Shown here: piece after piece, positions 1 through 64,000 of the stretch | Position numbering within the stretch: position 1 is the first letter of the stretch | Layout: every line of letters starts with the position of its first letter | From: a bacterium | GTDB lineage: Bacteria; UBA8248 | Length of the DNA stretch: 64,000 nt | Direction of reading: 5' to 3' | Assembly (NCBI GenBank): GCA_963692865.2 | Contig: OY843592.1 | Span: 1,773,690 to 1,837,689 of the forward strand | The notes under the pieces: generated by a model | What the model saw: only the letters and a program-made list of their open reading frames with translations | Database searches by the model: none | What the model was told of the DNA's origin: nothing | Translations under genes and position numbers: made by a program

Positions 1-8645: not shown

Positions 8646-8894
8646 GGGCTCATGGACGGCGAGGAAAATGAAAATAATCCTATTTTGGATAAAATTGTAT
8701 AAATTCAGGGGGTTTTTGGATAAATTCCTGAAAACGGACGGAAAGGGATTGGAGAAGAAAATCGTTTTATTTCAACGATTTATACCGTAACCATAATACG
8801 GAGCATGAAGATTTTATCGAATTTTACAGGAAATAAAAATTTTTTCGGACCCGCGCATTTGCCCGCATCTGCGCGCATTTGCCCGCGCGGGGGA

Positions 8895-9956
8895 TCAGGG
8901 GGCGCCGCCGAGGCAGGGGGAAACCTCCCGGACGAAGCGGGCGGCCACGTCGCGCCAGCCGCGCGACGCCGCGCGCTCGATTCCCCGGCGGCCCAGCTCC
9001 CCGCGCAGGGCCTCGTTCTCCAGCAGGTCGATGAGCGCGCCGGCCAGGGCGTCGTCGTCCCCCGGCGGCGGCAGAAGGCCCGCATCGCCCACCGTCTCGG
9101 GCGCCGCCGCGGCGTCGAGGGCCACCACGGGCAGGCCCGCCGCCATGGCTTCCAGGAAGGCGATGCCGAAGCCCTCCTGCAGCGAGGGCAGGCAGAAGAC
9201 GTCCGCCGCCGCGTATTCACGCCGCACGGCCGCATCGTCGGTCACCTCGCCCAGGAGCGTGACGGCGCTCTCCAAGCCGAGCCCCGCCACCTGTTTCTCG
9301 AGACTCCTCAAGGACGGCCCCCCGCCCACGACGCGCAGCTTCGCGCCGGGCGCGGCCTCGAGCACCCTCGGCATGGCCCGGATGAGGCTCCTCGTGTTCT
9401 TCCTGGGGTATTGCCGCGCCACCGAGAGGATGGCGCCGCCCGCCGGGCGCCGCATCGCGCGCACGCGCTCCCAGTCGGCCGGATGGATGCCGTTCCCCAC
9501 GACGCCGACCTTCTCCGCCGCCAGCCCGTACGCCCCGCACGCCACGCCCCGGCTGTATTCGCTGGTGACGATGACCCTGTCGGCCCGCCCCGCGTTGGCG
9601 CGCTCGATATGGGAGAGGGCGCGCAGGTACTGGCGCGGCGCGCCGCGCTCGAAGCGCATCTCGTCCGCCGAGACGCCGTGCAGATAGACGACGAACGGGA
9701 CGTCGACGCGCAGATGGAAGCCGTCGATGTCGAAGCCCACGAGGAGGTCGAAATCACCGGGCGACACGCGGTCCTCCAGCTCCAGGTTGTAGAGGAGCCT
9801 CCCGAGCAGCAGGCTCGACGCGCGCTCGTTCGGGGCGATGATCTCCACCGAATGGCCGCTCGCCTCCAGCCCGCCCGCCAGGCCCGTGATGGCCGCCGCC
9901 GTGCCCGAGCCTCTCGCTACGTCGAGGGTCCAGGAGTTCAAGAAAGCGATGCGCAA
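8895..9956 (-). CDS. GT4-family glycosyltransferase
   Basis: 353 aa. The C-terminal Glycos_transf_1 signature is ..VFCLPSLQEGFGIAFLEAMAAGLPVVA.. Confidence 0.8.
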   Translation of the reverse strand: MRIAFLNSWTLDVARGSGTAAAITGLAGGLEASGHSVEIIAPNERASSLLLGRLLYNLELEDRVSPGDFDLLVGFDIDGFHLRVDVPFVVYLHGVSADEMRFERGAPRQYLRALSHIERANAGRADRVIVTSEYSRGVACGAYGLAAEKVGVVGNGIHPADWERVRAMRRPAGGAILSVARQYPRKNTRSLIRAMPRVLEAAPGAKLRVVGGGPSLRSLEKQVAGLGLESAVTLLGEVTDDAAVRREYAAADVFCLPSLQEGFGIAFLEAMAAGLPVVALDAAAAPETVGDAGLLPPPGDDDALAGALIDLLENEALRGELGRRGIERAASRGWRDVAARFVREVSPCLGGAP

Positions 9957-10028
9957 ACCCCGCCTCTCCCCGAAAAGAAAAGAGGGCGCAATTCCGCGCC
10001 CTCCGCACTCGCGCTCCGGATGGAGGCG

Positions 10029-10367
10029 CTACCCCTGTAACGCCTGGTCCGACTTGGCCGCGAAGACGAAATCGCTCTCCGTCAAGCCGTCTATCTTGTG
10101 CGTCCAGACGGTGACCTTCACCTTCCCCCAAGCCAGATAGATGTCGGGATGATGGCCCTGCTCCTCGGCCATCTCGCCCACGCGGTTCGTGAAGTCGAGC
10201 GCCGCGCGGAAATCGGGGAAGCCGTATTCCTTCTCCAGATGGTGCTCGTCCACCACGCGCCAATCGCCGCCCAGCCGATCCTGCAGGGCGGAGAGTTCCT
10301 CCCCCTTGAGCGGGGGCACGCCGCCCTTGCAGGGCACGCATTCCTTGGCCGCAAGTTCGCTGCTCAT
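10029..10367 (-). CDS. phhB: 4a-hydroxytetrahydrobiopterin (pterin-4a-carbinolamine) dehydratase
   Basis: 112 aa with ..FPDFRAALDFTNRVGEMAEEQGHHPDI..W..V.V.. The HHPD motif is typical of PCD/DCoH. Confidence 0.85.
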   Translation of the reverse strand: MSSELAAKECVPCKGGVPPLKGEELSALQDRLGGDWRVVDEHHLEKEYGFPDFRAALDFTNRVGEMAEEQGHHPDIYLAWGKVKVTVWTHKIDGLTESDFVFAAKSDQALQG

Positions 10368-10454
10368 GGATTTTCCACTCCTCTGTATGGATGATGAAAC
10401 GACCCGGTCGCTCGCCTCATCATCCCCTCTTTCCCCCGAAGCCGCAAGGCCGCG

Positions 10455-11606
10455 TCACCCGCCCTTGAGCGCGGGCATCACCTCCCGGGCGAACTTCTCC
10501 ATGCTGGACGCGGCCTTCTCCACGCCCAGGTTCCCGAAATGAAAGTAGATGACCATCCCGCCGAAGTTCATCCGGTCTTTCTGGGCCATCAATTCATCGC
10601 GCACCTCATCGGCGGTCCCCACGGCCGCCATGCCATCATTCATGAGTTGCTCGGGCGTCCGCGCCTCCTCGCCGATCAGACCCAGGGGTTTCTCCGCCCC
10701 GGGCGCGTCCGCGGTTTCCGGCTTCGGGGACGCGGGCTCCGGCAGGCTGCCCGGAAAGCGGCGCCCGAGTTCCGCCAGAATCTCGGGCTGCGCGCCGTAG
10801 AGGTTTCGCCAGTAATACGAGAGCGCCGGCCCCGCCTCATCAATCGCCTGGGCGCGCGAATCCGCCACGTAGACCTGGTGTTCGAGCCAGACGTGCTCCG
10901 CCCCCGCCTCCCAGCCGCGGGCGCGGCAGCGCTCGCGGTAACGGGCCGCCTTTTCGAGCAAGTCCCTGAAGGGCCTGTGGCTCAGCACGACGGGGGTCCT
11001 CGTCTTGGCGCCCCAGTCGAGCGAGGCGTCGGAATCCGCCGGGAAGAGGATCGGCGGATGGGGCCGCTGCCAGGGCCGCGTCCAGAGCTGGCAGCGCGGG
11101 TAGCGGAAGTACTCGCCCTCCCAGTCGAACGGCTCGCGCTCGCGCCAGGCCTTCACGATGAACTCCCACGCCTCCTGAAAGCGCCCCCGGCTCTCGGCCG
11201 GGTCCACGTTGTAGGCCAGATACTCCCTGTGCGCCCCGCGCAGGAACCCGGCCACGACCCGCCCGCCGCTCAGCACGTCGAGCGCCGCGACCTCCTCCGC
11301 CACGCGCAAGGGCTGGGGATAGAGCGGCAGACAATAGCCGAGTATCGCGATCTTCGCCCGCCGCGTCCGCGCGGCGATGTGGCCCGCGAAGACGCCCGGC
11401 GTGGGCATCGAGCCGAAGTGCGTGCCGTGGTGCTCGTTCAGGCCGATTCCGTCGATTCCCGCCGCCTCGACGCGCTCCCAGAAGCGGAAATGCGACTCCC
11501 ACAGGGCGTGGGCCTTGCGGGCGTCGAACTCCGAGGCGTCGTGCGGATAGCGCGTCCTGCCCTCCAGGTAGGGCCAGGGGATGGTGTCGAACGAATAGAT
11601 TTGCAC
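10455..11606 (-). CDS. LLM-class flavin-dependent oxidoreductase
   Basis: 383 aa with a luciferase-like TIM-barrel pattern (..GIDGIGLNEHHG..). The antisense 406-aa ORF is rejected. Confidence 0.7.
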   Translation of the reverse strand: MQIYSFDTIPWPYLEGRTRYPHDASEFDARKAHALWESHFRFWERVEAAGIDGIGLNEHHGTHFGSMPTPGVFAGHIAARTRRAKIAILGYCLPLYPQPLRVAEEVAALDVLSGGRVVAGFLRGAHREYLAYNVDPAESRGRFQEAWEFIVKAWREREPFDWEGEYFRYPRCQLWTRPWQRPHPPILFPADSDASLDWGAKTRTPVVLSHRPFRDLLEKAARYRERCRARGWEAGAEHVWLEHQVYVADSRAQAIDEAGPALSYYWRNLYGAQPEILAELGRRFPGSLPEPASPKPETADAPGAEKPLGLIGEEARTPEQLMNDGMAAVGTADEVRDELMAQKDRMNFGGMVIYFHFGNLGVEKAASSMEKFAREVMPALKGG

Positions 11607-11721
11607 GAATCCGCCCTCCCCGCCGCTGAACGCGTTCGCCCGCGCGGCGGATTCCGTTATCGCCGGAGCGAGGCCCGGGGAGGCGTCACTCCCCGTCGCC
11701 GAACACGAGGGAGGATTGAAT

Positions 11722-11797
11722 TGGTGGAGCTGAGGGGGATCGAACCCCTGACCTCATGACTGCCAGTCATGCGCTCTCCCAGCTGAGCTACAGCCCC
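11722..11797 (-). tRNA. tRNA-Ala(GGC): tRNA-Ala (anticodon GGC)
   Basis: The reverse complement reads GGGGCTGTAGCTCAGCTGGGAGAGCGCATGACTGGCAGTCATGAGGTCAGGGGTTCGATCCCCCTCAGCTCCACCA. It folds as a cloverleaf with anticodon stem CATGA/TCATG and loop CTGGCAG. It has the G3:U70 Ala identity pair, a GGTTCGATCC T-arm and an encoded CCA. Confidence 0.95.
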
Positions 11798-11894
11798 ATG
11801 CAGGTGGAATTTCCTGAAAACCCCGAGGGGTGCGAAGGAATGTAGCGGAAACCGCGAGTCTAAGTCAACGCAGAAACGAGTGGAACGAAGCGTC

Positions 11895-12974
11895 TTAACC
11901 GCCGGGGTCGGGCTCGCGAACGAATGCCCGCACCTGATCCGCAAGGTCTGTGAAATCGGCGGCGCCCGTCGCGTCTTCGGCCAGGATTTCCACCTCATCC
12001 GGCCCGCTCGCGCCGAGACCGAGTTCGACCGCGCGCCTGATCTGGCGGTGCGACCAGACGGGATAATCGCGCAGGAGCTCGGCGCCCATCGCGCGCACCA
12101 CGGACGCGCCCACAACGTCGACGGCGATGCGGTCGTCCCCTGCGATGATCACGTCCGGCGCGCGCTCCTCCCCGGTGTAGGGGCCGCCTGATATCCAGCA
12201 CTTCGTCCCGTCGAGCACGATCAGGGAAGGTGAATAGAGCAGGTTCGTCTCCATGATCATCTCCGCCATCTGGGAGACGAAATGCGCGCGAACGCGGTCT
12301 CTCGGGTGCACGAACCCGTAGACGTTCTTGAGCGAGAGGCTGAAGCGCGGCCCCCCGCCGTGGCTCTTCATGGTGGGCAGGTTGACGACGTGCCCCCCGG
12401 GCCGCATGAGGCGCTCGATGCAGTGCACCCACCCGCCCCAGCGTATCGCACCAGGCACGCGGGCCTTCACCCAGGGCTCCTCATCGAAGCGCAGGAGGCT
12501 CACGCCCGTCCGCGCCTGAAAATCGTTCATCCCCCAGCGCTCGAAATTCCCGCGCGCGGGCAGGGATAGCAAGCCGCCCATCTCGCCCACGGCCAGATCG
12601 CCGCAGCCCGCCTCTTTCAGGAGGGCGACGACGGTTTCGAGCGTATCGGGATGCGTCGAGGCCGGGAACGGATCGGCCGAGTTGAAGTTGGGCTTCAGGA
12701 GCGCAGGCGCAGGCGAGTCGATGATGTGCCGGACCCCGCCCAGTTTCTCGACCGCCAGGCGTATGGCCTCATCGCGCGTTTTCCCGCGCACCAGGGCCAC
12801 GAGGCTCTTGCCGTCTCTCTTGAGCCGGGGCGCGCGGAGGGGCGGGACTTCCGCTTCGGGGTAAACCTGCTTCGTCTCCTGGAGCGCGCGGTAGGCGGCC
12901 GATTCGTCGAAATCGAGGACTTTCCTGAAATTCTCGGCGCGCGTCGCCACCGGCGTATCGAGCGGCACTATCAT
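11895..12974 (-). CDS. DUF362 domain-containing protein
   Basis: The ORF is open to 13025. I prefer the ATG at 12974 (MIVPLDTP..) because GGGAGG lies about 9 nt upstream. The pattern ..LLKPNFNSADPFPASTHPDTL.. is typical of DUF362. Confidence 0.65.
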   Translation of the reverse strand: MIVPLDTPVATRAENFRKVLDFDESAAYRALQETKQVYPEAEVPPLRAPRLKRDGKSLVALVRGKTRDEAIRLAVEKLGGVRHIIDSPAPALLKPNFNSADPFPASTHPDTLETVVALLKEAGCGDLAVGEMGGLLSLPARGNFERWGMNDFQARTGVSLLRFDEEPWVKARVPGAIRWGGWVHCIERLMRPGGHVVNLPTMKSHGGGPRFSLSLKNVYGFVHPRDRVRAHFVSQMAEMIMETNLLYSPSLIVLDGTKCWISGGPYTGEERAPDVIIAGDDRIAVDVVGASVVRAMGAELLRDYPVWSHRQIRRAVELGLGASGPDEVEILAEDATGAADFTDLADQVRAFVREPDPGG

Positions 12975-13268
12975 TCTCGCATCCTCCCGAAGAAGATGGT
13001 TATCCTGAATTCCCCCAAAAATCATTCTACCCCGAAGGGCGGTTTTGCGAAACCATGCTTCGATGCTCTCATCTCCAGCGATGATGCCGGAACGAAAGCG
13101 GAGAGACAGCGGATATCTGCCCGGATGAAATTGTCTTTCGCCCGCTTCCTGTATTAGACTCTGGCCCCATCAGCGCAAGGCAGGACAAGCGAGTCCAATA
13201 GACGCATCGCCTCCCGAAGCCTCCCGAAGCGCCTCGACGACGATCCTGCACCTGAAGAAAGGTTTTTC

Positions 13269-14105
13269 ATGCTTTTTTTCGTTCAGTTCCTGGCGATGGG
13301 CCTGGGCGTCGGCGTGCTGGGCACGCTGGTGGGCGCGGGCGGCGGCTTCATCCTCACGCCCCTGCTCCTGCTGATCTTCACCGACCAGCCCTCAGAAGTC
13401 ATCGCCGCCACTTCGCTCAGCGTGGTCTGCCTGAACGCCCTTTCGGGTTCGGTCGCCTATTACCGCCAAAAGCGGATCGACATGAAGACCAGCGTTTCTT
13501 TCGCCCTGGCTGGCTCGGTCGGGGCGATCATCGGCGTCTTCGCCACAAGCGAGGTCGCGCGCGGGCCGTTCGACTTCCTGCTGGGCCTGGCCCTGCTGAT
13601 CCTCTGCATCTCCATCATCAACCCGCCGCCTCCCTTAGAGGCGACAAGCAAAAGTCCGGGCGGCATCGGCGCGCTCGCGCACCGGCGCATCGTGGACAGC
13701 CAGGGCACAGTTTACGAATACGCCTTTCGCTTCCGGCTCGGCGCAGCCTTAAGCTCCATCGTGGGTTTTCTGGCGACCTTCCTCGGCATCGGGGGCGGCC
13801 CCATGCACGTGCCGCTGATGATACGGATCTTAAGGATTCCGCCACACATCGCCACCGCCACATCGCAGTGCGAACTACTCTTCACCACCGCCCTCGCCGT
13901 GGCGGCGCATTTCATCCTCGGAAACCTCCACGCGATGAAGAACGTCATCCTTCCCCTCGCGATCGGGATAATCGTAGGCGCGCAAGCGGGCGCCGCGATA
14001 TCGCACCGGGTGAAATCCTTGACACTCACGCGCATCCTGGCGGTGTTGATGACGCTGGTCTCCCTGCAGCTTCTCTACAAGGGGGCGAGCGAATGGCTGT
14101 GGTGA
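13269..14105 (+). CDS. sulfite exporter TauE/SafE family membrane protein
   Basis: 278 aa, multi-TM, with a duplicated ..G(I/A)GGG(F/P).. motif typical of TauE/SafE. Confidence 0.75.
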   Translation: MLFFVQFLAMGLGVGVLGTLVGAGGGFILTPLLLLIFTDQPSEVIAATSLSVVCLNALSGSVAYYRQKRIDMKTSVSFALAGSVGAIIGVFATSEVARGPFDFLLGLALLILCISIINPPPPLEATSKSPGGIGALAHRRIVDSQGTVYEYAFRFRLGAALSSIVGFLATFLGIGGGPMHVPLMIRILRIPPHIATATSQCELLFTTALAVAAHFILGNLHAMKNVILPLAIGIIVGAQAGAAISHRVKSLTLTRILAVLMTLVSLQLLYKGASEWLW

Positions 14106-14241
14106 TTCGCGCCTCGCTCTGGCAAACAAGCGCTGCGTATGTGAGAATGCAGCCTCTGGTGAAAGACCAATTGGACAATTCCATCCATTTCATTCAACGA
14201 GACGTCCGCACGCAGCGGCGGACGAGAAGGAGAGTTTGAAC

Positions 14242-15024
14242 ATGTCGGATAGAGTAACCGTCGTCGAGGTAAAAGACAGAACCCTCTGGGTGGGGCTGAA
14301 CCGCCCCAAAACGCTGAACGCGATGAATTTCCAGATGATCAACGAAGTCATCGAAGCCTTCACGCGGCTCGATGAGGACCCCGACATCGGCGTGGGCGTT
14401 CTCTACGGCCTGAACGGGAATTTCTCATCGGGCGGCGACATGGACATGATGCTGGGTCTGAACTACCAGACGGGCCACGTCTGGAACAACAAGATGCGCC
14501 GCCTTTGCATGACGCTCCGAAACTCCGGCAAGCCGACCATCGCCATGGTGCGCGGCTGGTGCATCGGCGGCGGCAACGAGTGGCAGCTCTACTGCGACCT
14601 GTGCATCGCGAGCGAGAACGCGACGTTCGGCCAGTCGGGCGCGCGCGTGGGCGCGCTGCCCGTGGTGGGCGCCACGCAGTACCTCCCGCTTCTGATGGGC
14701 GACCGCAGGGCGCGCGAGATGCTGTTCCTCGCCAAGCGCTACCCCGCGCAGGAGGCGAAGGAAGTCGGCCTCATCAACGAAGTCGTGCCGGATGACGAAC
14801 TGGAGAAGACGACCGAGGAGTGGTGCGCCACCATCAACTCCCACGCCCCGGCCACGCTGCGCTACATGAAGACGAACCTGAACTTCCTGGGCGACCTCCA
14901 CTATCCCTCCTGGATGCACGGCAGCGAACTGCTGAACGCCGTGTGGAACAACGAGCAATCCGTCGAGGGAATGAACGCGTTCAAGGAGAAAAGGCCGCCG
15001 GATTTCAGCCGCTTCCCGAGGTAG
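14242..15024 (+). CDS. enoyl-CoA hydratase/isomerase (crotonase) family protein
   Basis: ATG at 14242, 8 nt after AGGAGAG (the ORF track starts at the TTG at 14236). Crotonase pattern: ..LNRPKTLNAM.. and ..GWCIGGGNEWQLYCDLCIAS.. Confidence 0.8.
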   Translation: MSDRVTVVEVKDRTLWVGLNRPKTLNAMNFQMINEVIEAFTRLDEDPDIGVGVLYGLNGNFSSGGDMDMMLGLNYQTGHVWNNKMRRLCMTLRNSGKPTIAMVRGWCIGGGNEWQLYCDLCIASENATFGQSGARVGALPVVGATQYLPLLMGDRRAREMLFLAKRYPAQEAKEVGLINEVVPDDELEKTTEEWCATINSHAPATLRYMKTNLNFLGDLHYPSWMHGSELLNAVWNNEQSVEGMNAFKEKRPPDFSRFPR

Positions 15025-15034
15025 GGAAACGATT

Positions 15035-15240
15035 CATTATCCCGGCCGCCGCACCCTTAGGGGGTTGTTGAAAAAGCCCGATGCGGCGCAATCCCCTACT
15101 CGTCCTGCGCAGCCCGCCGCTCCGCCTCACCCTGAGTAGCGCGAAGCCGCGTATCGAAGGGCGAAATTCGCGCCCGCCGGAGAGATGCGCCCCCATCCTT
15201 CGATACGGCGCTTACGCGCCTACTCGGGATGAGGGTTCGG
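15035..15240. repeat. ~190-bp repeat, inverted copy of the interior of 2635-2904
   Basis: The reverse complement of 15041-15235 aligns along its length to 2715-2905. Shared blocks include ..GAGTAGGCGCG(C/T)AAGCGCCGTATCGAAGGATGGGGGCGCATC.. and ..GGGATTGCGCCGCATCGG(C/G)CTTTTTCAACAACCCCCT.. Only scattered substitutions are seen. Confidence 0.7.
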
Positions 15241-15404
15241 AGCGCTTGCCCGGGATGAGAGCGTCAAGCGTTCCGCGAAGCCCGATGCCGCGAGGTGGGT
15301 CAATCCCGACCGGCGTCCCCTGCACATCCCCCCCTCGAATGACGACCGTAGCGGACAGGCCCCAGCGCCTGTCCGAGGTCGCTACGAAGCGGCGCGGCTT
15401 TGTT

Positions 15405-15546
15405 CGTCATTCCGGCGAAAGCCGGAATCCATTTGTTTTGCTTTGTTTTTTATTTTCTGCCTGGTTCTCGCCAATGCCGAGTAAATGAAAAGCCGGTGTA
15501 TTGTCATTCTGATCGAGAATGGATTCCGGCTTTCGCCGGAATGACG
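15405..15546. repeat. 142-bp MITE-like element with perfect 29-bp terminal inverted repeats
   Basis: CGTCATTCCGGCGAAAGCCGGAATCCATT at 15405-15433 is exactly reverse-complementary to 15518-15546. The core between them is AT-rich. A solo related hairpin GTCATTCCGGCGAAAGCCGGAATGAC lies at 30534-30559. Confidence 0.75.
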
Positions 15547-15667
15547 GCCGGAGACTGCGAATCCCGGAGTAATAGCCCCTCTTCGGGGCTGCTCCACAAG
15601 CCCCCGCCGCGCTGTCCTGATGAAGGACAACCACGGGGGGTTGTCCCTACAAGCGCAAACCCGGCCC

Positions 15668-16333
15668 CTACCGGGCGTAGCCCCTGCGCTTGTAGACGCC
15701 GGGGGAGCCGGGCTCCTGGCGGTAATAGCTCCGCACGCGCGCTGTCCATTCCGAAGCGTTCATGTGCTTCCATTCGGGCGTTCCGCGCACGGATTCATCC
15801 TCCATCTCATAGAGGACGATCATGAGCCGCTCCCCCTCCACGGGGCTGTAGCGGCGCATGCGCCTCACCCCCGGCACCTTCTCGCAAAGCGGGCCGCGAT
15901 CTTGGGAGTACCAGCCGTTGAAGTCGGCGAGTCTGTCCTGGGGCACGTTGATCCTGCCGAACTGGACGACGGGGGCGAGGCCCGCCGCATCCACCGAGGG
16001 GAAATCGGGCGGCCGGGCGGGCAGGCCGGGATAGACCTGCGCGCACACGAGGCGGATGTGGGTCCTCGGGGTGGCGGGGAAGCGCATTTCTGCGGCGTCC
16101 ATGAGCGAGGCGAACTCCTCGCCGTAGAACACGTGGACGTTCTCCGCCTCCATGAGGATCAGGCAGCGCGGCGCGCCGTCTACGGCCTCATAGACAGCGC
16201 CTCCGTTCACGCCCGGAACTTCGAGCATACGCGAGAGACGAACCTTGTCGAGCCACCCGAGCGCCTGCTCTTCCTCGCCTTCGGCGAAGTCGAACAACTC
16301 GGCGAGCAAACCCATGCCGTGTGTGCGTACCAA
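15668..16333 (-). CDS. hypothetical protein
   Basis: 221-aa ORF with normal-looking composition and no recognised motif. An EthD/Dabb-like tandem fold is only a guess. Confidence 0.5.
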   Translation of the reverse strand: MVRTHGMGLLAELFDFAEGEEEQALGWLDKVRLSRMLEVPGVNGGAVYEAVDGAPRCLILMEAENVHVFYGEEFASLMDAAEMRFPATPRTHIRLVCAQVYPGLPARPPDFPSVDAAGLAPVVQFGRINVPQDRLADFNGWYSQDRGPLCEKVPGVRRMRRYSPVEGERLMIVLYEMEDESVRGTPEWKHMNASEWTARVRSYYRQEPGSPGVYKRRGYAR

Positions 16334-16382
16334 AAGAATCTTGCCTCTTTGGCGACGGGAAATAGAATGGGGAGAGTCTACA

Positions 16383-16706
16383 CTATTTCTTCTGGAGAGC
16401 CACCCGTATCGTGCCCCCGTACTGCGCGGCCACCAGATGATGGGGGCGATATCCTTCCTTGACGATCTCGACCGTGAACGTATCCGCGTAATGATCCTTG
16501 ATCTTCTTCCAGGGGATGAGGACCGGCGATTTCCCTATCTTCTCCTTGCCGAGCTTCACCGTGGCGCCCGGAGGCTCCGTGATCACCTCCACGCCGCGCG
16601 GCACCATGTCGCCGCACGCGCTCAAAACGAAAACGGCGGCGAGAAGCGCCAATCCCATGCCGAGGGTCTTGCGCATTCTTCGTTTCTCCTTCATTGCTTT
16701 ACACAT
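16383..16706 (-). CDS. PEGA-domain lipoprotein
   Basis: Signal peptide with the lipobox ..AAVFVLSAC. It is followed by ..ITEPPGATVKLGKEKIGKSPV..V.KEGY.., a PEGA-like motif. The real start is probably an internal Met. Confidence 0.65.
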   Translation of the reverse strand: MCKAMKEKRRMRKTLGMGLALLAAVFVLSACGDMVPRGVEVITEPPGATVKLGKEKIGKSPVLIPWKKIKDHYADTFTVEIVKEGYRPHHLVAAQYGGTIRVALQKK

Positions 16707-16768
16707 CGAATCCCATATACGTGAAGCGGGCGCGACCCAAAAGCCTTCATCTTGACTTTCAGGGGATT

Positions 16769-17317
16769 ATGAACGCATATCTTGACAAAATCCAGCCGCG
16801 AAACGCACCTTCAGCGAGAATATCGAAACGAGAGGAGTTCCGCTTGCGCAGGCACCGCTATTATTTCGACCTCATACTTGAGGGCATGGACAAATACAAC
16901 CTCGCCGACTGCATCGTGGACGAATACCTGCCCCTCACCGCGCAGATGCCCATCTGGGAGATTGCGGAAAAAATCCGCGAGGGGCACTTCCATTTCGAGC
17001 ACGAAAGCCCGGAGCCGCTTGAGGAATTCCCGAAAAACCTCGAAGCCTTCAGCGCCTATCTCCACCAGGTGGTCAAGGGCTTTCACGCGGTGGAAGAGGC
17101 GGAAGACACCCAGGTCCGTCTCGTCGAGGCCCAAAAAATCCTCGCGCTCCGGGGCGAGGTCGTCACACTACCCTTGAGGCTCCCGCCCACGCTCCGGCTC
17201 AACGACCTGGATCCCGACGCCGAGGATATCGACCACATCGAGGCGCGCTGGCCGGACTACCCGCGCTGGCTCCAGGACGGGATGCGGCGAAAGCATCCCT
17301 ACTTGAGGCGTCTGTAG
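16769..17317 (+). CDS. hypothetical protein
   Basis: I chose the in-frame ATG at 16769 (MNAYLDKIQ..) because the track start at 16694 would overlap the divergent lipoprotein gene. No family is recognised. Confidence 0.5.
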   Translation: MNAYLDKIQPRNAPSARISKREEFRLRRHRYYFDLILEGMDKYNLADCIVDEYLPLTAQMPIWEIAEKIREGHFHFEHESPEPLEEFPKNLEAFSAYLHQVVKGFHAVEEAEDTQVRLVEAQKILALRGEVVTLPLRLPPTLRLNDLDPDAEDIDHIEARWPDYPRWLQDGMRRKHPYLRRL

Positions 17318-17335
17318 CGGGCGGGGAAAAGCAAA

Positions 17336-18874
17336 TCAGGGGCTGATCTTCAGGAAGTTCGGGTCGCTCTCGTCCCCGGAGGGGTCGAGCGTCTCGCTCA
17401 CGCCGTTCCCATCGCCCGCGCGCGGGGTCTCCTCGGCAGGAGGCGTGCGCTCACTTTCATCCTGTTCATTCACCTGACCCGCTTCGAGTTCTCCCGGCGT
17501 TTTTTCTACGGAGGAGAACTGCGCGAGGTCCTCTTCCTCGCCCGCGTCATGCGCCTGAAGCGCGCGCGGGGTTCTCTCCAGCGGGGATATCCGATCGATC
17601 TCGCCTTCGCTCCCCGGCGCGACGCCCAGTTCCCGGAACTTCCGCGCCGACACCAGCACGCGCGTCTCATACGAACCCACCGCCTTGTTGTAGGCCTCGA
17701 CCGCCCTGTCCAGGCCCCGGCCCATGGTCTCGAAATGTTTCGAGAGCGTTTTGAGACGCGCGTAAAGTTCCCCTCCAAGCGCGCTCACCGCCTGGGCGCT
17801 CTCGGCCACCTTCTCCTGCCGCCAGCCGTAGGCCACCGCGCGCAAAAGGGCGATGAGCGTCGTGGGCGTCGCCAGAATGACCTGGCGGCTTACGCCCTCC
17901 TCTATCAGGCCGGGTTCCTGCTCCAGCGCCGCGCTGAAGAAGCTCTCCCCGGGCAGGAACATCGCCACGAACTCGGGCGTGGACTCGCACTGATCCCAAT
18001 ACGCCTTCGAACCCAGGCGGTTCATGTGGTCGCGAATCTGGCGCGCGTGCTCTCCCAAAAAGGCGCGGCGCGCGTCCTCGTCTTCGGCTTCGAGCGAATT
18101 CAAGTAGGCTTCGAGCGGCGCCTTGGCGTCGACCACCACGTTCTTCCCGCCGGGCAGCTTCACGATGAGGTCGGGGCGCAGGCGCGCCTCCTCGCCCTCG
18201 AGCGTCTGCTGCTCCACGAAGTCGCAGTGCGCCACCATGCCGGCCATCTCCACCACGCGCCTTAACTGCATCTCCCCCCAGCGGCCGCGCACGCTGGGCG
18301 CGCGCAGGGCCTTCACGAGGTTGCCCGTCTCCGATTGAAGCTCCTTTTGCGCGCTCGCGAGGGACTTGACCTGCTCGGTGAGCGAGCCGTACGCCTCCCG
18401 CCTAGCCCGCTCGAGGTCCTCCACCTGGCCCCCGACCTTGTCGAGCGACTCCCGGATGGGGGCGACCAGGGTTTCCACCGCCTTCTGGCGCGCTTCCAGG
18501 TCGCCCTTGGCCTCGCTCTGGAATTTTTCGAGGGTCGCCTTCGCCAGATCGAGAAAAGAGGCGTTGTTGCTCTTTAAAGCATTGGCGCTCAGCGCGCCGA
18601 AACTCTCGCGCATCTCCTCGGTCGCGCCGCGAAGCAGGTCGATTTTCTCCTGCGCCGATTTGCGCTCGTGCGCGAGGTCGGACTCGATGCGCGCCACGTT
18701 CTCTCGCAGGGCCGTGTTCTTGTCCTGCTCGGCGGCGTGGGCCGCCTGGGCGTCGGCCTTTTCCTTCTCGGCGTTGCGCAGCATCCGGGACAAGCCCGAT
18801 ATCCGCGACCTCATGGCGAACCAGAGGCACAAGGCGAGGGCGGCGGCTCCCGAGGCGACGTGCCAGATTTCCAT
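17336..18874 (-). CDS. rmuC: DNA recombination protein RmuC
   Basis: N-terminal TM helix ([21 protein letters not shown]), a long coiled coil, and the conserved ..[27 protein letters not shown].. nuclease-like core. The ORF is open to 18925. Confidence 0.85.
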
Positions 18875-19044
18875 GCGGGAATTCTCCCTGGGGCGATGAT
18901 TTCTCATGGCGGGCGGGTGTCGCAAGTCTCGCTGGCATTGTATCAGGGTTCGCGGAAAAATTCTTCCCGGCGGGGTTTGGGCATGAAAACGGGCGGCCGC
19001 AGGGGGCCACCCCTACGAAACTCCGAGCTCGAAACGAAGCGTAA

Positions 19045-19064
19045 GGACAGGTCTCGACCTGTCC
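19045..19064. repeat. solo REP hairpin GGACAGGTCTCGACCTGTCC(CTACA)
   Basis: Member of the GGACA..TGTCCCTACA hairpin family. It lies just 3' of the chorismate mutase gene and may act as a terminator. Confidence 0.6.
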
Positions 19065-19095
19065 CTACAAAACCAACCCCACCCGCCCCTGGAAA

Positions 19096-19371
19096 TCACT
19101 CCTCTTCGAGGCGGACGGCGGTGTCGATGAGGATGCGGTAAATCTGCTCGAGCGTCTCGGGCGGGCACGGGCCCTCGTTGCCGCCCAGCACTCTGGCGAA
19201 GACTTCGCTCTCGCGTTCTTCGTCCTTGACGGCGATGCCCCGCGCGCTCTTGTACTCGCCGACTTCGAGGCAGATTTTGAGCCGCTCGTTGACGAGGCGG
19301 ATTATCTGCGCGTCGCACGCATCTATCCGCTCCCTGAACCCGGACAATCCATCCGCCATGCCGCGCTCCAT
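19096..19371 (-). CDS. chorismate mutase (AroQ class)
   Basis: 91 aa. ..FRERIDACDAQIIRLVNERLKICLEVGEYK.. matches the AroQ helix-1 pattern. Confidence 0.8.
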   Translation of the reverse strand: MERGMADGLSGFRERIDACDAQIIRLVNERLKICLEVGEYKSARGIAVKDEERESEVFARVLGGNEGPCPPETLEQIYRILIDTAVRLEEE

Positions 19372-19614
19372 TTCAAGGACGTGTTGAGAGCAGGAACGGC
19401 ATTATACCACGATTCGCGGCGGTTTCATTCCCTCCGGCCCCAATTCCGCGAAAACGCTTTTCGCGGGCGTCTGACTCGATGCGCAAAGCAACCGGGCGCC
19501 ATGCGTTTTTCGTTGCCGCCGACTGCGTGGATTTGGTATGTTGCTCTCGTGCGGCGCGCAAACAATTTCGCCGCTTCCAGACTCGTTCTCTTTCGGAAAA
19601 TAGGAGTCGTTCAC

Positions 19615-21459
19615 ATGCCGCATCATCTTCGTCTGATCGGCGTCGTTCTTCTCGCGCTCACCCTGGGATTCACCGGGAGCGCCTCGGCGCAGAGTTTCAG
19701 CAACTTCGTCGTGTTCGGCGACAGCCTGAGCGATTCGGGCAACGCGGCCCAGGCGTTTGGACTGCCGGCGGGCGCCAGCTTCACCACGAATCCCGATCCC
19801 GTCTGGGCGGAGATCGTCGCGGAGGCCTTCGGCGCATCGGGGAAGAATTCGCTCGCCGGCGGGCCGAACTACGCCGCCGCCGGAGCGTGCGTGAATCCGG
19901 CCACGCCTTGCGATGAGCCCGACTCGCCGACTCTGACGGAGCAGATCGGCCTGCACCTCTCCTCCGTGGGCGGGCGCCTCGACCCGAAGACGCTCTACGC
20001 CGTCTGGGGTGGCCTGAACGACATCGCCGACTCCGCGCAGAACGATACCCCCAACGCGCTGGGCCATACGCTGGCGGCCGCGGACGTGAACGTCGCGCAG
20101 ATACGACGCCTGCAGGAAGCCGGCGCCCGCCATATTCTGGTGTTCAATCTCCCCGACGTCAGCATCGCTCCATACAGCATCGGCCAGGGGCCAGTCGTCC
20201 AGGGAGCGCTGGCCGCATTCGGCGCCGAATACAACAAGAAGCTCTTCGATGGGATTCGCAAGAATGAGGGGGGCGTCATCCCCGTCAACATATATGCCGT
20301 TTTCAACGAAATCCTCGCAAACCCCGGCGCATACGGCCTCACCAGCATCACCGGAACGGCCTGCGGGGAACCGAACGCCCCGGAGGCGCTCTCCATCCAG
20401 TGCGGGCCTGCGGGTTCTCCTTTTCCCGTAACTTATGCGCCCGGGACCAACCAGACGTACCTGTTCGCGGACCGCAGCCATCCGACCGGCGGGGTCCACG
20501 CGATGCTCGCATCCCTGGTCGCCTCCACGCTGGCGGCCCCGCTCCAGGTCTCGCTCGCGGGCGAGGCGGGCGCCGAGGCGGCGGCCGCGCACCACGGCGT
20601 CATCGCGGCGGAGCGCGCTCCGGATTTCGCGCTCCCCGTCGGGAGTTGGCGCGGCTATGCGCGGGGGCAGTTCGGGGGAAGCGACCCGGGCGCTCTCGCG
20701 CGTCTCGGGGATATCGAATCCGACATGACGGTAATCACTCTCGGAGCCGGACATCGCGCCGGCCCGGACCTCTCCTGGGGCGCCGCGCTGAGCGTCGCCC
20801 GCCACGAAAACGAACTCACGGGGACAAACCTGGACAGCGACGTCGTGCTCGGCTCGCTACACGGCGCGTGGCGCAGCGGCGGTCTCCAGGTGAGCATCGC
20901 CCTGACTCTGGGCCAGACCTCGGTAGATATCGATCGTTCGATCACCGTGCAAGCCTTGACGCGAACCGAGCGAGGCTCCACCGAAGCCGCCCTGGTCGGG
21001 GGCGAATTCGAGCTGGCGTGTATATGCAACACTTCCGAGACTCTCCGGCACGGCCCTTTCTTCGGCCTCGCGCTGCTTAACCAGGACGTCAAGGGTTACC
21101 GGGAGAGCGGAAGTTCGTCTACCTCGATGAATTTCTCGGACTTCTCGCGCAATTCCTTCGTCGCGCGCGGCGGCTACCGCCTCGGCTGGCGCATCGGCGG
21201 ACTTCGCCCCTACGCGAGCATCGCCTATGAGCACGAACTCGAGGACGACCCCGTCCTCGTCTCGGCGGGTTCGAACACCATGCCCGGGCGCTTCACGCTT
21301 CCGGGCTTCACGCCTTCGGGCGGCACCGTGAGCGCCGACTTGGGCGTAAGCGCGAAACTCGGCGAGCGCGCGAGCGGCCTCGTGGGCTACGCCGGACGCT
21401 TCGGCGAGGACTCGCGCCGCAGCCACCGCCTCTCGCTCGCCTTGCGAATCGTCTTTTGA
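19615..21459 (+). CDS. autotransporter with SGNH/GDSL esterase passenger domain (EstA-like)
   Basis: ATG at 19615 follows GGAG, and the upstream part of the track ORF is non-coding. It has a signal peptide, then block I FVVFGDSLSDSGN. The C-terminal beta-barrel ends ..LSLALRIVF with a terminal Phe. Confidence 0.85.
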   Translation: MPHHLRLIGVVLLALTLGFTGSASAQSFSNFVVFGDSLSDSGNAAQAFGLPAGASFTTNPDPVWAEIVAEAFGASGKNSLAGGPNYAAAGACVNPATPCDEPDSPTLTEQIGLHLSSVGGRLDPKTLYAVWGGLNDIADSAQNDTPNALGHTLAAADVNVAQIRRLQEAGARHILVFNLPDVSIAPYSIGQGPVVQGALAAFGAEYNKKLFDGIRKNEGGVIPVNIYAVFNEILANPGAYGLTSITGTACGEPNAPEALSIQCGPAGSPFPVTYAPGTNQTYLFADRSHPTGGVHAMLASLVASTLAAPLQVSLAGEAGAEAAAAHHGVIAAERAPDFALPVGSWRGYARGQFGGSDPGALARLGDIESDMTVITLGAGHRAGPDLSWGAALSVARHENELTGTNLDSDVVLGSLHGAWRSGGLQVSIALTLGQTSVDIDRSITVQALTRTERGSTEAALVGGEFELACICNTSETLRHGPFFGLALLNQDVKGYRESGSSSTSMNFSDFSRNSFVARGGYRLGWRIGGLRPYASIAYEHELEDDPVLVSAGSNTMPGRFTLPGFTPSGGTVSADLGVSAKLGERASGLVGYAGRFGEDSRRSHRLSLALRIVF

Positions 21460-21745
21460 CCGGTTGACGCGGGAGAACATGGCGGGCGGACGCCCCGGCA
21501 GTCCCACTCACCAGTCACGGCGATTCCGGCGAGTGCTTCGGCGGGCGGCCTTTTCCCTTGAGATAGCGGAGTCCAAGCCGCCCGCGCTCCCGGGCGGGTG
21601 AAGGTCAGGCTTGACGGCTGGTCTTTCGCGAGACCGCGTTTTTGCGGGTGAGCGCCAAAAGTGTTACTAATGTGTTCCACCGGACATTTCATTCGCCGCT
21701 CGATGAGGGCGTCTTTCTTTTGGCCACGAGGCGGGGTTCGATTCG

Positions 21746-22714
21746 ATGAACGAGGCGGGAAACTTTCATTTCGGCTATCTGCTGCCCACGCGCGGCGTCG
21801 TCGTGGCGGCGGCGGGCAAGGCGCCGGACACCGACCCCATTTTTACTTTAGCGAAAAAGGCCGAAAACCTGGGTCTCGACTCCGTGTGGCTCGGCGACAG
21901 CGTGCTGGCGAAACCGCGCATGGAGAGCTTCACGACCTGGGCGGCGGTTCTCGCCTCGACCGAGCGCGTACAGGTGGGCACGGCGGTGATGCTCGCGGCG
22001 CTCAGGCATCCGGTGATGCTCGCCCAGTCGATGAGCACGCTCGACTGCATGTTTCCCGGGCGCGTCCTCCCCGGCCTGGGCGTGGGCCGCACGGACTTGA
22101 AGTTCGAGTTCGAGACCATCGGCGTTCCGATCAACGAACGCGCGCGCCGCTTCTCCGAGACCGTGGAGATACTCAAGCTCCTCTTGCGCGAACCACAAGC
22201 AAATTACGCGGGGAAGCATTTCTCCTTCGAGGGCGTGGCGCTCGAACCCCGTCCCAAAACCCCCGGCGGCCCCCCGGTCTGGATATCGAGCAACCTGGTG
22301 GATTCAGGACTCAGGCGCGTGGCGCGCTTCGCCGACGGCTGGATCACGAACTCCATCACGGCGGACCTCTACCGGCAGTGCTGGGAGAAGATTCTCTCGT
22401 ATTCCGACGAGTTTGGTCGAAAAGATGAAATACAGGAAATTCCACAGTGCCTCTACGTCACGATGAACATCAACCCCGACGGGGCGAAGGCGGAGGCGCA
22501 ATGCGGGGAATTTCTCTCCAAGTACTACCACAAGACCTTCGATGAGGTGCGCAAGCAACTCCTCGTCCTCGCCGGGGATGGTGATAGCGTGGAGGAGCAA
22601 CTAAGAGAATACGTGGCGGAGGGCGCGCGCGTTTTCGTCGTTCGCTTCGCGGGCGGTAGCCAGGAAGAGCAACTCGAGAATTTCGTCTCCGAACTCCTGC
22701 CGAGGTTCAAGTAA
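21746..22714 (+). CDS. LLM-class flavin/F420-dependent oxidoreductase
   Basis: 322 aa with a luciferase-like pattern (..LGLDSVWLGDSVLAKPR.. and ..RFADGWI..). Confidence 0.75.
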   Translation: MNEAGNFHFGYLLPTRGVVVAAAGKAPDTDPIFTLAKKAENLGLDSVWLGDSVLAKPRMESFTTWAAVLASTERVQVGTAVMLAALRHPVMLAQSMSTLDCMFPGRVLPGLGVGRTDLKFEFETIGVPINERARRFSETVEILKLLLREPQANYAGKHFSFEGVALEPRPKTPGGPPVWISSNLVDSGLRRVARFADGWITNSITADLYRQCWEKILSYSDEFGRKDEIQEIPQCLYVTMNINPDGAKAEAQCGEFLSKYYHKTFDEVRKQLLVLAGDGDSVEEQLREYVAEGARVFVVRFAGGSQEEQLENFVSELLPRFK

Positions 22715-23899
22715 ATGGTCCTGGAGAACGGAACGGGCGCTTCCAAAGAGGAAGTCAGCAAGAGGATAGCGGACGCGCGCGGCCTCATGCGCGCGGCGGA
22801 ACTCGACGTTCTCATCGTCATCGGGCGTTCTTTTTACGACCGCATGGGGAGCCTGACCTACCTCACCAACCATTTCCCGCCGTTTCCACCGGGCGCGTTC
22901 AGCGATACCGTCCGGGGGATGGGCCACGGCGTGCTCGTCCTGCCGATTGAGGAAGAGCCGCTCCTTTTCGTGGATCACAGAAACTATCGCCGCGAGATGG
23001 TGCACGTCGAGAAGGTACAGGTGGAGGCGAACATCTCCGCGGGCCTGGTGAATCAACTGAAACGCCTGGGCGCCGGGAGCGCGCGGGTAGGGGTCGCCGG
23101 AGAGGACATCATGCCGGCCACGATGTACATCGACCTGACCTCCGCGCTGCCCGAGGCGCAGTTCTCGAACGCGAACGCCCTCGTGGAGCAGCTCCGCGCG
23201 AGGAAGAGCGAGACCGAAGTCGCTTACTTGAAGCGCGCGGCGGAGATCGTCGAAGCGGGCTACGCCGCGATTTTCGATGCGATTCGCCCCGGCGTGAGCG
23301 AGAGCGATCTGTGCGCCGAGGGCCATGCGGCGGGCATGCGCGCGGGTGCGGATTTCGTGCGCTACGTCCGCGTTCACAGCGGCCCGTGGGCGAGCTGGGG
23401 TTCGCGCTGGCCGCAGGCGACGCAGAGAAAGATCGAGGCGGGCGACCTGATCCGCTTCGACTACGTGGGCGCGGTGGAGGGTTACGGCTTTGACGTGAAC
23501 CGCACCGCCGTGGTTCCGGGAAAGAAACTCGATAAGGGCGTGGAGGAGATGCTGGAGTTGACCGTCGCGACCTCGGAAGCGTCGATGGGCGCGGTTCGCG
23601 CGGGCGCCAAGGCTTCGGATGTGCACGAGGCGGCGAGCCGGTTCCTGGACGAAAACGCGAACGGGGCGGGGCAGTATCTCTTCCCGATGGCGGGGCACGG
23701 CATCGGTCTCGAAACCGTGGAGGCGCCCATCATCCGGCCGGACAACGAGATGGCGCTTGAGCGCAACATGGTGCTCTGCGTAGAGCCGCAGTTCGTGCTG
23801 CCAGAAGTCGGGGGCACGAACATCGAGCAGATGGCGCTCGTGACGGACGAGGGATGTGAACTCCTCACGACGACCACCACGCGCCCCTGGGCGGAGTGA
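22715..23899 (+). CDS. M24-family metallopeptidase (Xaa-Pro peptidase/creatinase-like)
   Basis: 394 aa. An N-terminal creatinase-type domain is followed by a pita-bread fold region (..GDLIRFDYVGAVEGYGFDVNRT..GHGIGLE..). The start abuts the upstream stop. Confidence 0.8.
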   Translation: MVLENGTGASKEEVSKRIADARGLMRAAELDVLIVIGRSFYDRMGSLTYLTNHFPPFPPGAFSDTVRGMGHGVLVLPIEEEPLLFVDHRNYRREMVHVEKVQVEANISAGLVNQLKRLGAGSARVGVAGEDIMPATMYIDLTSALPEAQFSNANALVEQLRARKSETEVAYLKRAAEIVEAGYAAIFDAIRPGVSESDLCAEGHAAGMRAGADFVRYVRVHSGPWASWGSRWPQATQRKIEAGDLIRFDYVGAVEGYGFDVNRTAVVPGKKLDKGVEEMLELTVATSEASMGAVRAGAKASDVHEAASRFLDENANGAGQYLFPMAGHGIGLETVEAPIIRPDNEMALERNMVLCVEPQFVLPEVGGTNIEQMALVTDEGCELLTTTTTRPWAE

Positions 23900-24042
23900 G
23901 TCAGGCACTCCAGGGCTGGCGGGTAAAGTCGCCTGATGAGTGAAAATCGATAATCATGCGTTCGTAATGCGCTGGTAATTTTCATGTGAGACGCTTCCTG
24001 ATGAGTCTGGCGTTTGTTCGTGAAAAACACTTCTTTAAGAGG

Positions 24043-24055
24043 ATGGAATTTCCAT
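24043..24055. promoter_or_regulatory. 13-bp palindrome ATGGAATTTCCAT overlapping the TRAP permease start codon
   Basis: Perfect palindrome. It shares the TGGAAT/ATTCCA half-site with two palindromes in the LysR divergent region (32977-32991 and 33094-33106). Confidence 0.3.
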
Positions 24056-25925
24056 GAAGCGGTTCCTGAGCCCGGTCGCGCTGTTGGCCATTGTCTGGTC
24101 GGTCATCCAGCTTTACTGGGCCTTCTTTGGGATGCTTCACGTCTTCACTTCCAGACCGCTTCACCTGAGCTTCGCGCTGGGCATCGTCTTCCTCACGAAA
24201 CCGTTTCGCAAGGAAGGCCGCGTAGGTCCCGTCGATTACGTCCTGACCGTCATCGCCATGGCCATCGCTGTGCTCTATCTGTGGGAGTGGAACTTCCTGA
24301 ACGAGCGCATCCGCGACGTGGACGAAGTGCCCACGCGCTATATCTACTTAGGGTTAGCCTACATCCTTCTGACCGTCGAAGCGTCGCGGCGTTATCTCGG
24401 CTGGGGCGTTACCTCGGTCGCCGTCGTGGCGCTGGCCTATAACTTTCTGGGCCACCTGATACCGGGCGCGCTGGGGCACCGCTTCATCCTGTTGACCGAG
24501 TTCATCGAGTTCCAGATTCTGGGCGTCGAGGGCCTGCTGGGCGTTCCGCTGGGCGTGAGCGCGGAGGTGGTGTTCTATTTCGTGCTCTTCTCGGCGGCGC
24601 TCGAGGTCTCGGGCGGCGGGCGCATGTTCATCGATCTGGCCATCCGGCTCACCGGTTCGTTCCGCGGCGGGCCGGCCAAGGCGGCGATTGTGAGCAGCAG
24701 CCTCATGGGAACCATCAGCGGGAGCGCGACGGCGAACGTCGTGGGAACCGGCATCTTCACCATCCCGCTGATGAAGCGCCTGGGCTTCGCCCCCCATTAC
24801 GCGGGCGCCGTGGAAGCGGTGGCTTCCACGGGTGGACAGCTCATGCCGCCCATCATGGGCGCGGGGGCCTTCATCCTGGCCGACATGACGGGAACGCCCT
24901 ATCTCCGGGTGGCGGGCGCGGCGGCCATACCGGCCATCATCTATTACGTCTCGCTGTTCTTCATGGTCGATCTGGAGGCGAAGAAGCTGAACCTGAAGGG
25001 CCTGAGCAAAGACGAGATGCCGGAGCTCAGGAGCATCCTCCTGGAGCGCGGCCTCCTGCTTTTTCCGATCGTCCTGCTCCTGGGCTACATGGTCGCGGGT
25101 TTCACGCTCATGTGGTCGGCGACTTCCGCGGCCATCGGCGTGGTGGTGCTCAGCTGGGTGCGCAAGCCGACGCGCATGGGGCTCGAGAAAATCATCGAAG
25201 CGCTCGAGAAGGCGGGTCGCATGACTGTCCCCGTCGCGGTTCCCTGCGCCATCGCGGGCGTCGTGGTCGGCGTGGTGGACGATACGGGCATCGGCCTCAA
25301 GTTCTCGGGCCTCATCGTCAACATCTCGGGCGGCATGATCCTGCCCGCACTGGGCCTCACGCTCATCGGCTGCGTCATCATGGGCATGGGGATGCCCACC
25401 GCCGCCGCCTACATCATGGCGGGCACCCTCCTGGGGCCTGCGCTGTTCAAGCTGGGCCTTCCCGTTCTGGCGGCGCACATGTTCATCTACTATTTCGCCA
25501 TTCTCTCCATGCTCACGCCGCCGGTGGCGCTCTCGGCCTACGTCGCCTCCGGCGTGGCCGATTCGGACCTGACCGCCACGGGCTGGAAGGCGTTCCAGCT
25601 GTCTTTGGCGGGATTTCTCATTCCCTTCGCGTTCGTATATAATCCGTCCATGCTATTCATCGGCCCGCTCGGTGAGACGATGTGGGTGTCGATCACCTGC
25701 ATCATCGGCGTGGCGGCCCTGGCGGCGGCGATCACCGGGCACATATCGCTCCCCCTGGCGGGCTGGGAGCGGGCGGTTTTCTTTATCTGCTGCCTGGGGC
25801 TGATTGTTCCGGAGAAGATGACGGACATCATCGGCTCCGTGTTGCTGGTCATTGTTTTCTGGCGGCATCTGGCGCGCGCCAAGAAAAGCGCCCTCGCCGT
25901 GGAGTCGGCGGGGCCGGTGTCTTAG
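24054..25925 (+). CDS. TRAP transporter fused permease (TAXI-type, DctQ-DctM fusion)
   Basis: 623 aa and highly hydrophobic. The layout is typical of the 4TM/12TM fusion family, and a TAXI binding protein gene follows. Confidence 0.8.
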   Translation: MKRFLSPVALLAIVWSVIQLYWAFFGMLHVFTSRPLHLSFALGIVFLTKPFRKEGRVGPVDYVLTVIAMAIAVLYLWEWNFLNERIRDVDEVPTRYIYLGLAYILLTVEASRRYLGWGVTSVAVVALAYNFLGHLIPGALGHRFILLTEFIEFQILGVEGLLGVPLGVSAEVVFYFVLFSAALEVSGGGRMFIDLAIRLTGSFRGGPAKAAIVSSSLMGTISGSATANVVGTGIFTIPLMKRLGFAPHYAGAVEAVASTGGQLMPPIMGAGAFILADMTGTPYLRVAGAAAIPAIIYYVSLFFMVDLEAKKLNLKGLSKDEMPELRSILLERGLLLFPIVLLLGYMVAGFTLMWSATSAAIGVVVLSWVRKPTRMGLEKIIEALEKAGRMTVPVAVPCAIAGVVVGVVDDTGIGLKFSGLIVNISGGMILPALGLTLIGCVIMGMGMPTAAAYIMAGTLLGPALFKLGLPVLAAHMFIYYFAILSMLTPPVALSAYVASGVADSDLTATGWKAFQLSLAGFLIPFAFVYNPSMLFIGPLGETMWVSITCIIGVAALAAAITGHISLPLAGWERAVFFICCLGLIVPEKMTDIIGSVLLVIVFWRHLARAKKSALAVESAGPVS

Positions 25926-25983
25926 CCAAGAACGCATTATAGACGGAACAATTCGTGGTATTTCCAACAGAGGAGTTTTCGAC

Positions 25984-26958
25984 ATGAAGCGCACATCCTG
26001 GAAAATGGGTTTCGTTCTCGCGGTGGCCATCGGCGCATTCGTGGCCGTCCAGGCCGAAGCGGCCCGCCTCACGATGGGAAGCTGGAAAAAAGGAAGCGGC
26101 TGGCACGTGTACTCGGCCACCATGGCGAACATCGTGAACAACGCGAAAGTGGGCGTTCAGATCGACGCCCTCTCCAAAGGCGGCGGCGTGGGCAACCCCA
26201 AGCTCGTCGGCACCGGCAAGTTCAGCATGGGGCTCACTTTCAGCGTGGCGGCGGCCTGGGCCTATCAGGGCAAGGTGGCCTACAAGAAGCCCTACAAGAA
26301 CCTGCGCGGGCTGGTAGGCGGCCTGGACCAGTACTTCCTGGGCATCGTCACCACAAACCCCAAGGTGAACGGCATTCTCGACCTCAAGAAAGTGCCCGTG
26401 AACTACGTGACGGTTCCGCGCGGCGGGCTGGGCCAGTGGGCCACGCGCGCCATGCTCGGGGCGCACGGCATCACCTATGAGGGCATCAAGAAGATGGGCG
26501 GTTCGGTGACGCATACCGGCTTCGGCGCCATCAAGAGCCGGATGAAGGACGGCCAGGCCGACATGCTGAGCCACACCGTGAACGCCGGCCATCCGGCGCT
26601 CACCTCGATCGCGGTCCAGAAGAAACTGAAGTTCCTGGGCGTAGCCGATGAGTTCCGCAACAAGCTTCTGGGCATCGGCTTCCTGAAAGCCACCATGCCG
26701 GCCAAGACGTTCCCGGGGCAGGACAAGCCCAAGAACACGTTCGGCTTCACCACCGCGGTCCTTGCCTCCACGGCGCTCAGCAACAAGGATGCGTACAACA
26801 TCGTCAAGTCGCTGCTCGACAACGTGAAGGACCTGCGGGCGGGGCATAAGGGTCTCAGGAACTTCGACCCGGCCAAGACGGGCTGCAAGGAAGCGCAGAT
26901 GGGCATTCCGTTCCATGACGGCGCGGCCCGCTACTGCAAGGAGAAGGGCTGGAACTAG
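25984..26958 (+). CDS. TAXI-family TRAP transporter solute-binding protein
   Basis: In-frame ATG at 25984 gives MKRTSWKMGFVLAVAIGAFVAVQAEA, a signal peptide. The mature part resembles the TRAP-TAXI (TIGR02122-like) family. Confidence 0.75.
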   Translation: MKRTSWKMGFVLAVAIGAFVAVQAEAARLTMGSWKKGSGWHVYSATMANIVNNAKVGVQIDALSKGGGVGNPKLVGTGKFSMGLTFSVAAAWAYQGKVAYKKPYKNLRGLVGGLDQYFLGIVTTNPKVNGILDLKKVPVNYVTVPRGGLGQWATRAMLGAHGITYEGIKKMGGSVTHTGFGAIKSRMKDGQADMLSHTVNAGHPALTSIAVQKKLKFLGVADEFRNKLLGIGFLKATMPAKTFPGQDKPKNTFGFTTAVLASTALSNKDAYNIVKSLLDNVKDLRAGHKGLRNFDPAKTGCKEAQMGIPFHDGAARYCKEKGWN

Positions 26959-27118
26959 TTGATGGCTCAAGCGGCGGGAGCTGTTCCGCCGCCTGAAAAA
27001 GCAGGAACGAGAGCCGCTATCGGTTCATAAATCGAGGTTCGACTCCCGCTGTCCGTCTGTTGATGGGCGGCGGGAGCCTTCTATTACAAAATCCGTTTGC
27101 TCCAACAGGGGGAATGCC

Positions 27119-27910
27119 ATGCCGTACCGCTTCGTCGATCTCACGCTCACCGTCGACCCGGAGGACACCTACGTTCAGTTTCCGCGCGATGAGATTTACG
27201 ACAAGCCGGCTCCGGGTACGACCATCACCCCCATCGCGACGCTGGATGTGGACCACATCTGCAACTTCGGCTTCACCACGACCACGCAGAGCTACACGCA
27301 CTACGACGCGCCCTACCACTTTTTTCACGACGGGCTGAAGAACGACGAACTACCCCTCGATCACGTCTGCGGCGACGCCTGCGTGATCAAGGTGCCGGGC
27401 AAGGGAAATTCCGAATCCGTGACGGCAGAAGACCTGGAAGCCACGGGCGTGGAGGTGCGCCCCGGCGACATCGCCATCGTCAGCACGGAGTGGACCGACC
27501 GCATGTGGGGCTCGCGCGATTTCTGGGAGCATATGGTCTATCTCTCGACCGACGCGGCCGACTGGCTCATCGAGAGAGGAATCAAAGCGCTCGTCCAGGA
27601 TTTCATGACGTGCGACTCGCCGCTCTATCCCCCCGAGGAGCGCAAGTGGCCCGCCCCGAACTGGAGTCCCAACCACATCAAGTTCCTGGAGCGCGGGATA
27701 TGCTTGATCGAGTGGTGTACGAACATGGGCGCCATCCAGAAAGAGCGCGTCCTGCTGATTACGGGCGCGGTGAAGCTCAAGGACACCGAGGGCGCGCCCG
27801 CGCGCGTCATAGCGATTGAATTCTGGGATGAGGAGCCGCCCCGCGACGGCGCTCCCCCGCTGCCGCCCCTCGAGAATCCCTATACGGATCGCGGCTCCTG
27901 GGCCAGATAA
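27119..27910 (+). CDS. cyclase-family protein (kynurenine-formamidase-like fold)
   Basis: 263 aa. ..SYTHYDAPYHFF.. resembles the H-x-G-T-H-x-D-x-P-x-H cyclase motif. The call is moderate. Confidence 0.55.
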   Translation: MPYRFVDLTLTVDPEDTYVQFPRDEIYDKPAPGTTITPIATLDVDHICNFGFTTTTQSYTHYDAPYHFFHDGLKNDELPLDHVCGDACVIKVPGKGNSESVTAEDLEATGVEVRPGDIAIVSTEWTDRMWGSRDFWEHMVYLSTDAADWLIERGIKALVQDFMTCDSPLYPPEERKWPAPNWSPNHIKFLERGICLIEWCTNMGAIQKERVLLITGAVKLKDTEGAPARVIAIEFWDEEPPRDGAPPLPPLENPYTDRGSWAR

Positions 27911-27920
27911 GGCGCGTGAG

Positions 27921-29303
27921 ATGGTCGACCAAAGCCTGCGCGGCTTCCTGGAGATGGTGGAGCGCAACCACCCCGAAGAACTCGTGCGCATCAAGGAGCC
28001 CGTCGGGAGGGAGGACATCACGCCCACGGTGTTCGAGTTCGAGCGCGTGGGCAGATACCCCGTCATCATCTTCGATCGCGTGGAGGGCTTCGAGGGTTCT
28101 GTCGTCACCAACATCGCGGGCAACCGGAAGCTCCTGGCGGCGTGTCTGGAAGTGGAGCCGGGCGATCTGCCGACGGCGTACAAGGATCGCTGCCAGAACT
28201 ACCTGCCCGTGGAGGTGGTGGACGAAGCCCCCTGGCGCGAAGTCGTCATCGAAGAAGACGATGTGGACCTGAACAAACTCCCCATCCCCTTCCATTTCCC
28301 AGTGGATGCGGCCCCCTACATCACGGCGGGCCAGATCGTGGCGCGCGACCCCGAGACGGGCGTGGACACGACAGGCTTTCACCGCTTGCAGCTCAAGGGA
28401 AAGAACAGGCTGGGCGTCTCACTGCACTCAAGGCGGCGCATGTACCATTTCCACAAAAAGGCCGAAGATGCGGGTAAGCCCCTGCCGGCAGCGGTCGTCA
28501 TCGGCATCCACCCGGTGCACTACATGGGTTCGATGGCGTATCACTACCCGCCCGGCGTGCGGAAATACGAGGTCATCGGCGCCTTGTTCGGCGAGCCGTA
28601 CCGCGTCGCAAGATGCGGGGCGGCGGACCTGGAAGCCCCAGAGGGGGCGGAGATCGTTCTGGAAGGGGAGATTCTGAACGAAGTCCGTGAGGAGGAGGGC
28701 CCCTTCAGCGAGTTCACCGGCTATGCGTCCTACCGCAGCACGCAGAACGTGTTCGTCGTAAAACGCGTGCAGATGCGCGCGGACGCCATGCTCCACAGCG
28801 TGGCCTCGGGCATGTCGGCGGACCATATTCTCATCTCATGCGTGAGCCGCGAGGCGGAGATTCTCAACACGCTCAGGCGCAACCTGCCGGGCGTCACCGC
28901 CGTGCACGTGCCCTCGAACACGGCGGGCGCGCTTCTGGCGATCGTCCAGATGAAAAAGACGGCCGAGGGCCAGCCGCAGCAGGCCATCATGGCGGCGCTG
29001 GGCACCGAGTTCTATTGCAAGTGCGTGGTCGTCGTCGATGAGGACGTGGACATCTTCAACCTCTCCGACGTCGCCTGGGCGGTCATCACGAGGACGCGCG
29101 CGGATAAGGACATCAACTTCATCCACGGGGCGATGGGCGCCATCCTGGATCCGACCTCGGACCCCGTGGATCACACCTTGACGAAGGTGGGCATCGACGC
29201 CACCAAGCCCGCGGGCCGTGATTTCGCGGAGCGGCTCTACATCACCGATGAGCAGCGCGAGCGCGTGCGCGGCATACTCGATAGCGCGGGCATCCGCCTG
29301 TAG
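27921..29303 (+). CDS. UbiD-family (prFMN-dependent) decarboxylase
   Basis: In-frame ATG at 27921 (MVDQSLRGFLEMVERNHPEELVRIKEPV..) gives a typical UbiD N-terminus and length (~460 aa). Confidence 0.8.
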   Translation: MVDQSLRGFLEMVERNHPEELVRIKEPVGREDITPTVFEFERVGRYPVIIFDRVEGFEGSVVTNIAGNRKLLAACLEVEPGDLPTAYKDRCQNYLPVEVVDEAPWREVVIEEDDVDLNKLPIPFHFPVDAAPYITAGQIVARDPETGVDTTGFHRLQLKGKNRLGVSLHSRRRMYHFHKKAEDAGKPLPAAVVIGIHPVHYMGSMAYHYPPGVRKYEVIGALFGEPYRVARCGAADLEAPEGAEIVLEGEILNEVREEEGPFSEFTGYASYRSTQNVFVVKRVQMRADAMLHSVASGMSADHILISCVSREAEILNTLRRNLPGVTAVHVPSNTAGALLAIVQMKKTAEGQPQQAIMAALGTEFYCKCVVVVDEDVDIFNLSDVAWAVITRTRADKDINFIHGAMGAILDPTSDPVDHTLTKVGIDATKPAGRDFAERLYITDEQRERVRGILDSAGIRL

Positions 29304-29311
29304 GCCTCAAA

Positions 29312-30274
29312 GTGGCGGATAGAAGAGTAAAACTCGGCGTGCTTCTCCCCACGCGCGGGGTATTGCTCTGGAACGACGGCGTCCCTGAGGTGGGCCCCGT
29401 CATCGACCTGGCCGTGCGCGCGGAAGAGCTCGGCTACGATTCGGTGTTCGTGGGCGATTCGGTGCTCGCCAAGCCGAGGCTCGAGGCGCTCAGCGTGCTC
29501 TCCGCCGTGGCGGTGAGAACCGAGCGCGTGAAGCTCGGCACCGCCGTCTTTCTGCCGTGTCTCAGGGACCCCGTATTCCTCGCCTATCAGGTGGCGACGC
29601 TCGACGTCATCTCGGGCGGCCGCGTGATTTTGGGCGTGGGCATCGGCCCGCCCAAGCCCCAGGAATGCGAGCATGAGTTCGAGACCCTGGGCGTGCCGTT
29701 CCGAAAGCGCATGTTCTACATGCAGGAGCACATGACGCTCATGCGCAGGCTCTGGACGGAGGAGGAAGTAACCTTCGAGGGCAGGTATTACCAGGTCGAG
29801 AACGTCACGCTCGCCCACAAGCCGATCCAGAAAACCGTGCCCATGTGGATCGCTTCCGCCGTTGTGGACTCCGCGTGGCAGAGGGTGGCGAAGTATGGAG
29901 ACGGGTGGTTCCCCAACCGCGTAACGCCAGAGGAGTTCCGCGACACCTGGGGGAAGATTACACGTTTAGCCTGTGAGAACGGTCGCGACCCGGGCACGCC
30001 CGCATGGTACATGACCACCTGCATCGACGATGACAAGGAATCGGCCATGAAAAACAGCGAGGCGTTCCTGCTCGATTACTATTACACCCCGTTCTGGGGC
30101 GATTCAATCGAGAAATGGGGTACCTACGGCCCAGCCGTTGACCTGATAGAGCGCATCAACGCCTTCATCGATGCAGGGGTGGAGCACATCTCCCTGCGCT
30201 TCACCCACCGAGATCAGATGGGCCAGATCGAGCGCTTCACGGAAGAAGTGCTGCCGCACCTGAACCTGGAGTAG
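29312..30274 (+). CDS. LLM-class flavin/F420-dependent oxidoreductase
   Basis: 320 aa with a GTG start. ..LGYDSVFVGDSVLAKPRLEA.. parallels the LLM at 21746. Confidence 0.75.
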   Translation: MADRRVKLGVLLPTRGVLLWNDGVPEVGPVIDLAVRAEELGYDSVFVGDSVLAKPRLEALSVLSAVAVRTERVKLGTAVFLPCLRDPVFLAYQVATLDVISGGRVILGVGIGPPKPQECEHEFETLGVPFRKRMFYMQEHMTLMRRLWTEEEVTFEGRYYQVENVTLAHKPIQKTVPMWIASAVVDSAWQRVAKYGDGWFPNRVTPEEFRDTWGKITRLACENGRDPGTPAWYMTTCIDDDKESAMKNSEAFLLDYYYTPFWGDSIEKWGTYGPAVDLIERINAFIDAGVEHISLRFTHRDQMGQIERFTEEVLPHLNLE

Positions 30275-30384
30275 GGCGGGTTTTCACCGAACCCCGCCAC
30301 TGTCCGGCAAAGGAATAACAGGGGATGCCTGTTCCATCATTCGCGAAATACCCTATAAAAACTCTGCCATCCGTAAATTAAAAA

Positions 30385-30664
30385 ATCCGTAGGGTCAGAC
30401 ATATATGTCTGACCCCCTGTGGTCGCCCTTAACCGGACAGGCACGGGGGCCTGTCCCTACGGTCGCAATTTGGAGGATGATGGCATTGTAGGGGTCGATG
30501 GGGTTGTTACCACCCCAACCGAGAATGTTCACCGTCATTCCGGCGAAAGCCGGAATGACGACCCCTCAGCGTCGGCGAAACCCACAACCACTCCCCCCTT
30601 GAGGGTCATTTCCGACCAATGAGGGAGGGTATCGCACTGGACAGGTCGCGACCTGTCCCTACAG
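30385..30664. repeat. REP-like hairpin cluster
   Basis: Contains GTCAGACATATATGTCTGAC (30394-30413) and GGACAGGCACGGGGGCCTGTCC (30435-30456). It also has GTCATTCCGGCGAAAGCCGGAATGAC (30534-30559), CACTCCCCCCTTGAGGG, and GACAGGTCGCGACCTGTCCCTACA (about 30641-30662). Confidence 0.75.
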
Positions 30665-31993
30665 CTAGAATTCAGCGTCCTCGGCGCCCGGAATCCGGAG
30701 AGAACGGAAATGGCCCTCCAACTCGCCGAGCGGAGCCGTGGCGTCCAGGCCCATCTTCGCCGTTACGCCGCTCTGGGCCGAGGGGTCGAGACGGCTGCCC
30801 CACGCGCCCGGAACGACGAACAAATCCTTATCCGCCTGAAAGCGCGTGGCCAGCGCCCAGTCGACTTGCGCCGGGTTGTGGATATCGATGTCGTGATCCA
30901 CGCAGATGGCGTGCTTGACGTCGTAATGCGCGGCGAGCGCCGCCATGAGCGCGCTTTTCGCCTCCCCCTCGCTGGTTTTCCGTATCTGGACGGCGCAGTG
31001 AAAACGGCCCGCGCCTGAGAGGGGAAGCACGACATCCGTTACGGCCGGGACGGCTTTCTGGAGGTCTCTTAAGAGTCCCGCCTCTCTCGGCACCGCGCCC
31101 ATCAGCAGGTGATCGTAGCCCGCCGCCACGATGGAATAGAAAACGGGATTCTCGCGCATGGCGATGGATTTCACCCGGAACACTTCGCGTTCTCCCGCCG
31201 GGCTGTAATAGCGCGGAAACTCGCCGAAGGGCCCCTCGCGCCTGCGCTCATCGGGCGGTATTTCCCCCTCGATCACGATTTCAGCGCCCGCGGGCACGGG
31301 AATCCCCGACCAGGGGGCGGGGGCGACGTCCACGGCGCGGCCCCGCAATCCGCCCGCCGCTTCCAGTTCATCCTCCCCGGGCGCGAGAACGAGTTGGCTT
31401 GCCATCAGGAGCAGGGGGTCGAGACCCACGCAGACGGCCGCCTTGAGGGGCTCTCCGCGTTCCCCGGCGCGCCTGATCATGCCCTTCAGGTGGCGCGGCA
31501 GAACGAGCAGGCCGAACAGGTCGGGCTCCAGGGCGTGCATCCTGTGAATCGAGACGTTGCCCGCCCCGGAATCGGGGTCCTGCGCGATGAAAACGCCGGC
31601 GGAAATGTAGGGGCCGCCGTCCAGTTCGTGGTAGGTGGGCAGGGGGAGAATTTTCCGGACGTCGATCTCTTTCGTGATGACGTTGCGTAAAAACGGCGCA
31701 TCAGTAACCAGATTCGGCTTTATCTTGATTTCCTGTCTGCGCTGAACCTCGCGGAGCAACTCACCGGGCGCGACCCCCATGGCGTCTGCGTACCAGTCTC
31801 TTCTGCAGGCGATGTTGGCGGCGACGGGCATCGGCGCGCCATCGGCTCGCTCGAAAAGGAGGGCGGTCTGGCCGTCCGCTTTTTGCGACAAGGCGGCGAG
31901 TTCATGGCGGAGCGATACGCTGCGCGATACGCGCTTGAGCGATCCCCGCTCTTCGAGATGCGCGAGCCAGGTTTTCAGATCGTGAGCGTTCAT
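30665..31993 (-). CDS. UbiD-family decarboxylase (second paralogue)
   Basis: The start is set at the internal ATG 31993 (MNAHDLKTWLAHLEERGSLKRV..). The longer track ORF would overlap the LysR gene with Arg/Pro-rich junk. Confidence 0.8.
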   Translation of the reverse strand: MNAHDLKTWLAHLEERGSLKRVSRSVSLRHELAALSQKADGQTALLFERADGAPMPVAANIACRRDWYADAMGVAPGELLREVQRRQEIKIKPNLVTDAPFLRNVITKEIDVRKILPLPTYHELDGGPYISAGVFIAQDPDSGAGNVSIHRMHALEPDLFGLLVLPRHLKGMIRRAGERGEPLKAAVCVGLDPLLLMASQLVLAPGEDELEAAGGLRGRAVDVAPAPWSGIPVPAGAEIVIEGEIPPDERRREGPFGEFPRYYSPAGEREVFRVKSIAMRENPVFYSIVAAGYDHLLMGAVPREAGLLRDLQKAVPAVTDVVLPLSGAGRFHCAVQIRKTSEGEAKSALMAALAAHYDVKHAICVDHDIDIHNPAQVDWALATRFQADKDLFVVPGAWGSRLDPSAQSGVTAKMGLDATAPLGELEGHFRSLRIPGAEDAEF

Positions 31994-32052
31994 GCGCGTA
32001 TGATGGCAAATGGAGGGATGAGCGTCAAAAGCGCAGGGGCGCTCCGGTGTTG

Positions 32053-32940
32053 TTACGTCATCAGAGTTTCCCTCAGCATGGCGAGGTAATCGCCTGCGTA
32101 GGGAGGCAGGTAGACGTCGTTTCTCCGGAAAAGGCCGATGCGCTTTTTCCCGAAGAGGTGGGATAAGTTGGCGGTTCGCCATCCGTTAGCGGTCTCGGGC
32201 CGGGGCCAGAGCGCGTTGACGATAGCGATGCCCGCCCCGTTCAAGACGGCTTCATTGATCAGGGTGTAGGAGGACGTCTCGAAGACGACGTTGATGGATA
32301 ATCCCTGCTTCTCGAAGGTTTGCTCGATGTGCTGGCGGTCCGCCGTGCCGCGTTCGAGCAGGATGAGCGGATGCGCGGCGATGCCCTCAAAAGTGATTTT
32401 CTCCTCCTTGAGGACGGCGTGCTCCTCGGGACAGAAGAGGAGATAGTCCGTCTCCGTCCATTCTTCGAAGGAGAAATTCCCCCGCGCCACGGGCGCCGAG
32501 CCGAACGCGAAATCGACCGCGCCCTCCGATACGTGCTCGAGTAGATTCGTCCAGTTTCGCTCCAGCACGGATATCTGGACGTTCGGGTAGCGTTCGCGGA
32601 ACTTGAGGAAGGCGGCCCTGTGGCCCTTGAGGATGAGCATGGGGGCGGCTTCGGCCACGACGAGCCGCCCATGCGTCTCCCCGCGCAGGTGCCGCTCGAC
32701 CGCATCGAGGGACTCGAAGAAAGGTTTTATGGCGTCGAAGAGATACTCTCCGCTCGGCGTCAACTGAAACTTGCGGCCGACGATCCGGTAGAGCTTCACC
32801 TTGAGATCCGCTTCGAGCGCCTTCACCCGGATGCTGAGGGCAGGCTGCTGGATGGAGAAGGGCAGTTGCCTCGCCGCGCTGGTGAAGCCGCCGTGTTTCG
32901 CCACGTAGTAGAAGTATTCGAGTTGTCTTAAATTCAACAT
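32053..32940 (-). CDS. LysR-family transcriptional regulator
   Basis: 295 aa. N-terminal wHTH MLNLRQLEYFYYVAKHGGFTSAARQLPFSIQQPALSIRVKALE plus a LysR substrate-binding domain. Confidence 0.9.
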   Translation of the reverse strand: MLNLRQLEYFYYVAKHGGFTSAARQLPFSIQQPALSIRVKALEADLKVKLYRIVGRKFQLTPSGEYLFDAIKPFFESLDAVERHLRGETHGRLVVAEAAPMLILKGHRAAFLKFRERYPNVQISVLERNWTNLLEHVSEGAVDFAFGSAPVARGNFSFEEWTETDYLLFCPEEHAVLKEEKITFEGIAAHPLILLERGTADRQHIEQTFEKQGLSINVVFETSSYTLINEAVLNGAGIAIVNALWPRPETANGWRTANLSHLFGKKRIGLFRRNDVYLPPYAGDYLAMLRETLMT

Positions 32941-32976
32941 GAAAACCTCGTGAAATCATTTGCCGTGATGCCCGTC

Positions 32977-32991
32977 ATTCCATTGTGGAAT
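32977..32991. promoter_or_regulatory. candidate LysR box ATTCCATTGTGGAAT (contains T-N11-A)
   Basis: Perfect interrupted palindrome 37 bp upstream of the LysR start, in the AT-rich divergent intergenic region 32941-33255. Confidence 0.45.
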
Positions 32992-33093
32992 TTGATGGTT
33001 CGGAGCTATGCTCTGCGGACTCGTTTTGTCATATTTCTCTCGTAAATAGGATACAAGGAAGAAAAACGATCTTCCAGGGAGCGAGAAAATTAT

Positions 33094-33106
33094 ATGGAAT
33101 ATCCAT
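33094..33106. promoter_or_regulatory. second palindrome ATGGAATATCCAT in the divergent region
   Basis: Perfect 13-bp palindrome sharing the TGGAAT half-site with 32977-32991 and 24043-24055. Confidence 0.4.
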
Positions 33107-33255
33107 TAAATAATTCAATAGATTCGATTCTTTTTTTCCCCGTTGCGTATCCGCCGTCTTGCGTTTAATCTGCAAGCGGGGACATCTATTTTTTCGGGTG
33201 CCGACATAAGAGTTTCAGCACGTCGTGAACAAGGGGCGAACCCCGCCCCGCTGTA

Positions 33256-34221
33256 ATGGAGAAAGACGTGACGCAGGATTATCTTTCGCTCAGGGAACAG
33301 ACCCAGGCGCGGGACCGCAGCCTAAGAGACAAGGTGATGACGCTCGAGGAGGCCTGTGATTTCGTGAATGATGGCGAACACGTCAGCTTGGGCGGCTCCA
33401 CGGCTTCGAGAACCCCCTTCGCCATGGTTTGGGCGCTCATACGCGCGAGGAAGAAGAATCTATCCTTCTCGCGGAGCATCGTCTCCACCGAGGGCGACCT
33501 CATATTCGCTTCGGGTATCGGGAATCACATTCTCACGAGTTGGTTCAGCCAGGGAATCGTCTGGGGCGTCTCGCGCGTGATGCGGCATTTCACCGAGAAC
33601 AGGCTGGCGCGTTTCGAGGAGTGGAGCCACATGTCCATCGGACTGCGCTTCAGGGCGGGCGCGATGGGCGTTCCGTTCATGCCGATGCGCTCGATGATGG
33701 GCTCCGACGTGGCGGGGCAACTCGATAATCTAGAAGAAATGACCTGTCCCTTCACGGGCGAGAAAATCCTCCTCGTTCCGGCTCTCAATCCAGACGTCGC
33801 GCTGATCCACGTTCAAAGGTGCGACCCCTACGGCAACGCGCAGCTCGACGGCCTGACGTTCATGGATATCGACATGGCCATGGCGGCGAATCGCGTCATC
33901 ATTACCACCGAGCGAATCATCTCGAACGATCAGATCCGCAGAAGGCCCGATCAGACGAGAATCCCCTTCTTCACCGTCGACGCGGTGGTGGAGGCGCCCT
34001 ACGGCTGCGCGCCGCATGAATGCTTCGGCGTCTATGAGCCTCTGTTCTCGCACATGGACTATTACGCCGAACTCACGAGGAAAGAGCCGATGGAGGGCGT
34101 GAAGACGTATCTGGATGAATACTGCTACGCGCCGAAGAACTGGACGGAGTATCTGAATCTCATCGGCCTGGATAAGCTGCTGGATGCGGCCCGCAGGGGG
34201 AGGAGCATTTATGACGATTGA
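33256..34221 (+). CDS. CoA-transferase subunit A (glutaconate/3-oxoacid CoA-transferase family)
   Basis: 321 aa with the subunit-A pattern (..GGSTASRTPFAMVWALIR..). It overlaps the subunit B start. Confidence 0.75.
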   Translation: MEKDVTQDYLSLREQTQARDRSLRDKVMTLEEACDFVNDGEHVSLGGSTASRTPFAMVWALIRARKKNLSFSRSIVSTEGDLIFASGIGNHILTSWFSQGIVWGVSRVMRHFTENRLARFEEWSHMSIGLRFRAGAMGVPFMPMRSMMGSDVAGQLDNLEEMTCPFTGEKILLVPALNPDVALIHVQRCDPYGNAQLDGLTFMDIDMAMAANRVIITTERIISNDQIRRRPDQTRIPFFTVDAVVEAPYGCAPHECFGVYEPLFSHMDYYAELTRKEPMEGVKTYLDEYCYAPKNWTEYLNLIGLDKLLDAARRGRSIYDD

Positions 34222-34984
34222 GACGAAAGACTTCACGGCGTCGGAGCTTTTGTGCGTCATGAGCGCGCGCGCGCTCGAGGACGGGCAGGTGGTTTTCGCG
34301 GGCGTGGGGATTCCGCTTCTGGCCGCCACGCTGGCCCAGCGCCTCCATGCCCCGGGCGTGACGATTCTCTTCGAGGGCGGCACCATCGGCCCCCACGTAG
34401 TACCCGGCCAGCTTCCGCCCACCACGAACGAGCAGCGCTGCACGCGAAAGGCGAACATGCTGGTGAGCATCACCGAGGTGCTGCTCCTGCTGCAGCGCGG
34501 CTACGTGGACGTGGGCTTCATGGGGGGCGCCCAGATCGATCAGTACGGCAACCTGAACAGCTCCTTCATCGGAAGCGCGGACGACCCTTCCGTTCGGCTG
34601 CCCGGCACGGGCGGGGGGAACGACATTTCGAGCCTCACCAGGATGATCGTGGCGATGCCGCAGGAAAAGCGCCGCTTCGTGGAGAACGTGGATTTCATCA
34701 CCAGCCCCGGCTACATCCGGGGCGGAACGTCGAGGCGCGACTCGGGCCTGATAGCCGGCGGCATGTACCGCGTTGTCACGGATCTCGCGATTCTGGGATT
34801 CGATGACGACACGGGCCGGATGCGCGTCGAGGCTCTGCACCCGGGCGTCACGCCCGAGCAGGCGCAGGAGAACACGGGCTTTGAACTCATCATGGATTCC
34901 TCGGTGGGAACCACGGAGCTGCCCAGGGAAGAGGAGTTGGCCGCGCTTCGCAATCTGGACCCGGACAAGGTATACACCGCATAA
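34211..34984 (+). CDS. CoA-transferase subunit B
   Basis: ATG at 34211 (MTIETKDFTASELL..). ..FEGGTIGP.. and ..LPGTGGGNDISSL.. are typical of the beta subunit. Confidence 0.75.
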   Translation: MTIETKDFTASELLCVMSARALEDGQVVFAGVGIPLLAATLAQRLHAPGVTILFEGGTIGPHVVPGQLPPTTNEQRCTRKANMLVSITEVLLLLQRGYVDVGFMGGAQIDQYGNLNSSFIGSADDPSVRLPGTGGGNDISSLTRMIVAMPQEKRRFVENVDFITSPGYIRGGTSRRDSGLIAGGMYRVVTDLAILGFDDDTGRMRVEALHPGVTPEQAQENTGFELIMDSSVGTTELPREEELAALRNLDPDKVYTA

Positions 34985-34999
34985 CCACATGGAGCCGCC

Positions 35000-36271
35000 A
35001 TGAGCGCCGAGAACAGAGAAAAAATTCTGGCCCAGGTCGACGCCCACCGGGACGAGATTATCGCCCTGCTCACCAGACTCGTTCAGATACCGAGCGTGAC
35101 GGGGGATGAGGGGGAAATACAAGCCTACATCGCGGACTTCCTCCGCGAGATGAACCTCGACGAGGTGGACGTCTGGGAATCGGACTGGGAGGAGATCAAG
35201 AAACACCCTGAATACGTGCCCGTCACCAGAGGGTACGAGGGGAGGCCGAACGTGGTCGGCGTGCTCAAAGGTTCAGGCGGAGGCAGGTCGCTCCTGCTGA
35301 ACGGCCACACCGACACCGTCCCCAACGGCCCGCCCGACGCCTGGGAGCACGGGCCGCTCTCCGCGGACATCGAGGCCGGCCGCCTCTACGGGCGCGGCGC
35401 CTCGGACATGAAGAGCGGGGTGGCGGCCATCATCATGGCGGCCAAATGCTTCATGGCGGCGGGTCTCAGGCCCAGGGGCGACGTGATTCTCGATTTCGTC
35501 GTGGATGAGGAGTTGAGCGGTCACGGCACGCTCGACACCATTTTGCGCGGCTATACGGCGGATGCAGGCATATGCTGCGAGACGAGCGGCAACGCCATCC
35601 AGCCCGGCTGCATCGGGAGAATCTGGTTCGAAATACTCGTTCGGGGCAAGGCGGCGGGCATCCAGCGAAGGTATCAGGGCGTCAACGCCATCGACCTGGG
35701 CTACAAGATCGTTCAGGCGGTGGCCGATCTGGAGAAAAAACGCCTGGAGACGGTATCCCATCCCCTGTATCCCAAAATCATCGACGCGATTCCCTGCATG
35801 GTCGGCTCGATGGAAGCGGGGAGTTTCCCGAGCGCCTTCCCGGATACCTGCGTGCTCAAGGGGAGTCTCGCCACCGTGCCGGGCGAGGATCACGACGCGG
35901 CCAAACAAAGCCTGGTCGATCAGGTGGCGCAGGCGTCGCAGGATGATCCCTGGATGAAGGATCACCCCCCGGAGGTGCGTTTCGTGGGGTATTACGCCGA
36001 GTCTGCGGCGGTGGACGCCGATCATCCAATCGTCAAGACGGTGGCGAACGCCTACCAGGAAGTCTCGGGCAACACCCCTGAAATTTCCGGGCGTCAGGGA
36101 GCGGCGGATACGCGTTTTCTGAACGGTTTCGCCGGCATCCCGACGGTCATCTTCGGCCCGGGGCCCACCACCCAGATGCACGCGAACAACGAGTGGGTGG
36201 CGGTGGAGGACGTGATCGACGCGACGAAAACGCTGGCCCTCTCCATCCTGGATTGGTGCGGAACGGAATAA
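35000..36271 (+). CDS. M20-family deacylase (ArgE/DapE-like)
   Basis: 423 aa. ..LLLNGHTDTVP.., ..RGASDMKSG.. and ..VDEELSGHG.. are the M20 metal-ligand motifs. Confidence 0.8.
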   Translation: MSAENREKILAQVDAHRDEIIALLTRLVQIPSVTGDEGEIQAYIADFLREMNLDEVDVWESDWEEIKKHPEYVPVTRGYEGRPNVVGVLKGSGGGRSLLLNGHTDTVPNGPPDAWEHGPLSADIEAGRLYGRGASDMKSGVAAIIMAAKCFMAAGLRPRGDVILDFVVDEELSGHGTLDTILRGYTADAGICCETSGNAIQPGCIGRIWFEILVRGKAAGIQRRYQGVNAIDLGYKIVQAVADLEKKRLETVSHPLYPKIIDAIPCMVGSMEAGSFPSAFPDTCVLKGSLATVPGEDHDAAKQSLVDQVAQASQDDPWMKDHPPEVRFVGYYAESAAVDADHPIVKTVANAYQEVSGNTPEISGRQGAADTRFLNGFAGIPTVIFGPGPTTQMHANNEWVAVEDVIDATKTLALSILDWCGTE

Positions 36272-36288
36272 AACCTAAGGGAATCGAC

Positions 36289-37245
36289 ATGCGAGGAAAA
36301 GACGTCAAGTACGGAATCGCCATGCGGAATTTCACCGCATATCCCGAACTCCCCGACCCGGAGGCGCTCATCGAATACGGCGTCGCCATGGAGGAGTTGG
36401 GTTTCGAATCCCTGTGGGTGTGGGACCACATTCTGCTGGGCGTGGAGCCGCACTTTCCCATCATCGAGTCGCTGACGCTCCTGACGGCGGTGGCCGCGCG
36501 CACGAGCAGAATCAAGCTCGGCACGGGCGTTCTCGTCTTGCCGCTCAGAAACCCGCTCGTCGTCGCCAAACAACTCTCCAGCATCGACCAGATATCGAAC
36601 GGCCGCCTCATCGTCGGCATGGCGTCGGGCTGGTATAAGCGCGAGTTCGACGCGGTGGGCGTTCCTTTCGAGAAACGCGGCGCCATCATGGATCAGAACA
36701 TCGAGATCATCACGAGGCTCTGGACCGAGGACATGGTGCGCGCCGAATACGGACAGTACAATCTGAGAAATTCGGTCATGTTCCCCAAGCCCGTGCAAAG
36801 CCCGAGGCCGAGCATCCTCATCGGGGGCTACGTCGACCGCGTGTTAAAGCGCGCAGGCGAAAAGGGCGACGGCTGGCTCACCTATTTTTATACGCCGGAG
36901 AGCTTCACGAAGTCCTGGGAGAAGGTGTGCCGCTTCGCGGAGGAGGCCGGTCGCGACCCCGTCGCGCTCGAAAGCACGAACCAGCTTCCCATCATGGTGG
37001 GCGATTCGCGCGCGGATATCGAAGAGCCGATGAACGAATGGCTCCACACGGAGTGGGACTACGCCTCCTGGAGCGAGTCCACGGCCGAGAGCGCCGTCAT
37101 GGGAAACGTCGAAGAGTGCGTGGCGCAGTTGCAGGCTCACATCGACACCGGGGTGGACCGGCTCATTTTCGTTCCCTACAAATACGAGAAAGAACAGGTG
37201 GAAATCGTGGCGAGGGAAATCATCCCTCGTCTGAGAGCGGGGTAG
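36289..37245 (+). CDS. LLM-class F420/flavin-dependent oxidoreductase
   Basis: In-frame ATG at 36289 (MRGKDVKYGIAMRNF..). ..LGFESLWVWDHIL.. is an LLM pattern. Confidence 0.75.
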   Translation: MRGKDVKYGIAMRNFTAYPELPDPEALIEYGVAMEELGFESLWVWDHILLGVEPHFPIIESLTLLTAVAARTSRIKLGTGVLVLPLRNPLVVAKQLSSIDQISNGRLIVGMASGWYKREFDAVGVPFEKRGAIMDQNIEIITRLWTEDMVRAEYGQYNLRNSVMFPKPVQSPRPSILIGGYVDRVLKRAGEKGDGWLTYFYTPESFTKSWEKVCRFAEEAGRDPVALESTNQLPIMVGDSRADIEEPMNEWLHTEWDYASWSESTAESAVMGNVEECVAQLQAHIDTGVDRLIFVPYKYEKEQVEIVAREIIPRLRAG

Positions 37246-37357
37246 GGTGAGGGAGGCGTGTATTGCCCCTTTGTCATGACGATTCGGGCATGGAGGAGGC
37301 GCTACAAGACGGCGTCGAAGGGAACAGAGAGATGATGCTCCAGAAATTCAGGTACTC

Positions 37358-38461
37358 ATGGGAGATCATCGAATAAGGGATTTCCATCCTTTTCAGGATA
37401 TACAAATGGGCATTCAGAGAAGAGCCTGGGATTCTTACAGACGCTATTCGGAAAACATTTTCGACGCCATCGGCGGTACGCCTCTCGTGCGTTTGAACAA
37501 GATAGGGGCGGAAGTGGAGCCCGAGGTCTACGTGAAGCTCGAGTGGTACTCGCCCTCGGGGAGCCTGAAGGATCGCATCTACTACAACATGATCCTGAAC
37601 GCGGAGGAACGCGGTGACCTAAGCACCGGCATGACGGTGCTCGAATGCTCCACCGGCAACGCAGGCATCGCATGCGCGTTCGTATCCGCGGTGAAGGGTT
37701 ATTCCTGCGTCGTCGTCATGCCCGAGGGTATGAGCGATGAGCGCAAAAAACTCATGCGCGCCTACGGGGCCGATTTGGTGTTTACGCCGGGTGGGGAGAG
37801 CGACGTCGATCTCGCGCTCGAAAAACTCGAAGAAATCCGCGCGGCTTCGCCGGAAAAATACTGGGTTCCCGCCCAGTTCGACAACCTGGACAACAACGAG
37901 GCGCACTACCTCACGACCGGCCCTGAGATTTTCGAGCAGTTGGACGGGCGCGTCGACGCCGTCGTGGCGTCGCAGGGAACGGGCGGCTGGGTGAGCGGCG
38001 TGGGGAAATTTCTGCGCGAGGACAACCCGGACGTGAAGCTCTACGCCGTGGAGCCTCAGGAATGCCCCCTCCTGAGCGAGCGGGGCTGGGGGCCGCACGG
38101 CATCGAGGGCATCGGGGACGGTTTCGTGCCCAAGGCGCTCGACCTCTCCTTGCTTACGGGCATCGTGACGACGACGACGGATGAATCGGTGGAAATGGCG
38201 CAGCGCCTGGCGCGCGAGGAGGGGATTTTCTGCGGCATCTCCTCGGGCTGCAACGTGGCGGCCGCCCTGAAGCTGGCCACCAGGCACCCCGAACTGCAAA
38301 ACATCGTCACGAACATCAACGACACGGGACAGCGCTATTTCACCACCGCTTTGTGCGGAGAGGAAAAACACGTCGAGATTCCCGAGCGTGAGCATCACGT
38401 GGACCCATACAGTGCGGCGCAACTCGATCGATATTCGAGTGAATGGGAAATCATCACCTAG
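37358..38461 (+). CDS. PLP-dependent cysteine synthase/CBS-family enzyme
   Basis: ..GGTPLVRLNK.. and ..SPSGSLKDR.. (PLP lysine) match the fold-type II beta-synthase family. The start is uncertain, with 37406 as an alternative. Confidence 0.75.
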   Translation: MGDHRIRDFHPFQDIQMGIQRRAWDSYRRYSENIFDAIGGTPLVRLNKIGAEVEPEVYVKLEWYSPSGSLKDRIYYNMILNAEERGDLSTGMTVLECSTGNAGIACAFVSAVKGYSCVVVMPEGMSDERKKLMRAYGADLVFTPGGESDVDLALEKLEEIRAASPEKYWVPAQFDNLDNNEAHYLTTGPEIFEQLDGRVDAVVASQGTGGWVSGVGKFLREDNPDVKLYAVEPQECPLLSERGWGPHGIEGIGDGFVPKALDLSLLTGIVTTTTDESVEMAQRLAREEGIFCGISSGCNVAAALKLATRHPELQNIVTNINDTGQRYFTTALCGEEKHVEIPEREHHVDPYSAAQLDRYSSEWEIIT

Positions 38462-38482
38462 CATCCACCGCGGGTAGGACAG

Positions 38483-39349
38483 ATGGTTTATGCCCAGATT
38501 CTGATTAACAGCATTCTCTTGGGGGGTATCTACGCCTGCATCGCGGTCGGTTTCTCGCTCGTCTGGGGCGTGATGAACATCCTGAACATTCTGCACGGCA
38601 CGTTCTTGATGCTGGGCGGCTACGTTACGTTCTGGATGTTCAAACTCTACGGCGTGGACCCGTTCTTGTCCCTTCCGCTCTCCGCCGTCTCCATGTTCTG
38701 CGCGGGCTACGCGGTGCAGCGCGGGCTGATCAACAAAATCGTACGCGCGCCCATGTTCATGTCCCTGATTCTCACCTTCGGCCTTCAGTTGCTCGTCGTG
38801 AGGTTGGCGATATATTTCTTCACCGGCGATTTCAGGTCGGTTCAGCCCTCCTATGCGGGTTTTTCCATTCCTTTCATGGGTCTTTCCATACCCTTCGTCC
38901 GTATTTCGATATTCGTGCTGGGTGTTCTTCTTACGAGCATTCTCTTCTGGTTTATGGGGCGTACACGCACGGGCCGGGCCATACGCGCGACGCGGATGGA
39001 TTTGGACTCCGCCCAGTTGATGGGCGTCGACATCGGCAGAATCTACGCCATCACGTATGGACTCGGCGCGGCCGCCGCGGCCACTTCGGGTTCCCTCGTG
39101 AGCGTGGGTTTCGCCATATCGCCGGTGAGCGATGTGGAGTTCCTCTCGAAATCCTTCATCATCTGCACCATCGGGGGCCTGGGGAACATCACGGGTGCGC
39201 TTGCGGGGGGGCTGATCCTGGGCCTCGCCGAGAATTTCGGCGCCCTTTATCTCGGCCCCGGTCTGCAGAATGCCATCGGCTACGTGCTCTTGATTCTGGT
39301 GCTCTTCATCAAGCCGTCGGGCCTGCTGGGCAGAAAGGGTTTCGAATAG
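38483..39349 (+). CDS. livH: branched-chain amino acid ABC transporter permease (LivH-type)
   Basis: 288 aa, multi-TM, first gene of a LivHMGF-plus-binding-protein operon. Confidence 0.8.
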   Translation: MVYAQILINSILLGGIYACIAVGFSLVWGVMNILNILHGTFLMLGGYVTFWMFKLYGVDPFLSLPLSAVSMFCAGYAVQRGLINKIVRAPMFMSLILTFGLQLLVVRLAIYFFTGDFRSVQPSYAGFSIPFMGLSIPFVRISIFVLGVLLTSILFWFMGRTRTGRAIRATRMDLDSAQLMGVDIGRIYAITYGLGAAAAATSGSLVSVGFAISPVSDVEFLSKSFIICTIGGLGNITGALAGGLILGLAENFGALYLGPGLQNAIGYVLLILVLFIKPSGLLGRKGFE

Positions 39350-39350
39350 C

Positions 39351-40334
39351 ATGTTCAGGCCCTGGTCCCACATTCAATGGTTCGGCATGGGAGCGGGCGT
39401 GCTCGCCCTCATTCTCCTGCCCTCGTTCGTGGAAAACGACGAGATCAGGAAGTGGATGGACATCCTGATGGTGGCCATTCTGGCGATAAGCTGGAATTTC
39501 ATCGGCGGATTGACGGGTTATCCCTCCTTCGCGTCGGCCGCCTTTTTCGGGCTGGGGGCCTACACGACGGCCATCCTCATGAACGCAGGCTTCAATTTCT
39601 TCATCACGCTGGGGATCGGCGCGTGCTTCGGCGCTCTCGTGGCGCTTGCCCTGGGCGTTCCCATATTGAGACTGAGGGGCCACTACTTCGCGATCGCCAC
39701 CTTTGGCGTGGCGGAATTCTTCCGCGAACTCGCGGATAACCTGCGCATCACCGGCGGGGGAGACGGGATCAACCTTCCACAGATAACGGGTGGCCCGGAT
39801 TACTTCACGCGCTTTTTCTACTTCTCCATGCTCGGGGTGGCCGTGCTCGCGGTCTTGACGCAGTACTTCGTCACGCGCCATCGACTGGGCTATGGCCTCG
39901 TCGCCATCCGCGAGAACGAGGACGCGGCGGCCATGACGGGCGTGGATACGACGAAATACAAAATCATCGCCTTCGTGCTCTCTTCCATTTTCCCCGCTAT
40001 GGGAGGCGGCGTATACGCCTACCGCGCCGCGTTTCTGGAGCCCATTGATGTTTTCGACGTCTTGTTCTCCATCAAGGCGATTGTGATGTCGATGCTTGGC
40101 GGGGTGGGTACGGTGATGGGCCCGCTTGTGGGCGCGTTGATGATGGAATACCTGTCGGATTACCTCTGGGGGGCGTTCACGGAATTTCACAGCGCGTTTT
40201 TGGGAATCATCATCGTGCTGGTCGTCTTGTTCCTGCCGCGCGGCTTGATGGCCGTCTCCCAGGAGGTGAAAAGCCGTGGATGGGGGTCTTTGGGAGTAAT
40301 TCTCAAGAGCAACATACAAAGGTTCAAGGTGTGA
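39351..40334 (+). CDS. livM: branched-chain amino acid ABC transporter permease (LivM-type)
   Basis: 327 aa, multi-TM. It starts 2 nt after the livH stop. Confidence 0.8.
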   Translation: MFRPWSHIQWFGMGAGVLALILLPSFVENDEIRKWMDILMVAILAISWNFIGGLTGYPSFASAAFFGLGAYTTAILMNAGFNFFITLGIGACFGALVALALGVPILRLRGHYFAIATFGVAEFFRELADNLRITGGGDGINLPQITGGPDYFTRFFYFSMLGVAVLAVLTQYFVTRHRLGYGLVAIRENEDAAAMTGVDTTKYKIIAFVLSSIFPAMGGGVYAYRAAFLEPIDVFDVLFSIKAIVMSMLGGVGTVMGPLVGALMMEYLSDYLWGAFTEFHSAFLGIIIVLVVLFLPRGLMAVSQEVKSRGWGSLGVILKSNIQRFKV

Positions 40335-41098
40335 GCGAAACTCTTTTGGAAGGCAAGAGCGTCACGAAGCGCTTCGGTGGACTCACTGCCGTTTCAGCGG
40401 TGGATTTCACCGTGCGCAAGGGGGAGATTCTCGGCGTCATCGGTCCCAACGGCGCGGGGAAGACGACGCTGCTCAATTGCATCACGGGCCTCGACCCGGC
40501 GAACGAGGGCGAGATTCTCTTTCGCGGAGAGCGCATCGAAACCTTGAAACCACACTCGATCACGCGAAAGGGAATCGCCCGGACGTTTCAGATCGTCCAG
40601 CCTTTCGCGGGCCTTGCGGTACGCGAGAACGTCGTGATGGGCGCGCTGTTCGGCTCCCGGAAATCGAAAAAGGAAGTGAAGCTCGCCCAGGAACTCGCGG
40701 ATGACATGCTGGCGTTCGTGGGGTTGAGCGATAAGGCCGCGCAACTCGCCTCCCAGCTTACGCTCGCCGAGAGAAAACGTCTGGAATTCGCCAAATCCCT
40801 GGCCACGGAGCCGGAAGTGCTGCTTCTCGACGAGGTGAACGCCGGTCTCAACACGACGGAAATCGAGAACGCCATTTCCCTCATCCACAAGGTGAGAGAG
40901 CAGGGCGTGACCATCCTGGTGATCGAGCATTTGATGAAGGTGATCACGGACCTCTCGGATCGCGTCCTCGTCCTGCATCACGGGGAGAAGATAGCGGAAG
41001 GCTTGCCGCGCGAGGTGACGAGCGATGAGCAGGTTATCAAGGCCTATCTGGGCGAAAAATACGTTGCGATGATGAAAAAGCTGGATGAGGAGTCCTAG
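40331..41098 (+). CDS. livG: ABC transporter ATP-binding protein (LivG-type)
   Basis: GTG at 40331 overlaps the livM stop. It has Walker A GPNGAGKTT, signature LTLAERKRLEFAKSL and Walker B LLLDE. Confidence 0.8.
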   Translation: MSETLLEGKSVTKRFGGLTAVSAVDFTVRKGEILGVIGPNGAGKTTLLNCITGLDPANEGEILFRGERIETLKPHSITRKGIARTFQIVQPFAGLAVRENVVMGALFGSRKSKKEVKLAQELADDMLAFVGLSDKAAQLASQLTLAERKRLEFAKSLATEPEVLLLDEVNAGLNTTEIENAISLIHKVREQGVTILVIEHLMKVITDLSDRVLVLHHGEKIAEGLPREVTSDEQVIKAYLGEKYVAMMKKLDEES

Positions 41099-41840
41099 CG
41101 TGGCGGCGCATGAATCTCAAAACGGAACGAGCCTCCTGGAGGTGAGCGGCCTGGCGGGCGGGTATGATGACGTTCAGGTTCTGTGGGGGATCGATCTGCG
41201 CGTGGACGAAGGTGAGATAGTCGCCATCGTCGGCAGCAACGGCGTCGGCAAGTCCACGTTTCTGCGAATGCTCTCGGGCGTGCGCCCTCACCGGGCGGGA
41301 ACAATGACGCTCGACGGTGAGTCAATCGAGGGAATGGCGCCGGAGGGCATCGTCGCCAAAGGGATTTCCCATGTGCCCGAGGGCCGCAGGCTCTTCGCAG
41401 CGATGAGCGTGGAGGAGAATCTCCTGATGGGCGCTTATGCGCGGAAAATGGCCGATCAGGAACTGGCGGCGGATTTGGAGAGGGTGTACGGGTTTTTCCC
41501 GCGGCTGGCGGAGCGGAAATCCCAGCTTGCAGGGAGCATGTCCGGCGGTGAGCAGCAGATGTGCGCGATCGCCCGGGGGTTGATGGCGCGCCCCAGGCTG
41601 CTCCTGATCGACGAACTCTCCCTGGGCCTTGCGCCCAGGCTGGTGGAGGAATTGTGTGGTTTCGTCCGGCAGATAAACGAGGAGGGCGTCGCCATCATCC
41701 TGGTCGAGCAGGATGTGCTCACCGCGTTCGAGCTCGCGAGGCGGGCCTATGTTTTCGAAACCGGGCGCGTAACGATCTCCGGCACTTCGGATGAGCTTCT
41801 GGCGAATCCGCAGGTGAAGAAGGCGTATCTGGGCATGTAG
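41085..41840 (+). CDS. livF: ABC transporter ATP-binding protein (LivF-type)
   Basis: Walker A GSNGVGKST, signature MSGGEQQMCAI and Walker B LLLIDE. Confidence 0.8.
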   Translation: MRSPSVAAHESQNGTSLLEVSGLAGGYDDVQVLWGIDLRVDEGEIVAIVGSNGVGKSTFLRMLSGVRPHRAGTMTLDGESIEGMAPEGIVAKGISHVPEGRRLFAAMSVEENLLMGAYARKMADQELAADLERVYGFFPRLAERKSQLAGSMSGGEQQMCAIARGLMARPRLLLIDELSLGLAPRLVEELCGFVRQINEEGVAIILVEQDVLTAFELARRAYVFETGRVTISGTSDELLANPQVKKAYLGM

Positions 41841-41937
41841 CCCGTTTTCATATACTCTGTCTGGAATCAACTTGTATGAATATTGTGTGAGAACCGAAGA
41901 CGGAAGAGGTAGCACTCAACCATTGAGGAGGCAGGTC

Positions 41938-43146
41938 ATGAGAAGGCGTAAATTGTTGTTTCTCATCGCAGCAATCTTGTTTGTCTCTTTCGGCGTGACG
42001 GGTCTGCAGGGGCTGGACGGCGCCCAGGCGGCTGAGATCAAGTTCGGCGCCGCCTTGCCGCTCACTGGGCCGCTCGCCACCGAGGGAAAAAAGCAGCAGG
42101 CGGGCTATGAAATCTGGCGCGAGCGCGTCAACAAGGCGGGCGGCATCAACGTGGGCGGCAAGAAGATGAAGGTGAAGATCGTCTACTACGACTACGAGAG
42201 CAAGACGCCGACGGCCACCAAGCTCGCCGAGCGGCTCATTACCAAGGAAAAGGTAGACCTCCTCCTTGGCCCGTTCGGTAGCGGAGCGACGAAATCCGTC
42301 GCCGCTATCACGGAGCGTTATCAGGTGCCCCTCATCGCGCCCGTGGCGAGTTCGGAGCCGATTTTCGACCAAGGCTACAAATACCTATTCGGCCTTCTGG
42401 CGCCGAACGCGTATTTGCCGAACAACTTCCTGACGCTCTTGAAAGAGCAAAAGCCGAAGCCCAAGACCATCGCGTTCGTGACGCGCAACGACTTCTTCCC
42501 GCGCGCCGTCACGAGGATGATTAGAGCAGCGGCGAAAAAACAAGGATTCACGGACGTCTACTACGCCGAGTTTCCGAAGGATTCGAAGGATATGTCCACC
42601 TGGCTCACGATCGTGAAGGGCAAGAATCCAGACGTTCTCATGGTGGCCGGCTATCTTCCCGACACCCTACTCGCCACAAAGCAGGCGAACGAGTTGGGCG
42701 TGAAGCCCAAAATCCTGTTCACCATGGTGGGTCCGGTCTACGCGCAGTTCACGGAATCGCTCGGCGCCACGGCCAACAACATCCTGACAGCCGCATGGTG
42801 GGGCGAGGCGCTTGAATACAAGGGCGACTTCATCGGCTCGGCGCGGGATTTCGGAAAGATCTGGCGCGCCAAGTTCAAGCAGGAGCCGGACTACGTCGCC
42901 GCGGCGTCGACGGCCGCGGGCATCGTCGCCCAGAAGGCCATCGAGGCGGCGGGCACGCTGGACAAGAAGAAGGTTCGCGACGCCATTGCGAACACTAATT
43001 TGAAAACTTTCTTCGGCCCCGTGAAGTTCGACAAGCTCAACATGAACGCGGCCAGCGCCATCGTTTTGTTCCAGGTGCAGGACGGAAAACGCAAGACGGT
43101 GGGTCCGAAGAGCGTGGCGAACGCGAAATTTAGGTTTCCAAGATAG
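41938..43146 (+). CDS. ABC transporter substrate-binding protein (LivK/Peripla_BP_6-type)
   Basis: In-frame ATG at 41938 gives the signal peptide MRRRKLLFLIAAILFVSFGVTG. ..IKFGAALPLTGPLATEGK.. is typical of the family. Confidence 0.8.
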   Translation: MRRRKLLFLIAAILFVSFGVTGLQGLDGAQAAEIKFGAALPLTGPLATEGKKQQAGYEIWRERVNKAGGINVGGKKMKVKIVYYDYESKTPTATKLAERLITKEKVDLLLGPFGSGATKSVAAITERYQVPLIAPVASSEPIFDQGYKYLFGLLAPNAYLPNNFLTLLKEQKPKPKTIAFVTRNDFFPRAVTRMIRAAAKKQGFTDVYYAEFPKDSKDMSTWLTIVKGKNPDVLMVAGYLPDTLLATKQANELGVKPKILFTMVGPVYAQFTESLGATANNILTAAWWGEALEYKGDFIGSARDFGKIWRAKFKQEPDYVAAASTAAGIVAQKAIEAAGTLDKKKVRDAIANTNLKTFFGPVKFDKLNMNAASAIVLFQVQDGKRKTVGPKSVANAKFRFPR

Positions 43147-43217
43147 TTTTTAAGCCAGTTTCAGGAACGTCGCCGAGATTGAGGCAGCGTTCTTGAGCCA
43201 GGCTTTGTGGGGGGTTC

Positions 43218-44015
43218 ATGCCGACGATCCGCCAGTTGGCCGATGATGAGGTGTCCGAGGCGGCGCGAGAACTCGTAGAACGCGTCAAGACGCGCGAGAA
43301 GCGCGTATTCGGCATCGATACGCTCTCGAACATCTGGCGGTCGATGACCCACCATCCCGAATACATGGAGGCGAGTTGGGAGCGTTCGCGCGCCACCATG
43401 CAGCGCGGGGACGCGCCGCCTCTGGTGAAGGAGATGGTCGCCTCGGCGGTTTCCATCGTCAATGCGTGTGGATACTGAATCGACTCTCACATCGCCGCGG
43501 TCATGCGGATGGGGGTCGATGAGGCGGGTATCACGGAGTTGATCGGCTTGACGGATCATGTTTCGGGAATGAACAAGGTCGCCTTCGGTCTTTTGTTGGA
43601 GGATGAGGATACGCCGTCTCTTCTGCCTTATCCGGAAGAAGATAAGATCAACCCGGTCGTACGGGACCTGATGGGTGAGGTGGCGGAGGTGGAATCAGCG
43701 CGTCTGGGTGAAGACGGCGTTCCGCGCTACTGGCGCTGTCTGGCGCGAAACCGCCATTATTTCGAATCCACGTGGAACAAGCACAAGCTCATGCTCGATG
43801 GAGGCGTTCTCGAAAAACATGCCAAAGCGGCGGTTGGTTTCGGCGTGAGCGTCACGAACGGCTCCAGGTATTTCATACGGTATTTCCATGCTTATCTGGT
43901 GAATCTGGGCTGGGACCCTGGGCGAATCCTCGAAATTCTCGGGGTGGTGGATCACTACAACAGCTTCAACGCCCTGGCGACGGGAATGCAGATCGAATCG
44001 GACATCAGGCCATGA
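43218..44015 (+). CDS. AhpD/carboxymuconolactone-decarboxylase-family protein, probable selenoprotein (UGA at 43476-43478 read as Sec)
   Basis: The track ORFs 43218-43478 and 43503-44015 are in the same frame. They are separated only by one TGA and then open codons. Read through, the sequence is ..VSIVNACGY[U]IDSHIAAV.. This matches the CMD motif N-x-C-x-Y-C-x-x-x-H with UGA at the second Cys. A stem-loop starts right after the UGA. Confidence 0.65.
43479..43520 (+). promoter_or_regulatory. SECIS-like stem-loop immediately 3' of the in-frame UGA
   Basis: The outer stem pairs ATCGAC (43479-43484) with GTCGAT (43515-43520). The inner helix is CAT..CCGC / GCGG..ATG with a 2-nt bulge. The apical loop is GGTCAT (43499-43504). 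The pairing was done by eye. Confidence 0.5.
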
Positions 44016-44090
44016 TCCGAGAAGCGCTTGGGATGAATGCCGGGTGGTCGCGGCATATGACGAAGCGAGTTTTTTAGAATAGAGCTGAAG

Positions 44091-44945
44091 ATGGAATTTT
44101 TACGCGCTGGATCGGTGGATGAAGCGTTGGCGGCTGCTCGCGATGGCGCCGCATTCGTCGCGGGCGGTACGAACCTAGTGCCGGACGTGCTTTTTGAGCG
44201 CAAGAAAATAGCGCGCGCGGTGGACATCAGCCGTCTCGATGAGCTTCGTTTCATCGAGGAGGCGGGCGGAAAAATCAGAATCGGTGCGCTGGCGAATGTC
44301 ACGGATTTGCTGGAATCTGAACTGATACGCACGGCCGCCTCGCCTTTGTACGAGAGCACTCTCGAATTCGCGGGTCCTCTGGTGAGAAACCGCGCGAGCG
44401 TGGCGGGCAACCTCATGGATGCCTCGCCCGCCGCCGATTTGGCGCCTCCCCTGCTGGCGCAGGATGCCGTCGTCGAATTGGCCTCGGCGGAGGGCGAACG
44501 CAACTTACCGCTTTCGGAATTTTTCTTGGATTACAGAAAAACGGCCGCGCGTACGGAAGAACTCATGACGGCCATTGTCCTTGAACCGCTGGGGACGAGC
44601 GATCGTTGCGCTTATTATAAATTACAACTCAGGCGCGCGATGGCCATCGCCGTCGTGGGCGTTGCGGTCGTTCTTCGGATGGAAGGAGACGTTTGTGCGG
44701 AGGCCGCCGTCAGCCTGGGGGCGGTGGCCGCGGTGCCGTATCGCGCGCACGCGGCGGAGGCGTGTCTGCGTGGCAAGGAAGTTGGGGAAGCTGAAATCGA
44801 GGCGGCGGCTGAGGCAGCGAAAGATAGTGCCCGTCCTATTGACGATGTGCGGGCGAGTGCGGCGTACCGGAAGAAAATGTGCGGCGTGCTGGTCCGCCGT
44901 TTGCTCAGGAAAGCGCTGGGAATGCCGCAACCCGCGGTTGTGTGA
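44091..44945 (+). CDS. xanthine-dehydrogenase-family FAD-binding subunit (CoxM-like)
   Basis: 284 aa. ..FVAGGTNLVPD.. and ..RNRASVAGNL.. are FAD_binding_5 motifs. Confidence 0.8.
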   Translation: MEFLRAGSVDEALAAARDGAAFVAGGTNLVPDVLFERKKIARAVDISRLDELRFIEEAGGKIRIGALANVTDLLESELIRTAASPLYESTLEFAGPLVRNRASVAGNLMDASPAADLAPPLLAQDAVVELASAEGERNLPLSEFFLDYRKTAARTEELMTAIVLEPLGTSDRCAYYKLQLRRAMAIAVVGVAVVLRMEGDVCAEAAVSLGAVAAVPYRAHAAEACLRGKEVGEAEIEAAAEAAKDSARPIDDVRASAAYRKKMCGVLVRRLLRKALGMPQPAVV

Positions 44946-44960
44946 TGAATAATTTGGGTC

Positions 44961-45458
44961 ATGGGTGAGCAGACAATGAGTGCTTATGCAATCAAATTGC
45001 GCGTGAACGGAAAGGACGAAACCCTCGCCGTGCGGGGGGATGAGACGCTCCTGCGCGCTCTCAGGCGGATTGGCTACGTCGAGGTGAAACTCAGTTGCGA
45101 GGGGGGCGATTGCGGCGCGTGCGCTATTTTGCTAGACGGCGTGGCCGTGAACGCCTGCCTCATGTTCGCCGCGCAGGCGGACGGCTCGGAGATCACCACC
45201 GTGCGCGGTATCGGAACGGAAGACGACCTCCACCCGGTACAGGAACAGCTCATCGAAAAAGGAGGCGTACAGTGCGGTTTCTGCACGCCGGGAATCGTCG
45301 TATCGGCGAAGGCGCTTCTGGATGAGAACGCTGCGCCCACGCGCGAGGACATACAACGCGGCCTCGCCGGAAACCTTTGCCGCTGCACGGGCTATAAGAA
45401 GATTTTCGAGGCTGTATCGGCGGCAGCCCGGCAGATGAAGGAAGGAGGCGACTCATGA
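44961..45458 (+). CDS. (2Fe-2S)-binding subunit (CoxS-like)
   Basis: Cys clusters C-x4-C-G-x-C..C and ..QCGFCTPG..C.C match the two [2Fe-2S] motifs. The start may be Met at 44976. Confidence 0.85.
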   Translation: MGEQTMSAYAIKLRVNGKDETLAVRGDETLLRALRRIGYVEVKLSCEGGDCGACAILLDGVAVNACLMFAAQADGSEITTVRGIGTEDDLHPVQEQLIEKGGVQCGFCTPGIVVSAKALLDENAAPTREDIQRGLAGNLCRCTGYKKIFEAVSAAARQMKEGGDS

Positions 45459-47725
45459 GCACGCGCATCGTCGGCCGGCCTCATCCCATCATCGACGCCG
45501 TGGAGAAAGTCTCGGGCGCCACGGTTTTCATCAACGATCTGGAGCTTCCGGGCGCGCTGACTGGCATGGCGCTCAGGAGCCCCCATCCCCACGCCAGGAT
45601 TTTGAACCTCGACGCCTCGGACGCGGAGCGCTTGGCCGGCGTCGCCGTCGTTTTGTCGAAAAACAACACGCCGAACGCTCCTTTCGGCATCAACCACAAG
45701 GATGAGGCCGCGTTCTGCCGCGAGAAAGTCCGCTACCTGGGGGATGAAGTCGCCGCCGTGGCGGCCGTGGACGAGGAGACGGCGCGCGAGGCGCTCTCGC
45801 TCATTCGCGTGGAATATGAAGTTCTGCCCACGGTTGCGGATCCTTTCGCGGCGCAGGAGCCGGATGCGCCTCTCGTCCACGATTCCGTCGCCGGCAACAT
45901 CGCGAACGAGTTTCACATCAAACGCGGCGAAATAGACGAGGCGTTTGATAAGGCGGATGCGGTGTTCGCGGACGAGTTCCACACCCATCTCGCGCACCAA
46001 GCCTATATCGAGCCCACTGGCTGTGCGGCTCAGTGGCATCCCGACGGGAAAATCTCCGTCTGGGGCTGTCTGCAGTCGGTGTTTTTGATTCGCACCTTCA
46101 TGCTCGCGCCCGTCATGGGCAAGTCTCCCGATGATTTCCGCGTGACGCAGACCAAGCCGGGCGGCGCCTTCGGCGGCAAGCTGGACGTGAAGGCGGCTCT
46201 CATGGCGGCGATGCTGAGCCGGGCGGCGGAAAAGCCGGTCAGATTCATGATGAGCCTCGAAGAAGACCTGATCGCCATGCGCCCCAGGATGCCGGTGCAC
46301 ATCTCCCTGGAGTCCGCCTGGAAGCGCGACGGAACGCTCGCGGGCAAGCGCGTCAGGATCGTGGCGGAAAACGGCGCCTACAGTTCGCTGTCGCCCGCCA
46401 TCATGAGCTCCATCGCGCTCAGGACGGACAATCTCTACAAGACGCCCGCCGCCGAGATTCAGGGAAAACTCGCCTACACGAACATCATCCCCTCGGGCCA
46501 GATGCGGGGGTTCGGCAACGTGCAGGCGACGTACGCCTGGGAGAGCCATCTCGACAACGTGGCCGACGGCCTGGGCCTGGATCCGGCCGATCTTCGCCTC
46601 AGGAACTACACCGAAAAAGGCGACGTCTCGCTCCACGGCTGGAAAATCGCGAGTTGCGCCGTGGCCGACGCCACGAGGTACGTTGTCAGGGAGATGGACT
46701 GGAAAGCCAAGCGCGCCAGGGGAGGAAAAGGCCGCGGCGTGGGTCTCGCCAGTTGCATCCATGTTTCCGGGAATAAAGGTTTTTCGGTGGAGCTTGGCCC
46801 CGACGGCACCGACCCATCTAGCGGCGTGGTTCGGGTGAATGAGGAGGGCAGGGTCGAAATCTGGTCGGGCGAGTCGGATCTGGGCCAGGGCGCCACCAGC
46901 GTGATGGCCTACATCGCCTCCGAGGTCATGGGGATTCCCGTGGATCGGTTCAAGGTGCCGCCCACCGATACGGGCTACATGCCCTTCGGGATGGGCGCGT
47001 TCGCGAGCCGCATCACCCTGATCGGCGGCAACGCCGTCAAGCTCGCCGCCGAGGACGCGCGGAGAAACCTCTTGGACGCCGCGGTGGAGTTCATGGAAAT
47101 TCCGGCGGATGAACTCGAAATCGTGGAGGGCGATGTCCGGGCGAAGGCGCTCCCCGAGCGGAAGATGGCGGTGGGCGAGGTCGTCAGGCGGGCCGGAAGC
47201 GTGATCGAGGGCGAGGGGAAGTGGCTGGCAGGCGGAGACGTGCTCGACAAGGAGAAATACGGGAATCCCTCGACGACTTATTCCTTCAGCACCCACGGCG
47301 CCGAGGTGGAAGTGGACATGGAGACGGGCGTCGTCGATGTTCTGCGGATTTGCTGCGGCCACGATCCGGGCCGGGTGATCAACAGGCTGGGCGCGGAGGG
47401 CCAGGTCGAGGGCGGCGCGGTGCAGGGCATGAGCTACGCGATGATGGAGGGCCTGGCGCCGCTGGAGGGGCGTCTGCGCGGCAGGAATTTCCACGACTAC
47501 CTCATCGCCACCTCGATGGACGCCCCGCCCATAGAGCACGACTTCTTCGAGTCGATGGACCCTTACGGCCCCTACGGCGCGAAGGGGCTGGCCGAAGTGG
47601 CCATAAATCCGATCACGGCGGCGATTTGCAACGCCGTCTATCACGCGACGGGCGGCGCGCGAATCCGCGCCCTGCCCGTCACCCCCGAGCGCGTACTCGA
47701 AGCCATCGAAGAAGCAAGGAAGTAA
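45455..47725 (+). CDS. xanthine-dehydrogenase-family molybdopterin-binding subunit
   Basis: 756 aa with aldehyde oxidase/XDH a/b hammerhead and MoCo-binding patterns (..GGAFGGK.., ..GQG..). It overlaps the FeS subunit stop by 4 nt. The antisense 871-aa ORF is rejected. Confidence 0.85.
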   Translation: MSTRIVGRPHPIIDAVEKVSGATVFINDLELPGALTGMALRSPHPHARILNLDASDAERLAGVAVVLSKNNTPNAPFGINHKDEAAFCREKVRYLGDEVAAVAAVDEETAREALSLIRVEYEVLPTVADPFAAQEPDAPLVHDSVAGNIANEFHIKRGEIDEAFDKADAVFADEFHTHLAHQAYIEPTGCAAQWHPDGKISVWGCLQSVFLIRTFMLAPVMGKSPDDFRVTQTKPGGAFGGKLDVKAALMAAMLSRAAEKPVRFMMSLEEDLIAMRPRMPVHISLESAWKRDGTLAGKRVRIVAENGAYSSLSPAIMSSIALRTDNLYKTPAAEIQGKLAYTNIIPSGQMRGFGNVQATYAWESHLDNVADGLGLDPADLRLRNYTEKGDVSLHGWKIASCAVADATRYVVREMDWKAKRARGGKGRGVGLASCIHVSGNKGFSVELGPDGTDPSSGVVRVNEEGRVEIWSGESDLGQGATSVMAYIASEVMGIPVDRFKVPPTDTGYMPFGMGAFASRITLIGGNAVKLAAEDARRNLLDAAVEFMEIPADELEIVEGDVRAKALPERKMAVGEVVRRAGSVIEGEGKWLAGGDVLDKEKYGNPSTTYSFSTHGAEVEVDMETGVVDVLRICCGHDPGRVINRLGAEGQVEGGAVQGMSYAMMEGLAPLEGRLRGRNFHDYLIATSMDAPPIEHDFFESMDPYGPYGAKGLAEVAINPITAAICNAVYHATGGARIRALPVTPERVLEAIEEARK

Positions 47726-47773
47726 CGTACTGCCCGGTTTCCCGGAAATTCGCTCGAATCCCCAGGTGATGTC

Positions 47774-49414
47774 ATGCAAAACCTCTCCTGCGACGTTTTG
47801 ATCCTCGGCGGCGGCCCCGCCGCCATGACGGCCGCCGTCGCCGCCATGGAGAGCGGCGCGGACGCGCTTCTGGTCTGCAAGCAGTCCCCTGGGAACTCGG
47901 GCAACATCGTCATGGCCCGGGCGGGGCATTCGGCGAATTTCGCGCCCGACGACAGCGCGGCGCTGTTCCTGGAGGACACCCTGGTGGGCGGCGCGTACTT
48001 GAACCACCCCGACGTCGCCCGCGCCATGTGCGCGGATTCCGCCGCGCGGATTCGGGACCTCTACGACTGGGGCATCCCGTTCATCACGCGCGAGGACGGC
48101 TCGTTCGACTTACACCCCCAGGGCGGCCACGCGCGGGACCGCGGGGTCTACCCGGTCCGGAACTGGGGCGTGGAGGTGGCGAGGCCGCTGCGCAAAAAGC
48201 TCGACGCCGACGGCGCCCGCATCCTCGAGAACGTCATGGCCGTCGATCTGCTCGTGGAGGACGGCGTCTGCCGGGGCGCGGTCGGCTTCCACACGAGGAG
48301 CGGGGAGATTTACGCCGTATCCGCCCCCGCCACCATCCTGGCCACGGGCGGGGCGGGGCAGATATACGCCGAGAACACGAACGCGGGCGGCATCACGGGA
48401 GACGCCTTCGGCATGGCGCTCAGGGCCGGCCTGGCGCTCTCGGACATGGAGTTCGTCCAGTTCTACCCGGCCGTCATCAAGCGCCCGGAGAGCAACATGG
48501 TCGTCGCGCCGACGCTGTTCCCGCTCGGGGCGCGCTTCCTGAACCGCGACGGCGAGGACGTCCTGCGCGGCGTGCCCGGCGGCGGCGCGGCCACGCGGGA
48601 CCTGATGGCGCGGGCGGTATATCTCGAACTCATGCGCGGCGGCGGGGTGGACGGCGCCGTGCGGATGGATTTATCGGGCATCCCGATGGCCGATCTGGAG
48701 CATTTCGCGCCCGACAACCTCAAACTCTTCGCCAGAAGGGGCGTTTCGCCCCACGGGAGCGATATCTACGTCGCGCCGAAGGCGCACTTCTTCATGGGCG
48801 GGGTTCCCATCGACGGGGCGGGCGCGACGGCCATGCCGGGCCTCTACGCGGCGGGGGAGGCGAGCGCGGGCGCGCACGGGGCGAACCGCCTCTCGAACAA
48901 CGCCTTCACCGAGGCGCACGCGCTGGGCCGGCGGGCGGCGGAGGCGGCGAGCGAATGCGCGAGGAGCGCCGGCGGCGCGGCGGCGGGTCCCGCCCTCGCG
49001 CGGCGTCACGCGGACGCCCTCGCGGCGCGGGCGGGCCGGACGGGCCGCGCCGTGGAGGCGGCCCGCGGGATCAAGCGCATCTGCTGGGAGAACGCGGGCG
49101 TCGTGCGCGAAGAAGCCTTGCTGGAGGAGGCGAGGGGCGAACTCGCCGAGGTCGGGCGGGATCTCGCCGCCTGCGGGGGGAGCGAACCCGCGCGGCTGGT
49201 GGAGGCCGTGGAGGCCGAGAACATGTGCCTGAGCGCGCGGGCGGTGGTGGAGGCCGCGCTGGCGCGGACGGAGAGCCGCGGCGCGCATTTTCGGACCGAT
49301 TTTCCCGAGACCGACGAGGCGCGCTGGCGGGTGAACGTTTTCGTCAAAAAAGAGGCGGACGCCTTTTCGGCGCGATCCCGCCCAATAGGCTCCATTTTGT
49401 GGGAAAACGACTGA
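47774..49414 (+). CDS. FAD-binding flavoprotein (succinate dehydrogenase/fumarate reductase / L-aspartate oxidase-like)
   Basis: Dinucleotide fold DVLILGGGPAAMTAAVAA. ..GEASAGAHGANRLSNNAFTEA.. is typical of the SdhA/FrdA/NadB family. Confidence 0.75.
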   Translation: MQNLSCDVLILGGGPAAMTAAVAAMESGADALLVCKQSPGNSGNIVMARAGHSANFAPDDSAALFLEDTLVGGAYLNHPDVARAMCADSAARIRDLYDWGIPFITREDGSFDLHPQGGHARDRGVYPVRNWGVEVARPLRKKLDADGARILENVMAVDLLVEDGVCRGAVGFHTRSGEIYAVSAPATILATGGAGQIYAENTNAGGITGDAFGMALRAGLALSDMEFVQFYPAVIKRPESNMVVAPTLFPLGARFLNRDGEDVLRGVPGGGAATRDLMARAVYLELMRGGGVDGAVRMDLSGIPMADLEHFAPDNLKLFARRGVSPHGSDIYVAPKAHFFMGGVPIDGAGATAMPGLYAAGEASAGAHGANRLSNNAFTEAHALGRRAAEAASECARSAGGAAAGPALARRHADALAARAGRTGRAVEAARGIKRICWENAGVVREEALLEEARGELAEVGRDLAACGGSEPARLVEAVEAENMCLSARAVVEAALARTESRGAHFRTDFPETDEARWRVNVFVKKEADAFSARSRPIGSILWEND

Positions 49415-49559
49415 ACGCATTTATTTTCAGTTACTTGGCCTTGAGAAATTTATTTTTATTTATCCAATTTTATCCGAATTTATCTTATTTTACGGAAATT
49501 CGCCCGTTTTTCGGAAACGGACGGCCCACGGTATCGCGGAGCGATCCTGCCACGCGCCG

Positions 49560-49800
49560 GAACCCCCGCCATGACGCGAAATGCGGGGAAATGCGCGGCG
49601 GGACGGGCGCGGAGGCCCGAGCAGGCCAGGGGCCCGTCCGGCTGCGCATGCCGTTTGGTTGTTCCGATTGCAGGGGCCGCATGGTATGCGGCCCCTGCGA
49701 CCCCTGCAAAGAAGCGCCCGTTTCTCCGCCGGGCAGGGCCGTTCGCGAATGGTGGGGCGGTCCCGAGGAGGGATTGCCCCTGCGAAACCATATTCCCTGG
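49560..49800. repeat. REP-like hairpin cluster
   Basis: Contains GGGGCCGCATGGTATGCGGCCCCTGC and the GAAGCGCCCGTTTCTCCGCCGGGCAGGGCCGTTCGCGAA module. The latter is also seen at about 55530-55580 and about 56470-56520. Confidence 0.65.
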
Positions 49801-50087
49801 ATCTCGGGATGAGGCGGGATTTCGCGGCAGGGAGGGGCCTCCGCGATTGCGTTCTCAGGGCCGCGTTCGACGCAGCTCTCGATGCGCTGAAGGCCGGGAA
49901 GCCGGAAAGTCCGTCGTTGCCGGAATGAAAGGCGGGGAAACGAATCAAATCAAGGCGAATGTCGTCAAAACGGCCGAGGAGGAAACCTTGCGGGGATTCA
50001 TTCGGGAAAACGCGGAACATGGCGCAAGGGTTTCAGGTGTCGCGCCTTTCAGGTCTTTTTGCGGATCAGGCATTCCGGGCCTTGGCG

Positions 50088-50285
50088 TCAATTCGACCTC
50101 TCGAGTATTTTCCCCAATGCCAAATTCGCTTTTTCAAGACCTTTGACGGATTCGCGCAGGGCGTTCAATATTTCCTCTCCCGCTTCCGCTCTTTTATTGT
50201 TCGCCTGCACCATTTTCCAGATGCCGATACTGACGGCGACAGGCATCAAGAGCTGCCCTATCGGAATCGGATCGAATTTTATCAT
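50088..50285 (-). CDS. small hypothetical protein (one hydrophobic segment plus helical tail)
   Basis: 65-aa ORF in a visibly lower-GC patch. The boundary of IS copy 2 lies 9 bp upstream of its ATG. Confidence 0.35.
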   Translation of the reverse strand: MIKFDPIPIGQLLMPVAVSIGIWKMVQANNKRAEAGEEILNALRESVKGLEKANLALGKILERSN

Positions 50286-50294
50286 TTGTATCGA

Positions 50295-51767
50295 CCTTCT
50301 CTAATCGGGTAGGGCAAGTCAAGTTCCTCTCCCCTGGTTCTGTCAGACCTGTTCCGCCTTTGGCTGCAGATGACGCTCCATGGGGGTCTCGCTTCTCTTC
50401 GTGATCGACTCCCGAGCCGGGGGCCGTCAACAGGATGGGATCGGAGAACGAAGTGGAACAATCTTTCCTGCGCCCTCGCATCGTCACCGACGCAGCGGGG
50501 CTAGGCCGACAGCGTACTCACTTCGTCCCTCGTCCCCACGGGAGCATCCCCCGCCGAGGCGGAAGCTACAGGGTTTGTCTGTGGTCCTCCTTCTTCAGTG
50601 TCTCGACCTCAGGCAGCCGAAGCATCCGCGCCGTCGCGCTTCCAGCGGAACTCACTGCCATCCATCCACATGCGGTGCATGATGACGCCGAGCCGGCGGG
50701 CGAGCGCAACCTTCGCGCGCGACTTGCCGCGACGCTTCGCCACACCCATCGCCCAGGCTTTCAGCCATGACCACCGCGTCGTGCGCCCGAGCAAGACGTT
50801 GGCGGCTTCGTAGAGCGCCGCGCGCATCATCGCGTCGCCGCATTTGGAGATGCTTCCCGTGCGGTCGACCTCTCCGGATTGCCATTTGCGAGGCACAAGC
50901 CCGAAGTGCGCGCCCACCGAGCGCGAGCGCGCAAAACGCGATGGCACGTCGACGCTCGCCCGGAAGGTGAGCGCCGTCACCGGACCCACGCCGGGAACCG
51001 TCATCAGGCGCCGGCAGACCGGATCGGCTCGCGCCGCCTCCAGCATCATCCTGTGCAGCCGGACGTATTCCGCCAGCAGCGCAGAGCGAGCCCGCAGCAT
51101 CGGCGCCACCAGGCGCGCCAACTCCGGGCGCTCCGCGACCAGACACCCTACACGCGCCTCCAAACCGCGACGGGTGACCTTGCCCATCTTCAGCCCGAAG
51201 TTGCGCAGCGTGCCCCGGATGTGGGCCTCGGCGTCGCACAACTGCTTCAGCATGAACCTGCGGTTGGCGAGGAGCATGCGTTTTTCCTGGCTCGACACCG
51301 TCTTCACGTGCACCGGGCGAATCAGGTTCGCGCGAACCAACTGGGCGATGCCGCGCGCGTCGTCGCGGTCGCTCTTGTTCACCGTCGCCGAGAGCACCGC
51401 CTTCAGTTGCCGCGTCTCGGCGCAAACCACCGGGAACCCGGCCTCGGCCAGACCGTCATGGAGCCACTGTGACAGCGGCCCCGCCTCCAGGCAGATGCGC
51501 GTTACGCCGAAGGCCAGTCCGGTGAAGAACGCCACGAGGGCCGCGGGTTCGCTCGCGACCTTCGCCTCCCGGACGATCCCGCCCTCCGCGTCCACCACGC
51601 ACACACTCGTCCACTCCAACGACACGTCGAGTCCTGCAAAGTAGTTCATGACTGCTCCTCCTGCGGGCGCGTAGAGACCGGACCATCCCGGCCTCGCCTC
51701 GAATCATAAGGCAGAGGAACATCCGCCACACGCGGTAGTTCGCAGACCAACCCGATTACCCCATCTT
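50295..51767 (-). mobile_element. IS110-family insertion sequence, copy 2 (identical to 6486-7958)
   Basis: Exact identity over 1473 bp, including all nested ORFs in the track. Same orientation as copy 1. Confidence 0.9.
50609..51649 (-). CDS. IS110 family transposase (copy 2)
   Basis: The 346-aa translation is identical to that of 6800-7840. Confidence 0.9.
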   Translation of the reverse strand: MNYFAGLDVSLEWTSVCVVDAEGGIVREAKVASEPAALVAFFTGLAFGVTRICLEAGPLSQWLHDGLAEAGFPVVCAETRQLKAVLSATVNKSDRDDARGIAQLVRANLIRPVHVKTVSSQEKRMLLANRRFMLKQLCDAEAHIRGTLRNFGLKMGKVTRRGLEARVGCLVAERPELARLVAPMLRARSALLAEYVRLHRMMLEAARADPVCRRLMTVPGVGPVTALTFRASVDVPSRFARSRSVGAHFGLVPRKWQSGEVDRTGSISKCGDAMMRAALYEAANVLLGRTTRWSWLKAWAMGVAKRRGKSRAKVALARRLGVIMHRMWMDGSEFRWKRDGADASAA

Positions 51768-51893
51768 CCCTTTCGGTTCTTTTTTCTCTCAAGAATTGTT
51801 TCAATAATAAAACGTTTTGTCAATAAATCCGGCAATCCGGCGCCGCCGGCCATTCTTCATCATTCCCTTTTCAACAACCCCGGATGCGGCGGC

Positions 51894-53606
51894 CTACGCC
51901 CCCTCCGCGATTGCGCTCGCGGCGTCGAGGCCGGCGACGACGCGGTTCTTCTCGCGCACGACCCGCGTGTATATGACTCTGCCCGCGTCGCTCCCGGGGC
52001 CGCGTTCCACGAGATTCTCGATGCACCGGAGGCCGGGAAGCCGGAACGCGCCGCTCGCCGGGTCGTGGTCGAACGGCCCCGCCAGCGTGTAGAGCGCGGG
52101 GTTCACCGCGTGGCTCATGTCGAGCAGCGCGCGGCCCGCGCGGGCGGCGTCGATGCCGGCGAGCCTCGCGTTCAGCGCCGCGCAGGCTTTGGCGAAGCGC
52201 GCCCCCGCCTCGCTGAGATCGCCCAGGTCCACCGCGTCGCCGCCCAGTGATTCGAGCCGCTCTATCTCCTCGTTCACGACGGCGGCGGTCGCGGCGTGGT
52301 TCAGGGGGATTCGCTCCAGGGCGCAAAGCTCGTGGAGCGCGCCCGCGTAGAGGCGGCAGTGTTCGGCGAGCAAGTCCTTGTCCATCTTGTCGAGCGTGTC
52401 GTCGGGGTGGTGCCAGTACTCGGGAAAGCCGCTCTCGGGGTGGTCCTTCCGGAGGTCGGGGTGGCCGGGCGGGAGGACGGGCAGGAAGGAGAACGAGGGA
52501 ACCCCCACCCCCCACAGCGACTGGTCGGCCATCTTGCGGGGGTGGTCGGGCCGCGTATCCTGGCCGCCGATGCGCGCGACGGCGTCCCGCACCCAGTCGC
52601 GGACGTCCGCCGTGGAGAAGGGGCGGTAGAGCGTCGCGCCCTTACAGCCCGGCTGGTCGATGTTGAGATACGCCGCGCAGTTCCGGCGCAGTTCGCGGAA
52701 GGCGTGGTCCGCGTACCAGGTGGAGCCGGAGAAGCGCCCGTGCGAGTGGCCGTTCCACCAGGCGACCTTGAGGCCGCGCCTGAGTTCGCCCCGCATCTCG
52801 TGCGCGATCCGCGCGAGCTCCATGAGCGCCGCGTCGCCCGCCGCGTTGTCGTTGGCCCCGACGTGCCAGGAGTCGATGTGCCCGCCGGCGAGGACGTACT
52901 CCTCGCTGCCGCTGCCGGGCGCGATGCTCGCCACGGGCATGAGCGTCTCGCGCCAGGCGGTGTCCGTCTCGGCGAAGACGCGGAGATTCACCTCTTCTCT
53001 CCTTTTCAGGCGCTCCAGCAGCCCCGCGCCCTGTTCGCGCGACAAGGTGACGACGGGCGTCTTCGGCAGCCGCGCGATGCTTTCGGGCGTCGGCGCGCCC
53101 CAGATGGTGGAGACGGTGAGTTCGTGCGCGTTGCCTTTATTGACGTAGACCTGCGCGACCGCCCCGCGCCGCTCGAAGTGATGGAAGCGCCCGGGGCTCA
53201 GCATCCCCTCCGCCACGACGACGCGCCCCGCGACGGGGAGTTCCCCCGACGGCCCCGTATAGAAAGGATCGGTGAAGGGCGTATCGGGCGCGCCGGCCTC
53301 GCCTGTATAAACGGCCTGGCCCCTCGCGCCGGCCTCCCCCGCGGAGGCGCCGAAGACGGCCGTGATGGCGGGAATGCGCTCCTCCTCCCCGCCCGCTCCC
53401 GTGACGACCAGCGCCGCCGCGCCGGGTATGCTGATGAGCGATTCGAACGCGTGGACTTCCACGTCGATCCCGAGCGCGGCGAGCTCCGCCTCGACGTAGC
53501 GCACGGCCTCGTTCTCGCCCTCAGAGCCGGTGTAGCGCTCCCACCGGTAGATGCCCTCCAAATTTCGCCACAGGGAATCGGCGTTCACTTTCTCGCGAGC
53601 GGACAT
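51894..53606 (-). CDS. M28-family metallopeptidase with PA-type insert
   Basis: 570 aa. ..VLAGGHIDSWHVGANDNAAGDAALMELAR.. and ..WWNGHSHGRFSGSTWY.. are M28 zinc-ligand regions. Confidence 0.75.
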   Translation of the reverse strand: MSAREKVNADSLWRNLEGIYRWERYTGSEGENEAVRYVEAELAALGIDVEVHAFESLISIPGAAALVVTGAGGEEERIPAITAVFGASAGEAGARGQAVYTGEAGAPDTPFTDPFYTGPSGELPVAGRVVVAEGMLSPGRFHHFERRGAVAQVYVNKGNAHELTVSTIWGAPTPESIARLPKTPVVTLSREQGAGLLERLKRREEVNLRVFAETDTAWRETLMPVASIAPGSGSEEYVLAGGHIDSWHVGANDNAAGDAALMELARIAHEMRGELRRGLKVAWWNGHSHGRFSGSTWYADHAFRELRRNCAAYLNIDQPGCKGATLYRPFSTADVRDWVRDAVARIGGQDTRPDHPRKMADQSLWGVGVPSFSFLPVLPPGHPDLRKDHPESGFPEYWHHPDDTLDKMDKDLLAEHCRLYAGALHELCALERIPLNHAATAAVVNEEIERLESLGGDAVDLGDLSEAGARFAKACAALNARLAGIDAARAGRALLDMSHAVNPALYTLAGPFDHDPASGAFRLPGLRCIENLVERGPGSDAGRVIYTRVVREKNRVVAGLDAASAIAEGA

Positions 53607-53639
53607 GGCGTCTCCATATAAAAAGGCGCGCGGCGCGCG

Positions 53640-54370
53640 CGGGGTATATTCACTCCCCTCTTGGGGGGTGTTGTTGAAAAACCTATCCCTCTCGCATCAA
53701 CCACGTTTTACCCGTAGGTCGGACATATATGTCCGACATAGTATGCGGCCCCTACAAAACCATCGCGCGGGCCGCAGGATCGTTGGAAAAGTCCTCCTCG
53801 CGCGGATTGACCACCGCCGCGCGCGGCGTATGTTCACTCCCCCCTTGGGGGGGTAATCTCGTAACACGCGAGATATGCAATCACTCCCCCCTTGAGGGGG
53901 AGTAGCAGAAGCCGAGCGGTTTGTGCGAAGGCTGATGCGTGGGGGGACAAACGCGAGTGAGGAACGAGCGTTTGCATAAGCCATTGAGAAACACATCTGC
54001 TCGCAATTTCTCGCTCATCGCTCGAAATTGACCCCCCACCGGTTCGGTTTCGGGAAAAACCCCCTCACCTCACCGTCGGTCTTCCCCGAGGGAGACCGAC
54101 CCTCAAGGGGGGAGTGGTTCTTCTTTCTCGTCTGTCGGTCACATTCGCCGAATCGCGAAATCAAGTTTCGAAAACCCCATTCTAGTACACCGTCGGCGGA
54201 AAACCGAGCGCGGCCGGGCGTTGCGGGCGGCGGCGCTTCGGGGGAGAATCACCGAAACGGATTCCCGTCCATCCGGGGCTGTTGAAAAACCCCTCGTCGG
54301 GGGCGTCGCCTTTACCCCCTTGTCGGGGGGGGGGGGGCTTTTTCAACAAAACCCATCCGGGGGAACGCTC
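53640..54370. repeat. REP-like hairpin cluster
   Basis: Contains TTGTTGAAAAACC..CTCTCGCATCAACCACGTTTTACCCG plus the palindrome GTCGGACATATATGTCCGAC (53718-53737). It also has CACTCCCCCCTTG(A)GGGGG modules. The hairpin GTCGGTCTTCCCCGAGGGAGACCGAC (54075-54100) and a G13 tract (54325-54337) are present too. Confidence 0.75.
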
Positions 54371-54374
54371 ACTC

Positions 54375-54782
54375 ATGTGGCGGAAGATATCCAGGCCGTT
54401 CTTCCTGACGCTCGGCTGCGTCTGTCTGGCCCTGGGCTTCATCGGCCTGCTGCTGCCCGTCCTGCCGACGACGCCCTTCATCCTGCTGGCGGCGTTCGCC
54501 TTCTCGAAGAGCTCGGAGCGGCTCCACGCCTGGCTGCTGAATCACAAACTCTACGGGCCGCTCATCACCAACTGGCAGCGCCACGGCGTCATCCGCCCCC
54601 GGGCGAAGTGGACTTCGGTCTCGCTCATCGCCGTGCTCGCGGGGCCATCGATCTACCTCCTGAGCGCGCCGGCATACGCGAAGATTCTGCTCGCCGCCGT
54701 CTGCGCGTGCGTGGTCTGCTTCATCGTTACCAGGCCGGGGGCGATTCCGGGGGAGGGGGGAGATCCCCAAAATCGAACGTAG
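54375..54782 (+). CDS. DUF454 (YbaN-family) inner-membrane protein
   Basis: In-frame ATG at 54375. ..LGFIGLLLPVLPTTPFILLAAFAFSKSSERLHAWLLNHKLYGPLI..W.. is the YbaN signature. Confidence 0.75.
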   Translation: MWRKISRPFFLTLGCVCLALGFIGLLLPVLPTTPFILLAAFAFSKSSERLHAWLLNHKLYGPLITNWQRHGVIRPRAKWTSVSLIAVLAGPSIYLLSAPAYAKILLAAVCACVVCFIVTRPGAIPGEGGDPQNRT

Positions 54783-55030
54783 GCGTCGTAGGGACAGGCC
54801 TCCGTGCCTGTCCTGCCCTCCGTGGTTGTCCTTTTTCGGACAGGCACGGAGGCCTGTCCCTACAGTCGTCATTCGGAGCGTAGGGGTCGCATAGTATGCG
54901 ACCCGCATATCGAACGGGGAGGGCCGCATGATATGTCGGACATATATGTCCGACCTACACCGACACCCGAACGGCGCCTGTCCTGATTTCAACCATCCTG
55001 CAAAAGGACAACCACGGAGGGTTGTCCCTA
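54783..55030. repeat. REP-like hairpin cluster
   Basis: Contains GTAGGGACAGGCCTCCGTGCCTGTCC and its inverted partner GGACAGGCACGGAGGCCTGTCCCTACA. It also has GGGTCGCATAGTATGCGACCC and GGGCCGCATGATATG fused to GTCGGACATATATGTCCGAC (54935-54954). GGACAACCACGGAGGGTTGTCCCTACA is present as well. Confidence 0.75.
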
Positions 55031-55085
55031 CATTTCGTTTCGCATGAACCTGTCCAGCCACCCGCCCTATATAAAGGAGAAACCC

Positions 55086-55475
55086 ATGAACGAGGAACGC
55101 TACGAGCGCGGGCTCGCCGTCCGCAAATCACTCGGCATCTACGGGGAGGACGGCCTCGCGGGCGCGTTCACCGAGTTGAACGAACTCGCGCCGACGCACG
55201 CGCGCGCCATCGTGGAGTACGTCTTCGGCGAGTGCTGGAGCCAGCCCCTGCTCGACAACCGGACGCGCGAGATGATGATCGTCGCCGCCGCCGCCGCCCA
55301 GGACCTCACAGGCGAGGTGGAGATCCACTCACGCGGCCTGCTGAACCAGGGGCTGAGTCCCGAGGAACTCGTCGAGGGCGTCGTCTCGCTCTGCCCCTAC
55401 ATCGGCTTCCCGAAGACGAACCACGCTCTCGCCGCCGCCAAGCGCGCGATCGGGCAACACGCGGCGGGAGCGTAG
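55086..55475 (+). CDS. carboxymuconolactone decarboxylase family protein
   Basis: ATG at 55086, 8 nt after GGAG. The layout ..FGECWSQPLLDNRTREMMIVAAAAAQD.. plus ..LCPYIGFPKTNHAL.. is typical of CMD (gamma-CMD-like). Confidence 0.7.
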   Translation: MNEERYERGLAVRKSLGIYGEDGLAGAFTELNELAPTHARAIVEYVFGECWSQPLLDNRTREMMIVAAAAAQDLTGEVEIHSRGLLNQGLSPEELVEGVVSLCPYIGFPKTNHALAAAKRAIGQHAAGA

Positions 55476-55668
55476 GCGGGCGGGCCGCGTCGTCATTCGA
55501 GGGGGTTCGTGGGGGCAATCCCTCCCCGGGACCGCCCCGCCGTTCGCGAACGGCCCTGCCCGGCGGAGAAACGGGCGCTCCCTTGCAGGGGTCGCAGGGG
55601 CCGCATGATATGTCGGACGCATATGTCCGACCTGCGGGTGAGGCGATGGCTTTGTCGAGGGGTCGTCC

Positions 55669-56241
55669 CTACGGGTCCCGCGCGGGCGGCGCGGCGGTGC
55701 GGCGGATGAGCTCCCGGAGCGCCTCGCGCTGGGCGCTCTGCTCCTCGCGCTGGCTTTCCTGGGCCTTGCTCTGGGCGTTCAGCGCCGCCATGGTTGCTTC
55801 GTGGGCCGCCATCGTTTCTTCGTGGGCCGCCATGGTTGCTTCGTGGGCCGCCATGGCTTCGCGGTGCCGTTCGCTCTGCTCCTCGCGCTCGGCTCTGAGC
55901 GCGGCCATGGTTTCTTCGTGGGCCGCCATGGTTTCTTCGTGCGCGGCCATGGTTTCCTCGTGGGCGGCCATGGCTTCGCGGTGTCGGCCCTCCATCGCCG
56001 CCATGGTTTTTTCATGGGCGGCCATGGTCTCGCGGTGCAGGTTGTCGCGGTGGATCGCGGCGCGGCGCATCATGTAGAGGCCGTAGGCGATCAGGGCGCA
56101 TTGCGCGGCCCCGACCAGGGCGGCGACCCACACGGCGGCCCGCTGGACGGCGAGGGCGGCCTGCTGCGCCGCGAGAGCGGCTTCCTGCAGGGTGAGGCTT
56201 GACTGCTGCACGGCGAGGCTTGCGGCTTCGTATTCCGTCAT
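55669..56241 (-). CDS. single-TM protein with tandem heptad (ETMAAHE) repeats
   Basis: ATG at 56241 with GGAG upstream. It has a TM helix AAVWVAALVGAAQCALIAYGLYMM. Then come about 10 copies of a 21-bp unit (GCCGCCATGGTTTCTTCGTGG on the + strand) in two blocks at about 55785-55865 and about 55902-56030. Confidence 0.6.
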   Translation of the reverse strand: MTEYEAASLAVQQSSLTLQEAALAAQQAALAVQRAAVWVAALVGAAQCALIAYGLYMMRRAAIHRDNLHRETMAAHEKTMAAMEGRHREAMAAHEETMAAHEETMAAHEETMAALRAEREEQSERHREAMAAHEATMAAHEETMAAHEATMAALNAQSKAQESQREEQSAQREALRELIRRTAAPPARDP

Positions 56242-56289
56242 TTCGTTTTCTCCTGCTACGGCGCGCATCCTCGTGGAGTAGTTCCCCCA

Positions 56290-56690
56290 GTATCGCCCGC
56301 GGCGGGGGGCAAGTCAAAGGCGCGGGACGGCGGGGGGGCGCGTCCGCATCATCCGGGCGGCGTCGTTTCGTTCCCCCCTCAAGGGCCTGTTGAAAAACCC
56401 GTCCCTCTCGCGTCAACCACGTTCTGCCCGCGGGCCGGACGTGTATGTCCGGCCCGCAAAACCATCGCCTCACCCGCAGGGGCCGTTCGAGAACGGCCCT
56501 GCCCGGCGGAGAAACGGGCGCTTCTTTGCAGGGGTCGTAGGGGCCGCATACCATGCGGCCCGCGTCAGGCGGCGAAAAAGGCCGGGCCGCATGGTATGCG
56601 CGGGACAACCCCTCTTCGGGGTCGTCCCGCTGCGCCTCCCGTGTTTGACTTCGCCAGCCTTGAGTTTCTCTCCTCCCCGCTCCGCAATCA
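56290..56690. repeat. REP-like hairpin cluster
   Basis: Contains TGTTGAAAAACCCGTCCCTCTCGCGTCAACCACGTTCTGCCCG and the variant palindrome GGGCCGGACGTGTATGTCCGGCCC (56432-56455). GGGGCCGCATACCATGCGGCCC is also present. Confidence 0.7.
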
Positions 56691-57339
56691 AGCCTTGACA
56701 AAACCGCGGGGATTCCCGCAAAGTGGGTCCGCGCGGCGCAATCGACGGGGTGAATGACCGGCGGACGCCGCCTCCGGCGAGGCGGCCTTTCCGCAAAAGG
56801 CCGGAACGGGCGGCAAATTCACCTTGACAAGACGCGGAAGATTGTAGGAATATCGTGGTTGCGACACGTCCCACGAGGTGCAGTCGACTTCGGGCTGCCC
56901 GCTGAATACAAGACGGCCCTCCCCGAGAGGGGCGAAATAGGCGGGAACCCACCTCAAGAACTTCTTACCTTGTGGATTGTGTCGCGACCGGCCCGGACTG
57001 CACGCGCGGGCGGCCGCGCGGGACGGCGCAACCGGGAGAACAGCGAGCGGCGCTCAGGCCGCCCGCAGACGCGAGGGGAAAGGAGGCTCATCGGACGAGA
57101 CGCGAACGCGTCGGGAAACGCCTGTACCGGAACCGGCTTTGCGGCACGATTCACGAGGCGCGGTCATCCCCCGGTATGACGGTGGAAAATGAGGACCCGA
57201 CTCCCACCTCTGACGGAACGGCCAAGCGGGCCCGTCTCCGTCGACGATCCTCCTGTGGATTGTATGCCGAAGCGGAACGGACGGCGCGGGCGACCCACCC
57301 GCCGTCCTCCGCTCCGCTTTCATAAAGCACACAACCGGT

Positions 57340-57678
57340 TTTACGGCCCGGTCGATAGCACAACCACCACCGATAAGCGCACGGCCTATACGGGAACTCT
57401 CACCTGTCCTGCGGCCGGTTCGTGCGCCACTACCATTACCGGCAGCGGCGATAGCCAGACGATTGCGGTAACCGGCTACAAGTTCACGGGAAGCCGACAG
57501 GCCAGTCCGGCTGTTACTGCGTCGGACGGCGTGAGCGGACGAGAGCGCCACGGTGGCGCCCGGCTCCGTCGCGGGCACGTTCGGCGTTACCGGAACCGAC
57601 AAGATGGGGACGCCGGACGACGCCACGGACGACGTCACCACCAGCTACGTGGGCGCGTTCGGCGCGCACAAGCAGTAG
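57340..57678 (+). pseudogene. decayed paralogue of the lipoprotein gene at 59032-61020
   Basis: One frame gives ..TLTCPAAGSCATTITGSGDSQTIAVTGYKFTG.. (compare ..FICTGDICGPTYTITAGKFTTLPPGYLF.. in the intact gene). After a frame change, 57535-57678 gives ..APGSVAGTFGVTGTDKMGTPDDATDDVTTSYVGAFGAHKQ*. That compares with ..GSAAGTFGVTGGKDDDAMSIIGAFGAHNTQQ*. The 5' leader and 3' flank are also homologous. Confidence 0.6.
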
Positions 57679-57829
57679 AACGAAGCGCGATCGCTTCCGG
57701 CTCCGGGGCCGGGGCGGACGCATGAAGGATGAAAGATGGAAGACGAAGGATGACGGGAAAGACGCGCTCCGGCGGCCGGAAGGCGACGGAAGCGGGAGCC
57801 GCGCGGATGAGGGAGAGGAAAGAAGAAAA

Positions 57830-57934
57830 GGGGGGTGCCCGTTGGTTGCTTCCCTCGTGATAGAGCAAACTGTACCGCTCCCTGTTTAGAGTTTGAGTCC
57901 TCGAGCCGGGAACGGGAACAAGCGGGCATCCCCC
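57830..57934 (+). ncRNA. conserved 3'-flank structured element, copy A
   Basis: The closing stem pairs GGGGGGTGCCCGTTG (57830-57844) with CAAGCGGGCATCCCCC (57919-57934). Internal conserved blocks are TTGGTTGCT, AGAGCAAA, GTACCG and AGAGTTTGAGTCCTC. It is homologous to 61227-61333. Confidence 0.4.
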
Positions 57935-57972
57935 ACTCCCCTTATACGGATTTTCCCGGCGTTTGGCAAGAC

Positions 57973-58037
57973 GGAAAAAGGGCCGTCCCGCCCTCCCCGG
58001 AGGCTTCGCTCCGAACGGGCGGGCGGTTCCTTTTTTT
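57973..58037 (+). terminator. intrinsic-terminator-like hairpin with flanking A- and T-runs
   Basis: GGAAAAAGGGCCGTCCCGCCC .. GGGCGGGCGGTTCCTTTTTTT forms a GC-rich stem followed by T7. The upstream A5 would allow bidirectional function. Confidence 0.45.
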
Positions 58038-58049
58038 CGCGCGTGAGGG

Positions 58050-58360
58050 CCGGGCCCGGCGCGATGATCCCGCAGGGGCCGCACCGAACGGCGCCCGTAG
58101 GGGTCGCATATCATGCGACCCGCATATCGAACGGGGAGGGCCGCATAATATGCGGCCCCTACGGTGAGATCCCGACCGGCCCGCAAGGGCTTTTTCAACA
58201 GCCCCCTCAAGGGGGGAGTGGTTGTTCGCCGCCCCTCCGGCAACGGGCCGCATGGTATGCGGCCCCTGCAAACAAATTGTCTCTCTCCGGCTTTTCCAAC
58301 AGCCCCCTCAAGGGGGGAGTGGTTGTATGCCTCGCGCGTGGCGGGATTCCCCCCCCCAGG
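58050..58360. repeat. REP-like hairpin cluster
   Basis: Contains GGGGTCGCATATCATGCGACCC, GGGCCGCATAATATGCGGCCCCTAC and GGGCCGCATGGTATGCGGCCCCTGC. Two copies of TTTT(T/C)CAACAGCCCCCTCAAGGGGGGAGTGGTTGT are also present. Confidence 0.75.
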
Positions 58361-58363
58361 GCC

Positions 58364-58409
58364 GAAGTTGCGCGCAAATCCAAATAGAAGTTGCGCGCAA
58401 ATCCAAATA
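58364..58409 (+). promoter_or_regulatory. tandem 23-bp direct repeat, each with the palindrome TTGCGCGCAA
   Basis: GAAGTTGCGCGCAAATCCAAATA occurs twice (58364-58386 and 58387-58409). It lies immediately upstream of a TTGACA hexamer. Confidence 0.45.
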
Positions 58410-58414
58410 AAGGC

Positions 58415-58444
58415 TTGACAAACCCGAAGAAATTGCCGCACTAT
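58415..58444 (+). promoter_or_regulatory. sigma70-like promoter candidate for the lipoprotein leader
   Basis: TTGACA (58415-58420), an 18-nt spacer, then CACTAT (58439-58444). A related AAGCCTTGACAAAACC is present at about 56688 upstream of the decayed paralogue. Confidence 0.3.
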
Positions 58445-58638
58445 CCCAAGAGTCAAGCGATGCGCGAGAGCGGCGACCCTTCGCCCGCCGATTACCACCC
58501 GCCCCTCATTCGCGGGGCCGGGGAGAGCGGGCGCGGAGCGGCGCTCAGGCGCATCGCGAGAAGGCGGCCCGGTAAAGCGAAGACCCGAAAGACGCCGGGC
58601 GCGCGCGGACGACATCACGAGGCAGAGGACTCAAACCC

Positions 58639-58677
58639 ATGAAGCGCTACGCCACAAAACCACCTCCAGTCTCGTGA
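58639..58677 (+). CDS. leader uORF 1 (MKRYATKPPPVS)
   Basis: ATG is 8 nt after GAGGAC (58625-58630). There are 12 sense codons, then TGA. It is a paralogue of uORF 2. Confidence 0.4.
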   Translation: MKRYATKPPPVS

Positions 58678-58813
58678 ATCATCCGGCGGCCGGCCCTTAG
58701 GCCCGCTCGCGCGGGCGGCGGGAACCGGTTTCCTTCCGGCGGCCCGCGCAAGGCGGCGGGCCCGGCGGGCGCCGGCGAAGCGGCAGACATCACGAGGCGG
58801 AGGACTCGAACCC

Positions 58814-58852
58814 ATGAAGAAGTGCGCCGTAAAACCCCCTCCAACCTCGTAA
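58814..58852 (+). CDS. leader uORF 2 (MKKCAVKPPPTS)
   Basis: It has the same SD context (ATCACGAGGCGGAGGACTCGAACCC-ATG) and the same length and frame logic, ending in TAA. One Pro codon change is synonymous (CCA to CCC). Confidence 0.4.
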   Translation: MKKCAVKPPPTS

Positions 58853-59031
58853 ACCGCCCAGTGAACGGCCCGGCGCCCCGGCGCCGGTTCGAAACGCATA
58901 CTCGAATGCCCGATAACGGAGGATGCCGAGAAAGTCGGAAACACCAGGAAAGGAGGTTCTTCAATCCACGAGTTTCGGTTTTGTTGTTGTCAAAGCTCTT
59001 TTTATCACGAGACTAGGAGGACTCAAAAGTG

Positions 59032-61020
59032 ATGAAGATCACCGGAAACAGAATCTTTTCATTCATGCTGGCGGCGGCCTTCGCGCTGACGCTGGCGGGC
59101 TGCGGCGGAGGCGGCGGCGGGACGCCGGCGGCAGCGAAGTGTCCTGACGGTCAGGTCGGGACGCCCCCGAACTGCACGACCCCGCCGCCGAAGGCGACGG
59201 ACGACGAGAAGTTCGCCGCGCGGGCGGCGAGAGACAGAGCCGAGACCGCCAGGATGGACGCGATGGCCGCGATGGGCGGCGACGACGGCTCGGTCGCCAT
59301 GACCGCAGCGGCCGCGACGGCGGCGGCCGGTTCCGCGAGCGCCGCGGCCGATTCCGCGAGCATGGCCATGGCCGGGCGGACGGACTACGCGAACGCCAAG
59401 AAGGCGAGCGATGAAGCCGCCGGCGAGAACACGAAGGCCGCGACCGCGAAGACGGCGGCCGACGGCGCGCAGACCGCTCTGGATGATGCCGTCACGGTCT
59501 ATAACGCGGCGGTGGACGGTCAGGACATCGAGACGAAGGCCGGCGCGCTCGCCATCAAGGCGGCCGCCGACACGCTCAGGGCCGCCGCCATGAAGGCGCA
59601 GGCGGACGCCGCGAAGGCGCAGGCGGACGCGGAAGCGGCGAGAGACGCGGCGAAGTCCGATGCGGCCGATGCGGCGAAGTACGCCGCCATGCACGTCCTG
59701 GGCTTGCTCAAGGCGGCGAACCCGGCGGACGATCCCGACACCGACGGTGATAACCAGAACGAAAACGCCAACCGCGTGAAGGCCGTGACGGCCTCCATGA
59801 CCTCGGCGGCAGGCGCAACCCCGGGTGATGGAAACCAGAGAGAAGGTGGAAGCAATATTACGGTCACCATTTCGTATAACCGTTCAGCGGCGGAAGATGA
59901 CGAAGACACGAAGGACGTGGATGAGTCCGCCCCGGTATATGCCTTCGCGGTTACAGGTCCCGTGGAAATTACGAACGACGAGTTCACAGCCGATACCCCC
60001 ACCGCCAAAAAGAAAGATCTGATGGACCTGGGCGGGTTCAAGGGTTTCGAGTTGGAGAAGACCACTGGCGGCAGCACCACTTATGTCCACGCCTACACGG
60101 ACATCACAGCGCAAAAGATACATACGACGCCGGTTGTGAAGACACAGGGCCCAGATGTTGGCAACCCTGCAAGTACCCAAGCCGACGCCACCGCGCCCTC
60201 CGGTTGGAGTCCCGGCAAAGGCGAAGCCCATTCCTTCATGGGAAAGTATGACCATGATAATGACACTGCAACTAAATCGCTTTCGGGCGTGTTCATCTGT
60301 ACCGGAGACATCTGTGGCCCCACATATACGATAACGGCCGGGAAATTCACGACGCTTCCCCCTGGCTACCTCTTCAGGCCCGATCCGGTGACGACGGGCG
60401 GGGAGCCCACGCTGGACAGCGATTTCACTCAAGATGGAGACCAATTCGATCGCGACGGCGATTTCCTGACCTTCGGCGTCTGGCTGCAAGTTCCGGACAC
60501 GACTGGCGCTAGCAACACCCCTGATAGTATATCGAGCGGCGTGTTCGCGAGCGGCAACGACCCGTACACGGTGACTGTGGCCCGTACGGGCACGGCGTCG
60601 TATAGCGGCCCGGCCGTGGGCGTCAAGTCGATGGGCGGCGCCGTGAGCCACGTGGACGGCACCGCCAGCCTGGATGTGAATTTCGGCACGAAACCCGAGG
60701 AGGGCGATGACACTTCCATGGGAACCATCGAAGGGACGGTCAGCTTGGGCGCGGACACGATCAGGCTCATCAGAAGCAACATCGATGCTGACGGCGGCGG
60801 TTTCAATGGAAATACGTCGATGGGACCGATAAACGACACAACCGCCGCGTATAAGTACAACGGCAAGTTCGGCGGCAGGTTCTATGGTCCGGACACGGAT
60901 TCCGATGGAGACGCCATCGAGCCCGGCTCCGCCGCGGGCACCTTCGGCGTAACCGGCGGTAAGGACGACGACGCCATGAGCATCATCGGCGCGTTCGGCG
61001 CGCACAACACGCAGCAGTAG
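59032..61020 (+). CDS. lipoprotein with C-terminal TbpB/fHbp-type beta-barrel domain (surface-lipoprotein-like)
   Basis: AGGAGGA SD. The lipobox is ..ALTLAGC followed by a Gly linker, then an Ala-rich helical region. The C-terminus YSGPAVG..ASLDVNFG..GTIEGTV..FNG..GKFGGRFYGP..EPGSAAGTFGV..IIGAFGAH matches the TbpB_B_D-like barrel pattern. The track start GTG 59029 is also possible. Confidence 0.65.
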   Translation: MKITGNRIFSFMLAAAFALTLAGCGGGGGGTPAAAKCPDGQVGTPPNCTTPPPKATDDEKFAARAARDRAETARMDAMAAMGGDDGSVAMTAAAATAAAGSASAAADSASMAMAGRTDYANAKKASDEAAGENTKAATAKTAADGAQTALDDAVTVYNAAVDGQDIETKAGALAIKAAADTLRAAAMKAQADAAKAQADAEAARDAAKSDAADAAKYAAMHVLGLLKAANPADDPDTDGDNQNENANRVKAVTASMTSAAGATPGDGNQREGGSNITVTISYNRSAAEDDEDTKDVDESAPVYAFAVTGPVEITNDEFTADTPTAKKKDLMDLGGFKGFELEKTTGGSTTYVHAYTDITAQKIHTTPVVKTQGPDVGNPASTQADATAPSGWSPGKGEAHSFMGKYDHDNDTATKSLSGVFICTGDICGPTYTITAGKFTTLPPGYLFRPDPVTTGGEPTLDSDFTQDGDQFDRDGDFLTFGVWLQVPDTTGASNTPDSISSGVFASGNDPYTVTVARTGTASYSGPAVGVKSMGGAVSHVDGTASLDVNFGTKPEEGDDTSMGTIEGTVSLGADTIRLIRSNIDADGGGFNGNTSMGPINDTTAAYKYNGKFGGRFYGPDTDSDGDAIEPGSAAGTFGVTGGKDDDAMSIIGAFGAHNTQQ

Positions 61021-61226
61021 AACGAGTAACGACGCCTTCCGGCTTCGGGGCCTTTGCAAGATGGCCCCGGGGCCGGGGCGGATGCATGAAGGATGAAGGA
61101 TGGAAGACGTAGGAAAGCGGGAAAGACGCGCTCCGGCGCCCGCGGGCGGCTGAAGGACGGAAAGAGAAGCGGATTACCGGCGAGAGAGAGTGAAGCGCCG
61201 GGGGAGCGGGGCGCGAGGGAAGAACC

Positions 61227-61333
61227 GGGGGTTACTCATTGGTTGCTCTACATCGTCGAGAGCAAAAGGTACCGGCCCATGCGACAGAGTTTGAGTCCTC
61301 TTCGGCGTGGCAAGGGAGCAATGAGTAACCCCC
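61227..61333 (+). ncRNA. conserved 3'UTR structured element, copy B
   Basis: A perfect 15-bp closing stem pairs GGGGGTTACTCATTG (61227-61241) with CAATGAGTAACCCCC (61319-61333). An inner hairpin is TTGCTCT/AGAGCAA. The AGAG-TTTGAGTC-CTCT hairpin (61286-61301) carries GTTTGAGTCCTC. Confidence 0.45.
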
Positions 61334-61399
61334 ACCGCTCTCTATACGCGCATTCCCCGGGTTTGGCAACCCCCCGAGCGGCGTGACCGCCCCGGCGCG

Positions 61400-61860
61400 G
61401 CAAGGGGACGGAAAAAGGCCGCCGCTCAGGATCGCGCCGTAGGTCGGACATATATGTCCGACATACCATGCGACCCGGCCTTTCCGCCCCTCCGCAACGG
61501 GCCGCATGATATGCGGCCCCTACAAACAAATTGTCTCTCTCCGGCTTTTTCAACCCCCCCCTCCCCGGGGAAGTCCGCCGCTCAGGATCGCGCCGTAGGT
61601 CGGACATATATGTCCGACATATCATGCGACCCGTTGCGGAGAGGGGCGGCGAACAATCACTCCCCCTCAAGGGGTTGTTGAAAAACCTGGCCCTCTCGGA
61701 TCAACCACGTTTTACCCGCAGGTCGGACATATATGTCCAACATATCATGCGACCCGTATTGTGAAGGCGAAAAAGCCGGGCCGCATGATATGCGGCCCCT
61801 ACAATAGAAACGACAATGACGGCGGTGGTCAATCCGAGCGAGGAGGGGGGGGCGCGGCGT
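61400..61860. repeat. REP-like hairpin cluster between convergent operons
   Basis: Contains three GTCGGACATATATGTCC(G/A)AC palindromes (61443-61462, 61599-61618, 61722-61741). Two GGGCCGCATGATATGCGGCCCCTACAA hairpins and TTGTTGAAAAACC modules are also present. Confidence 0.8.
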
Positions 61861-61865
61861 CCGGC

Positions 61866-62441
61866 TCACTTCAAGTCCGCGAACGGACCCGGGTCCGCCT
61901 CCAGCCCCAGGTAGTTCGCGCGGATGTGGTTCCACAGGGCGAGCTTCGTCCAGTCGGCGGTTTCGAGCACGCGGTAGTTCCGGTCGAAGAACGGGTTGGG
62001 GAGGTGGAAGGTCGTCATCTGCTCGCCGCGCCCGTTCAGGAGCGCCATCGAATAGCTCACCGGCGCGTGGCCCGCGACGGGCGGGTTCTGGTAAATCCTG
62101 AGCAGGGTCGCCCGCGCGCACCTTCTCCACCGCGCAAGCTCCGGCGGGCAGGTACGCCGCTCGTCGCCCCGGTGCTCGCCGATGCACAGGTGGAAGTGCC
62201 AGTCGCCGAGATCGACCGTGAGGTAGCCGTCGAGGTAGCCGATCCGGCGGGGCGGGTCTTTCATGCGGTATTCGAACACGGCCCCCTGGATGCAGTGCCC
62301 GAAGACGATCGACTCGTAGTGGTTATCGAGGAGGTCGCGGAGGAGGGTCTCGAGGAGTTCGCGTCCGGGCCGGAACTCCCAGACGGAATGGAGGCTGCCG
62401 TCGGGGCCGGTTTCTTCGCGGTATTGCGCGTCCGTCTTCAT
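61866..62441 (-). CDS. hypothetical protein (last gene of the TonB/ABC uptake operon)
   Basis: 191-aa ORF. Only a weak pattern-level resemblance to ChuX/HutX-type haem-utilisation proteins (..GYLDGYLTVDLGDWHFHLCIGE..), so the function is not asserted. Confidence 0.5.
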   Translation of the reverse strand: MKTDAQYREETGPDGSLHSVWEFRPGRELLETLLRDLLDNHYESIVFGHCIQGAVFEYRMKDPPRRIGYLDGYLTVDLGDWHFHLCIGEHRGDERRTCPPELARWRRCARATLLRIYQNPPVAGHAPVSYSMALLNGRGEQMTTFHLPNPFFDRNYRVLETADWTKLALWNHIRANYLGLEADPGPFADLK

Positions 62442-62476
62442 GCGGGACTCCTTGTGCGAGGCGCGCCGCTCTTGGG

Positions 62477-62887
62477 CTAATCGGTCGTTCGCGTGAGAGT
62501 ATAGCGTATGGTGAGGACGAGCGTCTTATCGAGCCGGGGCAGGGGCGCCGCTTTCCGCACCGCATCGAGCGTGGCGGCGTCCAGGTGGGCGTTGCCCGAG
62601 GTCTTCTTGATCCGCAAACCCGCAAGCCGCCCGTCCGGCAGCACCCGGAAGCTCACCGTGGCCGCGCCCTCCGCCCCCGATTCGCGCGCGAGCGCGGGAT
62701 AATGCCGGTGGCGCCTGATGCGAGCGAGGATCGCCTGAAGCCGGGCGTCGGCGTCCATCCGGGCCCGGCGCTTCCTGAAGGTGAAGGAGGGCGCATCCAC
62801 GGTCGTCTCTATCTCCTGGGCGGGCAGCGGCGCGGGGGCGGAGAGCAGGAACAGCGCGAGCGCGATGAGAATGACGGCCGCTCTCAT
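62477..62887 (-). CDS. TonB C-terminal-domain protein
   Basis: Signal or anchor MRAAVILIALALFLLSAP. ..YPALARESGAEGAATVSFRVLPDGRLAGLRIKKTSGNAHLDAATLDAVRKA.. is the TonB_C fold signature. Confidence 0.75.
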   Translation of the reverse strand: MRAAVILIALALFLLSAPAPLPAQEIETTVDAPSFTFRKRRARMDADARLQAILARIRRHRHYPALARESGAEGAATVSFRVLPDGRLAGLRIKKTSGNAHLDAATLDAVRKAAPLPRLDKTLVLTIRYTLTRTTD

Positions 62888-63669
62888 CCCTTCTCCTCCG
62901 GCGCGCGCATGACGAAGAACCGCTCCTCCCCGCCGTTTACCGCGATGATCTCGGCGCGCACCTCGAACGCCTTCTCGATGAGCCGGGGCGTCAGGACGCT
63001 CCCGGCGTCTCCCTGGGCGAGTATCTCTCCCCGGTGGAGCAGGAGCAGTTCGTCGCAGAAGCGGCCCGCGAGGTTCAAGTCGTGAACCGAGACCACCACG
63101 GCGCGGCCCTCGCGCGCCTGCGCGCGCAGGATGGCGAGGATGTCGAGGCAGTGCCTCGCGTCCAGGTTCGCGAAGGGCTCGTCCAGCAGCAGGACGGGCG
63201 TTTGCGCGGCGAGCGTCCTCGCGATCAGGACGCGCTGCAGCTCACCGCCCGAGAGTTCGTTGATCGCGCGGTTCGCCAAGTCTCCCGCGTCCACGCCGCG
63301 AAGGGCGGCGTCCACCGCCGCGCGGTCGGCGTCGTTCTCGGGGGCGAGCCTGCCCTGGCGGGGGTATCTCCCCATCATCACCGTCTCCTCGACCCGGAAG
63401 GGAAAGGCGGGTTCGTGCTTCTGGGCGAGATAGCCCACGCGGCGCGCGGTTTCCCGCCTGTCGAACGAATCGATGGATTCGCCGTTGAGCGTAATGCGCC
63501 CGCTCTTCAGGGGCGCGAGACCCGCCAGCGCGCGCAGGAGCGTCGTCTTGCCCGCGCCGTTCGCGCCGATGACGCCCGTGAGCGCGCCGGGCCCGAATTC
63601 GGCCGATACGCCCCGGAGCGCCTCTCTCTCGCCGAGTTCGACGGTAACGTTCTCCGCTCTTATCCGCAT
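62884..63669 (-). CDS. iron/haem/cobalamin-type ABC transporter ATP-binding protein (FecE/HmuV-like)
   Basis: The start is set at the internal ATG 63669 (MRIRAENVTVELG..), overlapping the permease stop. It has Walker A GANGAGKTT, signature LSGGELQRVLIA and Walker B LLLDEP. The longer N-terminus in the track is Arg/Gly junk. Confidence 0.8.
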   Translation of the reverse strand: MRIRAENVTVELGEREALRGVSAEFGPGALTGVIGANGAGKTTLLRALAGLAPLKSGRITLNGESIDSFDRRETARRVGYLAQKHEPAFPFRVEETVMMGRYPRQGRLAPENDADRAAVDAALRGVDAGDLANRAINELSGGELQRVLIARTLAAQTPVLLLDEPFANLDARHCLDILAILRAQAREGRAVVVSVHDLNLAGRFCDELLLLHRGEILAQGDAGSVLTPRLIEKAFEVRAEIIAVNGGEERFFVMRAPEEKG

Positions 63670-64000
63670 CAGAAGGTCTCCGCGCGCGCGCGGTTCTTGA
63701 CGATGAGATACAGGAAAAACGGCCCGCCGATGCCCGCGGAGAGGACGCCCAGGCGTATCTCGCCCGCCGGCGCGAGCGTTCGCGCGAGCAGGTCCATCCC
63801 CATCACGAAAACCGCGCCCGCCGCCACGCTCAAGTACAGGAGTCTCCTGTGGTCCGGCCCGGCCAGCATCCGCACGATGTGGGGGACGAGCAGGCCCACG
63901 AAGCCGACCACGCCCGCCACGGCCACGGACGCTCCCGCCGCCGCCGCCGCGACCACGAGTATCCACGCCTTCGTCCGCTTCGTGTTCACGCCGAGCGCCA
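63669..64000 (-). CDS. FecCD-family ABC transporter permease (N-terminus outside window)
   Basis: ..GFVGLLVPHIVRMLAGPDHRRLL.. and ..GVLSAGIGGPFFLYL.. are C-terminal FecCD/BtuC motifs. The frame is open to the window edge. Confidence 0.75.
   Translation of the reverse strand, partial: ALGVNTKRTKAWILVVAAAAAGASVAVAGVVGFVGLLVPHIVRMLAGPDHRRLLYLSVAAGAVFVMGMDLLARTLAPAGEIRLGVLSAGIGGPFFLYLIVKNRARAETF

What the first reader, a model, noticed from the sequence alone, without database searches (positions are those of the whole stretch)
43218..44015. In-frame UGA at the CxxC position of an AhpD/CMD-family gene plus a SECIS-like hairpin: probable selenoprotein split by ORF calling
ORFs 43218-43478 and 43503-44015 share one frame. 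The only interruption is TGA at 43476-43478.

- Read through, the sequence is ..SIVNACGY-U-IDSHIAAV.. The carboxymuconolactone-decarboxylase/AhpD redox motif is N-x-C-x-Y-C-x-x-x-H, so the UGA falls exactly on the second catalytic Cys (a CxxU motif).
- Directly after the UGA, ATCGAC (43479-43484) pairs with GTCGAT (43515-43520). These enclose CAT(CG)CCGC-GGTCAT-GCGG-ATG. The result is a ~42-nt stem-loop with a GGUC-containing apical loop, like bacterial SECIS elements.
- AhpD-like selenoproteins are a known but rarely annotated family.
- This gene sits immediately upstream of a molybdenum-hydroxylase operon (44091-47725).
- The downstream half carries a second, Cys-less CMD repeat (..VTNGSRYFIRYFHAY..).
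Basis: partly seen in the sequence, partly recalled or inferred. Interest (0 to 1): 0.7.

Follow-up and report, generated by a model that had tools for sequence, protein, structure and literature searches.

The report
Split AhpD-like selenoprotein gene
The two small ORFs are one 265-codon gene for an AhpD/CMD-type redox protein whose catalytic cysteine is replaced by selenocysteine (UGA), a well-known kind of selenoprotein that gene callers split everywhere we looked.

Summary

- **One gene.** ORFs 43218-43478 and 43503-44015 form one reading frame. It is interrupted only by TGA at 43476-43478.
- **Sec codon.** The TGA aligns with the second Cys of the AhpD C-x-x-C-x-x-x-H motif. It aligns with Cys in PDB 2ouw and M. 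tuberculosis AhpD, and in about 255-aa two-domain homologues.
- **Conservation.** The same TGA is present in 45/45 complete loci from 5 phylum-level groups. It is also present in 115/115 metagenome matches to a pattern that allowed TGA, TGC or TGT.
- **Translated gap.** The 8 codons between the TGA and the next ATG are conserved as protein (IDSH[IV]AAV, including the catalytic His).
- **SECIS.** The hairpin right after the UGA meets the published bacterial SECIS constraints in 43/44 sequences. Its apical stem codons, Ala GCC and Arg CGG, are the only fixed ones among 38 conserved degenerate codons.
- **Architecture.** The protein is a tandem AhpD-core duplication. The second repeat has lost Cys, Sec and His.

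CxxU AhpD-like/CMD selenoproteins have been known since 2005, so this is a new, unannotated member (subfamily) of a known kind.

Not testable here: selA/B/C/D in the source genome, and the biochemical substrate.

The parts
43218..44015 (+). Complete selenoprotein coding sequence: 265 codons including Sec87, then its own TGA stop at 44013-44015. Public gene calls on homologous loci split it into an 86-aa and a 170-aa ORF.
   Evidence: One frame with a single internal TGA. Pfam CMD and TIGR00778 are above their cutoffs on the fused sequence. tblastn matches span residues 1-265 in 40+ genomes.
43476..43478 (+). Sec codon (UGA, residue 87). It occupies the second position of the C84-x-x-U87 redox motif.
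   Evidence: TGA at this codon in 45/45 loci and in 115/115 metagenome matches to a pattern that allowed TGA/TGC/TGT. It aligns with Cys in 2ouw and in M. tuberculosis AhpD Cys133, and in two-domain Cys homologues.
43467..43469 (+). Cys84 codon (TGT), the predicted resolving Cys of the CxxU motif.
   Evidence: Invariant Cys (TGT or TGC) in 45/45 sequences. It aligns with AhpD Cys130 through the ungapped 70-119 / 116-165 match.
43488..43490 (+). His91 codon, the catalytic His of C-x-x-U-x-x-x-H. It lies inside the 24-nt 'gap' between the two called ORFs.
   Evidence: Invariant His with both CAC and CAT in use. It aligns with AhpD His137.
43479..43520 (+). SECIS-type hairpin immediately 3' of the UGA. 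Lower stem 43479-43489 / 43510-43520; apical stem 43495-43499 / 43504-43508; loop GUCA 43500-43503, 21 nt after the UGA.
   Evidence: MFE fold. It meets the published bSECIS constraints in 43/44 homologues. The apical stem codons GCC (Ala93) and CGG (Arg97) are the only fixed ones among 38 conserved 4/6-fold degenerate codons. Only 2 of 64 possible Ala-Ala-Val codon combinations occur in 115 metagenome sequences.
43311..43601 (+). First AhpD-core repeat (residues 32-128). It carries Glu72, Cys84, Sec87 and His91, and it spans the UGA.
   Evidence: Pfam CMD best stretch is 47-122. 2ouw aligns to residues 1-115, E = 1.6e-14. Internal repeat alignment.
43707..43997 (+). Second, degenerate AhpD-core repeat (residues 164-260). 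Ser216, Phe219 and Phe223 replace Cys, Sec and His. It is followed by the family-specific C-terminal motif GVVDHYNSFN.LA.GMQIESDIRP.
   Evidence: 28% identity over 97 aa without gaps to repeat 1, E = 1e-16. The C-terminal motif is invariant across 43-90% identical homologues.
38483..43146 (+). Context: Leu/Ile/Val-type (HAAT) ABC transporter genes. These are two permeases, two ATPases and a Peripla_BP_6 binding protein.
   Evidence: Pfam. The same transporter type flanks the gene in many unrelated lineages.
44091..49414 (+). Context: xanthine-oxidase-family Mo-hydroxylase (FAD, 2Fe-2S and Mo subunits, 44091-47725). It is followed by an FAD_binding_2/fumarate-reductase-like flavoprotein (47774-49414).
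   Evidence: Pfam. This order is conserved in about 25 close relatives but only sporadically elsewhere.

Best explanation
Coordinates 43218-44015 are a single gene for a 265-residue selenoprotein of the AhpD/carboxymuconolactone-decarboxylase (CMD) fold.

**Translation (inferred from sequence conservation).**
- The ribosome reaches UGA-87.
- SelB carrying Sec-tRNA(Sec) is held on the apical stem-loop (CCGCG-GUCA-UGCGG) of the hairpin that begins right after the UGA.
- Selenocysteine is inserted instead of terminating, and translation continues to the gene's own UGA stop at 44013-44015.

**Protein chemistry (inferred by homology with M. tuberculosis AhpD; not tested).**
- Sec87 sits at the position of the nucleophilic Cys133 of AhpD.
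- Cys84 corresponds to the resolving Cys130.
- His91 and Glu72 correspond to the His137/Glu118 proton relay.
- The most likely chemistry is therefore a selenol/thiol oxidoreductase cycle. Sec attacks a peroxide, sulfenate or disulfide substrate. A Cys84-Sec87 selenenylsulfide forms. It is then re-reduced by a thiol or lipoyl donor.

**Other features.**
- The second AhpD-core repeat has lost the catalytic residues and probably serves as a structural pseudo-dimer partner.
- The gene is probably co-transcribed with a HAAT-type ABC transporter and a Mo-hydroxylase/flavoprotein catabolic cluster. The physiological substrate is unknown.
For: **Shown directly**
- Single in-frame TGA.
- TGA, never TAA/TAG/TGC/TGT, at this codon in 45/45 loci from Nitrospinota-labelled MAGs, Rhodospirillales, Methylomirabilota/Rokubacteria, Acidimicrobiaceae and Limnocylindria.
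- TGA in a 32%-identical homologue.
- TGA in 115/115 metagenome hits to a TGH pattern.
- The 8 'gap' codons are conserved as amino acids while their synonymous sites vary: Ser90 uses 4 codons, and Asp89 and His91 use 2 each.
- No start codon consistently follows the TGA, and the ATG at 43503 has no purine-rich Shine-Dalgarno-like stretch in the 20 nt upstream.
- All 120 best database hits are 147-204 aa pieces; the 11 C-terminal pieces aligned start at the same Met. No full-length entry exists in this subfamily.

**Homology**
- Pfam CMD and TIGR00778 are above their cutoffs.
- 2ouw aligns across the UGA with Cys at that position, E = 1.6e-14.
- The ungapped alignment to AhpD 1gu9 (70-119 with 116-165) places E72, C84, U87 and H91 on E118, C130, C133 and H137.
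- About 255-aa two-domain homologues carry NGCxYC[IV]xxH.
- One of these folds confidently (pLDDT 92.8) as a two-domain all-alpha AhpD/CMD structure. Its CxxC sits at a helix N-terminus.
- The internal repeat alignment runs through the UGA.

**SECIS**
- The published constraints are met in 43/44 sequences (PMC13188914).
- Synonymous sites of the apical stem are uniquely frozen.

**Lineage**
- NCBI-labelled Nitrospinota MAGs (GTDB UBA8248) carry 48-54 selenoprotein genes (PMC13326102).
- SelA and SelB co-occur in the majority of the sponge-symbiont bins, of various phyla (PMC5649159).
Against: - No tRNA-Sec, selA, selB or selD could be shown for the source genome.
- Base-pair covariation in the hairpin is not above shuffled controls. 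The region encodes an almost invariant peptide, so the RNA evidence rests on frozen synonymous sites rather than compensatory changes.
- No Rfam SECIS family matches.
- Whether the window's organism belongs to the selenoprotein-rich UBA8248 lineage was not tested.
- The catalytic mechanism and substrate are inferred by homology only. Gene neighbourhood differs between lineages.
Confidence: 0.9

Rival explanations
1. The TGA is a genuine stop. The locus encodes two polypeptides, an 86-aa N-terminal piece and a 170-aa piece re-initiated at ATG 43503, which assemble into a split AhpD-like protein.
For: - Gene callers produce exactly these two ORFs in every public record.
- Met96 is nearly invariant.
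Against: - The catalytic His91 and the peptide IDSH[IV]AAV lie in the supposed untranslated gap, yet they are conserved as protein with varying synonymous sites.
- The stop is always TGA in 160 independent sequences.
- Without residue 87 the active site would lack its nucleophile.
- The helix following the CxxC would be cut in two.
- No Shine-Dalgarno-like sequence precedes 43503.
- Distant homologues with Cys are contiguous.
Confidence: 0.04
2. The UGA is read through without selenium, for example by near-cognate Cys-, Trp- or Arg-tRNA or a suppressor. The full-length protein is made but is not a selenoprotein.
For: - The Sec machinery was not demonstrated for this genome.
- From general knowledge, some read-through of Sec-UGA codons with Cys or Trp is known under selenium limitation.
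Against: - A conserved SECIS-type hairpin with frozen synonymous sites has no role in simple read-through.
- The gene's own terminator and four of the ten neighbouring genes use TGA as a stop, so UGA is not reassigned.
- If Cys were the intended residue, TGC or TGT would be expected at least once in 160 sequences.
Confidence: 0.04
3. The locus is a pseudogene or contains a sequencing or assembly error at 43476-43478.
For: - A single nonsense codon in an otherwise intact gene is what a recent inactivation would look like.
- One degenerate extra copy exists in a Methylomirabilota MAG (L045).
Against: - The same TGA occurs in 45 genomes and 115 metagenome contigs from independent projects and phyla.
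- Both halves are under purifying selection.
Confidence: 0.01

Closest known systems
AhpD-like and CMD-domain CxxU selenoproteins of marine and environmental bacteria (Zhang, Fomenko & Gladyshev 2005, PMC1088965; Zhang & Gladyshev 2008, PMC2398784; listed in PMC13188914 and BSepDB, PMC13326102)
   Same: - Same superfamily (PF02627 / AhpD core).
- Same CxxU motif, with Sec at the second position.
- SECIS hairpin directly after the UGA.
- Cys-containing homologues exist.
- Usually missed by annotation.
   Different: - This subfamily is a 265-aa tandem duplication with a Cys-less second repeat and a distinctive GMQIESDIRP C-terminus.
- It scores below the cutoffs of TIGR01926, NF041238, NF041047, NF041537 and NF053654.
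- No Cys form was found at more than 32% identity, and none among the 115 metagenome matches to the Cys-permitting motif pattern.
- Whether BSepDB already lists it could not be checked.
Mycobacterium tuberculosis AhpD (PDB 1knc, 1gu9)
   Same: - All-alpha AhpD fold built from two related halves.
- An ungapped sequence match puts Glu72, Cys84, Sec87 and His91 on Glu118, Cys130, Cys133 and His137.
- The model of the Cys homologue matches 1gu9 with TM 0.74-0.77 normalised to the target.
   Different: - Only a distant relative: TIGR00777 scores 26.6 bits against a cutoff of 192.
- The active motif is in the first repeat here, not the second.
- Sec replaces Cys.
- No ahpC gene is nearby.
PDB 2ouw (AhpD core protein, Rhodospirillum rubrum) and 2q0t (tandem CMD protein, Burkholderia xenovorans)
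   Same: - 2ouw is the best sequence match (residues 1-115, E = 1.6e-14), with N-S-C-S-Y-C-x-x-S-H aligned to N-A-C-G-Y-U-I-D-S-H.
- 2q0t is the best fold match to the two-domain Cys homologue (TM 0.68-0.70).
   Different: - 2ouw has a single domain and contains Cys.
- 2q0t is about 17% identical to the modelled Cys homologue P0141.
- Both are structural-genomics entries without a known function.
E. coli fdhF-type bacterial SECIS and the consensus bSECIS model
   Same: - The hairpin starts right after the UGA.
- Small apical loop with G followed by U (loop GUCA closed by a G-U pair; GGUCAU if that pair is open).
- 20-21 nt between the UGA and the loop.
- Stable stem (model from PMC13188914).
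   Different: - The sequence is unrelated to the Rfam SECIS families.
- The loop is CGUGAU in most non-Nitrospinota members.
- SelB binding is untested.
Bmp8 debrominase (PDB 6ohj/6ohi), a CMD-fold enzyme from the PDB entry title
   Same: The model of the Cys homologue matches at fold level with TM 0.75-0.78 normalised to the target. From general knowledge, Bmp8 uses a thiol-based mechanism.
   Different: No detectable sequence similarity to the window protein. There is no evidence for halogenated substrates here. This is a lead only.

Membership tests
Bacterial selenoprotein gene (Sec-UGA decoding) | In-frame UGA conserved among orthologues, with coding sequence conserved on both sides | tested here: met
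   TGA in 45/45 loci, in L053 at 32% identity, and in 115/115 metagenome matches to a TGH pattern. The 8 codons after the UGA are conserved as protein.
Bacterial selenoprotein gene (Sec-UGA decoding) | Cys aligned with the UGA in homologues | tested here: met
   2ouw and AhpD 1gu9. Two-domain homologues P0141, P0147, P0154, P0165, P0168, P0194 and P0243 carry 'NGCxYC'.
Bacterial selenoprotein gene (Sec-UGA decoding) | bSECIS model: 3-9 nt apical loop, 4-16 bp upper stem, G in the first two loop positions, 16-37 nt from the UGA, MFE <= -7.5 kcal/mol (PMC13188914) | tested here: met
   Window: loop GUCA, 5-bp upper stem, 21 nt spacing, -20.8 kcal/mol for the 45 nt after the UGA. 43/44 homologues pass. 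Synonymous sites of the apical stem are frozen. Covariation is not significant.
Bacterial selenoprotein gene (Sec-UGA decoding) | selA, selB, selC (tRNA-Sec) and selD present in the same genome | not testable with these tools
   The window holds only tRNA-Ala, and the genome is not available. Indirect support: UBA8248 'Nitrospinota' MAGs have 48-54 selenoprotein genes (PMC13326102), and SelA/SelB are common in sponge symbionts (PMC5649159).
Bacterial selenoprotein gene (Sec-UGA decoding) | Selenium incorporated into the protein | not testable with these tools
   Needs 75Se labelling or mass spectrometry.
AhpD/CMD superfamily (Pfam PF02627; NCBIfam TIGR00778 AhpD core domain) | Profile score above the curated cutoff | tested here: met
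   PF02627 scores 58.1 bits (cutoff 23), with 2 stretches. TIGR00778 scores 41.9 bits (cutoff 27.8).
AhpD/CMD superfamily (Pfam PF02627; NCBIfam TIGR00778 AhpD core domain) | C-x-x-C-x-x-x-H motif with an upstream Glu | tested here: met
   E72, C84, U87 and H91 align without gaps to AhpD 118, 130, 133 and 137. All four are invariant in 45 sequences.
AhpD/CMD superfamily (Pfam PF02627; NCBIfam TIGR00778 AhpD core domain) | All-alpha AhpD fold | tested here: inconclusive
The 28%-identical Cys homologue P0141 folds at pLDDT 92.8 and matches 2q0t, 1gu9, 6k40 and 2ouw. The support is therefore indirect.
TIGR01926 peroxidase-related enzyme (the model given for the 'AhpD-like protein' selenoprotein family in PMC13188914) | Score at or above the 81.8-bit cutoff | tested here: not met
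   40.7 bits for the window protein and 56.1 bits for the L003 orthologue.
Named AhpD-related (seleno)protein models NF041238, NF041047, NF041537, NF053654, NF045649 | Score at or above each model's cutoff | tested here: not met
   Scores of 12.8-30.8 bits against cutoffs of 110-510, and only partial matches.
Authentic AhpD (TIGR00777) and PcaC 4-carboxymuconolactone decarboxylase (TIGR02425) | Equivalog/subfamily score above the cutoff | tested here: not met
   TIGR00777 scores 26.6 bits against 191.95. TIGR02425 gives no hit for the window protein and 14.1 bits against 155.7 for L003.

The most novel reading that the evidence does not exclude
This may be a distinct, obligately selenocysteine-dependent tandem-AhpD subfamily: 160/160 sequences have TGA, and no Cys form was found above 32% identity. 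Its real job may not be general peroxide defence. It may instead perform a dedicated selenol-dependent step in a catabolic or uptake pathway.

It recurs next to HAAT ABC transporters, Mo-hydroxylases, and UbiD, amidohydrolase and Rieske enzymes. One candidate role is reductive dehalogenation in the manner of Bmp8 or the deiodinases. Another is lipoyl-protein-linked reduction: one homologue has a GcvH gene immediately downstream.
Probability: 0.1. Interest if true: 0.6.

Novelty: new member of a known kind. Interest (0 to 1): 0.33.

Why it matters
Practically, it is an annotation fix. In all public records examined the gene is called as two small ORFs. Where a name is recorded, it is 'hypothetical protein', as in the one NCBI entry seen, P0012. 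No NCBIfam selenoprotein model catches it.

The comparative set gives a clean training case for SECIS and selenoprotein finders. It holds 160 sequences from at least 5 phylum-level groups, an invariant TGA, and a SECIS whose apical stem freezes synonymous sites.

Biologically, it adds a tandem-AhpD subfamily that seems never to revert to Cys. That is unusual among thiol-oxidoreductase selenoproteins. It also points to a selenium requirement in catabolic gene clusters of the relatives' lineages: MAGs labelled Nitrospinota, Methylomirabilota and others, some of them seemingly sponge-derived (inferred from isolate names). It does not change what is known about how Sec is decoded.

Tried and rejected
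- **Rfam.** Gathering thresholds on the whole window and E-value mode on 43440-43580 gave no SECIS or tRNA-Sec family, only a chance mir-246 hit at E = 2.2.
- **Base-pair covariation.** On 43 sequences it is not distinguishable from shuffles, and the apical stem never varies. I replaced this with a synonymous-site test.
- **Fused (U->C) protein.** I used the C-terminal ORF for the exhaustive search and a Cys homologue for the model instead.
- **Exact look-up of the window's 170-aa ORF.** It is not on record, so the source contig and organism were not identified.
- **Other selenoprotein genes in the window.** I scanned TGA-joined ORF pairs, then filtered by codon-position GC. Nothing convincing appeared besides this gene.
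- **Sec machinery.** No feasible route exists with these tools.
- **Promoter/terminator scan of 42900-44300.** It found nothing informative.
- **Split-gene, pseudogene and code-reassignment readings.** All three were rejected on the comparative evidence given under the rival explanations.
Full report
**1. The observation**

The sequence is as described. ORF 43218-43478 (86 aa) and ORF 43503-44015 (170 aa) are in one frame. The only stop between them is TGA at 43476-43478. Read through, the peptide is ..KE72MVASAVSIVNAC84GY-U87-IDSH91IAAVM96RMGVDE...

Folding 43470-43540 gives a hairpin that starts on the base after the UGA:
- The lower stem is 43479-43489 with 43510-43520.
- The apical stem CCGCG/UGCGG is 43495-43499 with 43504-43508.
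- The loop GUCA is 43500-43503.
- The MFE is -27 kcal/mol, z = -2.25, and 6 of 200 shuffles fold as well.

On its own the hairpin is only modestly unusual. Its weight comes from conservation (section 4).

**2. One domain spans the stop**

With Cys in place of the stop, the 265-aa product hits two profiles above their cutoffs:
- Pfam CMD (PF02627) scores 58 bits against a cutoff of 23, in two stretches.
- The NCBIfam AhpD core-domain model TIGR00778 scores 41.9 bits against 27.8.

The best solved relative is 2ouw. It aligns to residues 1-115 (E = 1.6e-14), with its N-S-C-S-Y-C-A-H-S-H over N-A-C-G-Y-U-I-D-S-H.

The match to M. tuberculosis AhpD (1gu9) covers query 70-119 and chain 116-165. Both spans are 50 residues, so the alignment has no gaps. 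Glu72, Cys84, Sec87 and His91 therefore fall on positions 118, 130, 133 and 137. By my knowledge of the AhpD literature, these are the proton-relay Glu, the resolving Cys, the nucleophilic Cys and the catalytic His. The PDB titles 'H137F mutant' and 'H132Q mutant' are consistent with this numbering.

The protein is an internal duplication. Residues 32-128 and 164-260 align without gaps (28% identity, E = 1e-16). In the second repeat, Ser216, Phe219 and Phe223 stand where Cys84, Sec87 and His91 stand in the first. The first repeat is complete only if translation passes the UGA.

**3. Comparative evidence for UGA = Sec**

*Protein database.* A search of 5.8 billion proteins with the fused sequence returned 151 hits.
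- The best 120 are all 147-204 aa and cover only about the C-terminal 64% (48-67%) of the query.
- The 11 C-terminal pieces aligned, spanning 43-90% identity, all begin at the same Met96, 'MR[LM]G..'.
- No full-length entry exists.
- The one named NCBI example is 'hypothetical protein' (P0012).

*DNA of homologous loci.* The DNA explains the split.
- In a 89%-identical relative with the same neighbours (L001), an 86-aa ORF ends in an in-frame TGA at the same codon. The next ORF begins 24 nt later.
- The same arrangement occurs in a 43%-identical homologue in a different neighbourhood (L003/L004).

*Species-representative genomes.* A scan found 43 loci.
- They come from Nitrospinota-labelled MAGs, Rhodospirillales, Methylomirabilota/Rokubacteria, an Acidimicrobiaceae MAG and a Limnocylindria MAG. 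Several of the Nitrospinota-labelled isolate names suggest sponge samples; this is my inference from the names.
- Together with the other loci fetched, 45 of 45 complete copies have TGA there. None has TAA, TAG, TGC or TGT.
- The two exceptions are a copy truncated by its contig end (L046) and a degenerate second copy (L045).
- A 32%-identical homologue from a lower-GC organism (L053) again has ..NSCDY-TGA-IDSHVAAVMR...

*Metagenomes.* I scanned JGI metagenome contigs with a pattern for C-x-Y-[TGA/TGC/TGT]-I-D-S-H-[IV]-A-A-V-M-R. All 115 matches carry TGA.

*The gap is translated.* The eight codons between the TGA and the next ATG are conserved as amino acids while their third positions vary.
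- Ser90 uses TCT, TCC, TCG and TCA.
- Asp89 and His91 each use both of their codons.
- So this stretch is translated in this frame, although no start codon consistently follows the TGA.
- The ATG at 43503 has no Shine-Dalgarno-like sequence upstream.

*UGA is still a stop.* The gene's own terminator and four of the ten neighbouring genes end in TGA, so UGA is not reassigned.

*Cys homologues.* An exhaustive HMMER search with the C-terminal ORF gave 127 representatives.
- Ten are about 250-275-aa proteins in which the match lies in the C-terminal two thirds.
- Aligned with the fused protein, seven of them carry NGCxYC[IV]xxH, with Cys at the UGA position.
- They are only 23-32% identical. Within the closer subfamily no Cys form was seen.
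- About 30 further clusters start at the conserved Met and are probably split Sec forms as well. Two of these were verified at the DNA level.

**4. The hairpin as a SECIS**

The published bacterial model requires four things (PMC13188914):
- an apical loop of 3-9 nt on an upper stem of 4-16 bp;
- a G in the first two loop positions;
- 16-37 nt between the UGA and the loop;
- an MFE at or below -7.5 kcal/mol.

The window's element has loop GUCA, a 5-bp upper stem, 21 nt spacing and -20.8 kcal/mol for the 45 nt after the UGA. In all, 43 of 44 distinct homologous sequences pass.

Base-pair covariation is not above shuffled controls, because the peptide encoded here is nearly invariant. I therefore asked whether synonymous sites are constrained.
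- Among 38 (near-)invariant four- or six-fold degenerate codon columns of the gene, only two have a single codon in all 45 sequences.
- These are Ala93 (GCC) and Arg97 (CGG), exactly the two arms of the apical stem CCGC/GCGG.
- In the 115 metagenome sequences the pattern allowed 64 codon combinations for Ala-Ala-Val. Only two occur: GCC-GCC-GTG and GCC-GCG-GTC.
- G and U at the loop positions (alignment columns 31-32, i.e. 43500-43501) are invariant.

This is strong evidence for selection on the RNA element, as expected for a SelB-binding loop. No Rfam SECIS family matches.

**5. Structure**

The tools refuse the fused sequence. The Cys homologue P0141 (257 aa), modelled with nine relatives, folds with mean pLDDT 92.8 and pTM 0.89. 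It forms twelve helices in two similar halves, and the CxxC sits at the N-terminus of helix 89-101.

Its best PDB matches are:
- the tandem CMD protein 2q0t (TM 0.68-0.70);
- M. tuberculosis AhpD;
- D. radiodurans AhpD;
- the peroxidase-related proteins 2oyo, 2pfx and 3c1l;
- the debrominase Bmp8;
- 2ouw (rmsd 1.8 A over one domain).

A separately initiated 170-aa product would begin near the end of the helix that carries the redox motif.

**6. Context**

In the window the gene lies 71 nt after a Peripla_BP_6 binding-protein gene. That gene closes a Leu/Ile/Val-type ABC transporter operon. The Mo-hydroxylase (FAD, 2Fe-2S and Mo subunits) begins 75 nt downstream and is followed by an FAD_binding_2 flavoprotein. 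No promoter- or terminator-like sites separate them.

This order is kept in about 25 close relatives. Elsewhere the neighbours change. They include fumarase plus acyl-CoA ligase, 2-hydroxyacid dehydrogenases, Amidohydro_2, UbiD, Rieske/VanA, luciferase-like monooxygenase plus nitrilase plus PrpD, and in one case GcvH. The same ABC transporter type recurs in many of these loci.

The association is therefore with uptake and catabolic clusters in general, not specifically with the Mo enzyme.

**7. Mechanism**

Shown: one reading frame, a conserved UGA, Cys in homologues, a conserved SECIS-type element, and an AhpD-type catalytic constellation.

Inferred:
- SelB-dependent insertion of Sec at codon 87.
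- A Sec87/Cys84 selenenylsulfide redox cycle assisted by His91 and Glu72, as in AhpD.
- The second repeat acting as an inactive structural partner.
- The substrate (peroxide, protein sulfenate or disulfide, or a small molecule) and the reductant remain unknown.

**8. What could not be done**

The Sec machinery of the source genome could not be examined. The window contains only tRNA-Ala.

Published surveys give indirect support:
- NCBI-labelled Nitrospinota MAGs of GTDB phylum UBA8248 carry 48-54 selenoprotein genes (PMC13326102).
- SelA and SelB co-occur in most sponge-symbiont bins (PMC5649159).

Whether this window belongs to that lineage was not tested. A screen of the window for further TGA-containing genes found none.

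**9. Comparison and novelty**

CxxU selenoproteins of the AhpD-like (COG2128/TIGR01926) and CMD (PF02627) families were described in 2005 and found in hundreds of copies in ocean metagenomes (PMC1088965, PMC2398784). Current reviews list several AhpD-related selenoprotein models (PMC13188914).

The window protein passes only the generic domain models. It falls below the cutoffs of every specific one. It is thus a new, unannotated member, arguably a subfamily, of a known kind. Three traits distinguish it:
- the tandem architecture;
- the GMQIESDIRP C-terminus;
- the apparent absence of close Cys forms.

A specialist would not be surprised, so interest is about 0.33.

Noticed in passing
window 6482-7962 and 50291-51771: Two copies of a 1,481-bp element, 99.9% identical. 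Each carries a 346-aa ORF on the minus strand (6800-7840 and 50609-51649). It is probably an insertion sequence present twice in the window.
   Followed up: partly
window 53667-53754, 54879-54969, 55539-55639, 56383-56549, 58096-58361, 61415-61813: Dispersed palindromic elements of about 40-90 nt, such as GTAGGTCGGACATATATGTCCGACAT and GGGCCGCATGATATGCGGCCCC. They are clustered in the 53.6-61.8 kb part of the window (whether they lie between genes was not checked) and look REP/MITE-like.
   Followed up: no
window 55717-56031: An array with 21-nt periodicity (repeats of ..TTCGTGGGCCGCCATGGTT..), possibly a heptad-type coding repeat.
   Followed up: no
L045 4001-4773 (Methylomirabilota MAG JBKPAK010000193.1), 14 kb from the intact copy L032: A second, degenerate copy of the gene. 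The three codons C-x-Y before the TGA are deleted and the frame breaks later. It looks like a decaying paralogue or an assembly problem.
   Followed up: partly
L053 3129-3512: In a 32%-identical homologue with the TGA conserved, a GcvH (lipoyl carrier protein) gene lies immediately downstream. From general knowledge, M. tuberculosis AhpD is re-reduced through a lipoyl protein, so this hints at a possible electron donor.
   Followed up: no
window 37358-38461: A PLP-dependent enzyme gene (Pfam PALP, 259 bits) lies directly upstream of the ABC transporter operon. This fits an amino-acid or organic-acid uptake and catabolism cluster.
   Followed up: no
Public protein records for the family (e.g. 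P0012, P0016, P0042): Annotation artefacts caused by the Sec codon. P0016 starts directly after the TGA. P0042 is a 204-aa entry combining a BPD_transp_2 (PF02653) permease-like N-terminal part with the C-terminal part of this protein, possibly a chimaeric call. NCBI names the piece 'hypothetical protein'.
   Followed up: partly

Follow-up and report, generated by a model that had tools for sequence, protein, structure and literature searches.

Tandem decoy and anti-TIR modules in the leader of a TbpB-like lipoprotein gene: a candidate translational attenuator in sponge-associated bacteria

The window, a 64,000-nucleotide stretch of contig OY843592.1 from a bacterium of the UBA8248 lineage (GenBank assembly GCA_963692865.2), carries a lipoprotein gene preceded by a leader and, upstream of both, a decayed paralogue (Table 1). 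The encoded protein carries a lipobox (LAGC) and, directly after it, a G run; its middle part is rich in Ala, and its C-terminus is a candidate TbpB-like barrel whose TbpB_B_D match is weak (E = 0.0037, 18.2 bits, under the 26-bit cut-off). Slam-dependent surface lipoproteins have been described as a family (PMC5449769); paralogues of the present lipoprotein at loci L020 and L021 adjoin Slam (PF04575) genes, and no Slam gene is found in the examined parts of the window. The only gathering-score match to known RNAs is one tRNA (11725-11797), and an Rfam search over 56.5-62 kb and two related loci (L010 and L015) returned nothing credible at E <= 10.

Table 1. Features of the lipoprotein locus and of the decayed paralogous locus (positions in the window)
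Feature	Position	Strand	Description
Decayed module	57148..57215	+	in the decayed-paralogue leader; TTCACGAGGCG...GAGGACCCGACTCCCACCTCTGACGG; resembles type B
Element D1	57830..57934	+	paralogous D copy behind the decayed lipoprotein gene
Terminator-like hairpin with T-run	~58005-58035	+	3' of D1
Promoter block	58368..58420	+	two TTGCGCGCAA palindromes and a TTGACA -35-like hexamer
TTGCGCGCAA palindromes	58368-58377 and 58391-58400	+	within promoter block
TTGACA -35-like hexamer	58415-58420	+	within promoter block
Leader 5' domain	58445..58611	+	conserved blocks GAGCGGGAAC; GCCCGGAAGACGACGACCCRGAAGGTTCCGGGC (alignment of 9 loci)
Hairpin GGCCCGG..AAGACGACGACCC-like loop..CCGGGC	~58566-58600	+	closing stem conserved (9-locus alignment)
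Module 1	58614..58678	+	pseudo-TIR 5' arm, mini-ORF 1, anti-TIR 3' arm; exact repeat
Module 1 5' arm (pseudo-TIR)	58614-58641	+	AUCACGAGGCAGAGGACUCAAACCCAUG
Module 1 3' arm (anti-TIR)	58663-58677	+	CCUCCAGUCUCGUGA
Module 2	58789..58853	+	pseudo-TIR 58789-58816, mini-ORF 2 58814-58852 (TAA), 3' arm
Module 2 3' arm	58835-58852	+	CCCCCUCCAACCUCGUAA
GC-rich hairpin CCGGCGC-CCCG-GCGCCGG	58870..58887	+	after module 2
Pre-TIR block	58910..58995	+	GCCCGAUAACGG..AAAGUCGGAAA..GAAAGGAGGU..GUUUUGUUG..AAAGCUCUUU
Real TIR (translation initiation region) of lipoprotein gene	59004..59034	+	AUCACGAGACUAGGAGGACUCAAAAGUGAUG
Lipoprotein gene	59029..61020	+	ORF; 662 aa from ATG at 59032
Element D2	61227..61333	+	107-nt structure; 14-15 bp closing stem
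Promoter-like pair	61341..61369	-	TTGCCA, 17-nt spacer, TATAGA, 7 nt to the GGGGG that starts D

Twelve related loci in sponge-associated bacteria share the layout of the window: a promoter, a leader of ~600 nt with two to four modules, the TIR, one or two TbpB-like lipoprotein genes and element D. The real TIR is identical in all 12 of these type-1 loci apart from 1-nt variants. The lipoproteins of module-bearing genomes are only 30-46% identical, and the gene body is exchanged among strains while its flanks stay unchanged. A fixed leader and trailer around an exchanged body suggest that the control region may matter for the variable surface display of these symbionts.

The promoter block (AAGTTGCGCGCAAGTT..AAATAAAGGSTTGACAA..TTGCCGCACTATC) is kept upstream in all related loci, and a copy with 77% identity precedes the decayed paralogue at 56686-56720. 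A strict sigma-70 scan gave no match at this block, where the -10 element is ambiguous. The orthologous leader of locus L018 is transcribed, with metatranscriptome contigs from eight runs 100% identical across its modules. Together with the conserved upstream promoter block, these matches place the repeats within a transcribed leader, as the initial annotation had proposed. That annotation's GC-rich hairpin after the second short ORF also stands, but it has no U-tract and is followed by TTCGAAACG; the plus-strand leaders of the window and of L010 contain no terminator-like hairpin with a U-tract. In the other loci an 11-bp hairpin with a freely variable loop, CCGGCCCGGAC-N6-GUCCGGGCCGG, occupies the orthologous position. 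The pre-TIR block that follows is common to all type-1 loci and partly present in the leader of the type-2 paralogue at L020.

Within the leader, the block ATCACGAGGC(A/G)GAGGACTC(A/G)AACCCATG occurs in exactly two copies (the pseudo-TIRs of Table 1) and finds no match in 100 shuffles; the initial annotation had recognised the repeat and drawn it 2 bases too long. A third, related version forms the RBS of the lipoprotein gene, also as first described. The whole 64 kb contains five copies of the core 11-mer GAGGACTCAAA. All of them lie between 57.8 and 61.3 kb, two on the minus strand (57892-57902 and 61290-61300). Both repeats open a 12-codon ORF, the first at 58639-58677 (ATG AAG CGC TAC GCC ACA AAA CCA CCT CCA GTC TCG TGA), and the two agree in length, frame and stop position. 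They differ at 10 nucleotides rather than the nine first counted.

Each repeat is the 5' arm of a module of ~65-69 nt whose 3' arm is complementary to it. The module 1 hairpin has an MFE of -19.6 kcal/mol (z = -3.6). Module 2, which forms the stems ACGAGG/CCUCGU and GGAGG/CCUCC, occupies the place of the "type B" module of other loci. Across the related loci the module arms are 93-94% conserved and the loop with the first mini-ORF codons 79-83%; pairing reaches 88% in the hairpin but only 39-49% in slid controls, and the MFE z-scores of the hairpin run from -3.3 to -4.0. Modules without an ATG retain both arms. One of the related modules (L015_A2) has neither start nor stop, and a U-A to A-U flip preserves its stem. 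Covariation is weak, with two pairs changed on both sides, a count equalled in 60 of 500 shuffles; judged from the alignments, the module stem rests on conserved complementarity.

The 3' arms also match the real TIR. Segment 58663-58677 of the window can form 15 bp, with one bulge, with 59005-59020, and this pairing has p = 0.88 in the predicted whole-leader ensemble; such long-range pairings are thermodynamic predictions for an RNA of ~630 nt, and the MFE structure of the leader in the window is unlike the ensemble majority. The duplex energy of the module 1 3' arm is -26.4 kcal/mol with the real TIR and -19.8 with its own arm, whereas the module 2 3' arm favours its own partner (-17.7 kcal/mol vs -14.0 with the real TIR). 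For 26 of 30 modules, the duplex of the 3' arm with the real TIR equals or exceeds in strength the duplex with its own arm, the means being -22.3 and -20.4 kcal/mol, respectively, and about -8 +/- 2.5 kcal/mol for shuffled 3' arms; decoy and real TIR are homologous, so part of this "anti-TIR" match comes from common descent. Nine loci have a type B module, and in every one of them the real SD is predicted to pair with the 3' arm of that module (p = 0.4-0.96). A G.U pair is retained in 23 of 25 modules and looks like a signature of dual pairing, because only U pairs with both the decoy G and the real-TIR A.

These features suggest that the leader may be a tandem pseudo-TIR/anti-TIR translational attenuator built of alternative pairings, a reading to which we give an even chance. 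The 5' half of each module would act as a decoy of the lipoprotein TIR, with AUCACGAG, the SD-like (A/G)GAGGACUCAA and AUG. The 3' half, CC(C/U)CUCCAGUCUCGUGA, which carries the codons K-P-(P/S)-P-V-S-stop, would be the anti-TIR, able to pair either with its own 5' half in the hairpin or with the real TIR, AUCACGAGACUAGGAGG, 150-400 nt downstream. While the anti-TIRs are held by their own decoys or covered by ribosomes, the real SD would be free; a released anti-TIR would clamp the real SD together with the preceding 10 nt and so block translation. From the pairing models we infer the switching itself, the direction of its effect and the role of translation. Ribosomes that start a mini-ORF run directly into the anti-TIR, so mini-ORF translation would be the most likely toggle, much as with erm leader peptides or Salmonella mgtQ, and a translation-dependent switch is possible. 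Peptide identity, PPP included, would not be under selection.

The paralogues suggest where the modules came from. The type-2 leader at L020 contains an upstream duplicate of the TIR and the first 16 codons, which suggests that modules arose by TIR duplication. In the decayed paralogue, the peptide MRTRLPPL at 57189 had been read as a degenerate version of the short ORFs; it is not homologous to them, its ATG lying in the pseudo-SD aATGAGGACCCGACTCCCAC and not at a mini-ORF start.

Element D, 3' of the lipoprotein gene, may be a further player. D2 consists of a hairpin UUGCUCU..AGAGCAA and a stem around the hairpin AGAG-UUUGAGUC-CUCU, and its loop (61290-61297) matches the TIR core GAGGACUCAAA in reverse complement. 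On the plus strand, UUUGAGUCCUC at 61290-61300 complements GAGGACUCAAA at 59017-59027. In the D alignment 96.9% of cells are paired and six pairs have changed on both sides, which none of 500 shuffles reaches; searches with Rfam 15 and for tRNA and tmRNA (ARAGORN) gave no match for D. D1 is ~70% identical to D2, with AGAGTTTGAGTCCTC intact and three to four compensatory changes that hold the closing stem. On the opposite strand, the promoter-like pair keeps its hexamers and spacing in eight contexts with a variable spacer sequence. A consensus scan misses it because its -10 lacks the usual final T, and from their sequence these hexamers may be a candidate promoter.

D, either as a 3' UTR structure or as a separate small RNA, could itself be the regulator, its apical loop UUUGAGUC(CUC) pairing with GAGGACUCAAA in the real SD-spacer and the pseudo-TIRs serving as extra targets or decoys that titrate it. 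Such icaR-type 5'-3' UTR or antisense control, for which icaR provides a precedent (PMC3868564), is compatible with the attenuator and somewhat unlikely in our judgement. In its favour, 11 D copies keep an exact 11-nt complement that is otherwise missing from the 64 kb. Against it, this very invariance means that covariation with the TIR cannot be shown, and D may be a mere inverted duplicate of a module. The compensatory changes back the structure; predictions leave its loop unpaired (p = 0.98 in D2, and 0.94-0.99 in five of eight D loops), and D folds better as the plus strand in all nine copies compared, that strand carrying the G.U pairs. The conserved minus-strand pair, by contrast, would yield a sense copy of the TIR motif and not its complement. 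Transcript evidence falls on both sides: a related metatranscriptome contig without direction (410 nt, depth 20) covers 57698-58026 and so crosses D1 to end at the plus-strand terminator-like hairpin, yet D has no coverage in the eight metatranscriptomes that show the L018 leader. The type-2 paralogue, with duplicated TIRs, has no D. The persistence of D1 beside a dead gene suggests action in trans.

Attenuator and D might be parts of one device. In an as yet undescribed three-part RNA circuit, which we consider doubtful, the tandem decoy/anti-TIR hairpins and the real TIR would work with a separately maintained 105-nt D, possibly made from both strands, whose loop complements the SD-spacer of all TIR copies. 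Such a circuit would determine how strongly uncultured sponge symbionts express a surface lipoprotein that is hypervariable and swapped between strains.

The initial annotation had instead proposed that ribosomes stall at a conserved K-P-P-P core in an EF-P- or proline-dependent manner and so attenuate the lipoprotein gene, as in mgtP/mgtL; this now appears improbable. Both window copies do have an SD-like motif, an ATG and PPP, and a ribosome stalled on the PPP codons, which lie on the anti-SD, would cover the anti-TIR. The short ORFs are kept in 15 of 21 A-type modules (SD-like motif, ATG and in-frame stop, 11-13 codons) and lost in six: four lack the start codon, with GCG in place of ATG and the remaining module retained, and two are frameshifted. 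Every leader has at least one module with all three signals, type B modules have the SD-like motif and ATG in nine of nine cases (33-44 codons), and the ATG is better conserved than the adjacent mini-ORF codons. The proposed core has fared worse, since only four of the 15 translatable copies encode PPP, against 10 with PSP and one with PST, and type B peptides read PTPVSW or PTLVSW. Nor is there a sign of selection on the peptide, codon positions 1, 2 and 3 being equally variable (entropy 0.47, 0.42 and 0.42), and the synonymous CCA/CCC change once taken as such a signal, located immediately 5' of the paired anti-SD, is uninformative. The alternation of Ser and Pro is accounted for by a T/C difference that exchanges a G.U for a G-C pair; the conserved "KPPPxS-stop", on the alignment, is the 3' strand of the conserved hairpin. 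Modules are conserved even where the ORF is lost, and no intrinsic terminator follows the short ORFs in the leaders of the window and of L010. The "KPPP" codons belong to the strand that could mask the real start by base pairing, so an RNA translation switch is likelier than a proline-stalling device, and EF-P or polyproline stalling would not be its conserved basis.

The repeated motif (stem AGAG(G), loop (G)ACUCAA, GGA) could also be the site of an RNA-binding protein, CsrA-like or a dedicated repressor, that sits on the real SD, extra sites or decoys then being supplied by the copies in the leader and by a transcript from the minus strand of D. Modules and minus-strand D (AGAG-GACUCAAA-CUCU) present the same-sense motif in a similar way, the minus strand has its conserved promoter-like element, and the leader has many GGA motifs. 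Set against this, no candidate protein is linked with the locus, D folds better as the plus strand, and the model has no need of 3' arms that are so strictly conserved and that match the real TIR, which makes protein binding quite unlikely as the explanation. A DNA-level or functionless origin, as scars of duplication and recombination or as inverted repeats of an invertible RBS-D switch, fits the range of two to four modules, the partial internal duplication in one of them (L001_A2), the swapping of the gene body between kept flanks and the inversion of GAGGACTCAAA on either side of the gene, but is very improbable given a single orientation in 12 of 12 loci, no strand-changing joint at the repeats in contigs of four DNA runs (contigs drop rare variants), the constancy of arm complementarity and of module length (68-69 nt with flanks) despite divergent lipoproteins, a conserved G.U pair that makes sense only in plus-strand RNA, and the absence of a conserved recombinase at the locus.

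If the attenuator reading is true, a natural gene controls its own RBS through tandem decoy copies and matching anti-sites, a design that exceeds the known single leader-peptide attenuators of erm, cat and mgt genes. It would also mean that duplication of a start region can become a regulator, with the type-2 paralogue retaining the raw duplication. For genome scans, the lesson is that an apparent "conserved peptide" in a leader can merely reflect conservation of an RNA strand.

The replicase of the RNA phage MS2 is coupled to its coat gene in that a segment of the upstream ORF masks the distant RBS and traversing ribosomes open the pairing. Upstream-ORF sequence would likewise pair at long range with a downstream RBS here; unlike in MS2, the ORFs are tandem mini-ORFs without an evident product and have their own decoy partners.

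A motif 3' of the coding sequence complements the gene's own SD in icaR of Staphylococcus aureus and hbs of B. subtilis, as it does here (PMC3868564; PMC5737220). The complement in D differs from both in lying in the loop of a 105-nt structure with a 14-bp closing stem, in spanning SD and spacer and in matching several leader decoys; D moreover has a possible promoter on the opposite strand and persists near a decayed gene.

Consecutive proline codons give EF-P control of mgtB and mgtA, and the window copies, though not their orthologues in general, resemble mgtP and mgtL in having a proline-run leader ORF that overlaps alternative stem-loops (PMC5299641; PMC6460261). Unlike in mgtP and mgtL, PPP is not conserved (PSP is usual), no terminator follows, and the proline codons can be explained as the anti-SD strand (CCUCC).

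The locus is also close in layout to erm, cat and mgtQ-mgtB. In erm, an inhibitory stem-loop is presumed to be destabilised by the ribosome that stalls on the leader peptide, and translation of the 8-codon mgtQ ORF frees a sequestered RBS (PMC5118997; PMC8092293). As in these systems, a short SD-bearing ORF lies upstream of the regulated gene, a segment of the ORF complements the regulated SD region and also has an alternative local partner, and a ribosome on the leader ORF would choose the pairing. The present locus has no evident inducer or arrest sequence. It departs further from erm, cat and mgtQ in that the masked region reaches 10 nt upstream of the SD, the unit is repeated in tandem two to four times over ~400 nt with some start codons lost, and the local partner is a decoy that nearly copies the real TIR.

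Exactly two copies of the block ATCACGAGGC(A/G)GAGGACTC(A/G)AACCCATG occur in the window (58614-58641 and 58789-58816), and 100 shuffles yield no match. Each copy opens a 12-codon mini-ORF, and a third version lies at the ribosome-binding site of the lipoprotein gene, confirming the arrangement described in the initial annotation. Both block copies had been located to within two bases, but two minus-strand copies of their core GAGGACTCAAA (57892-57902 and 61290-61300), roughly 200-270 nt past the stop codons that end the decayed and the intact lipoprotein genes, had been missed. The core is present five times within 57.8-61.3 kb and nowhere else in the 64-kb window. Small corrections apply: the mini-ORFs differ at 10 nucleotides rather than nine, and the GC hairpin reported at about 58869-58886 exists at a slightly different position (see table).

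Features of the lipoprotein locus and the plan shared by window-like (type-1) loci
Feature	Position	Strand	Description
Mini-ORF 1	58639-58677	+	12 codons, MKRYATKPPPVS, stop TGA, opened by block copy 1
Mini-ORF 2	58814-58852	+	12 codons, MKKCAVKPPPTS, stop TAA, opened by block copy 2
GC hairpin of the initial annotation	58870-58887	+	no U-tract
Real translation initiation region (TIR)	59004-59034	+	third block version, ATCACGAGACTAGGAGGACTCAAAAGTGATG; where ribosomes would bind for the lipoprotein ORF (662 aa)
D1	57830-57934	+	paralogous copy of element D by the decayed gene
D2	61227-61333	+	105-107-nt element behind the intact lipoprotein gene
Promoter-like pair	61341-61369 and 57946-57980; corresponding site in 6 further loci	-	TTGCCA, 17-nt spacer, TATAG(R), 6-8 nt to the GGGGG that starts D
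Type-1 plan, 1			conserved promoter block: TTGCGCGCAA palindrome and TTGACA
Type-1 plan, 2			conserved 5' domain, ~170 nt
Type-1 plan, 3			1-3 type A modules
Type-1 plan, 4			one type B module, then 11-bp GC hairpin
Type-1 plan, 5			conserved pre-TIR block, then invariant real TIR
Type-1 plan, 6			1 or 2 lipoprotein genes; conserved GC hairpin right behind the stop
Type-1 plan, 7			element D, then + strand intrinsic terminator

A pattern scan for the block across one genome per species recovered seven genomes with three to five copies, one locus each; the remaining 10 matches were single, at chance level and inside unrelated sequence. Metagenome contigs, scanned in addition, gave two further loci, and protein look-ups gave three more type-1 loci (L023, L024 and L025) together with a paralogous, type-2 locus (L020). 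The loci derive from sponge-associated MAGs, and the RNA runs that contain the locus are labelled sponge metagenome. The architecture is conserved across 12 type-1 loci. Its repeated leader unit, termed a module, comprises a decoy pseudo-TIR (5' arm), a mini-ORF and an anti-TIR 3' arm; the window leader contains two A-like modules but none of type B. The perfect palindrome TTGCGCGCAA (58368-58400), probably a transcription-factor operator, stands just 5' of the -35-like TTGACA and is double in the window, single in other loci. The conserved 5' domain contains a hairpin, GCCCGG-AAGACGACGACCCRGAAGGUU-CCGGGC (58566-58600 and orthologous positions), that is strongly conserved, loop included, and this hairpin or domain could be a candidate sensor.

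Within a module, the 5' arm AUCACGAGGC is predicted to pair with GUCUCGUGAU, and the pseudo-SD (A/G)GAGG with CCUC(U/C), placing the ATG and first codons in a C/A-rich loop. Conservation is 93-94% in the arms and 79-83% in the loop, and the fixed structure leaves 88% of cells paired, a share that drops to 39-49% once the partner is shifted by 1-3 columns. Covariation is weak (two pairs doubly changed, attained by 60 of 500 shuffles), so the stem rests mainly on conserved complementarity. The second window module has GGAGG/CCUCC in place of AGAGG/CCUCU. In L015_A2, an A-type module with a U-A to A-U flip in its stem, neither start nor stop survives; there the stem has been kept and the ORF has not. 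The alternation of Ser and Pro codons (UCU/CCU) amounts to pairing the final G of the pseudo-SD as G.U or as G-C, respectively. Folding energy is no guide to the acting strand of the modules: the minus strand folds better (-25.3 vs -21.0 kcal/mol), a difference that stems from G/U richness, not function.

The 5' arm nearly duplicates the real TIR (AUCACGAG-GCY-AGAGGACUCAA in modules, AUCACGAG-ACU-AGGAGGACUCAA in the real TIR), which makes the 3' arm complementary to the real TIR as well. On average, a 3' arm forms a duplex of -22.3 kcal/mol on the real TIR and of -20.4 on its own arm, compared with about -8 +/- 2.5 for shuffled 3' arms; in 26 of 30 modules the own arm is no better a partner than the real TIR. 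For module 1 of the window the values are -26.4 and -19.8, respectively. In the predicted ensemble of the 631-nt leader, 58663-58677 (CCUCC-AGUCUCGUGA, read as P-P-V-S-stop) pairs with 59005-59020 (UCACGAGACU-A-GGAGG) at p = 0.88, leaving the real SD unpaired only 3-9%; in each of the nine B-containing loci, the real SD is predicted to pair with the 3' arm of that module (p = 0.4-0.96). Of 25 modules, 23 retain a G.U pair, its U facing a G in the decoy and an A in the real TIR; U is the only base able to pair with both. Module 2 of the window is an exception, with C at this position and a preference for its own arm. The near-isoenergetic MFE structure of the window, which pairs the module-1 3' arm with the module-2 5' arm instead, would illustrate that the arms are interchangeable. 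On this modelling, the KPPP codons are the predicted anti-TIR strand.

The mini-ORFs are only partly conserved as reading frames. An ATG followed by an in-frame stop 11-13 codons on is found in 15 of 21 A-type modules, but GCG replaces ATG in four (L015_A2 and the apparently orthologous L010_A1, L013_A2 and L017_A1) and a 1-nt insertion puts the stop out of frame in two (L001_A2, L003_A2). All nine type-B modules have the ATG and carry UGG instead of UGA, giving ORFs of 33-44 codons that read through the GC hairpin to differing stop positions. The K-P-P-P core that the initial annotation held to be conserved, and linked to EF-P-dependent proline stalling, does not hold up across the intact A-type copies: PPP occurs in just four of 15, PSP in 10 and PST in one. 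A coding signal was rejected since A-type columns vary equally at codon positions 1, 2 and 3 (0.47, 0.42 and 0.42), which indicates that the peptide is not the conserved thing. The ATG is nonetheless kept better than its neighbouring codons and every leader retains at least one intact mini-ORF, making translation of some copies plausible. With PSP prevailing among orthologues and certain modules untranslatable, PPP pausing cannot, judging from the aligned copies, be the conserved principle.

Contigs at 100% identity from eight sponge metatranscriptomes match the leader of the orthologous locus L018 (9432-9902; modules A1, A2 and B), and none matches upstream of its promoter block. Because these contigs cover the modules, a transcription start downstream of the mini-ORFs, which the initial annotation named as refuting its proposal, is not what this orthologue shows. 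The L018 gene body was not recovered at 100% identity in these contigs; leader RNA could be more abundant than gene-body RNA, although contig depth is a crude measure of this. Attenuation by intrinsic termination was rejected, as no intrinsic terminator was found on the + strand of the leader in the window or in L010.

Element D recurs in L003, L005, L010, L015, L017-L019 and L023-L025, and support for its structure is good. In the + strand fold, a 14-15-bp stem closes the element around a hairpin UUGCUC..GAGCAA and a stem enclosing AGAG-UUUGAGUC-CUCU, with 96.9% of cells paired against 41-54% in slid controls. Six pairs are changed on both sides, a number reached by none of 500 shuffles; most of these double changes come from D1, in which 3-4 closing-stem pairs are compensated. 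Read in reverse complement, the apical loop and 3' stem strand match exactly the RBS core GAGGACUCAAA, which occupies the TIR from the SD to the start codon; this complement is invariant over 11 copies. Two observations favour the + strand: it folds better in all nine copies compared (alifold -49.9 vs -41.0), with several G.U pairs, and a direction-less 410-nt RNA contig from a related community (depth 20) covers 57698-58026 and ends at the + strand terminator, with zero depth past it. D was not seen in the eight metatranscriptomes that show the L018 leader. For the minus strand speaks TTGCCA-17 nt-TATAG(R)-6 to 8 nt-GGGGG, whose hexamers and spacing are shared by eight contexts despite a variable spacer sequence. 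The pair is what a promoter looks like, albeit with a -10 lacking the usual final T, and might drive an antisense or mimic RNA; in L010, L015 and L005 it is set apart from D by tandem REP-like insertions. D1 retains the structure and the 15-nt core next to a gene reduced to fragments, which argues that D acts on something other than its own upstream gene. With its invariant complement, D could be a second anti-TIR on the SD-spacer, as in icaR, or a mimic RNA; either role is compatible with decoy and anti-TIR arms in the leader, and we consider it rather doubtful.

Other identities for D and its surroundings were rejected. At the gathering threshold Rfam returned nothing for the window beyond a tRNA at 11725-11797, and nothing credible at E <= 10 / E <= 1 for 56.5-62 kb, L010 and L015; a cobalamin riboswitch, suspected from GGGAA and AGCCCGGAAGAC-like strings and from TonB/ABC neighbours, is not supported. 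ARAGORN found no tRNA-like element or tmRNA in D, the outer ends of D lack an integron attC core, a minus-strand 10-codon ORF is broken in L003, L018 and D1, and the spacing of TGGCAA after D does not fit sigma-54. An invertible segment between RBS and D was rejected on a single orientation in all loci and zero strand-changing joints in contigs of four DNA runs, although such contigs lose rare variants. An RNAduplex comparison of full-length D with the entire leader was discarded because the program places huge loops in long inputs; from that analysis accessibilities alone were retained.

The type-2 paralogue points to an origin for the modules. Its gene start (L020; copy P0006 in the window's genome) reads TTATCACGACGATGAGGAGGACTCACTCT-ATG, encoding MLFCVKTPINKLYVFG..., and about 216 nt upstream lies a duplicate, TTATCACGACGATGCGGAGGACTCACTCA-ATG, encoding MLFCTKTPTSKLYVFG-stop. 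The window's MKKCAVKPPPTS resembles the type-2 N-terminus (C-x-V/T-K-x-P). From this duplicate and this likeness, the modules would thus descend from duplicated start regions, the fold-back arm having been acquired, or kept, in the type-1 lineage. The L020 leader region (2731-3000) thus includes a duplicated TIR with a 16-codon ORF copying the gene's N-terminus; GGCCUUCUC, resembling an anti-SD, recurs three times there within small hairpins, element D is absent and a Slam (PF04575) gene lies downstream.

The lipoprotein gene body itself is swapped between close strains (window 59114-60921; L023 1346-3403). The protein P0007 is 33% identical overall with its first 41 aa identical, and the leader, both mini-ORFs, 3' trailer and D are nearly unchanged despite the replacement. 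An alternative join of 59114 to 60921 appears in DNA contigs of three runs, and the swap resembles an exchange of allelic cassettes for a surface protein. What is left of the decayed paralogous locus (56686-57725) is its promoter block and a degenerate leader, pieces of the lipoprotein C-terminal half spread over two frames, then D1 and the terminator; its leader and trailer are still transcribed in a related community (depth 9.5 and 20), and it may be a non-coding RNA or a silent cassette. Dense REP-like palindromic repeat families (GGGGCCGCATRNTATGCGGCCCC; GTCGGACATATATGTCCGAC; CCCCCTCAAGGGGGGAGTG) fill the intergenic stretches 56370-56600, 58050-58340 and 61415-61810, and their read depth, 10-70 times that of the flanks, marks them as repeated genome-wide. 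An IS110-family transposase ORF (DEDD_Tnp_IS110 and Transposase_20; 50609-51649, minus strand) lies about 7 kb from the locus, outside the conserved architecture. Downstream, 61866-63989 on the minus strand encodes DUF7676, a TonB C-terminal domain protein and an ABC ATPase and permease; the same set in L023 hints at an uptake function tied to the lipoprotein.

The sequence evidence is coherent and conserved, and every functional step proposed from it is a prediction for an uncultured taxon. Anti-TIR arms would alternate between decoy and real TIR, and a ribosome translating a mini-ORF, the final six codons of which form the anti-TIR, would keep that arm off the real TIR. Type B, lacking the stop, would let ribosomes pass through both the arm and the GC hairpin adjoining the gene; in PPP copies, a pause would lengthen coverage of the anti-SD. 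This predicted mechanism belongs with leader-ORF/anti-SD translational attenuators. Its logic is that of the erm leader peptides (PMC5118997) and of mgtQ-mgtB (PMC8092293), and the proposed action of D on the SD-spacer would resemble that in icaR (PMC3868564). Unlike in erm and mgtQ-mgtB, the unit here is multiplied and a decoy TIR would be the alternative partner; what is new is that decoy TIRs are arranged in tandem, that some units can no longer be translated and that a linked element D is present.

Follow-up and report, generated by a model that had tools for sequence, protein, structure and literature searches.

A conserved branched RNA element in the 3'UTRs of bacterial surface-lipoprotein units, with an invariant loop complementary to their ribosome-binding site

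A conserved RNA fold, a three-way junction of ~105 nt, is found at the end of each transcription unit captured from an expanded family of fast-evolving surface lipoproteins, and its invariant apical loop is complementary to the ribosome-binding site (RBS) of the same units. Two copies lie in the 64,000-nt stretch of DNA analysed here (the window), and the family comprises at least 72 copies in about a dozen metagenome-assembled genomes (MAGs) and in metagenomes. We are highly confident that the element is a genuine, selected structure of the sense-strand RNA (or at least of the single strand) in the 3'UTR. It is a previously uncatalogued RNA family whose kind is that of bacterial 3'UTR regulatory or structural RNAs, and the complementary invariant loop suggests that the lipoprotein units regulate themselves.

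Fold and folded strand of the element

The features of the lipoprotein locus in the window, all on the + strand, are as follows.

57330 to 57678, + strand: decayed lipoprotein paralogue 5' of copy A, left as central fragments and a C-terminal ...GTFGVTG...VGAFGAHKQ before the stop
57830 to 57935, + strand: copy A (type A) of the 3'UTR three-way-junction RNA, 3' of the decayed paralogue; covariance-model match of 123.2 bits
57973 to 58040, + strand: intrinsic terminator after copy A, a long G+C-rich hairpin and U7, from the fold of 57800-58042
58606 to 58682, + strand: leader hairpin module 1 (earlier "uORF1"), with the exact 12-mer complement at 58625-58636
58781 to 58857, + strand: leader hairpin module 2 (earlier "uORF2"), with the 12-mer complement at 58800-58811 (one mismatch); repeat D9
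59017 to 59028, + strand: lipoprotein gene RBS GGAGGACTCAAAA, with 11 nt complementary to the P3 loop and 3' stem; the same block occurs in all other type-B units
59029 to 61020, + strand: intact surface-lipoprotein gene (ORF) with lipobox LAGC and C-terminal barrel, carrying copy B in its 3'UTR
61046 to 61069, + strand: small post-stop hairpin CGGGGCC-N10-GGCCCCG, common to family members and element-less homologues
61227 to 61333, + strand: copy B (type B) of the same RNA, from sequence, fold, covariance-model match of 96.8 bits, family alignment and pair counts

The first-pass annotation had described the two copies as homologous elements closed by a 15-bp stem with pairing-preserving differences. 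The coordinates and sequences it gave match the letters of the window, and the stem differences, three A-T/T-A to G-C/C-G double changes and one G.U, were verified. Copy B starts with GGGGGTTACTCATTG and finishes with CAATGAGTAACCCCC. All 15 bp of its closing helix P1 (61227-61241/61319-61333) are paired, P2 is formed by 61243-61249/61259-61265, and P3 by 61272-61273/61314-61315, 61277-61282/61305-61310 and 61286-61289/61298-61301, with the apical loop UUUGAGUC at 61290-61297. Copy A starts with GGGGGGTGCCCGTTG and finishes with CAAGCGGGCATCCCCC; its P1 is 57830-57844/57919-57934, and the 3' arm contains one bulged G that had gone unmentioned. When the window copies were compared with dinucleotide shuffles, z-scores of -5.4 and -4.1 were obtained, and none of 200 shuffles folded as well. 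The 3' regions of the two copies align from the last lipoprotein codons to ~60 nt beyond the element. Because both flanks are partly homologous in this comparison, the element was evidently duplicated along with its unit.

We collected further copies with two patterns and a covariance model. The first pattern, made of three conserved interior blocks, gave 54 loci in about a dozen MAGs (one genome per species). The second left out the P3 loop and was scanned over metagenomes, where it gave 13 genuine loci; two further matches, L062 and L071, fall by chance in low-GC DNA of unrelated loci. The covariance model (R1) was built from 51 distinct sequences. It scores 72 copies at 97-132 bits and finds in the 64-kb window only the two copies already known. 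Fourteen copies are present in one MAG, and 9, 7, 5, 5, and 4 in others; by label, three MAGs are Nitrospinota, one is Candidatus Binatia, and the others are just "bacterium". The host lineage is uncultured and probably sponge-associated, and every genome of it has many such lipoprotein units. The copies fall into two main sequence types, type A with the arm GGGGGTTGCCCGTTG... (including the window copy at 57830) and type B with the arm GGGGGTTACTCATTG... (including the window copy at 61227), plus a minor type D. In our literature searches, we found no description of the element or of Slam lipoproteins in sponge symbionts.

The consensus obtained with RNAalifold on a MAFFT alignment is a three-way junction composed of P1 (15 bp), P2 (6 bp with a 13-nt loop), and a composite P3 (2+4+3+3 bp) capped by the loop UUUGAGUC. 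Standard pairs occupy 99.6% of 1681 alignment cells, and double-sided compensatory changes were found at 10 of the 33 pairs. None of 500 shuffles reached the observed pairing values, and when the 3' partners were slid by 1-3 columns as a control, pairing was only 38-62%. Many double changes trace to one event, the split of type A from type B; others, independent of it, are found in lower P3 and at P1 pair 18-102. The covariation first noticed between the two window copies still holds with 51-72 homologues. On the + strand, the wobble cells comprise 195 G.U and 1 A.C. Since the G.U cells would be mismatches on the minus strand, it is the lipoprotein sense strand that folds, and a minus-strand RNA is ruled out by this asymmetry. 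Both the covariation and the G.U asymmetry strongly support the earlier proposal of a structured element within the 3'UTR of the lipoprotein transcript, kept by compensatory changes.

The unpaired parts of the fold keep their sequence as well (GUACCG, GGGAAC, and both loops), and the interior blocks that had been called conserved from two copies are invariant or almost so throughout the family. Identity between copies is 91-95% in the element, where 25 of the ~108 positions are fixed by the search pattern, and ~50%, the alignment baseline, in the last 700 nt of the CDS and in the DNA past the element. In many copies, a purine-rich upstream flank and a pyrimidine-rich downstream flank can lengthen P1 by a further helix, P0. 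This helix is strong in one flank subtype (up to -22 kcal/mol) and marginal overall (-10.9, with shuffled flanks at -8.3 and non-cognate ones at -9.9).

The element was compared with known RNA classes. An Rfam scan to exclude a known family matched neither copy: with Rfam 15 at gathering thresholds, the whole window contained one tRNA at 11725 and nothing else, and in 57600-61900 at E<=10 no match overlapped either copy. ARAGORN called only tRNA-Ala at 11722-11797 in the window and no tRNA or tmRNA at either copy. The GAGUUUGAGUCCUC hairpin, with a stem of 3-4 bp and an 8-nt loop, is unlike a T-arm. A tRNA, tmRNA, or tRNA-like molecule is ruled out by these three results. A riboswitch was rejected as the element follows the last gene of the unit and the terminator is 85-110 nt away without overlapping P1. 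A target of a diversity-generating retroelement was rejected as well, the two paralogues being without adenine-specific differences.

Position in the lipoprotein transcription unit

Wherever a locus includes enough DNA 5' of the element, the stop codon of an ORF on the same strand precedes it by 60-120 nt. The upstream ORFs are 500-1350 aa long and end in ...GAFGAHR, ...MVGAFGVNKQ, or ...AAGAFGARKQ. The units hold one or two surface-lipoprotein genes, and the element is found after the last gene. In two-gene units, it is present 3' of the second gene only and the GAGGACTCA leader/RBS on the first gene only, the second gene having a different RBS, CCTTAGGGGGCAAATGATG. This pattern indicates that the element marks the 3' end of the transcription unit, not each gene or random intergenic DNA. 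The genes beyond the element are unrelated and in either orientation.

The second-gene RBS region is itself highly conserved: at L013 2692-2860, a conserved hairpin, CCGCCCGCCCCCTTCC...GGAAGGGGG, lies 5' of CCTTAGGGGGCAAATGATG, and equivalent intergenic regions occur in L016, L018, L025, L028, L030, L038, L043, L055, and L056. The second-gene proteins there belong to an MKMLK/RY...ASGCGGGGG class, and this RBS region is unrelated to the GAGGACTCA leader.

On the 3' side, most copies have a G+C-rich hairpin and T-run 84-111 nt beyond the element. The terminator-like hairpin proposed after copy A is real on folding (a hairpin and U7), though a simple scan did not call it, and its location beyond copy A places the element inside the transcript. 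The element sits between the small post-stop hairpin and the intrinsic terminator. At L020 7085-7270, 3' of a type-B element, we also observed three tandem repeats of ~95 nt, each ending in ...GTTTGACCCCCAGCCA, a sequence similar to GAGTAACCCCCAGCCA at the 3' end of P1 in the element; these repeats are followed by a TATAGC...TTTGGCAA block and then by a terminator.

No sigma-70-like site was called in 57600-59100 or 60950-61900. The same scan misses the conserved TTGACA box of the leader, and is therefore insensitive in the host organism. This conserved box is probably the promoter of the lipoprotein unit. In the window (58415-58445) and in L020 (4484-4515), the box is followed by ...TTGCCGCACTATC, 5' of a type-B leader. 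A candidate minus-strand promoter just 3' of the element, TTGCCA-N17-TATAAG, was rejected: the scan does not call it, and in copies of the best-conserved flank subtype TATACGCC pairs with the purine-rich flank on the 5' side, as the 3' strand of the resulting helix.

The family proteins open with a lipoprotein signal peptide, ...LTLAGCGGGGG, which contains the lipobox. The AlphaFold model of the window protein has a mean pLDDT of 68.8, with the C-terminal barrel mostly above 80, and the best Foldseek matches of the model were TbpB (E 3.7e-5) and the C-terminal domain of NHBA (TM 0.68). Pfam gave only a sub-threshold match to TbpB_B_D for the window protein. A Slam gene (PF04575) lies next to the closest homologues, P0002 and P0005, on their 3' side. 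With the lipobox, the TbpB/NHBA-type barrel, and Slam beside these homologues, the lipoproteins are probably TbpB/NHBA-like Slam substrates. Residues ~57-261 of the window protein, its N-terminal half, are predicted to form a long helical bundle, with weak Foldseek matches to trypanosome GARP, haptoglobin-haemoglobin receptor, ISG65, and factor H receptor.

Several repeats occur in the surrounding DNA. Around the lipoprotein locus, window positions 53600-62000 contain dense intergenic REP-like palindromes (GGTCGGACATATATGTCCGACC, GGGCCGCATGATATGCGGCCCC, GGGTCGCATATCATGCGACCC, and CCCCCTCAAGGGGGG) in both orientations. The ORF at 55669-56268 (-) contains 21-nt tandem repeats at 55717-55986 that encode a heptad-repeat protein (HEETMAA/HEATMAA), and a similar repeat-protein gene lies 3' of a lipoprotein homologue at L001 6140-6640. 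A 300-nt direct repeat of 100% identity is located at 6482-6781 and 50291-50590, with the two copies 43.8 kb apart.

Complementarity of the invariant loop to the leader

The 14-mer GAGUUUGAGUCCUC, which spans three stem pairs, the loop, and the 3' stem of the P3 cap, is invariant in 72/72 copies, including 15 that were retrieved without requiring it. At the other end of the unit, the RBS block GAGGACUCA shows no variation among about 30 units, and GAGGACTCA is present at the RBS in ~30/30 units with both ends captured. Type-A leaders read CAGGAGGACTCACTAAATG and type-B leaders CTAGGAGGACTCAAAAGTGATG, and the leader type tracks the element type in all of these ~30 units. The loop is complementary to GAGGACUCA(AA) over 9 nt in type A, 10 nt in type D, and 11-13 nt in type B. 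Two features of an icaR-type arrangement were thus present: the element lies in the 3'UTR of the same unit as the complementary Shine-Dalgarno (SD) sequence in ~30/30 cases, and the complementarity to the SD region is contiguous over 9-13 nt.

In the window, the 12-mer GTTTGAGTCCTC occurs on the + strand at 57891 (57891-57902, copy A) and 61289 (copy B), and its complement at 58625 (exact) and at 58800 and 59017 (one mismatch each). When up to one mismatch was allowed, the 12-mer and its complement gave five matches in 64 kb against 0.23 expected, all at the lipoprotein locus; this count confirms the 12-mer positions and their complementarity to the leader sites, as annotated earlier. The 9-mer GAGGACTCA was found in the two elements and at two leader sites, and nowhere else in the window.

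Two of the leader sites had been annotated as the SD regions of small upstream ORFs. This part of the annotation did not hold, as the reading frame is not kept and the ATG is often ACG or missing in other genomes; the segments look like repeated RNA hairpin modules, not coding uORFs. Type-B leaders carry 1-4 tandem modules of ~75 nt, of the form ATCACGAGGCnAGAGGACTCAAC, 5' of the RBS. Besides the window, such modules were seen in L020 (4685-5010), L056, L041, L060, and L064. In module 1, the predicted stem is UCACGAGGC/GUCUCGUGA with GAGG/CCUC, and ACUCAAAC lies in the apical region. The predicted module hairpins sequester the SD-like GAGG with an internal CCUC and leave ACUCAA(A/C) unpaired, so that a loop-loop contact with UUUGAGU is geometrically plausible.

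A second complementarity involves the P2 loop. In types A and D, this loop (CCUCGUGAU) and the 5' arm of the type-B modules (AUCACGAGG, directly 5' of the RBS-like block) are complementary. The match crosses types, pairing a type-A loop with a type-B leader, and type B has none; as a possible second contact with type-B modules, it is suggestive only, since a lone 9-mer match arises by chance fairly often (22% of shuffles). The 8-nt match between the type-B P2 loop and the L001-type leader was equalled by 45% of shuffles and is not above chance.

Chance and energy were also evaluated for the main complementarity. A shuffled element gave some 9-mer match to the 660-nt leader in 22% of trials. 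When duplex energies were calculated with duplexfold over all 40-nt windows of the 64 kb, several G+C-rich sites outranked the leader. RNAcofold of element and leader gave no net gain, loop-loop (kissing) contacts being beyond its model. The leader block and the loop are both invariant and show no covariation with each other. At L001 and L002, homologous lipoprotein genes share the RBS block and have no element. The proposal of an anti-RBS sequence is therefore partly upheld: the invariant loop, the invariant RBS block, and their complementarity support it, but the energies do not single out the leader.

Possible modes of action and known systems

We tentatively propose, at somewhat less than an even chance, that the element is a 3'UTR regulatory RNA with an anti-RBS loop and that it works in cis, or in trans once processed. 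Its action would be post-transcriptional, in units that share a conserved leader/RBS at one end and the element at the other, with a strongly diverged CDS between. The P3 apical loop and 3' stem (UUUGAGUC-CUC) would pair with the invariant RBS block GAGGACUCA(AA), and in type-B leaders the loop would also pair with the 2-4 upstream hairpin modules exposing ACUCAA. Pairing could occur inside one mRNA as a 5'-3' UTR contact or in trans through a released 3'UTR fragment, and the outcome would be less translation and/or a double-stranded substrate for an RNase. We infer both the loop-RBS pairing and the direction of its effect from the sequences of the two partners. Shared origin, the element having arisen as a partial inverted copy of the leader, could give the same complementarity, and type A would offer only 9 nt for pairing.

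A protein could instead read the same 3'UTR RNA, with the RBS complementarity being incidental or a relic of origin; we consider this rather unlikely, though it is the strongest of the alternatives. Candidates would be an RNase III-type enzyme acting on P0 and P1, a ProQ/FinO-like or other chaperone, or a stability or localisation factor. The evidence from covariation, strand, and position fits a protein reader equally well, and the single-stranded parts keep their sequence too (GUACCG, GGGAAC, and both loops), as parts touched by a protein typically do. The lengthening of P1 by the flanks in many copies, reaching -22 kcal/mol at most in one subtype, would suit such a reader, although P0 barely beats its controls overall. 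The energy calculations, which give leader pairing no preference, and the genes with the same RBS that have no element also favour it. However, a protein reader leaves unaccounted for both the exact complementarity between loop and RBS block in the same units and the restriction of this motif pair to the lipoprotein locus in the window, and no candidate protein is tied to the loci.

The first-pass annotation also considered a structure acting in DNA, and we regard this as improbable. The element would then provide homology blocks for exchange of lipoprotein cassettes, or an ssDNA hairpin for a recombinase or HUH enzyme. Conserved ends around a strongly diverged CDS would be expected from cassette exchange, the window does contain a decayed paralogue and duplicated leader fragments, and the leader and element 12-mers form an inverted repeat around the gene. 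Mere homology blocks, however, require neither compensatory changes nor a three-way junction. All 72 of 72 copies are intact, with 0 inverted or recombined junctions at the 12-mer, and no recombinase gene is consistently adjacent. G.T wobble is tolerated in ssDNA hairpins as well, but the strand asymmetry of the wobble cells, together with a position that is always in gene orientation and always between stop codon and terminator, disfavours a DNA-level structure. Integron attC sites, imperfect palindromes with the core sites RYYYAAC and GTTRRRY at their ends, lie in arrays next to intI; the arms GGGGGTTACTCATTG and GGGGGTTGCCCGTTG lack these core sites, which are absent from the element, and the loci are scattered, not in arrays.

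A selfish element of the MITE, Correia-like, or large REP kind, placed near lipoprotein genes by chance or insertion preference, can be set aside as very improbable: its length of ~105 nt, 15-bp inverted ends, multiple copies (up to 14 in one MAG), and surroundings rich in other REP-like palindromes would fit, but every copy with enough upstream DNA follows a lipoprotein gene, with orientation and distance from the stop codon constant, none was found at unrelated loci as a common dispersed repeat would be, only two occur in the 64-kb window, no direct repeats or target-site duplications are visible at the ends, the partly homologous flanks show an element duplicated with its unit, and the compensatory changes and G.U intermediates are confined to one strand.

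If the anti-RBS loop works, the 3'UTR regulatory RNA would constitute a family-wide 5'-3' UTR or 3'UTR-sRNA circuit that chooses which lipoproteins are made, and would bear on how symbionts manage variable surface repertoires. A more elaborate form, to which we give little credence, is mutual exclusion, in which the 3'UTR RNA of an expressed unit silences the leaders of the other 10-15 paralogous units. The invariant loop, with the second loop in types A and D, would pair with the RBS and the hairpin modules, and the symbiont would show one or a few variable surface lipoproteins at once without DNA rearrangement. Even with another function, the element is a clean new RNA family and a metagenome marker for lipoprotein units. 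To our knowledge, conserved functional bacterial 3'UTRs are few so far, and the known ones mostly concern single genes in model organisms. The traits that set the present family apart are its link to a multigene family, a conservation far above that of its genes, and an RBS complement in an invariant loop.

Among known systems, the UHS and DHS sequences of the Borrelia hermsii vsp/vlp genes and the Sma/Cla repeat 3' of Neisseria pilin loci provide DNA homology for gene conversion into an expression site. The present units resemble them in having conserved blocks at the RBS/5' end and 3' of variable surface genes, with decayed or partial copies nearby. We know of no strand-specific compensatory base-pair evolution in those sequences, and most copies here differ in possessing a full leader, a conserved TTGACA box, and a terminator. 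The Correia elements of Neisseria are multi-copy sequences of ~100-150 nt with inverted ends; they are co-transcribed with neighbouring genes and form long hairpins that RNase III can cut. Hundreds of unrelated sites carry them, in either orientation and flanked by target duplications. The element described here is likewise multi-copy, of similar length, and inverted at its ends. Unlike Correia elements, it is found in the 3'UTR of one gene family and in one orientation, with a branched fold and compensatory evolution.

In Streptomyces, s-SodF is an sRNA of ~90 nt that is processed from the sodF 3'UTR, without an evident promoter of its own, and represses sodN; its 19-nt match reaches the sodN RBS and links two isoenzymes (PMC3919588). 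The present element is similar in that a 3'UTR stretch is complementary to the 5' end/RBS of a functionally related mRNA. It differs in that the leaders it might target all belong to its own multigene family, the leader of its own unit among them, and a processed RNA is hypothetical here. In Staphylococcus aureus, the icaR 3'UTR pairs with the SD of its own mRNA, which blocks initiation and makes a substrate for RNase III (PMC3868564). As in icaR, a sequence in the 3'UTR is complementary to the SD region of the same mRNA. The icaR case is a long 3'UTR of a single gene with a short UCCCCUG motif that was tested experimentally (PMC3868564), whereas the present motif, known from sequence alone, is held in the loop of a three-way junction supported by covariation. 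Also unlike icaR, it ends many paralogous lipoprotein units per genome, with a complementarity of 9-13 nt that extends past the SD into the spacer.
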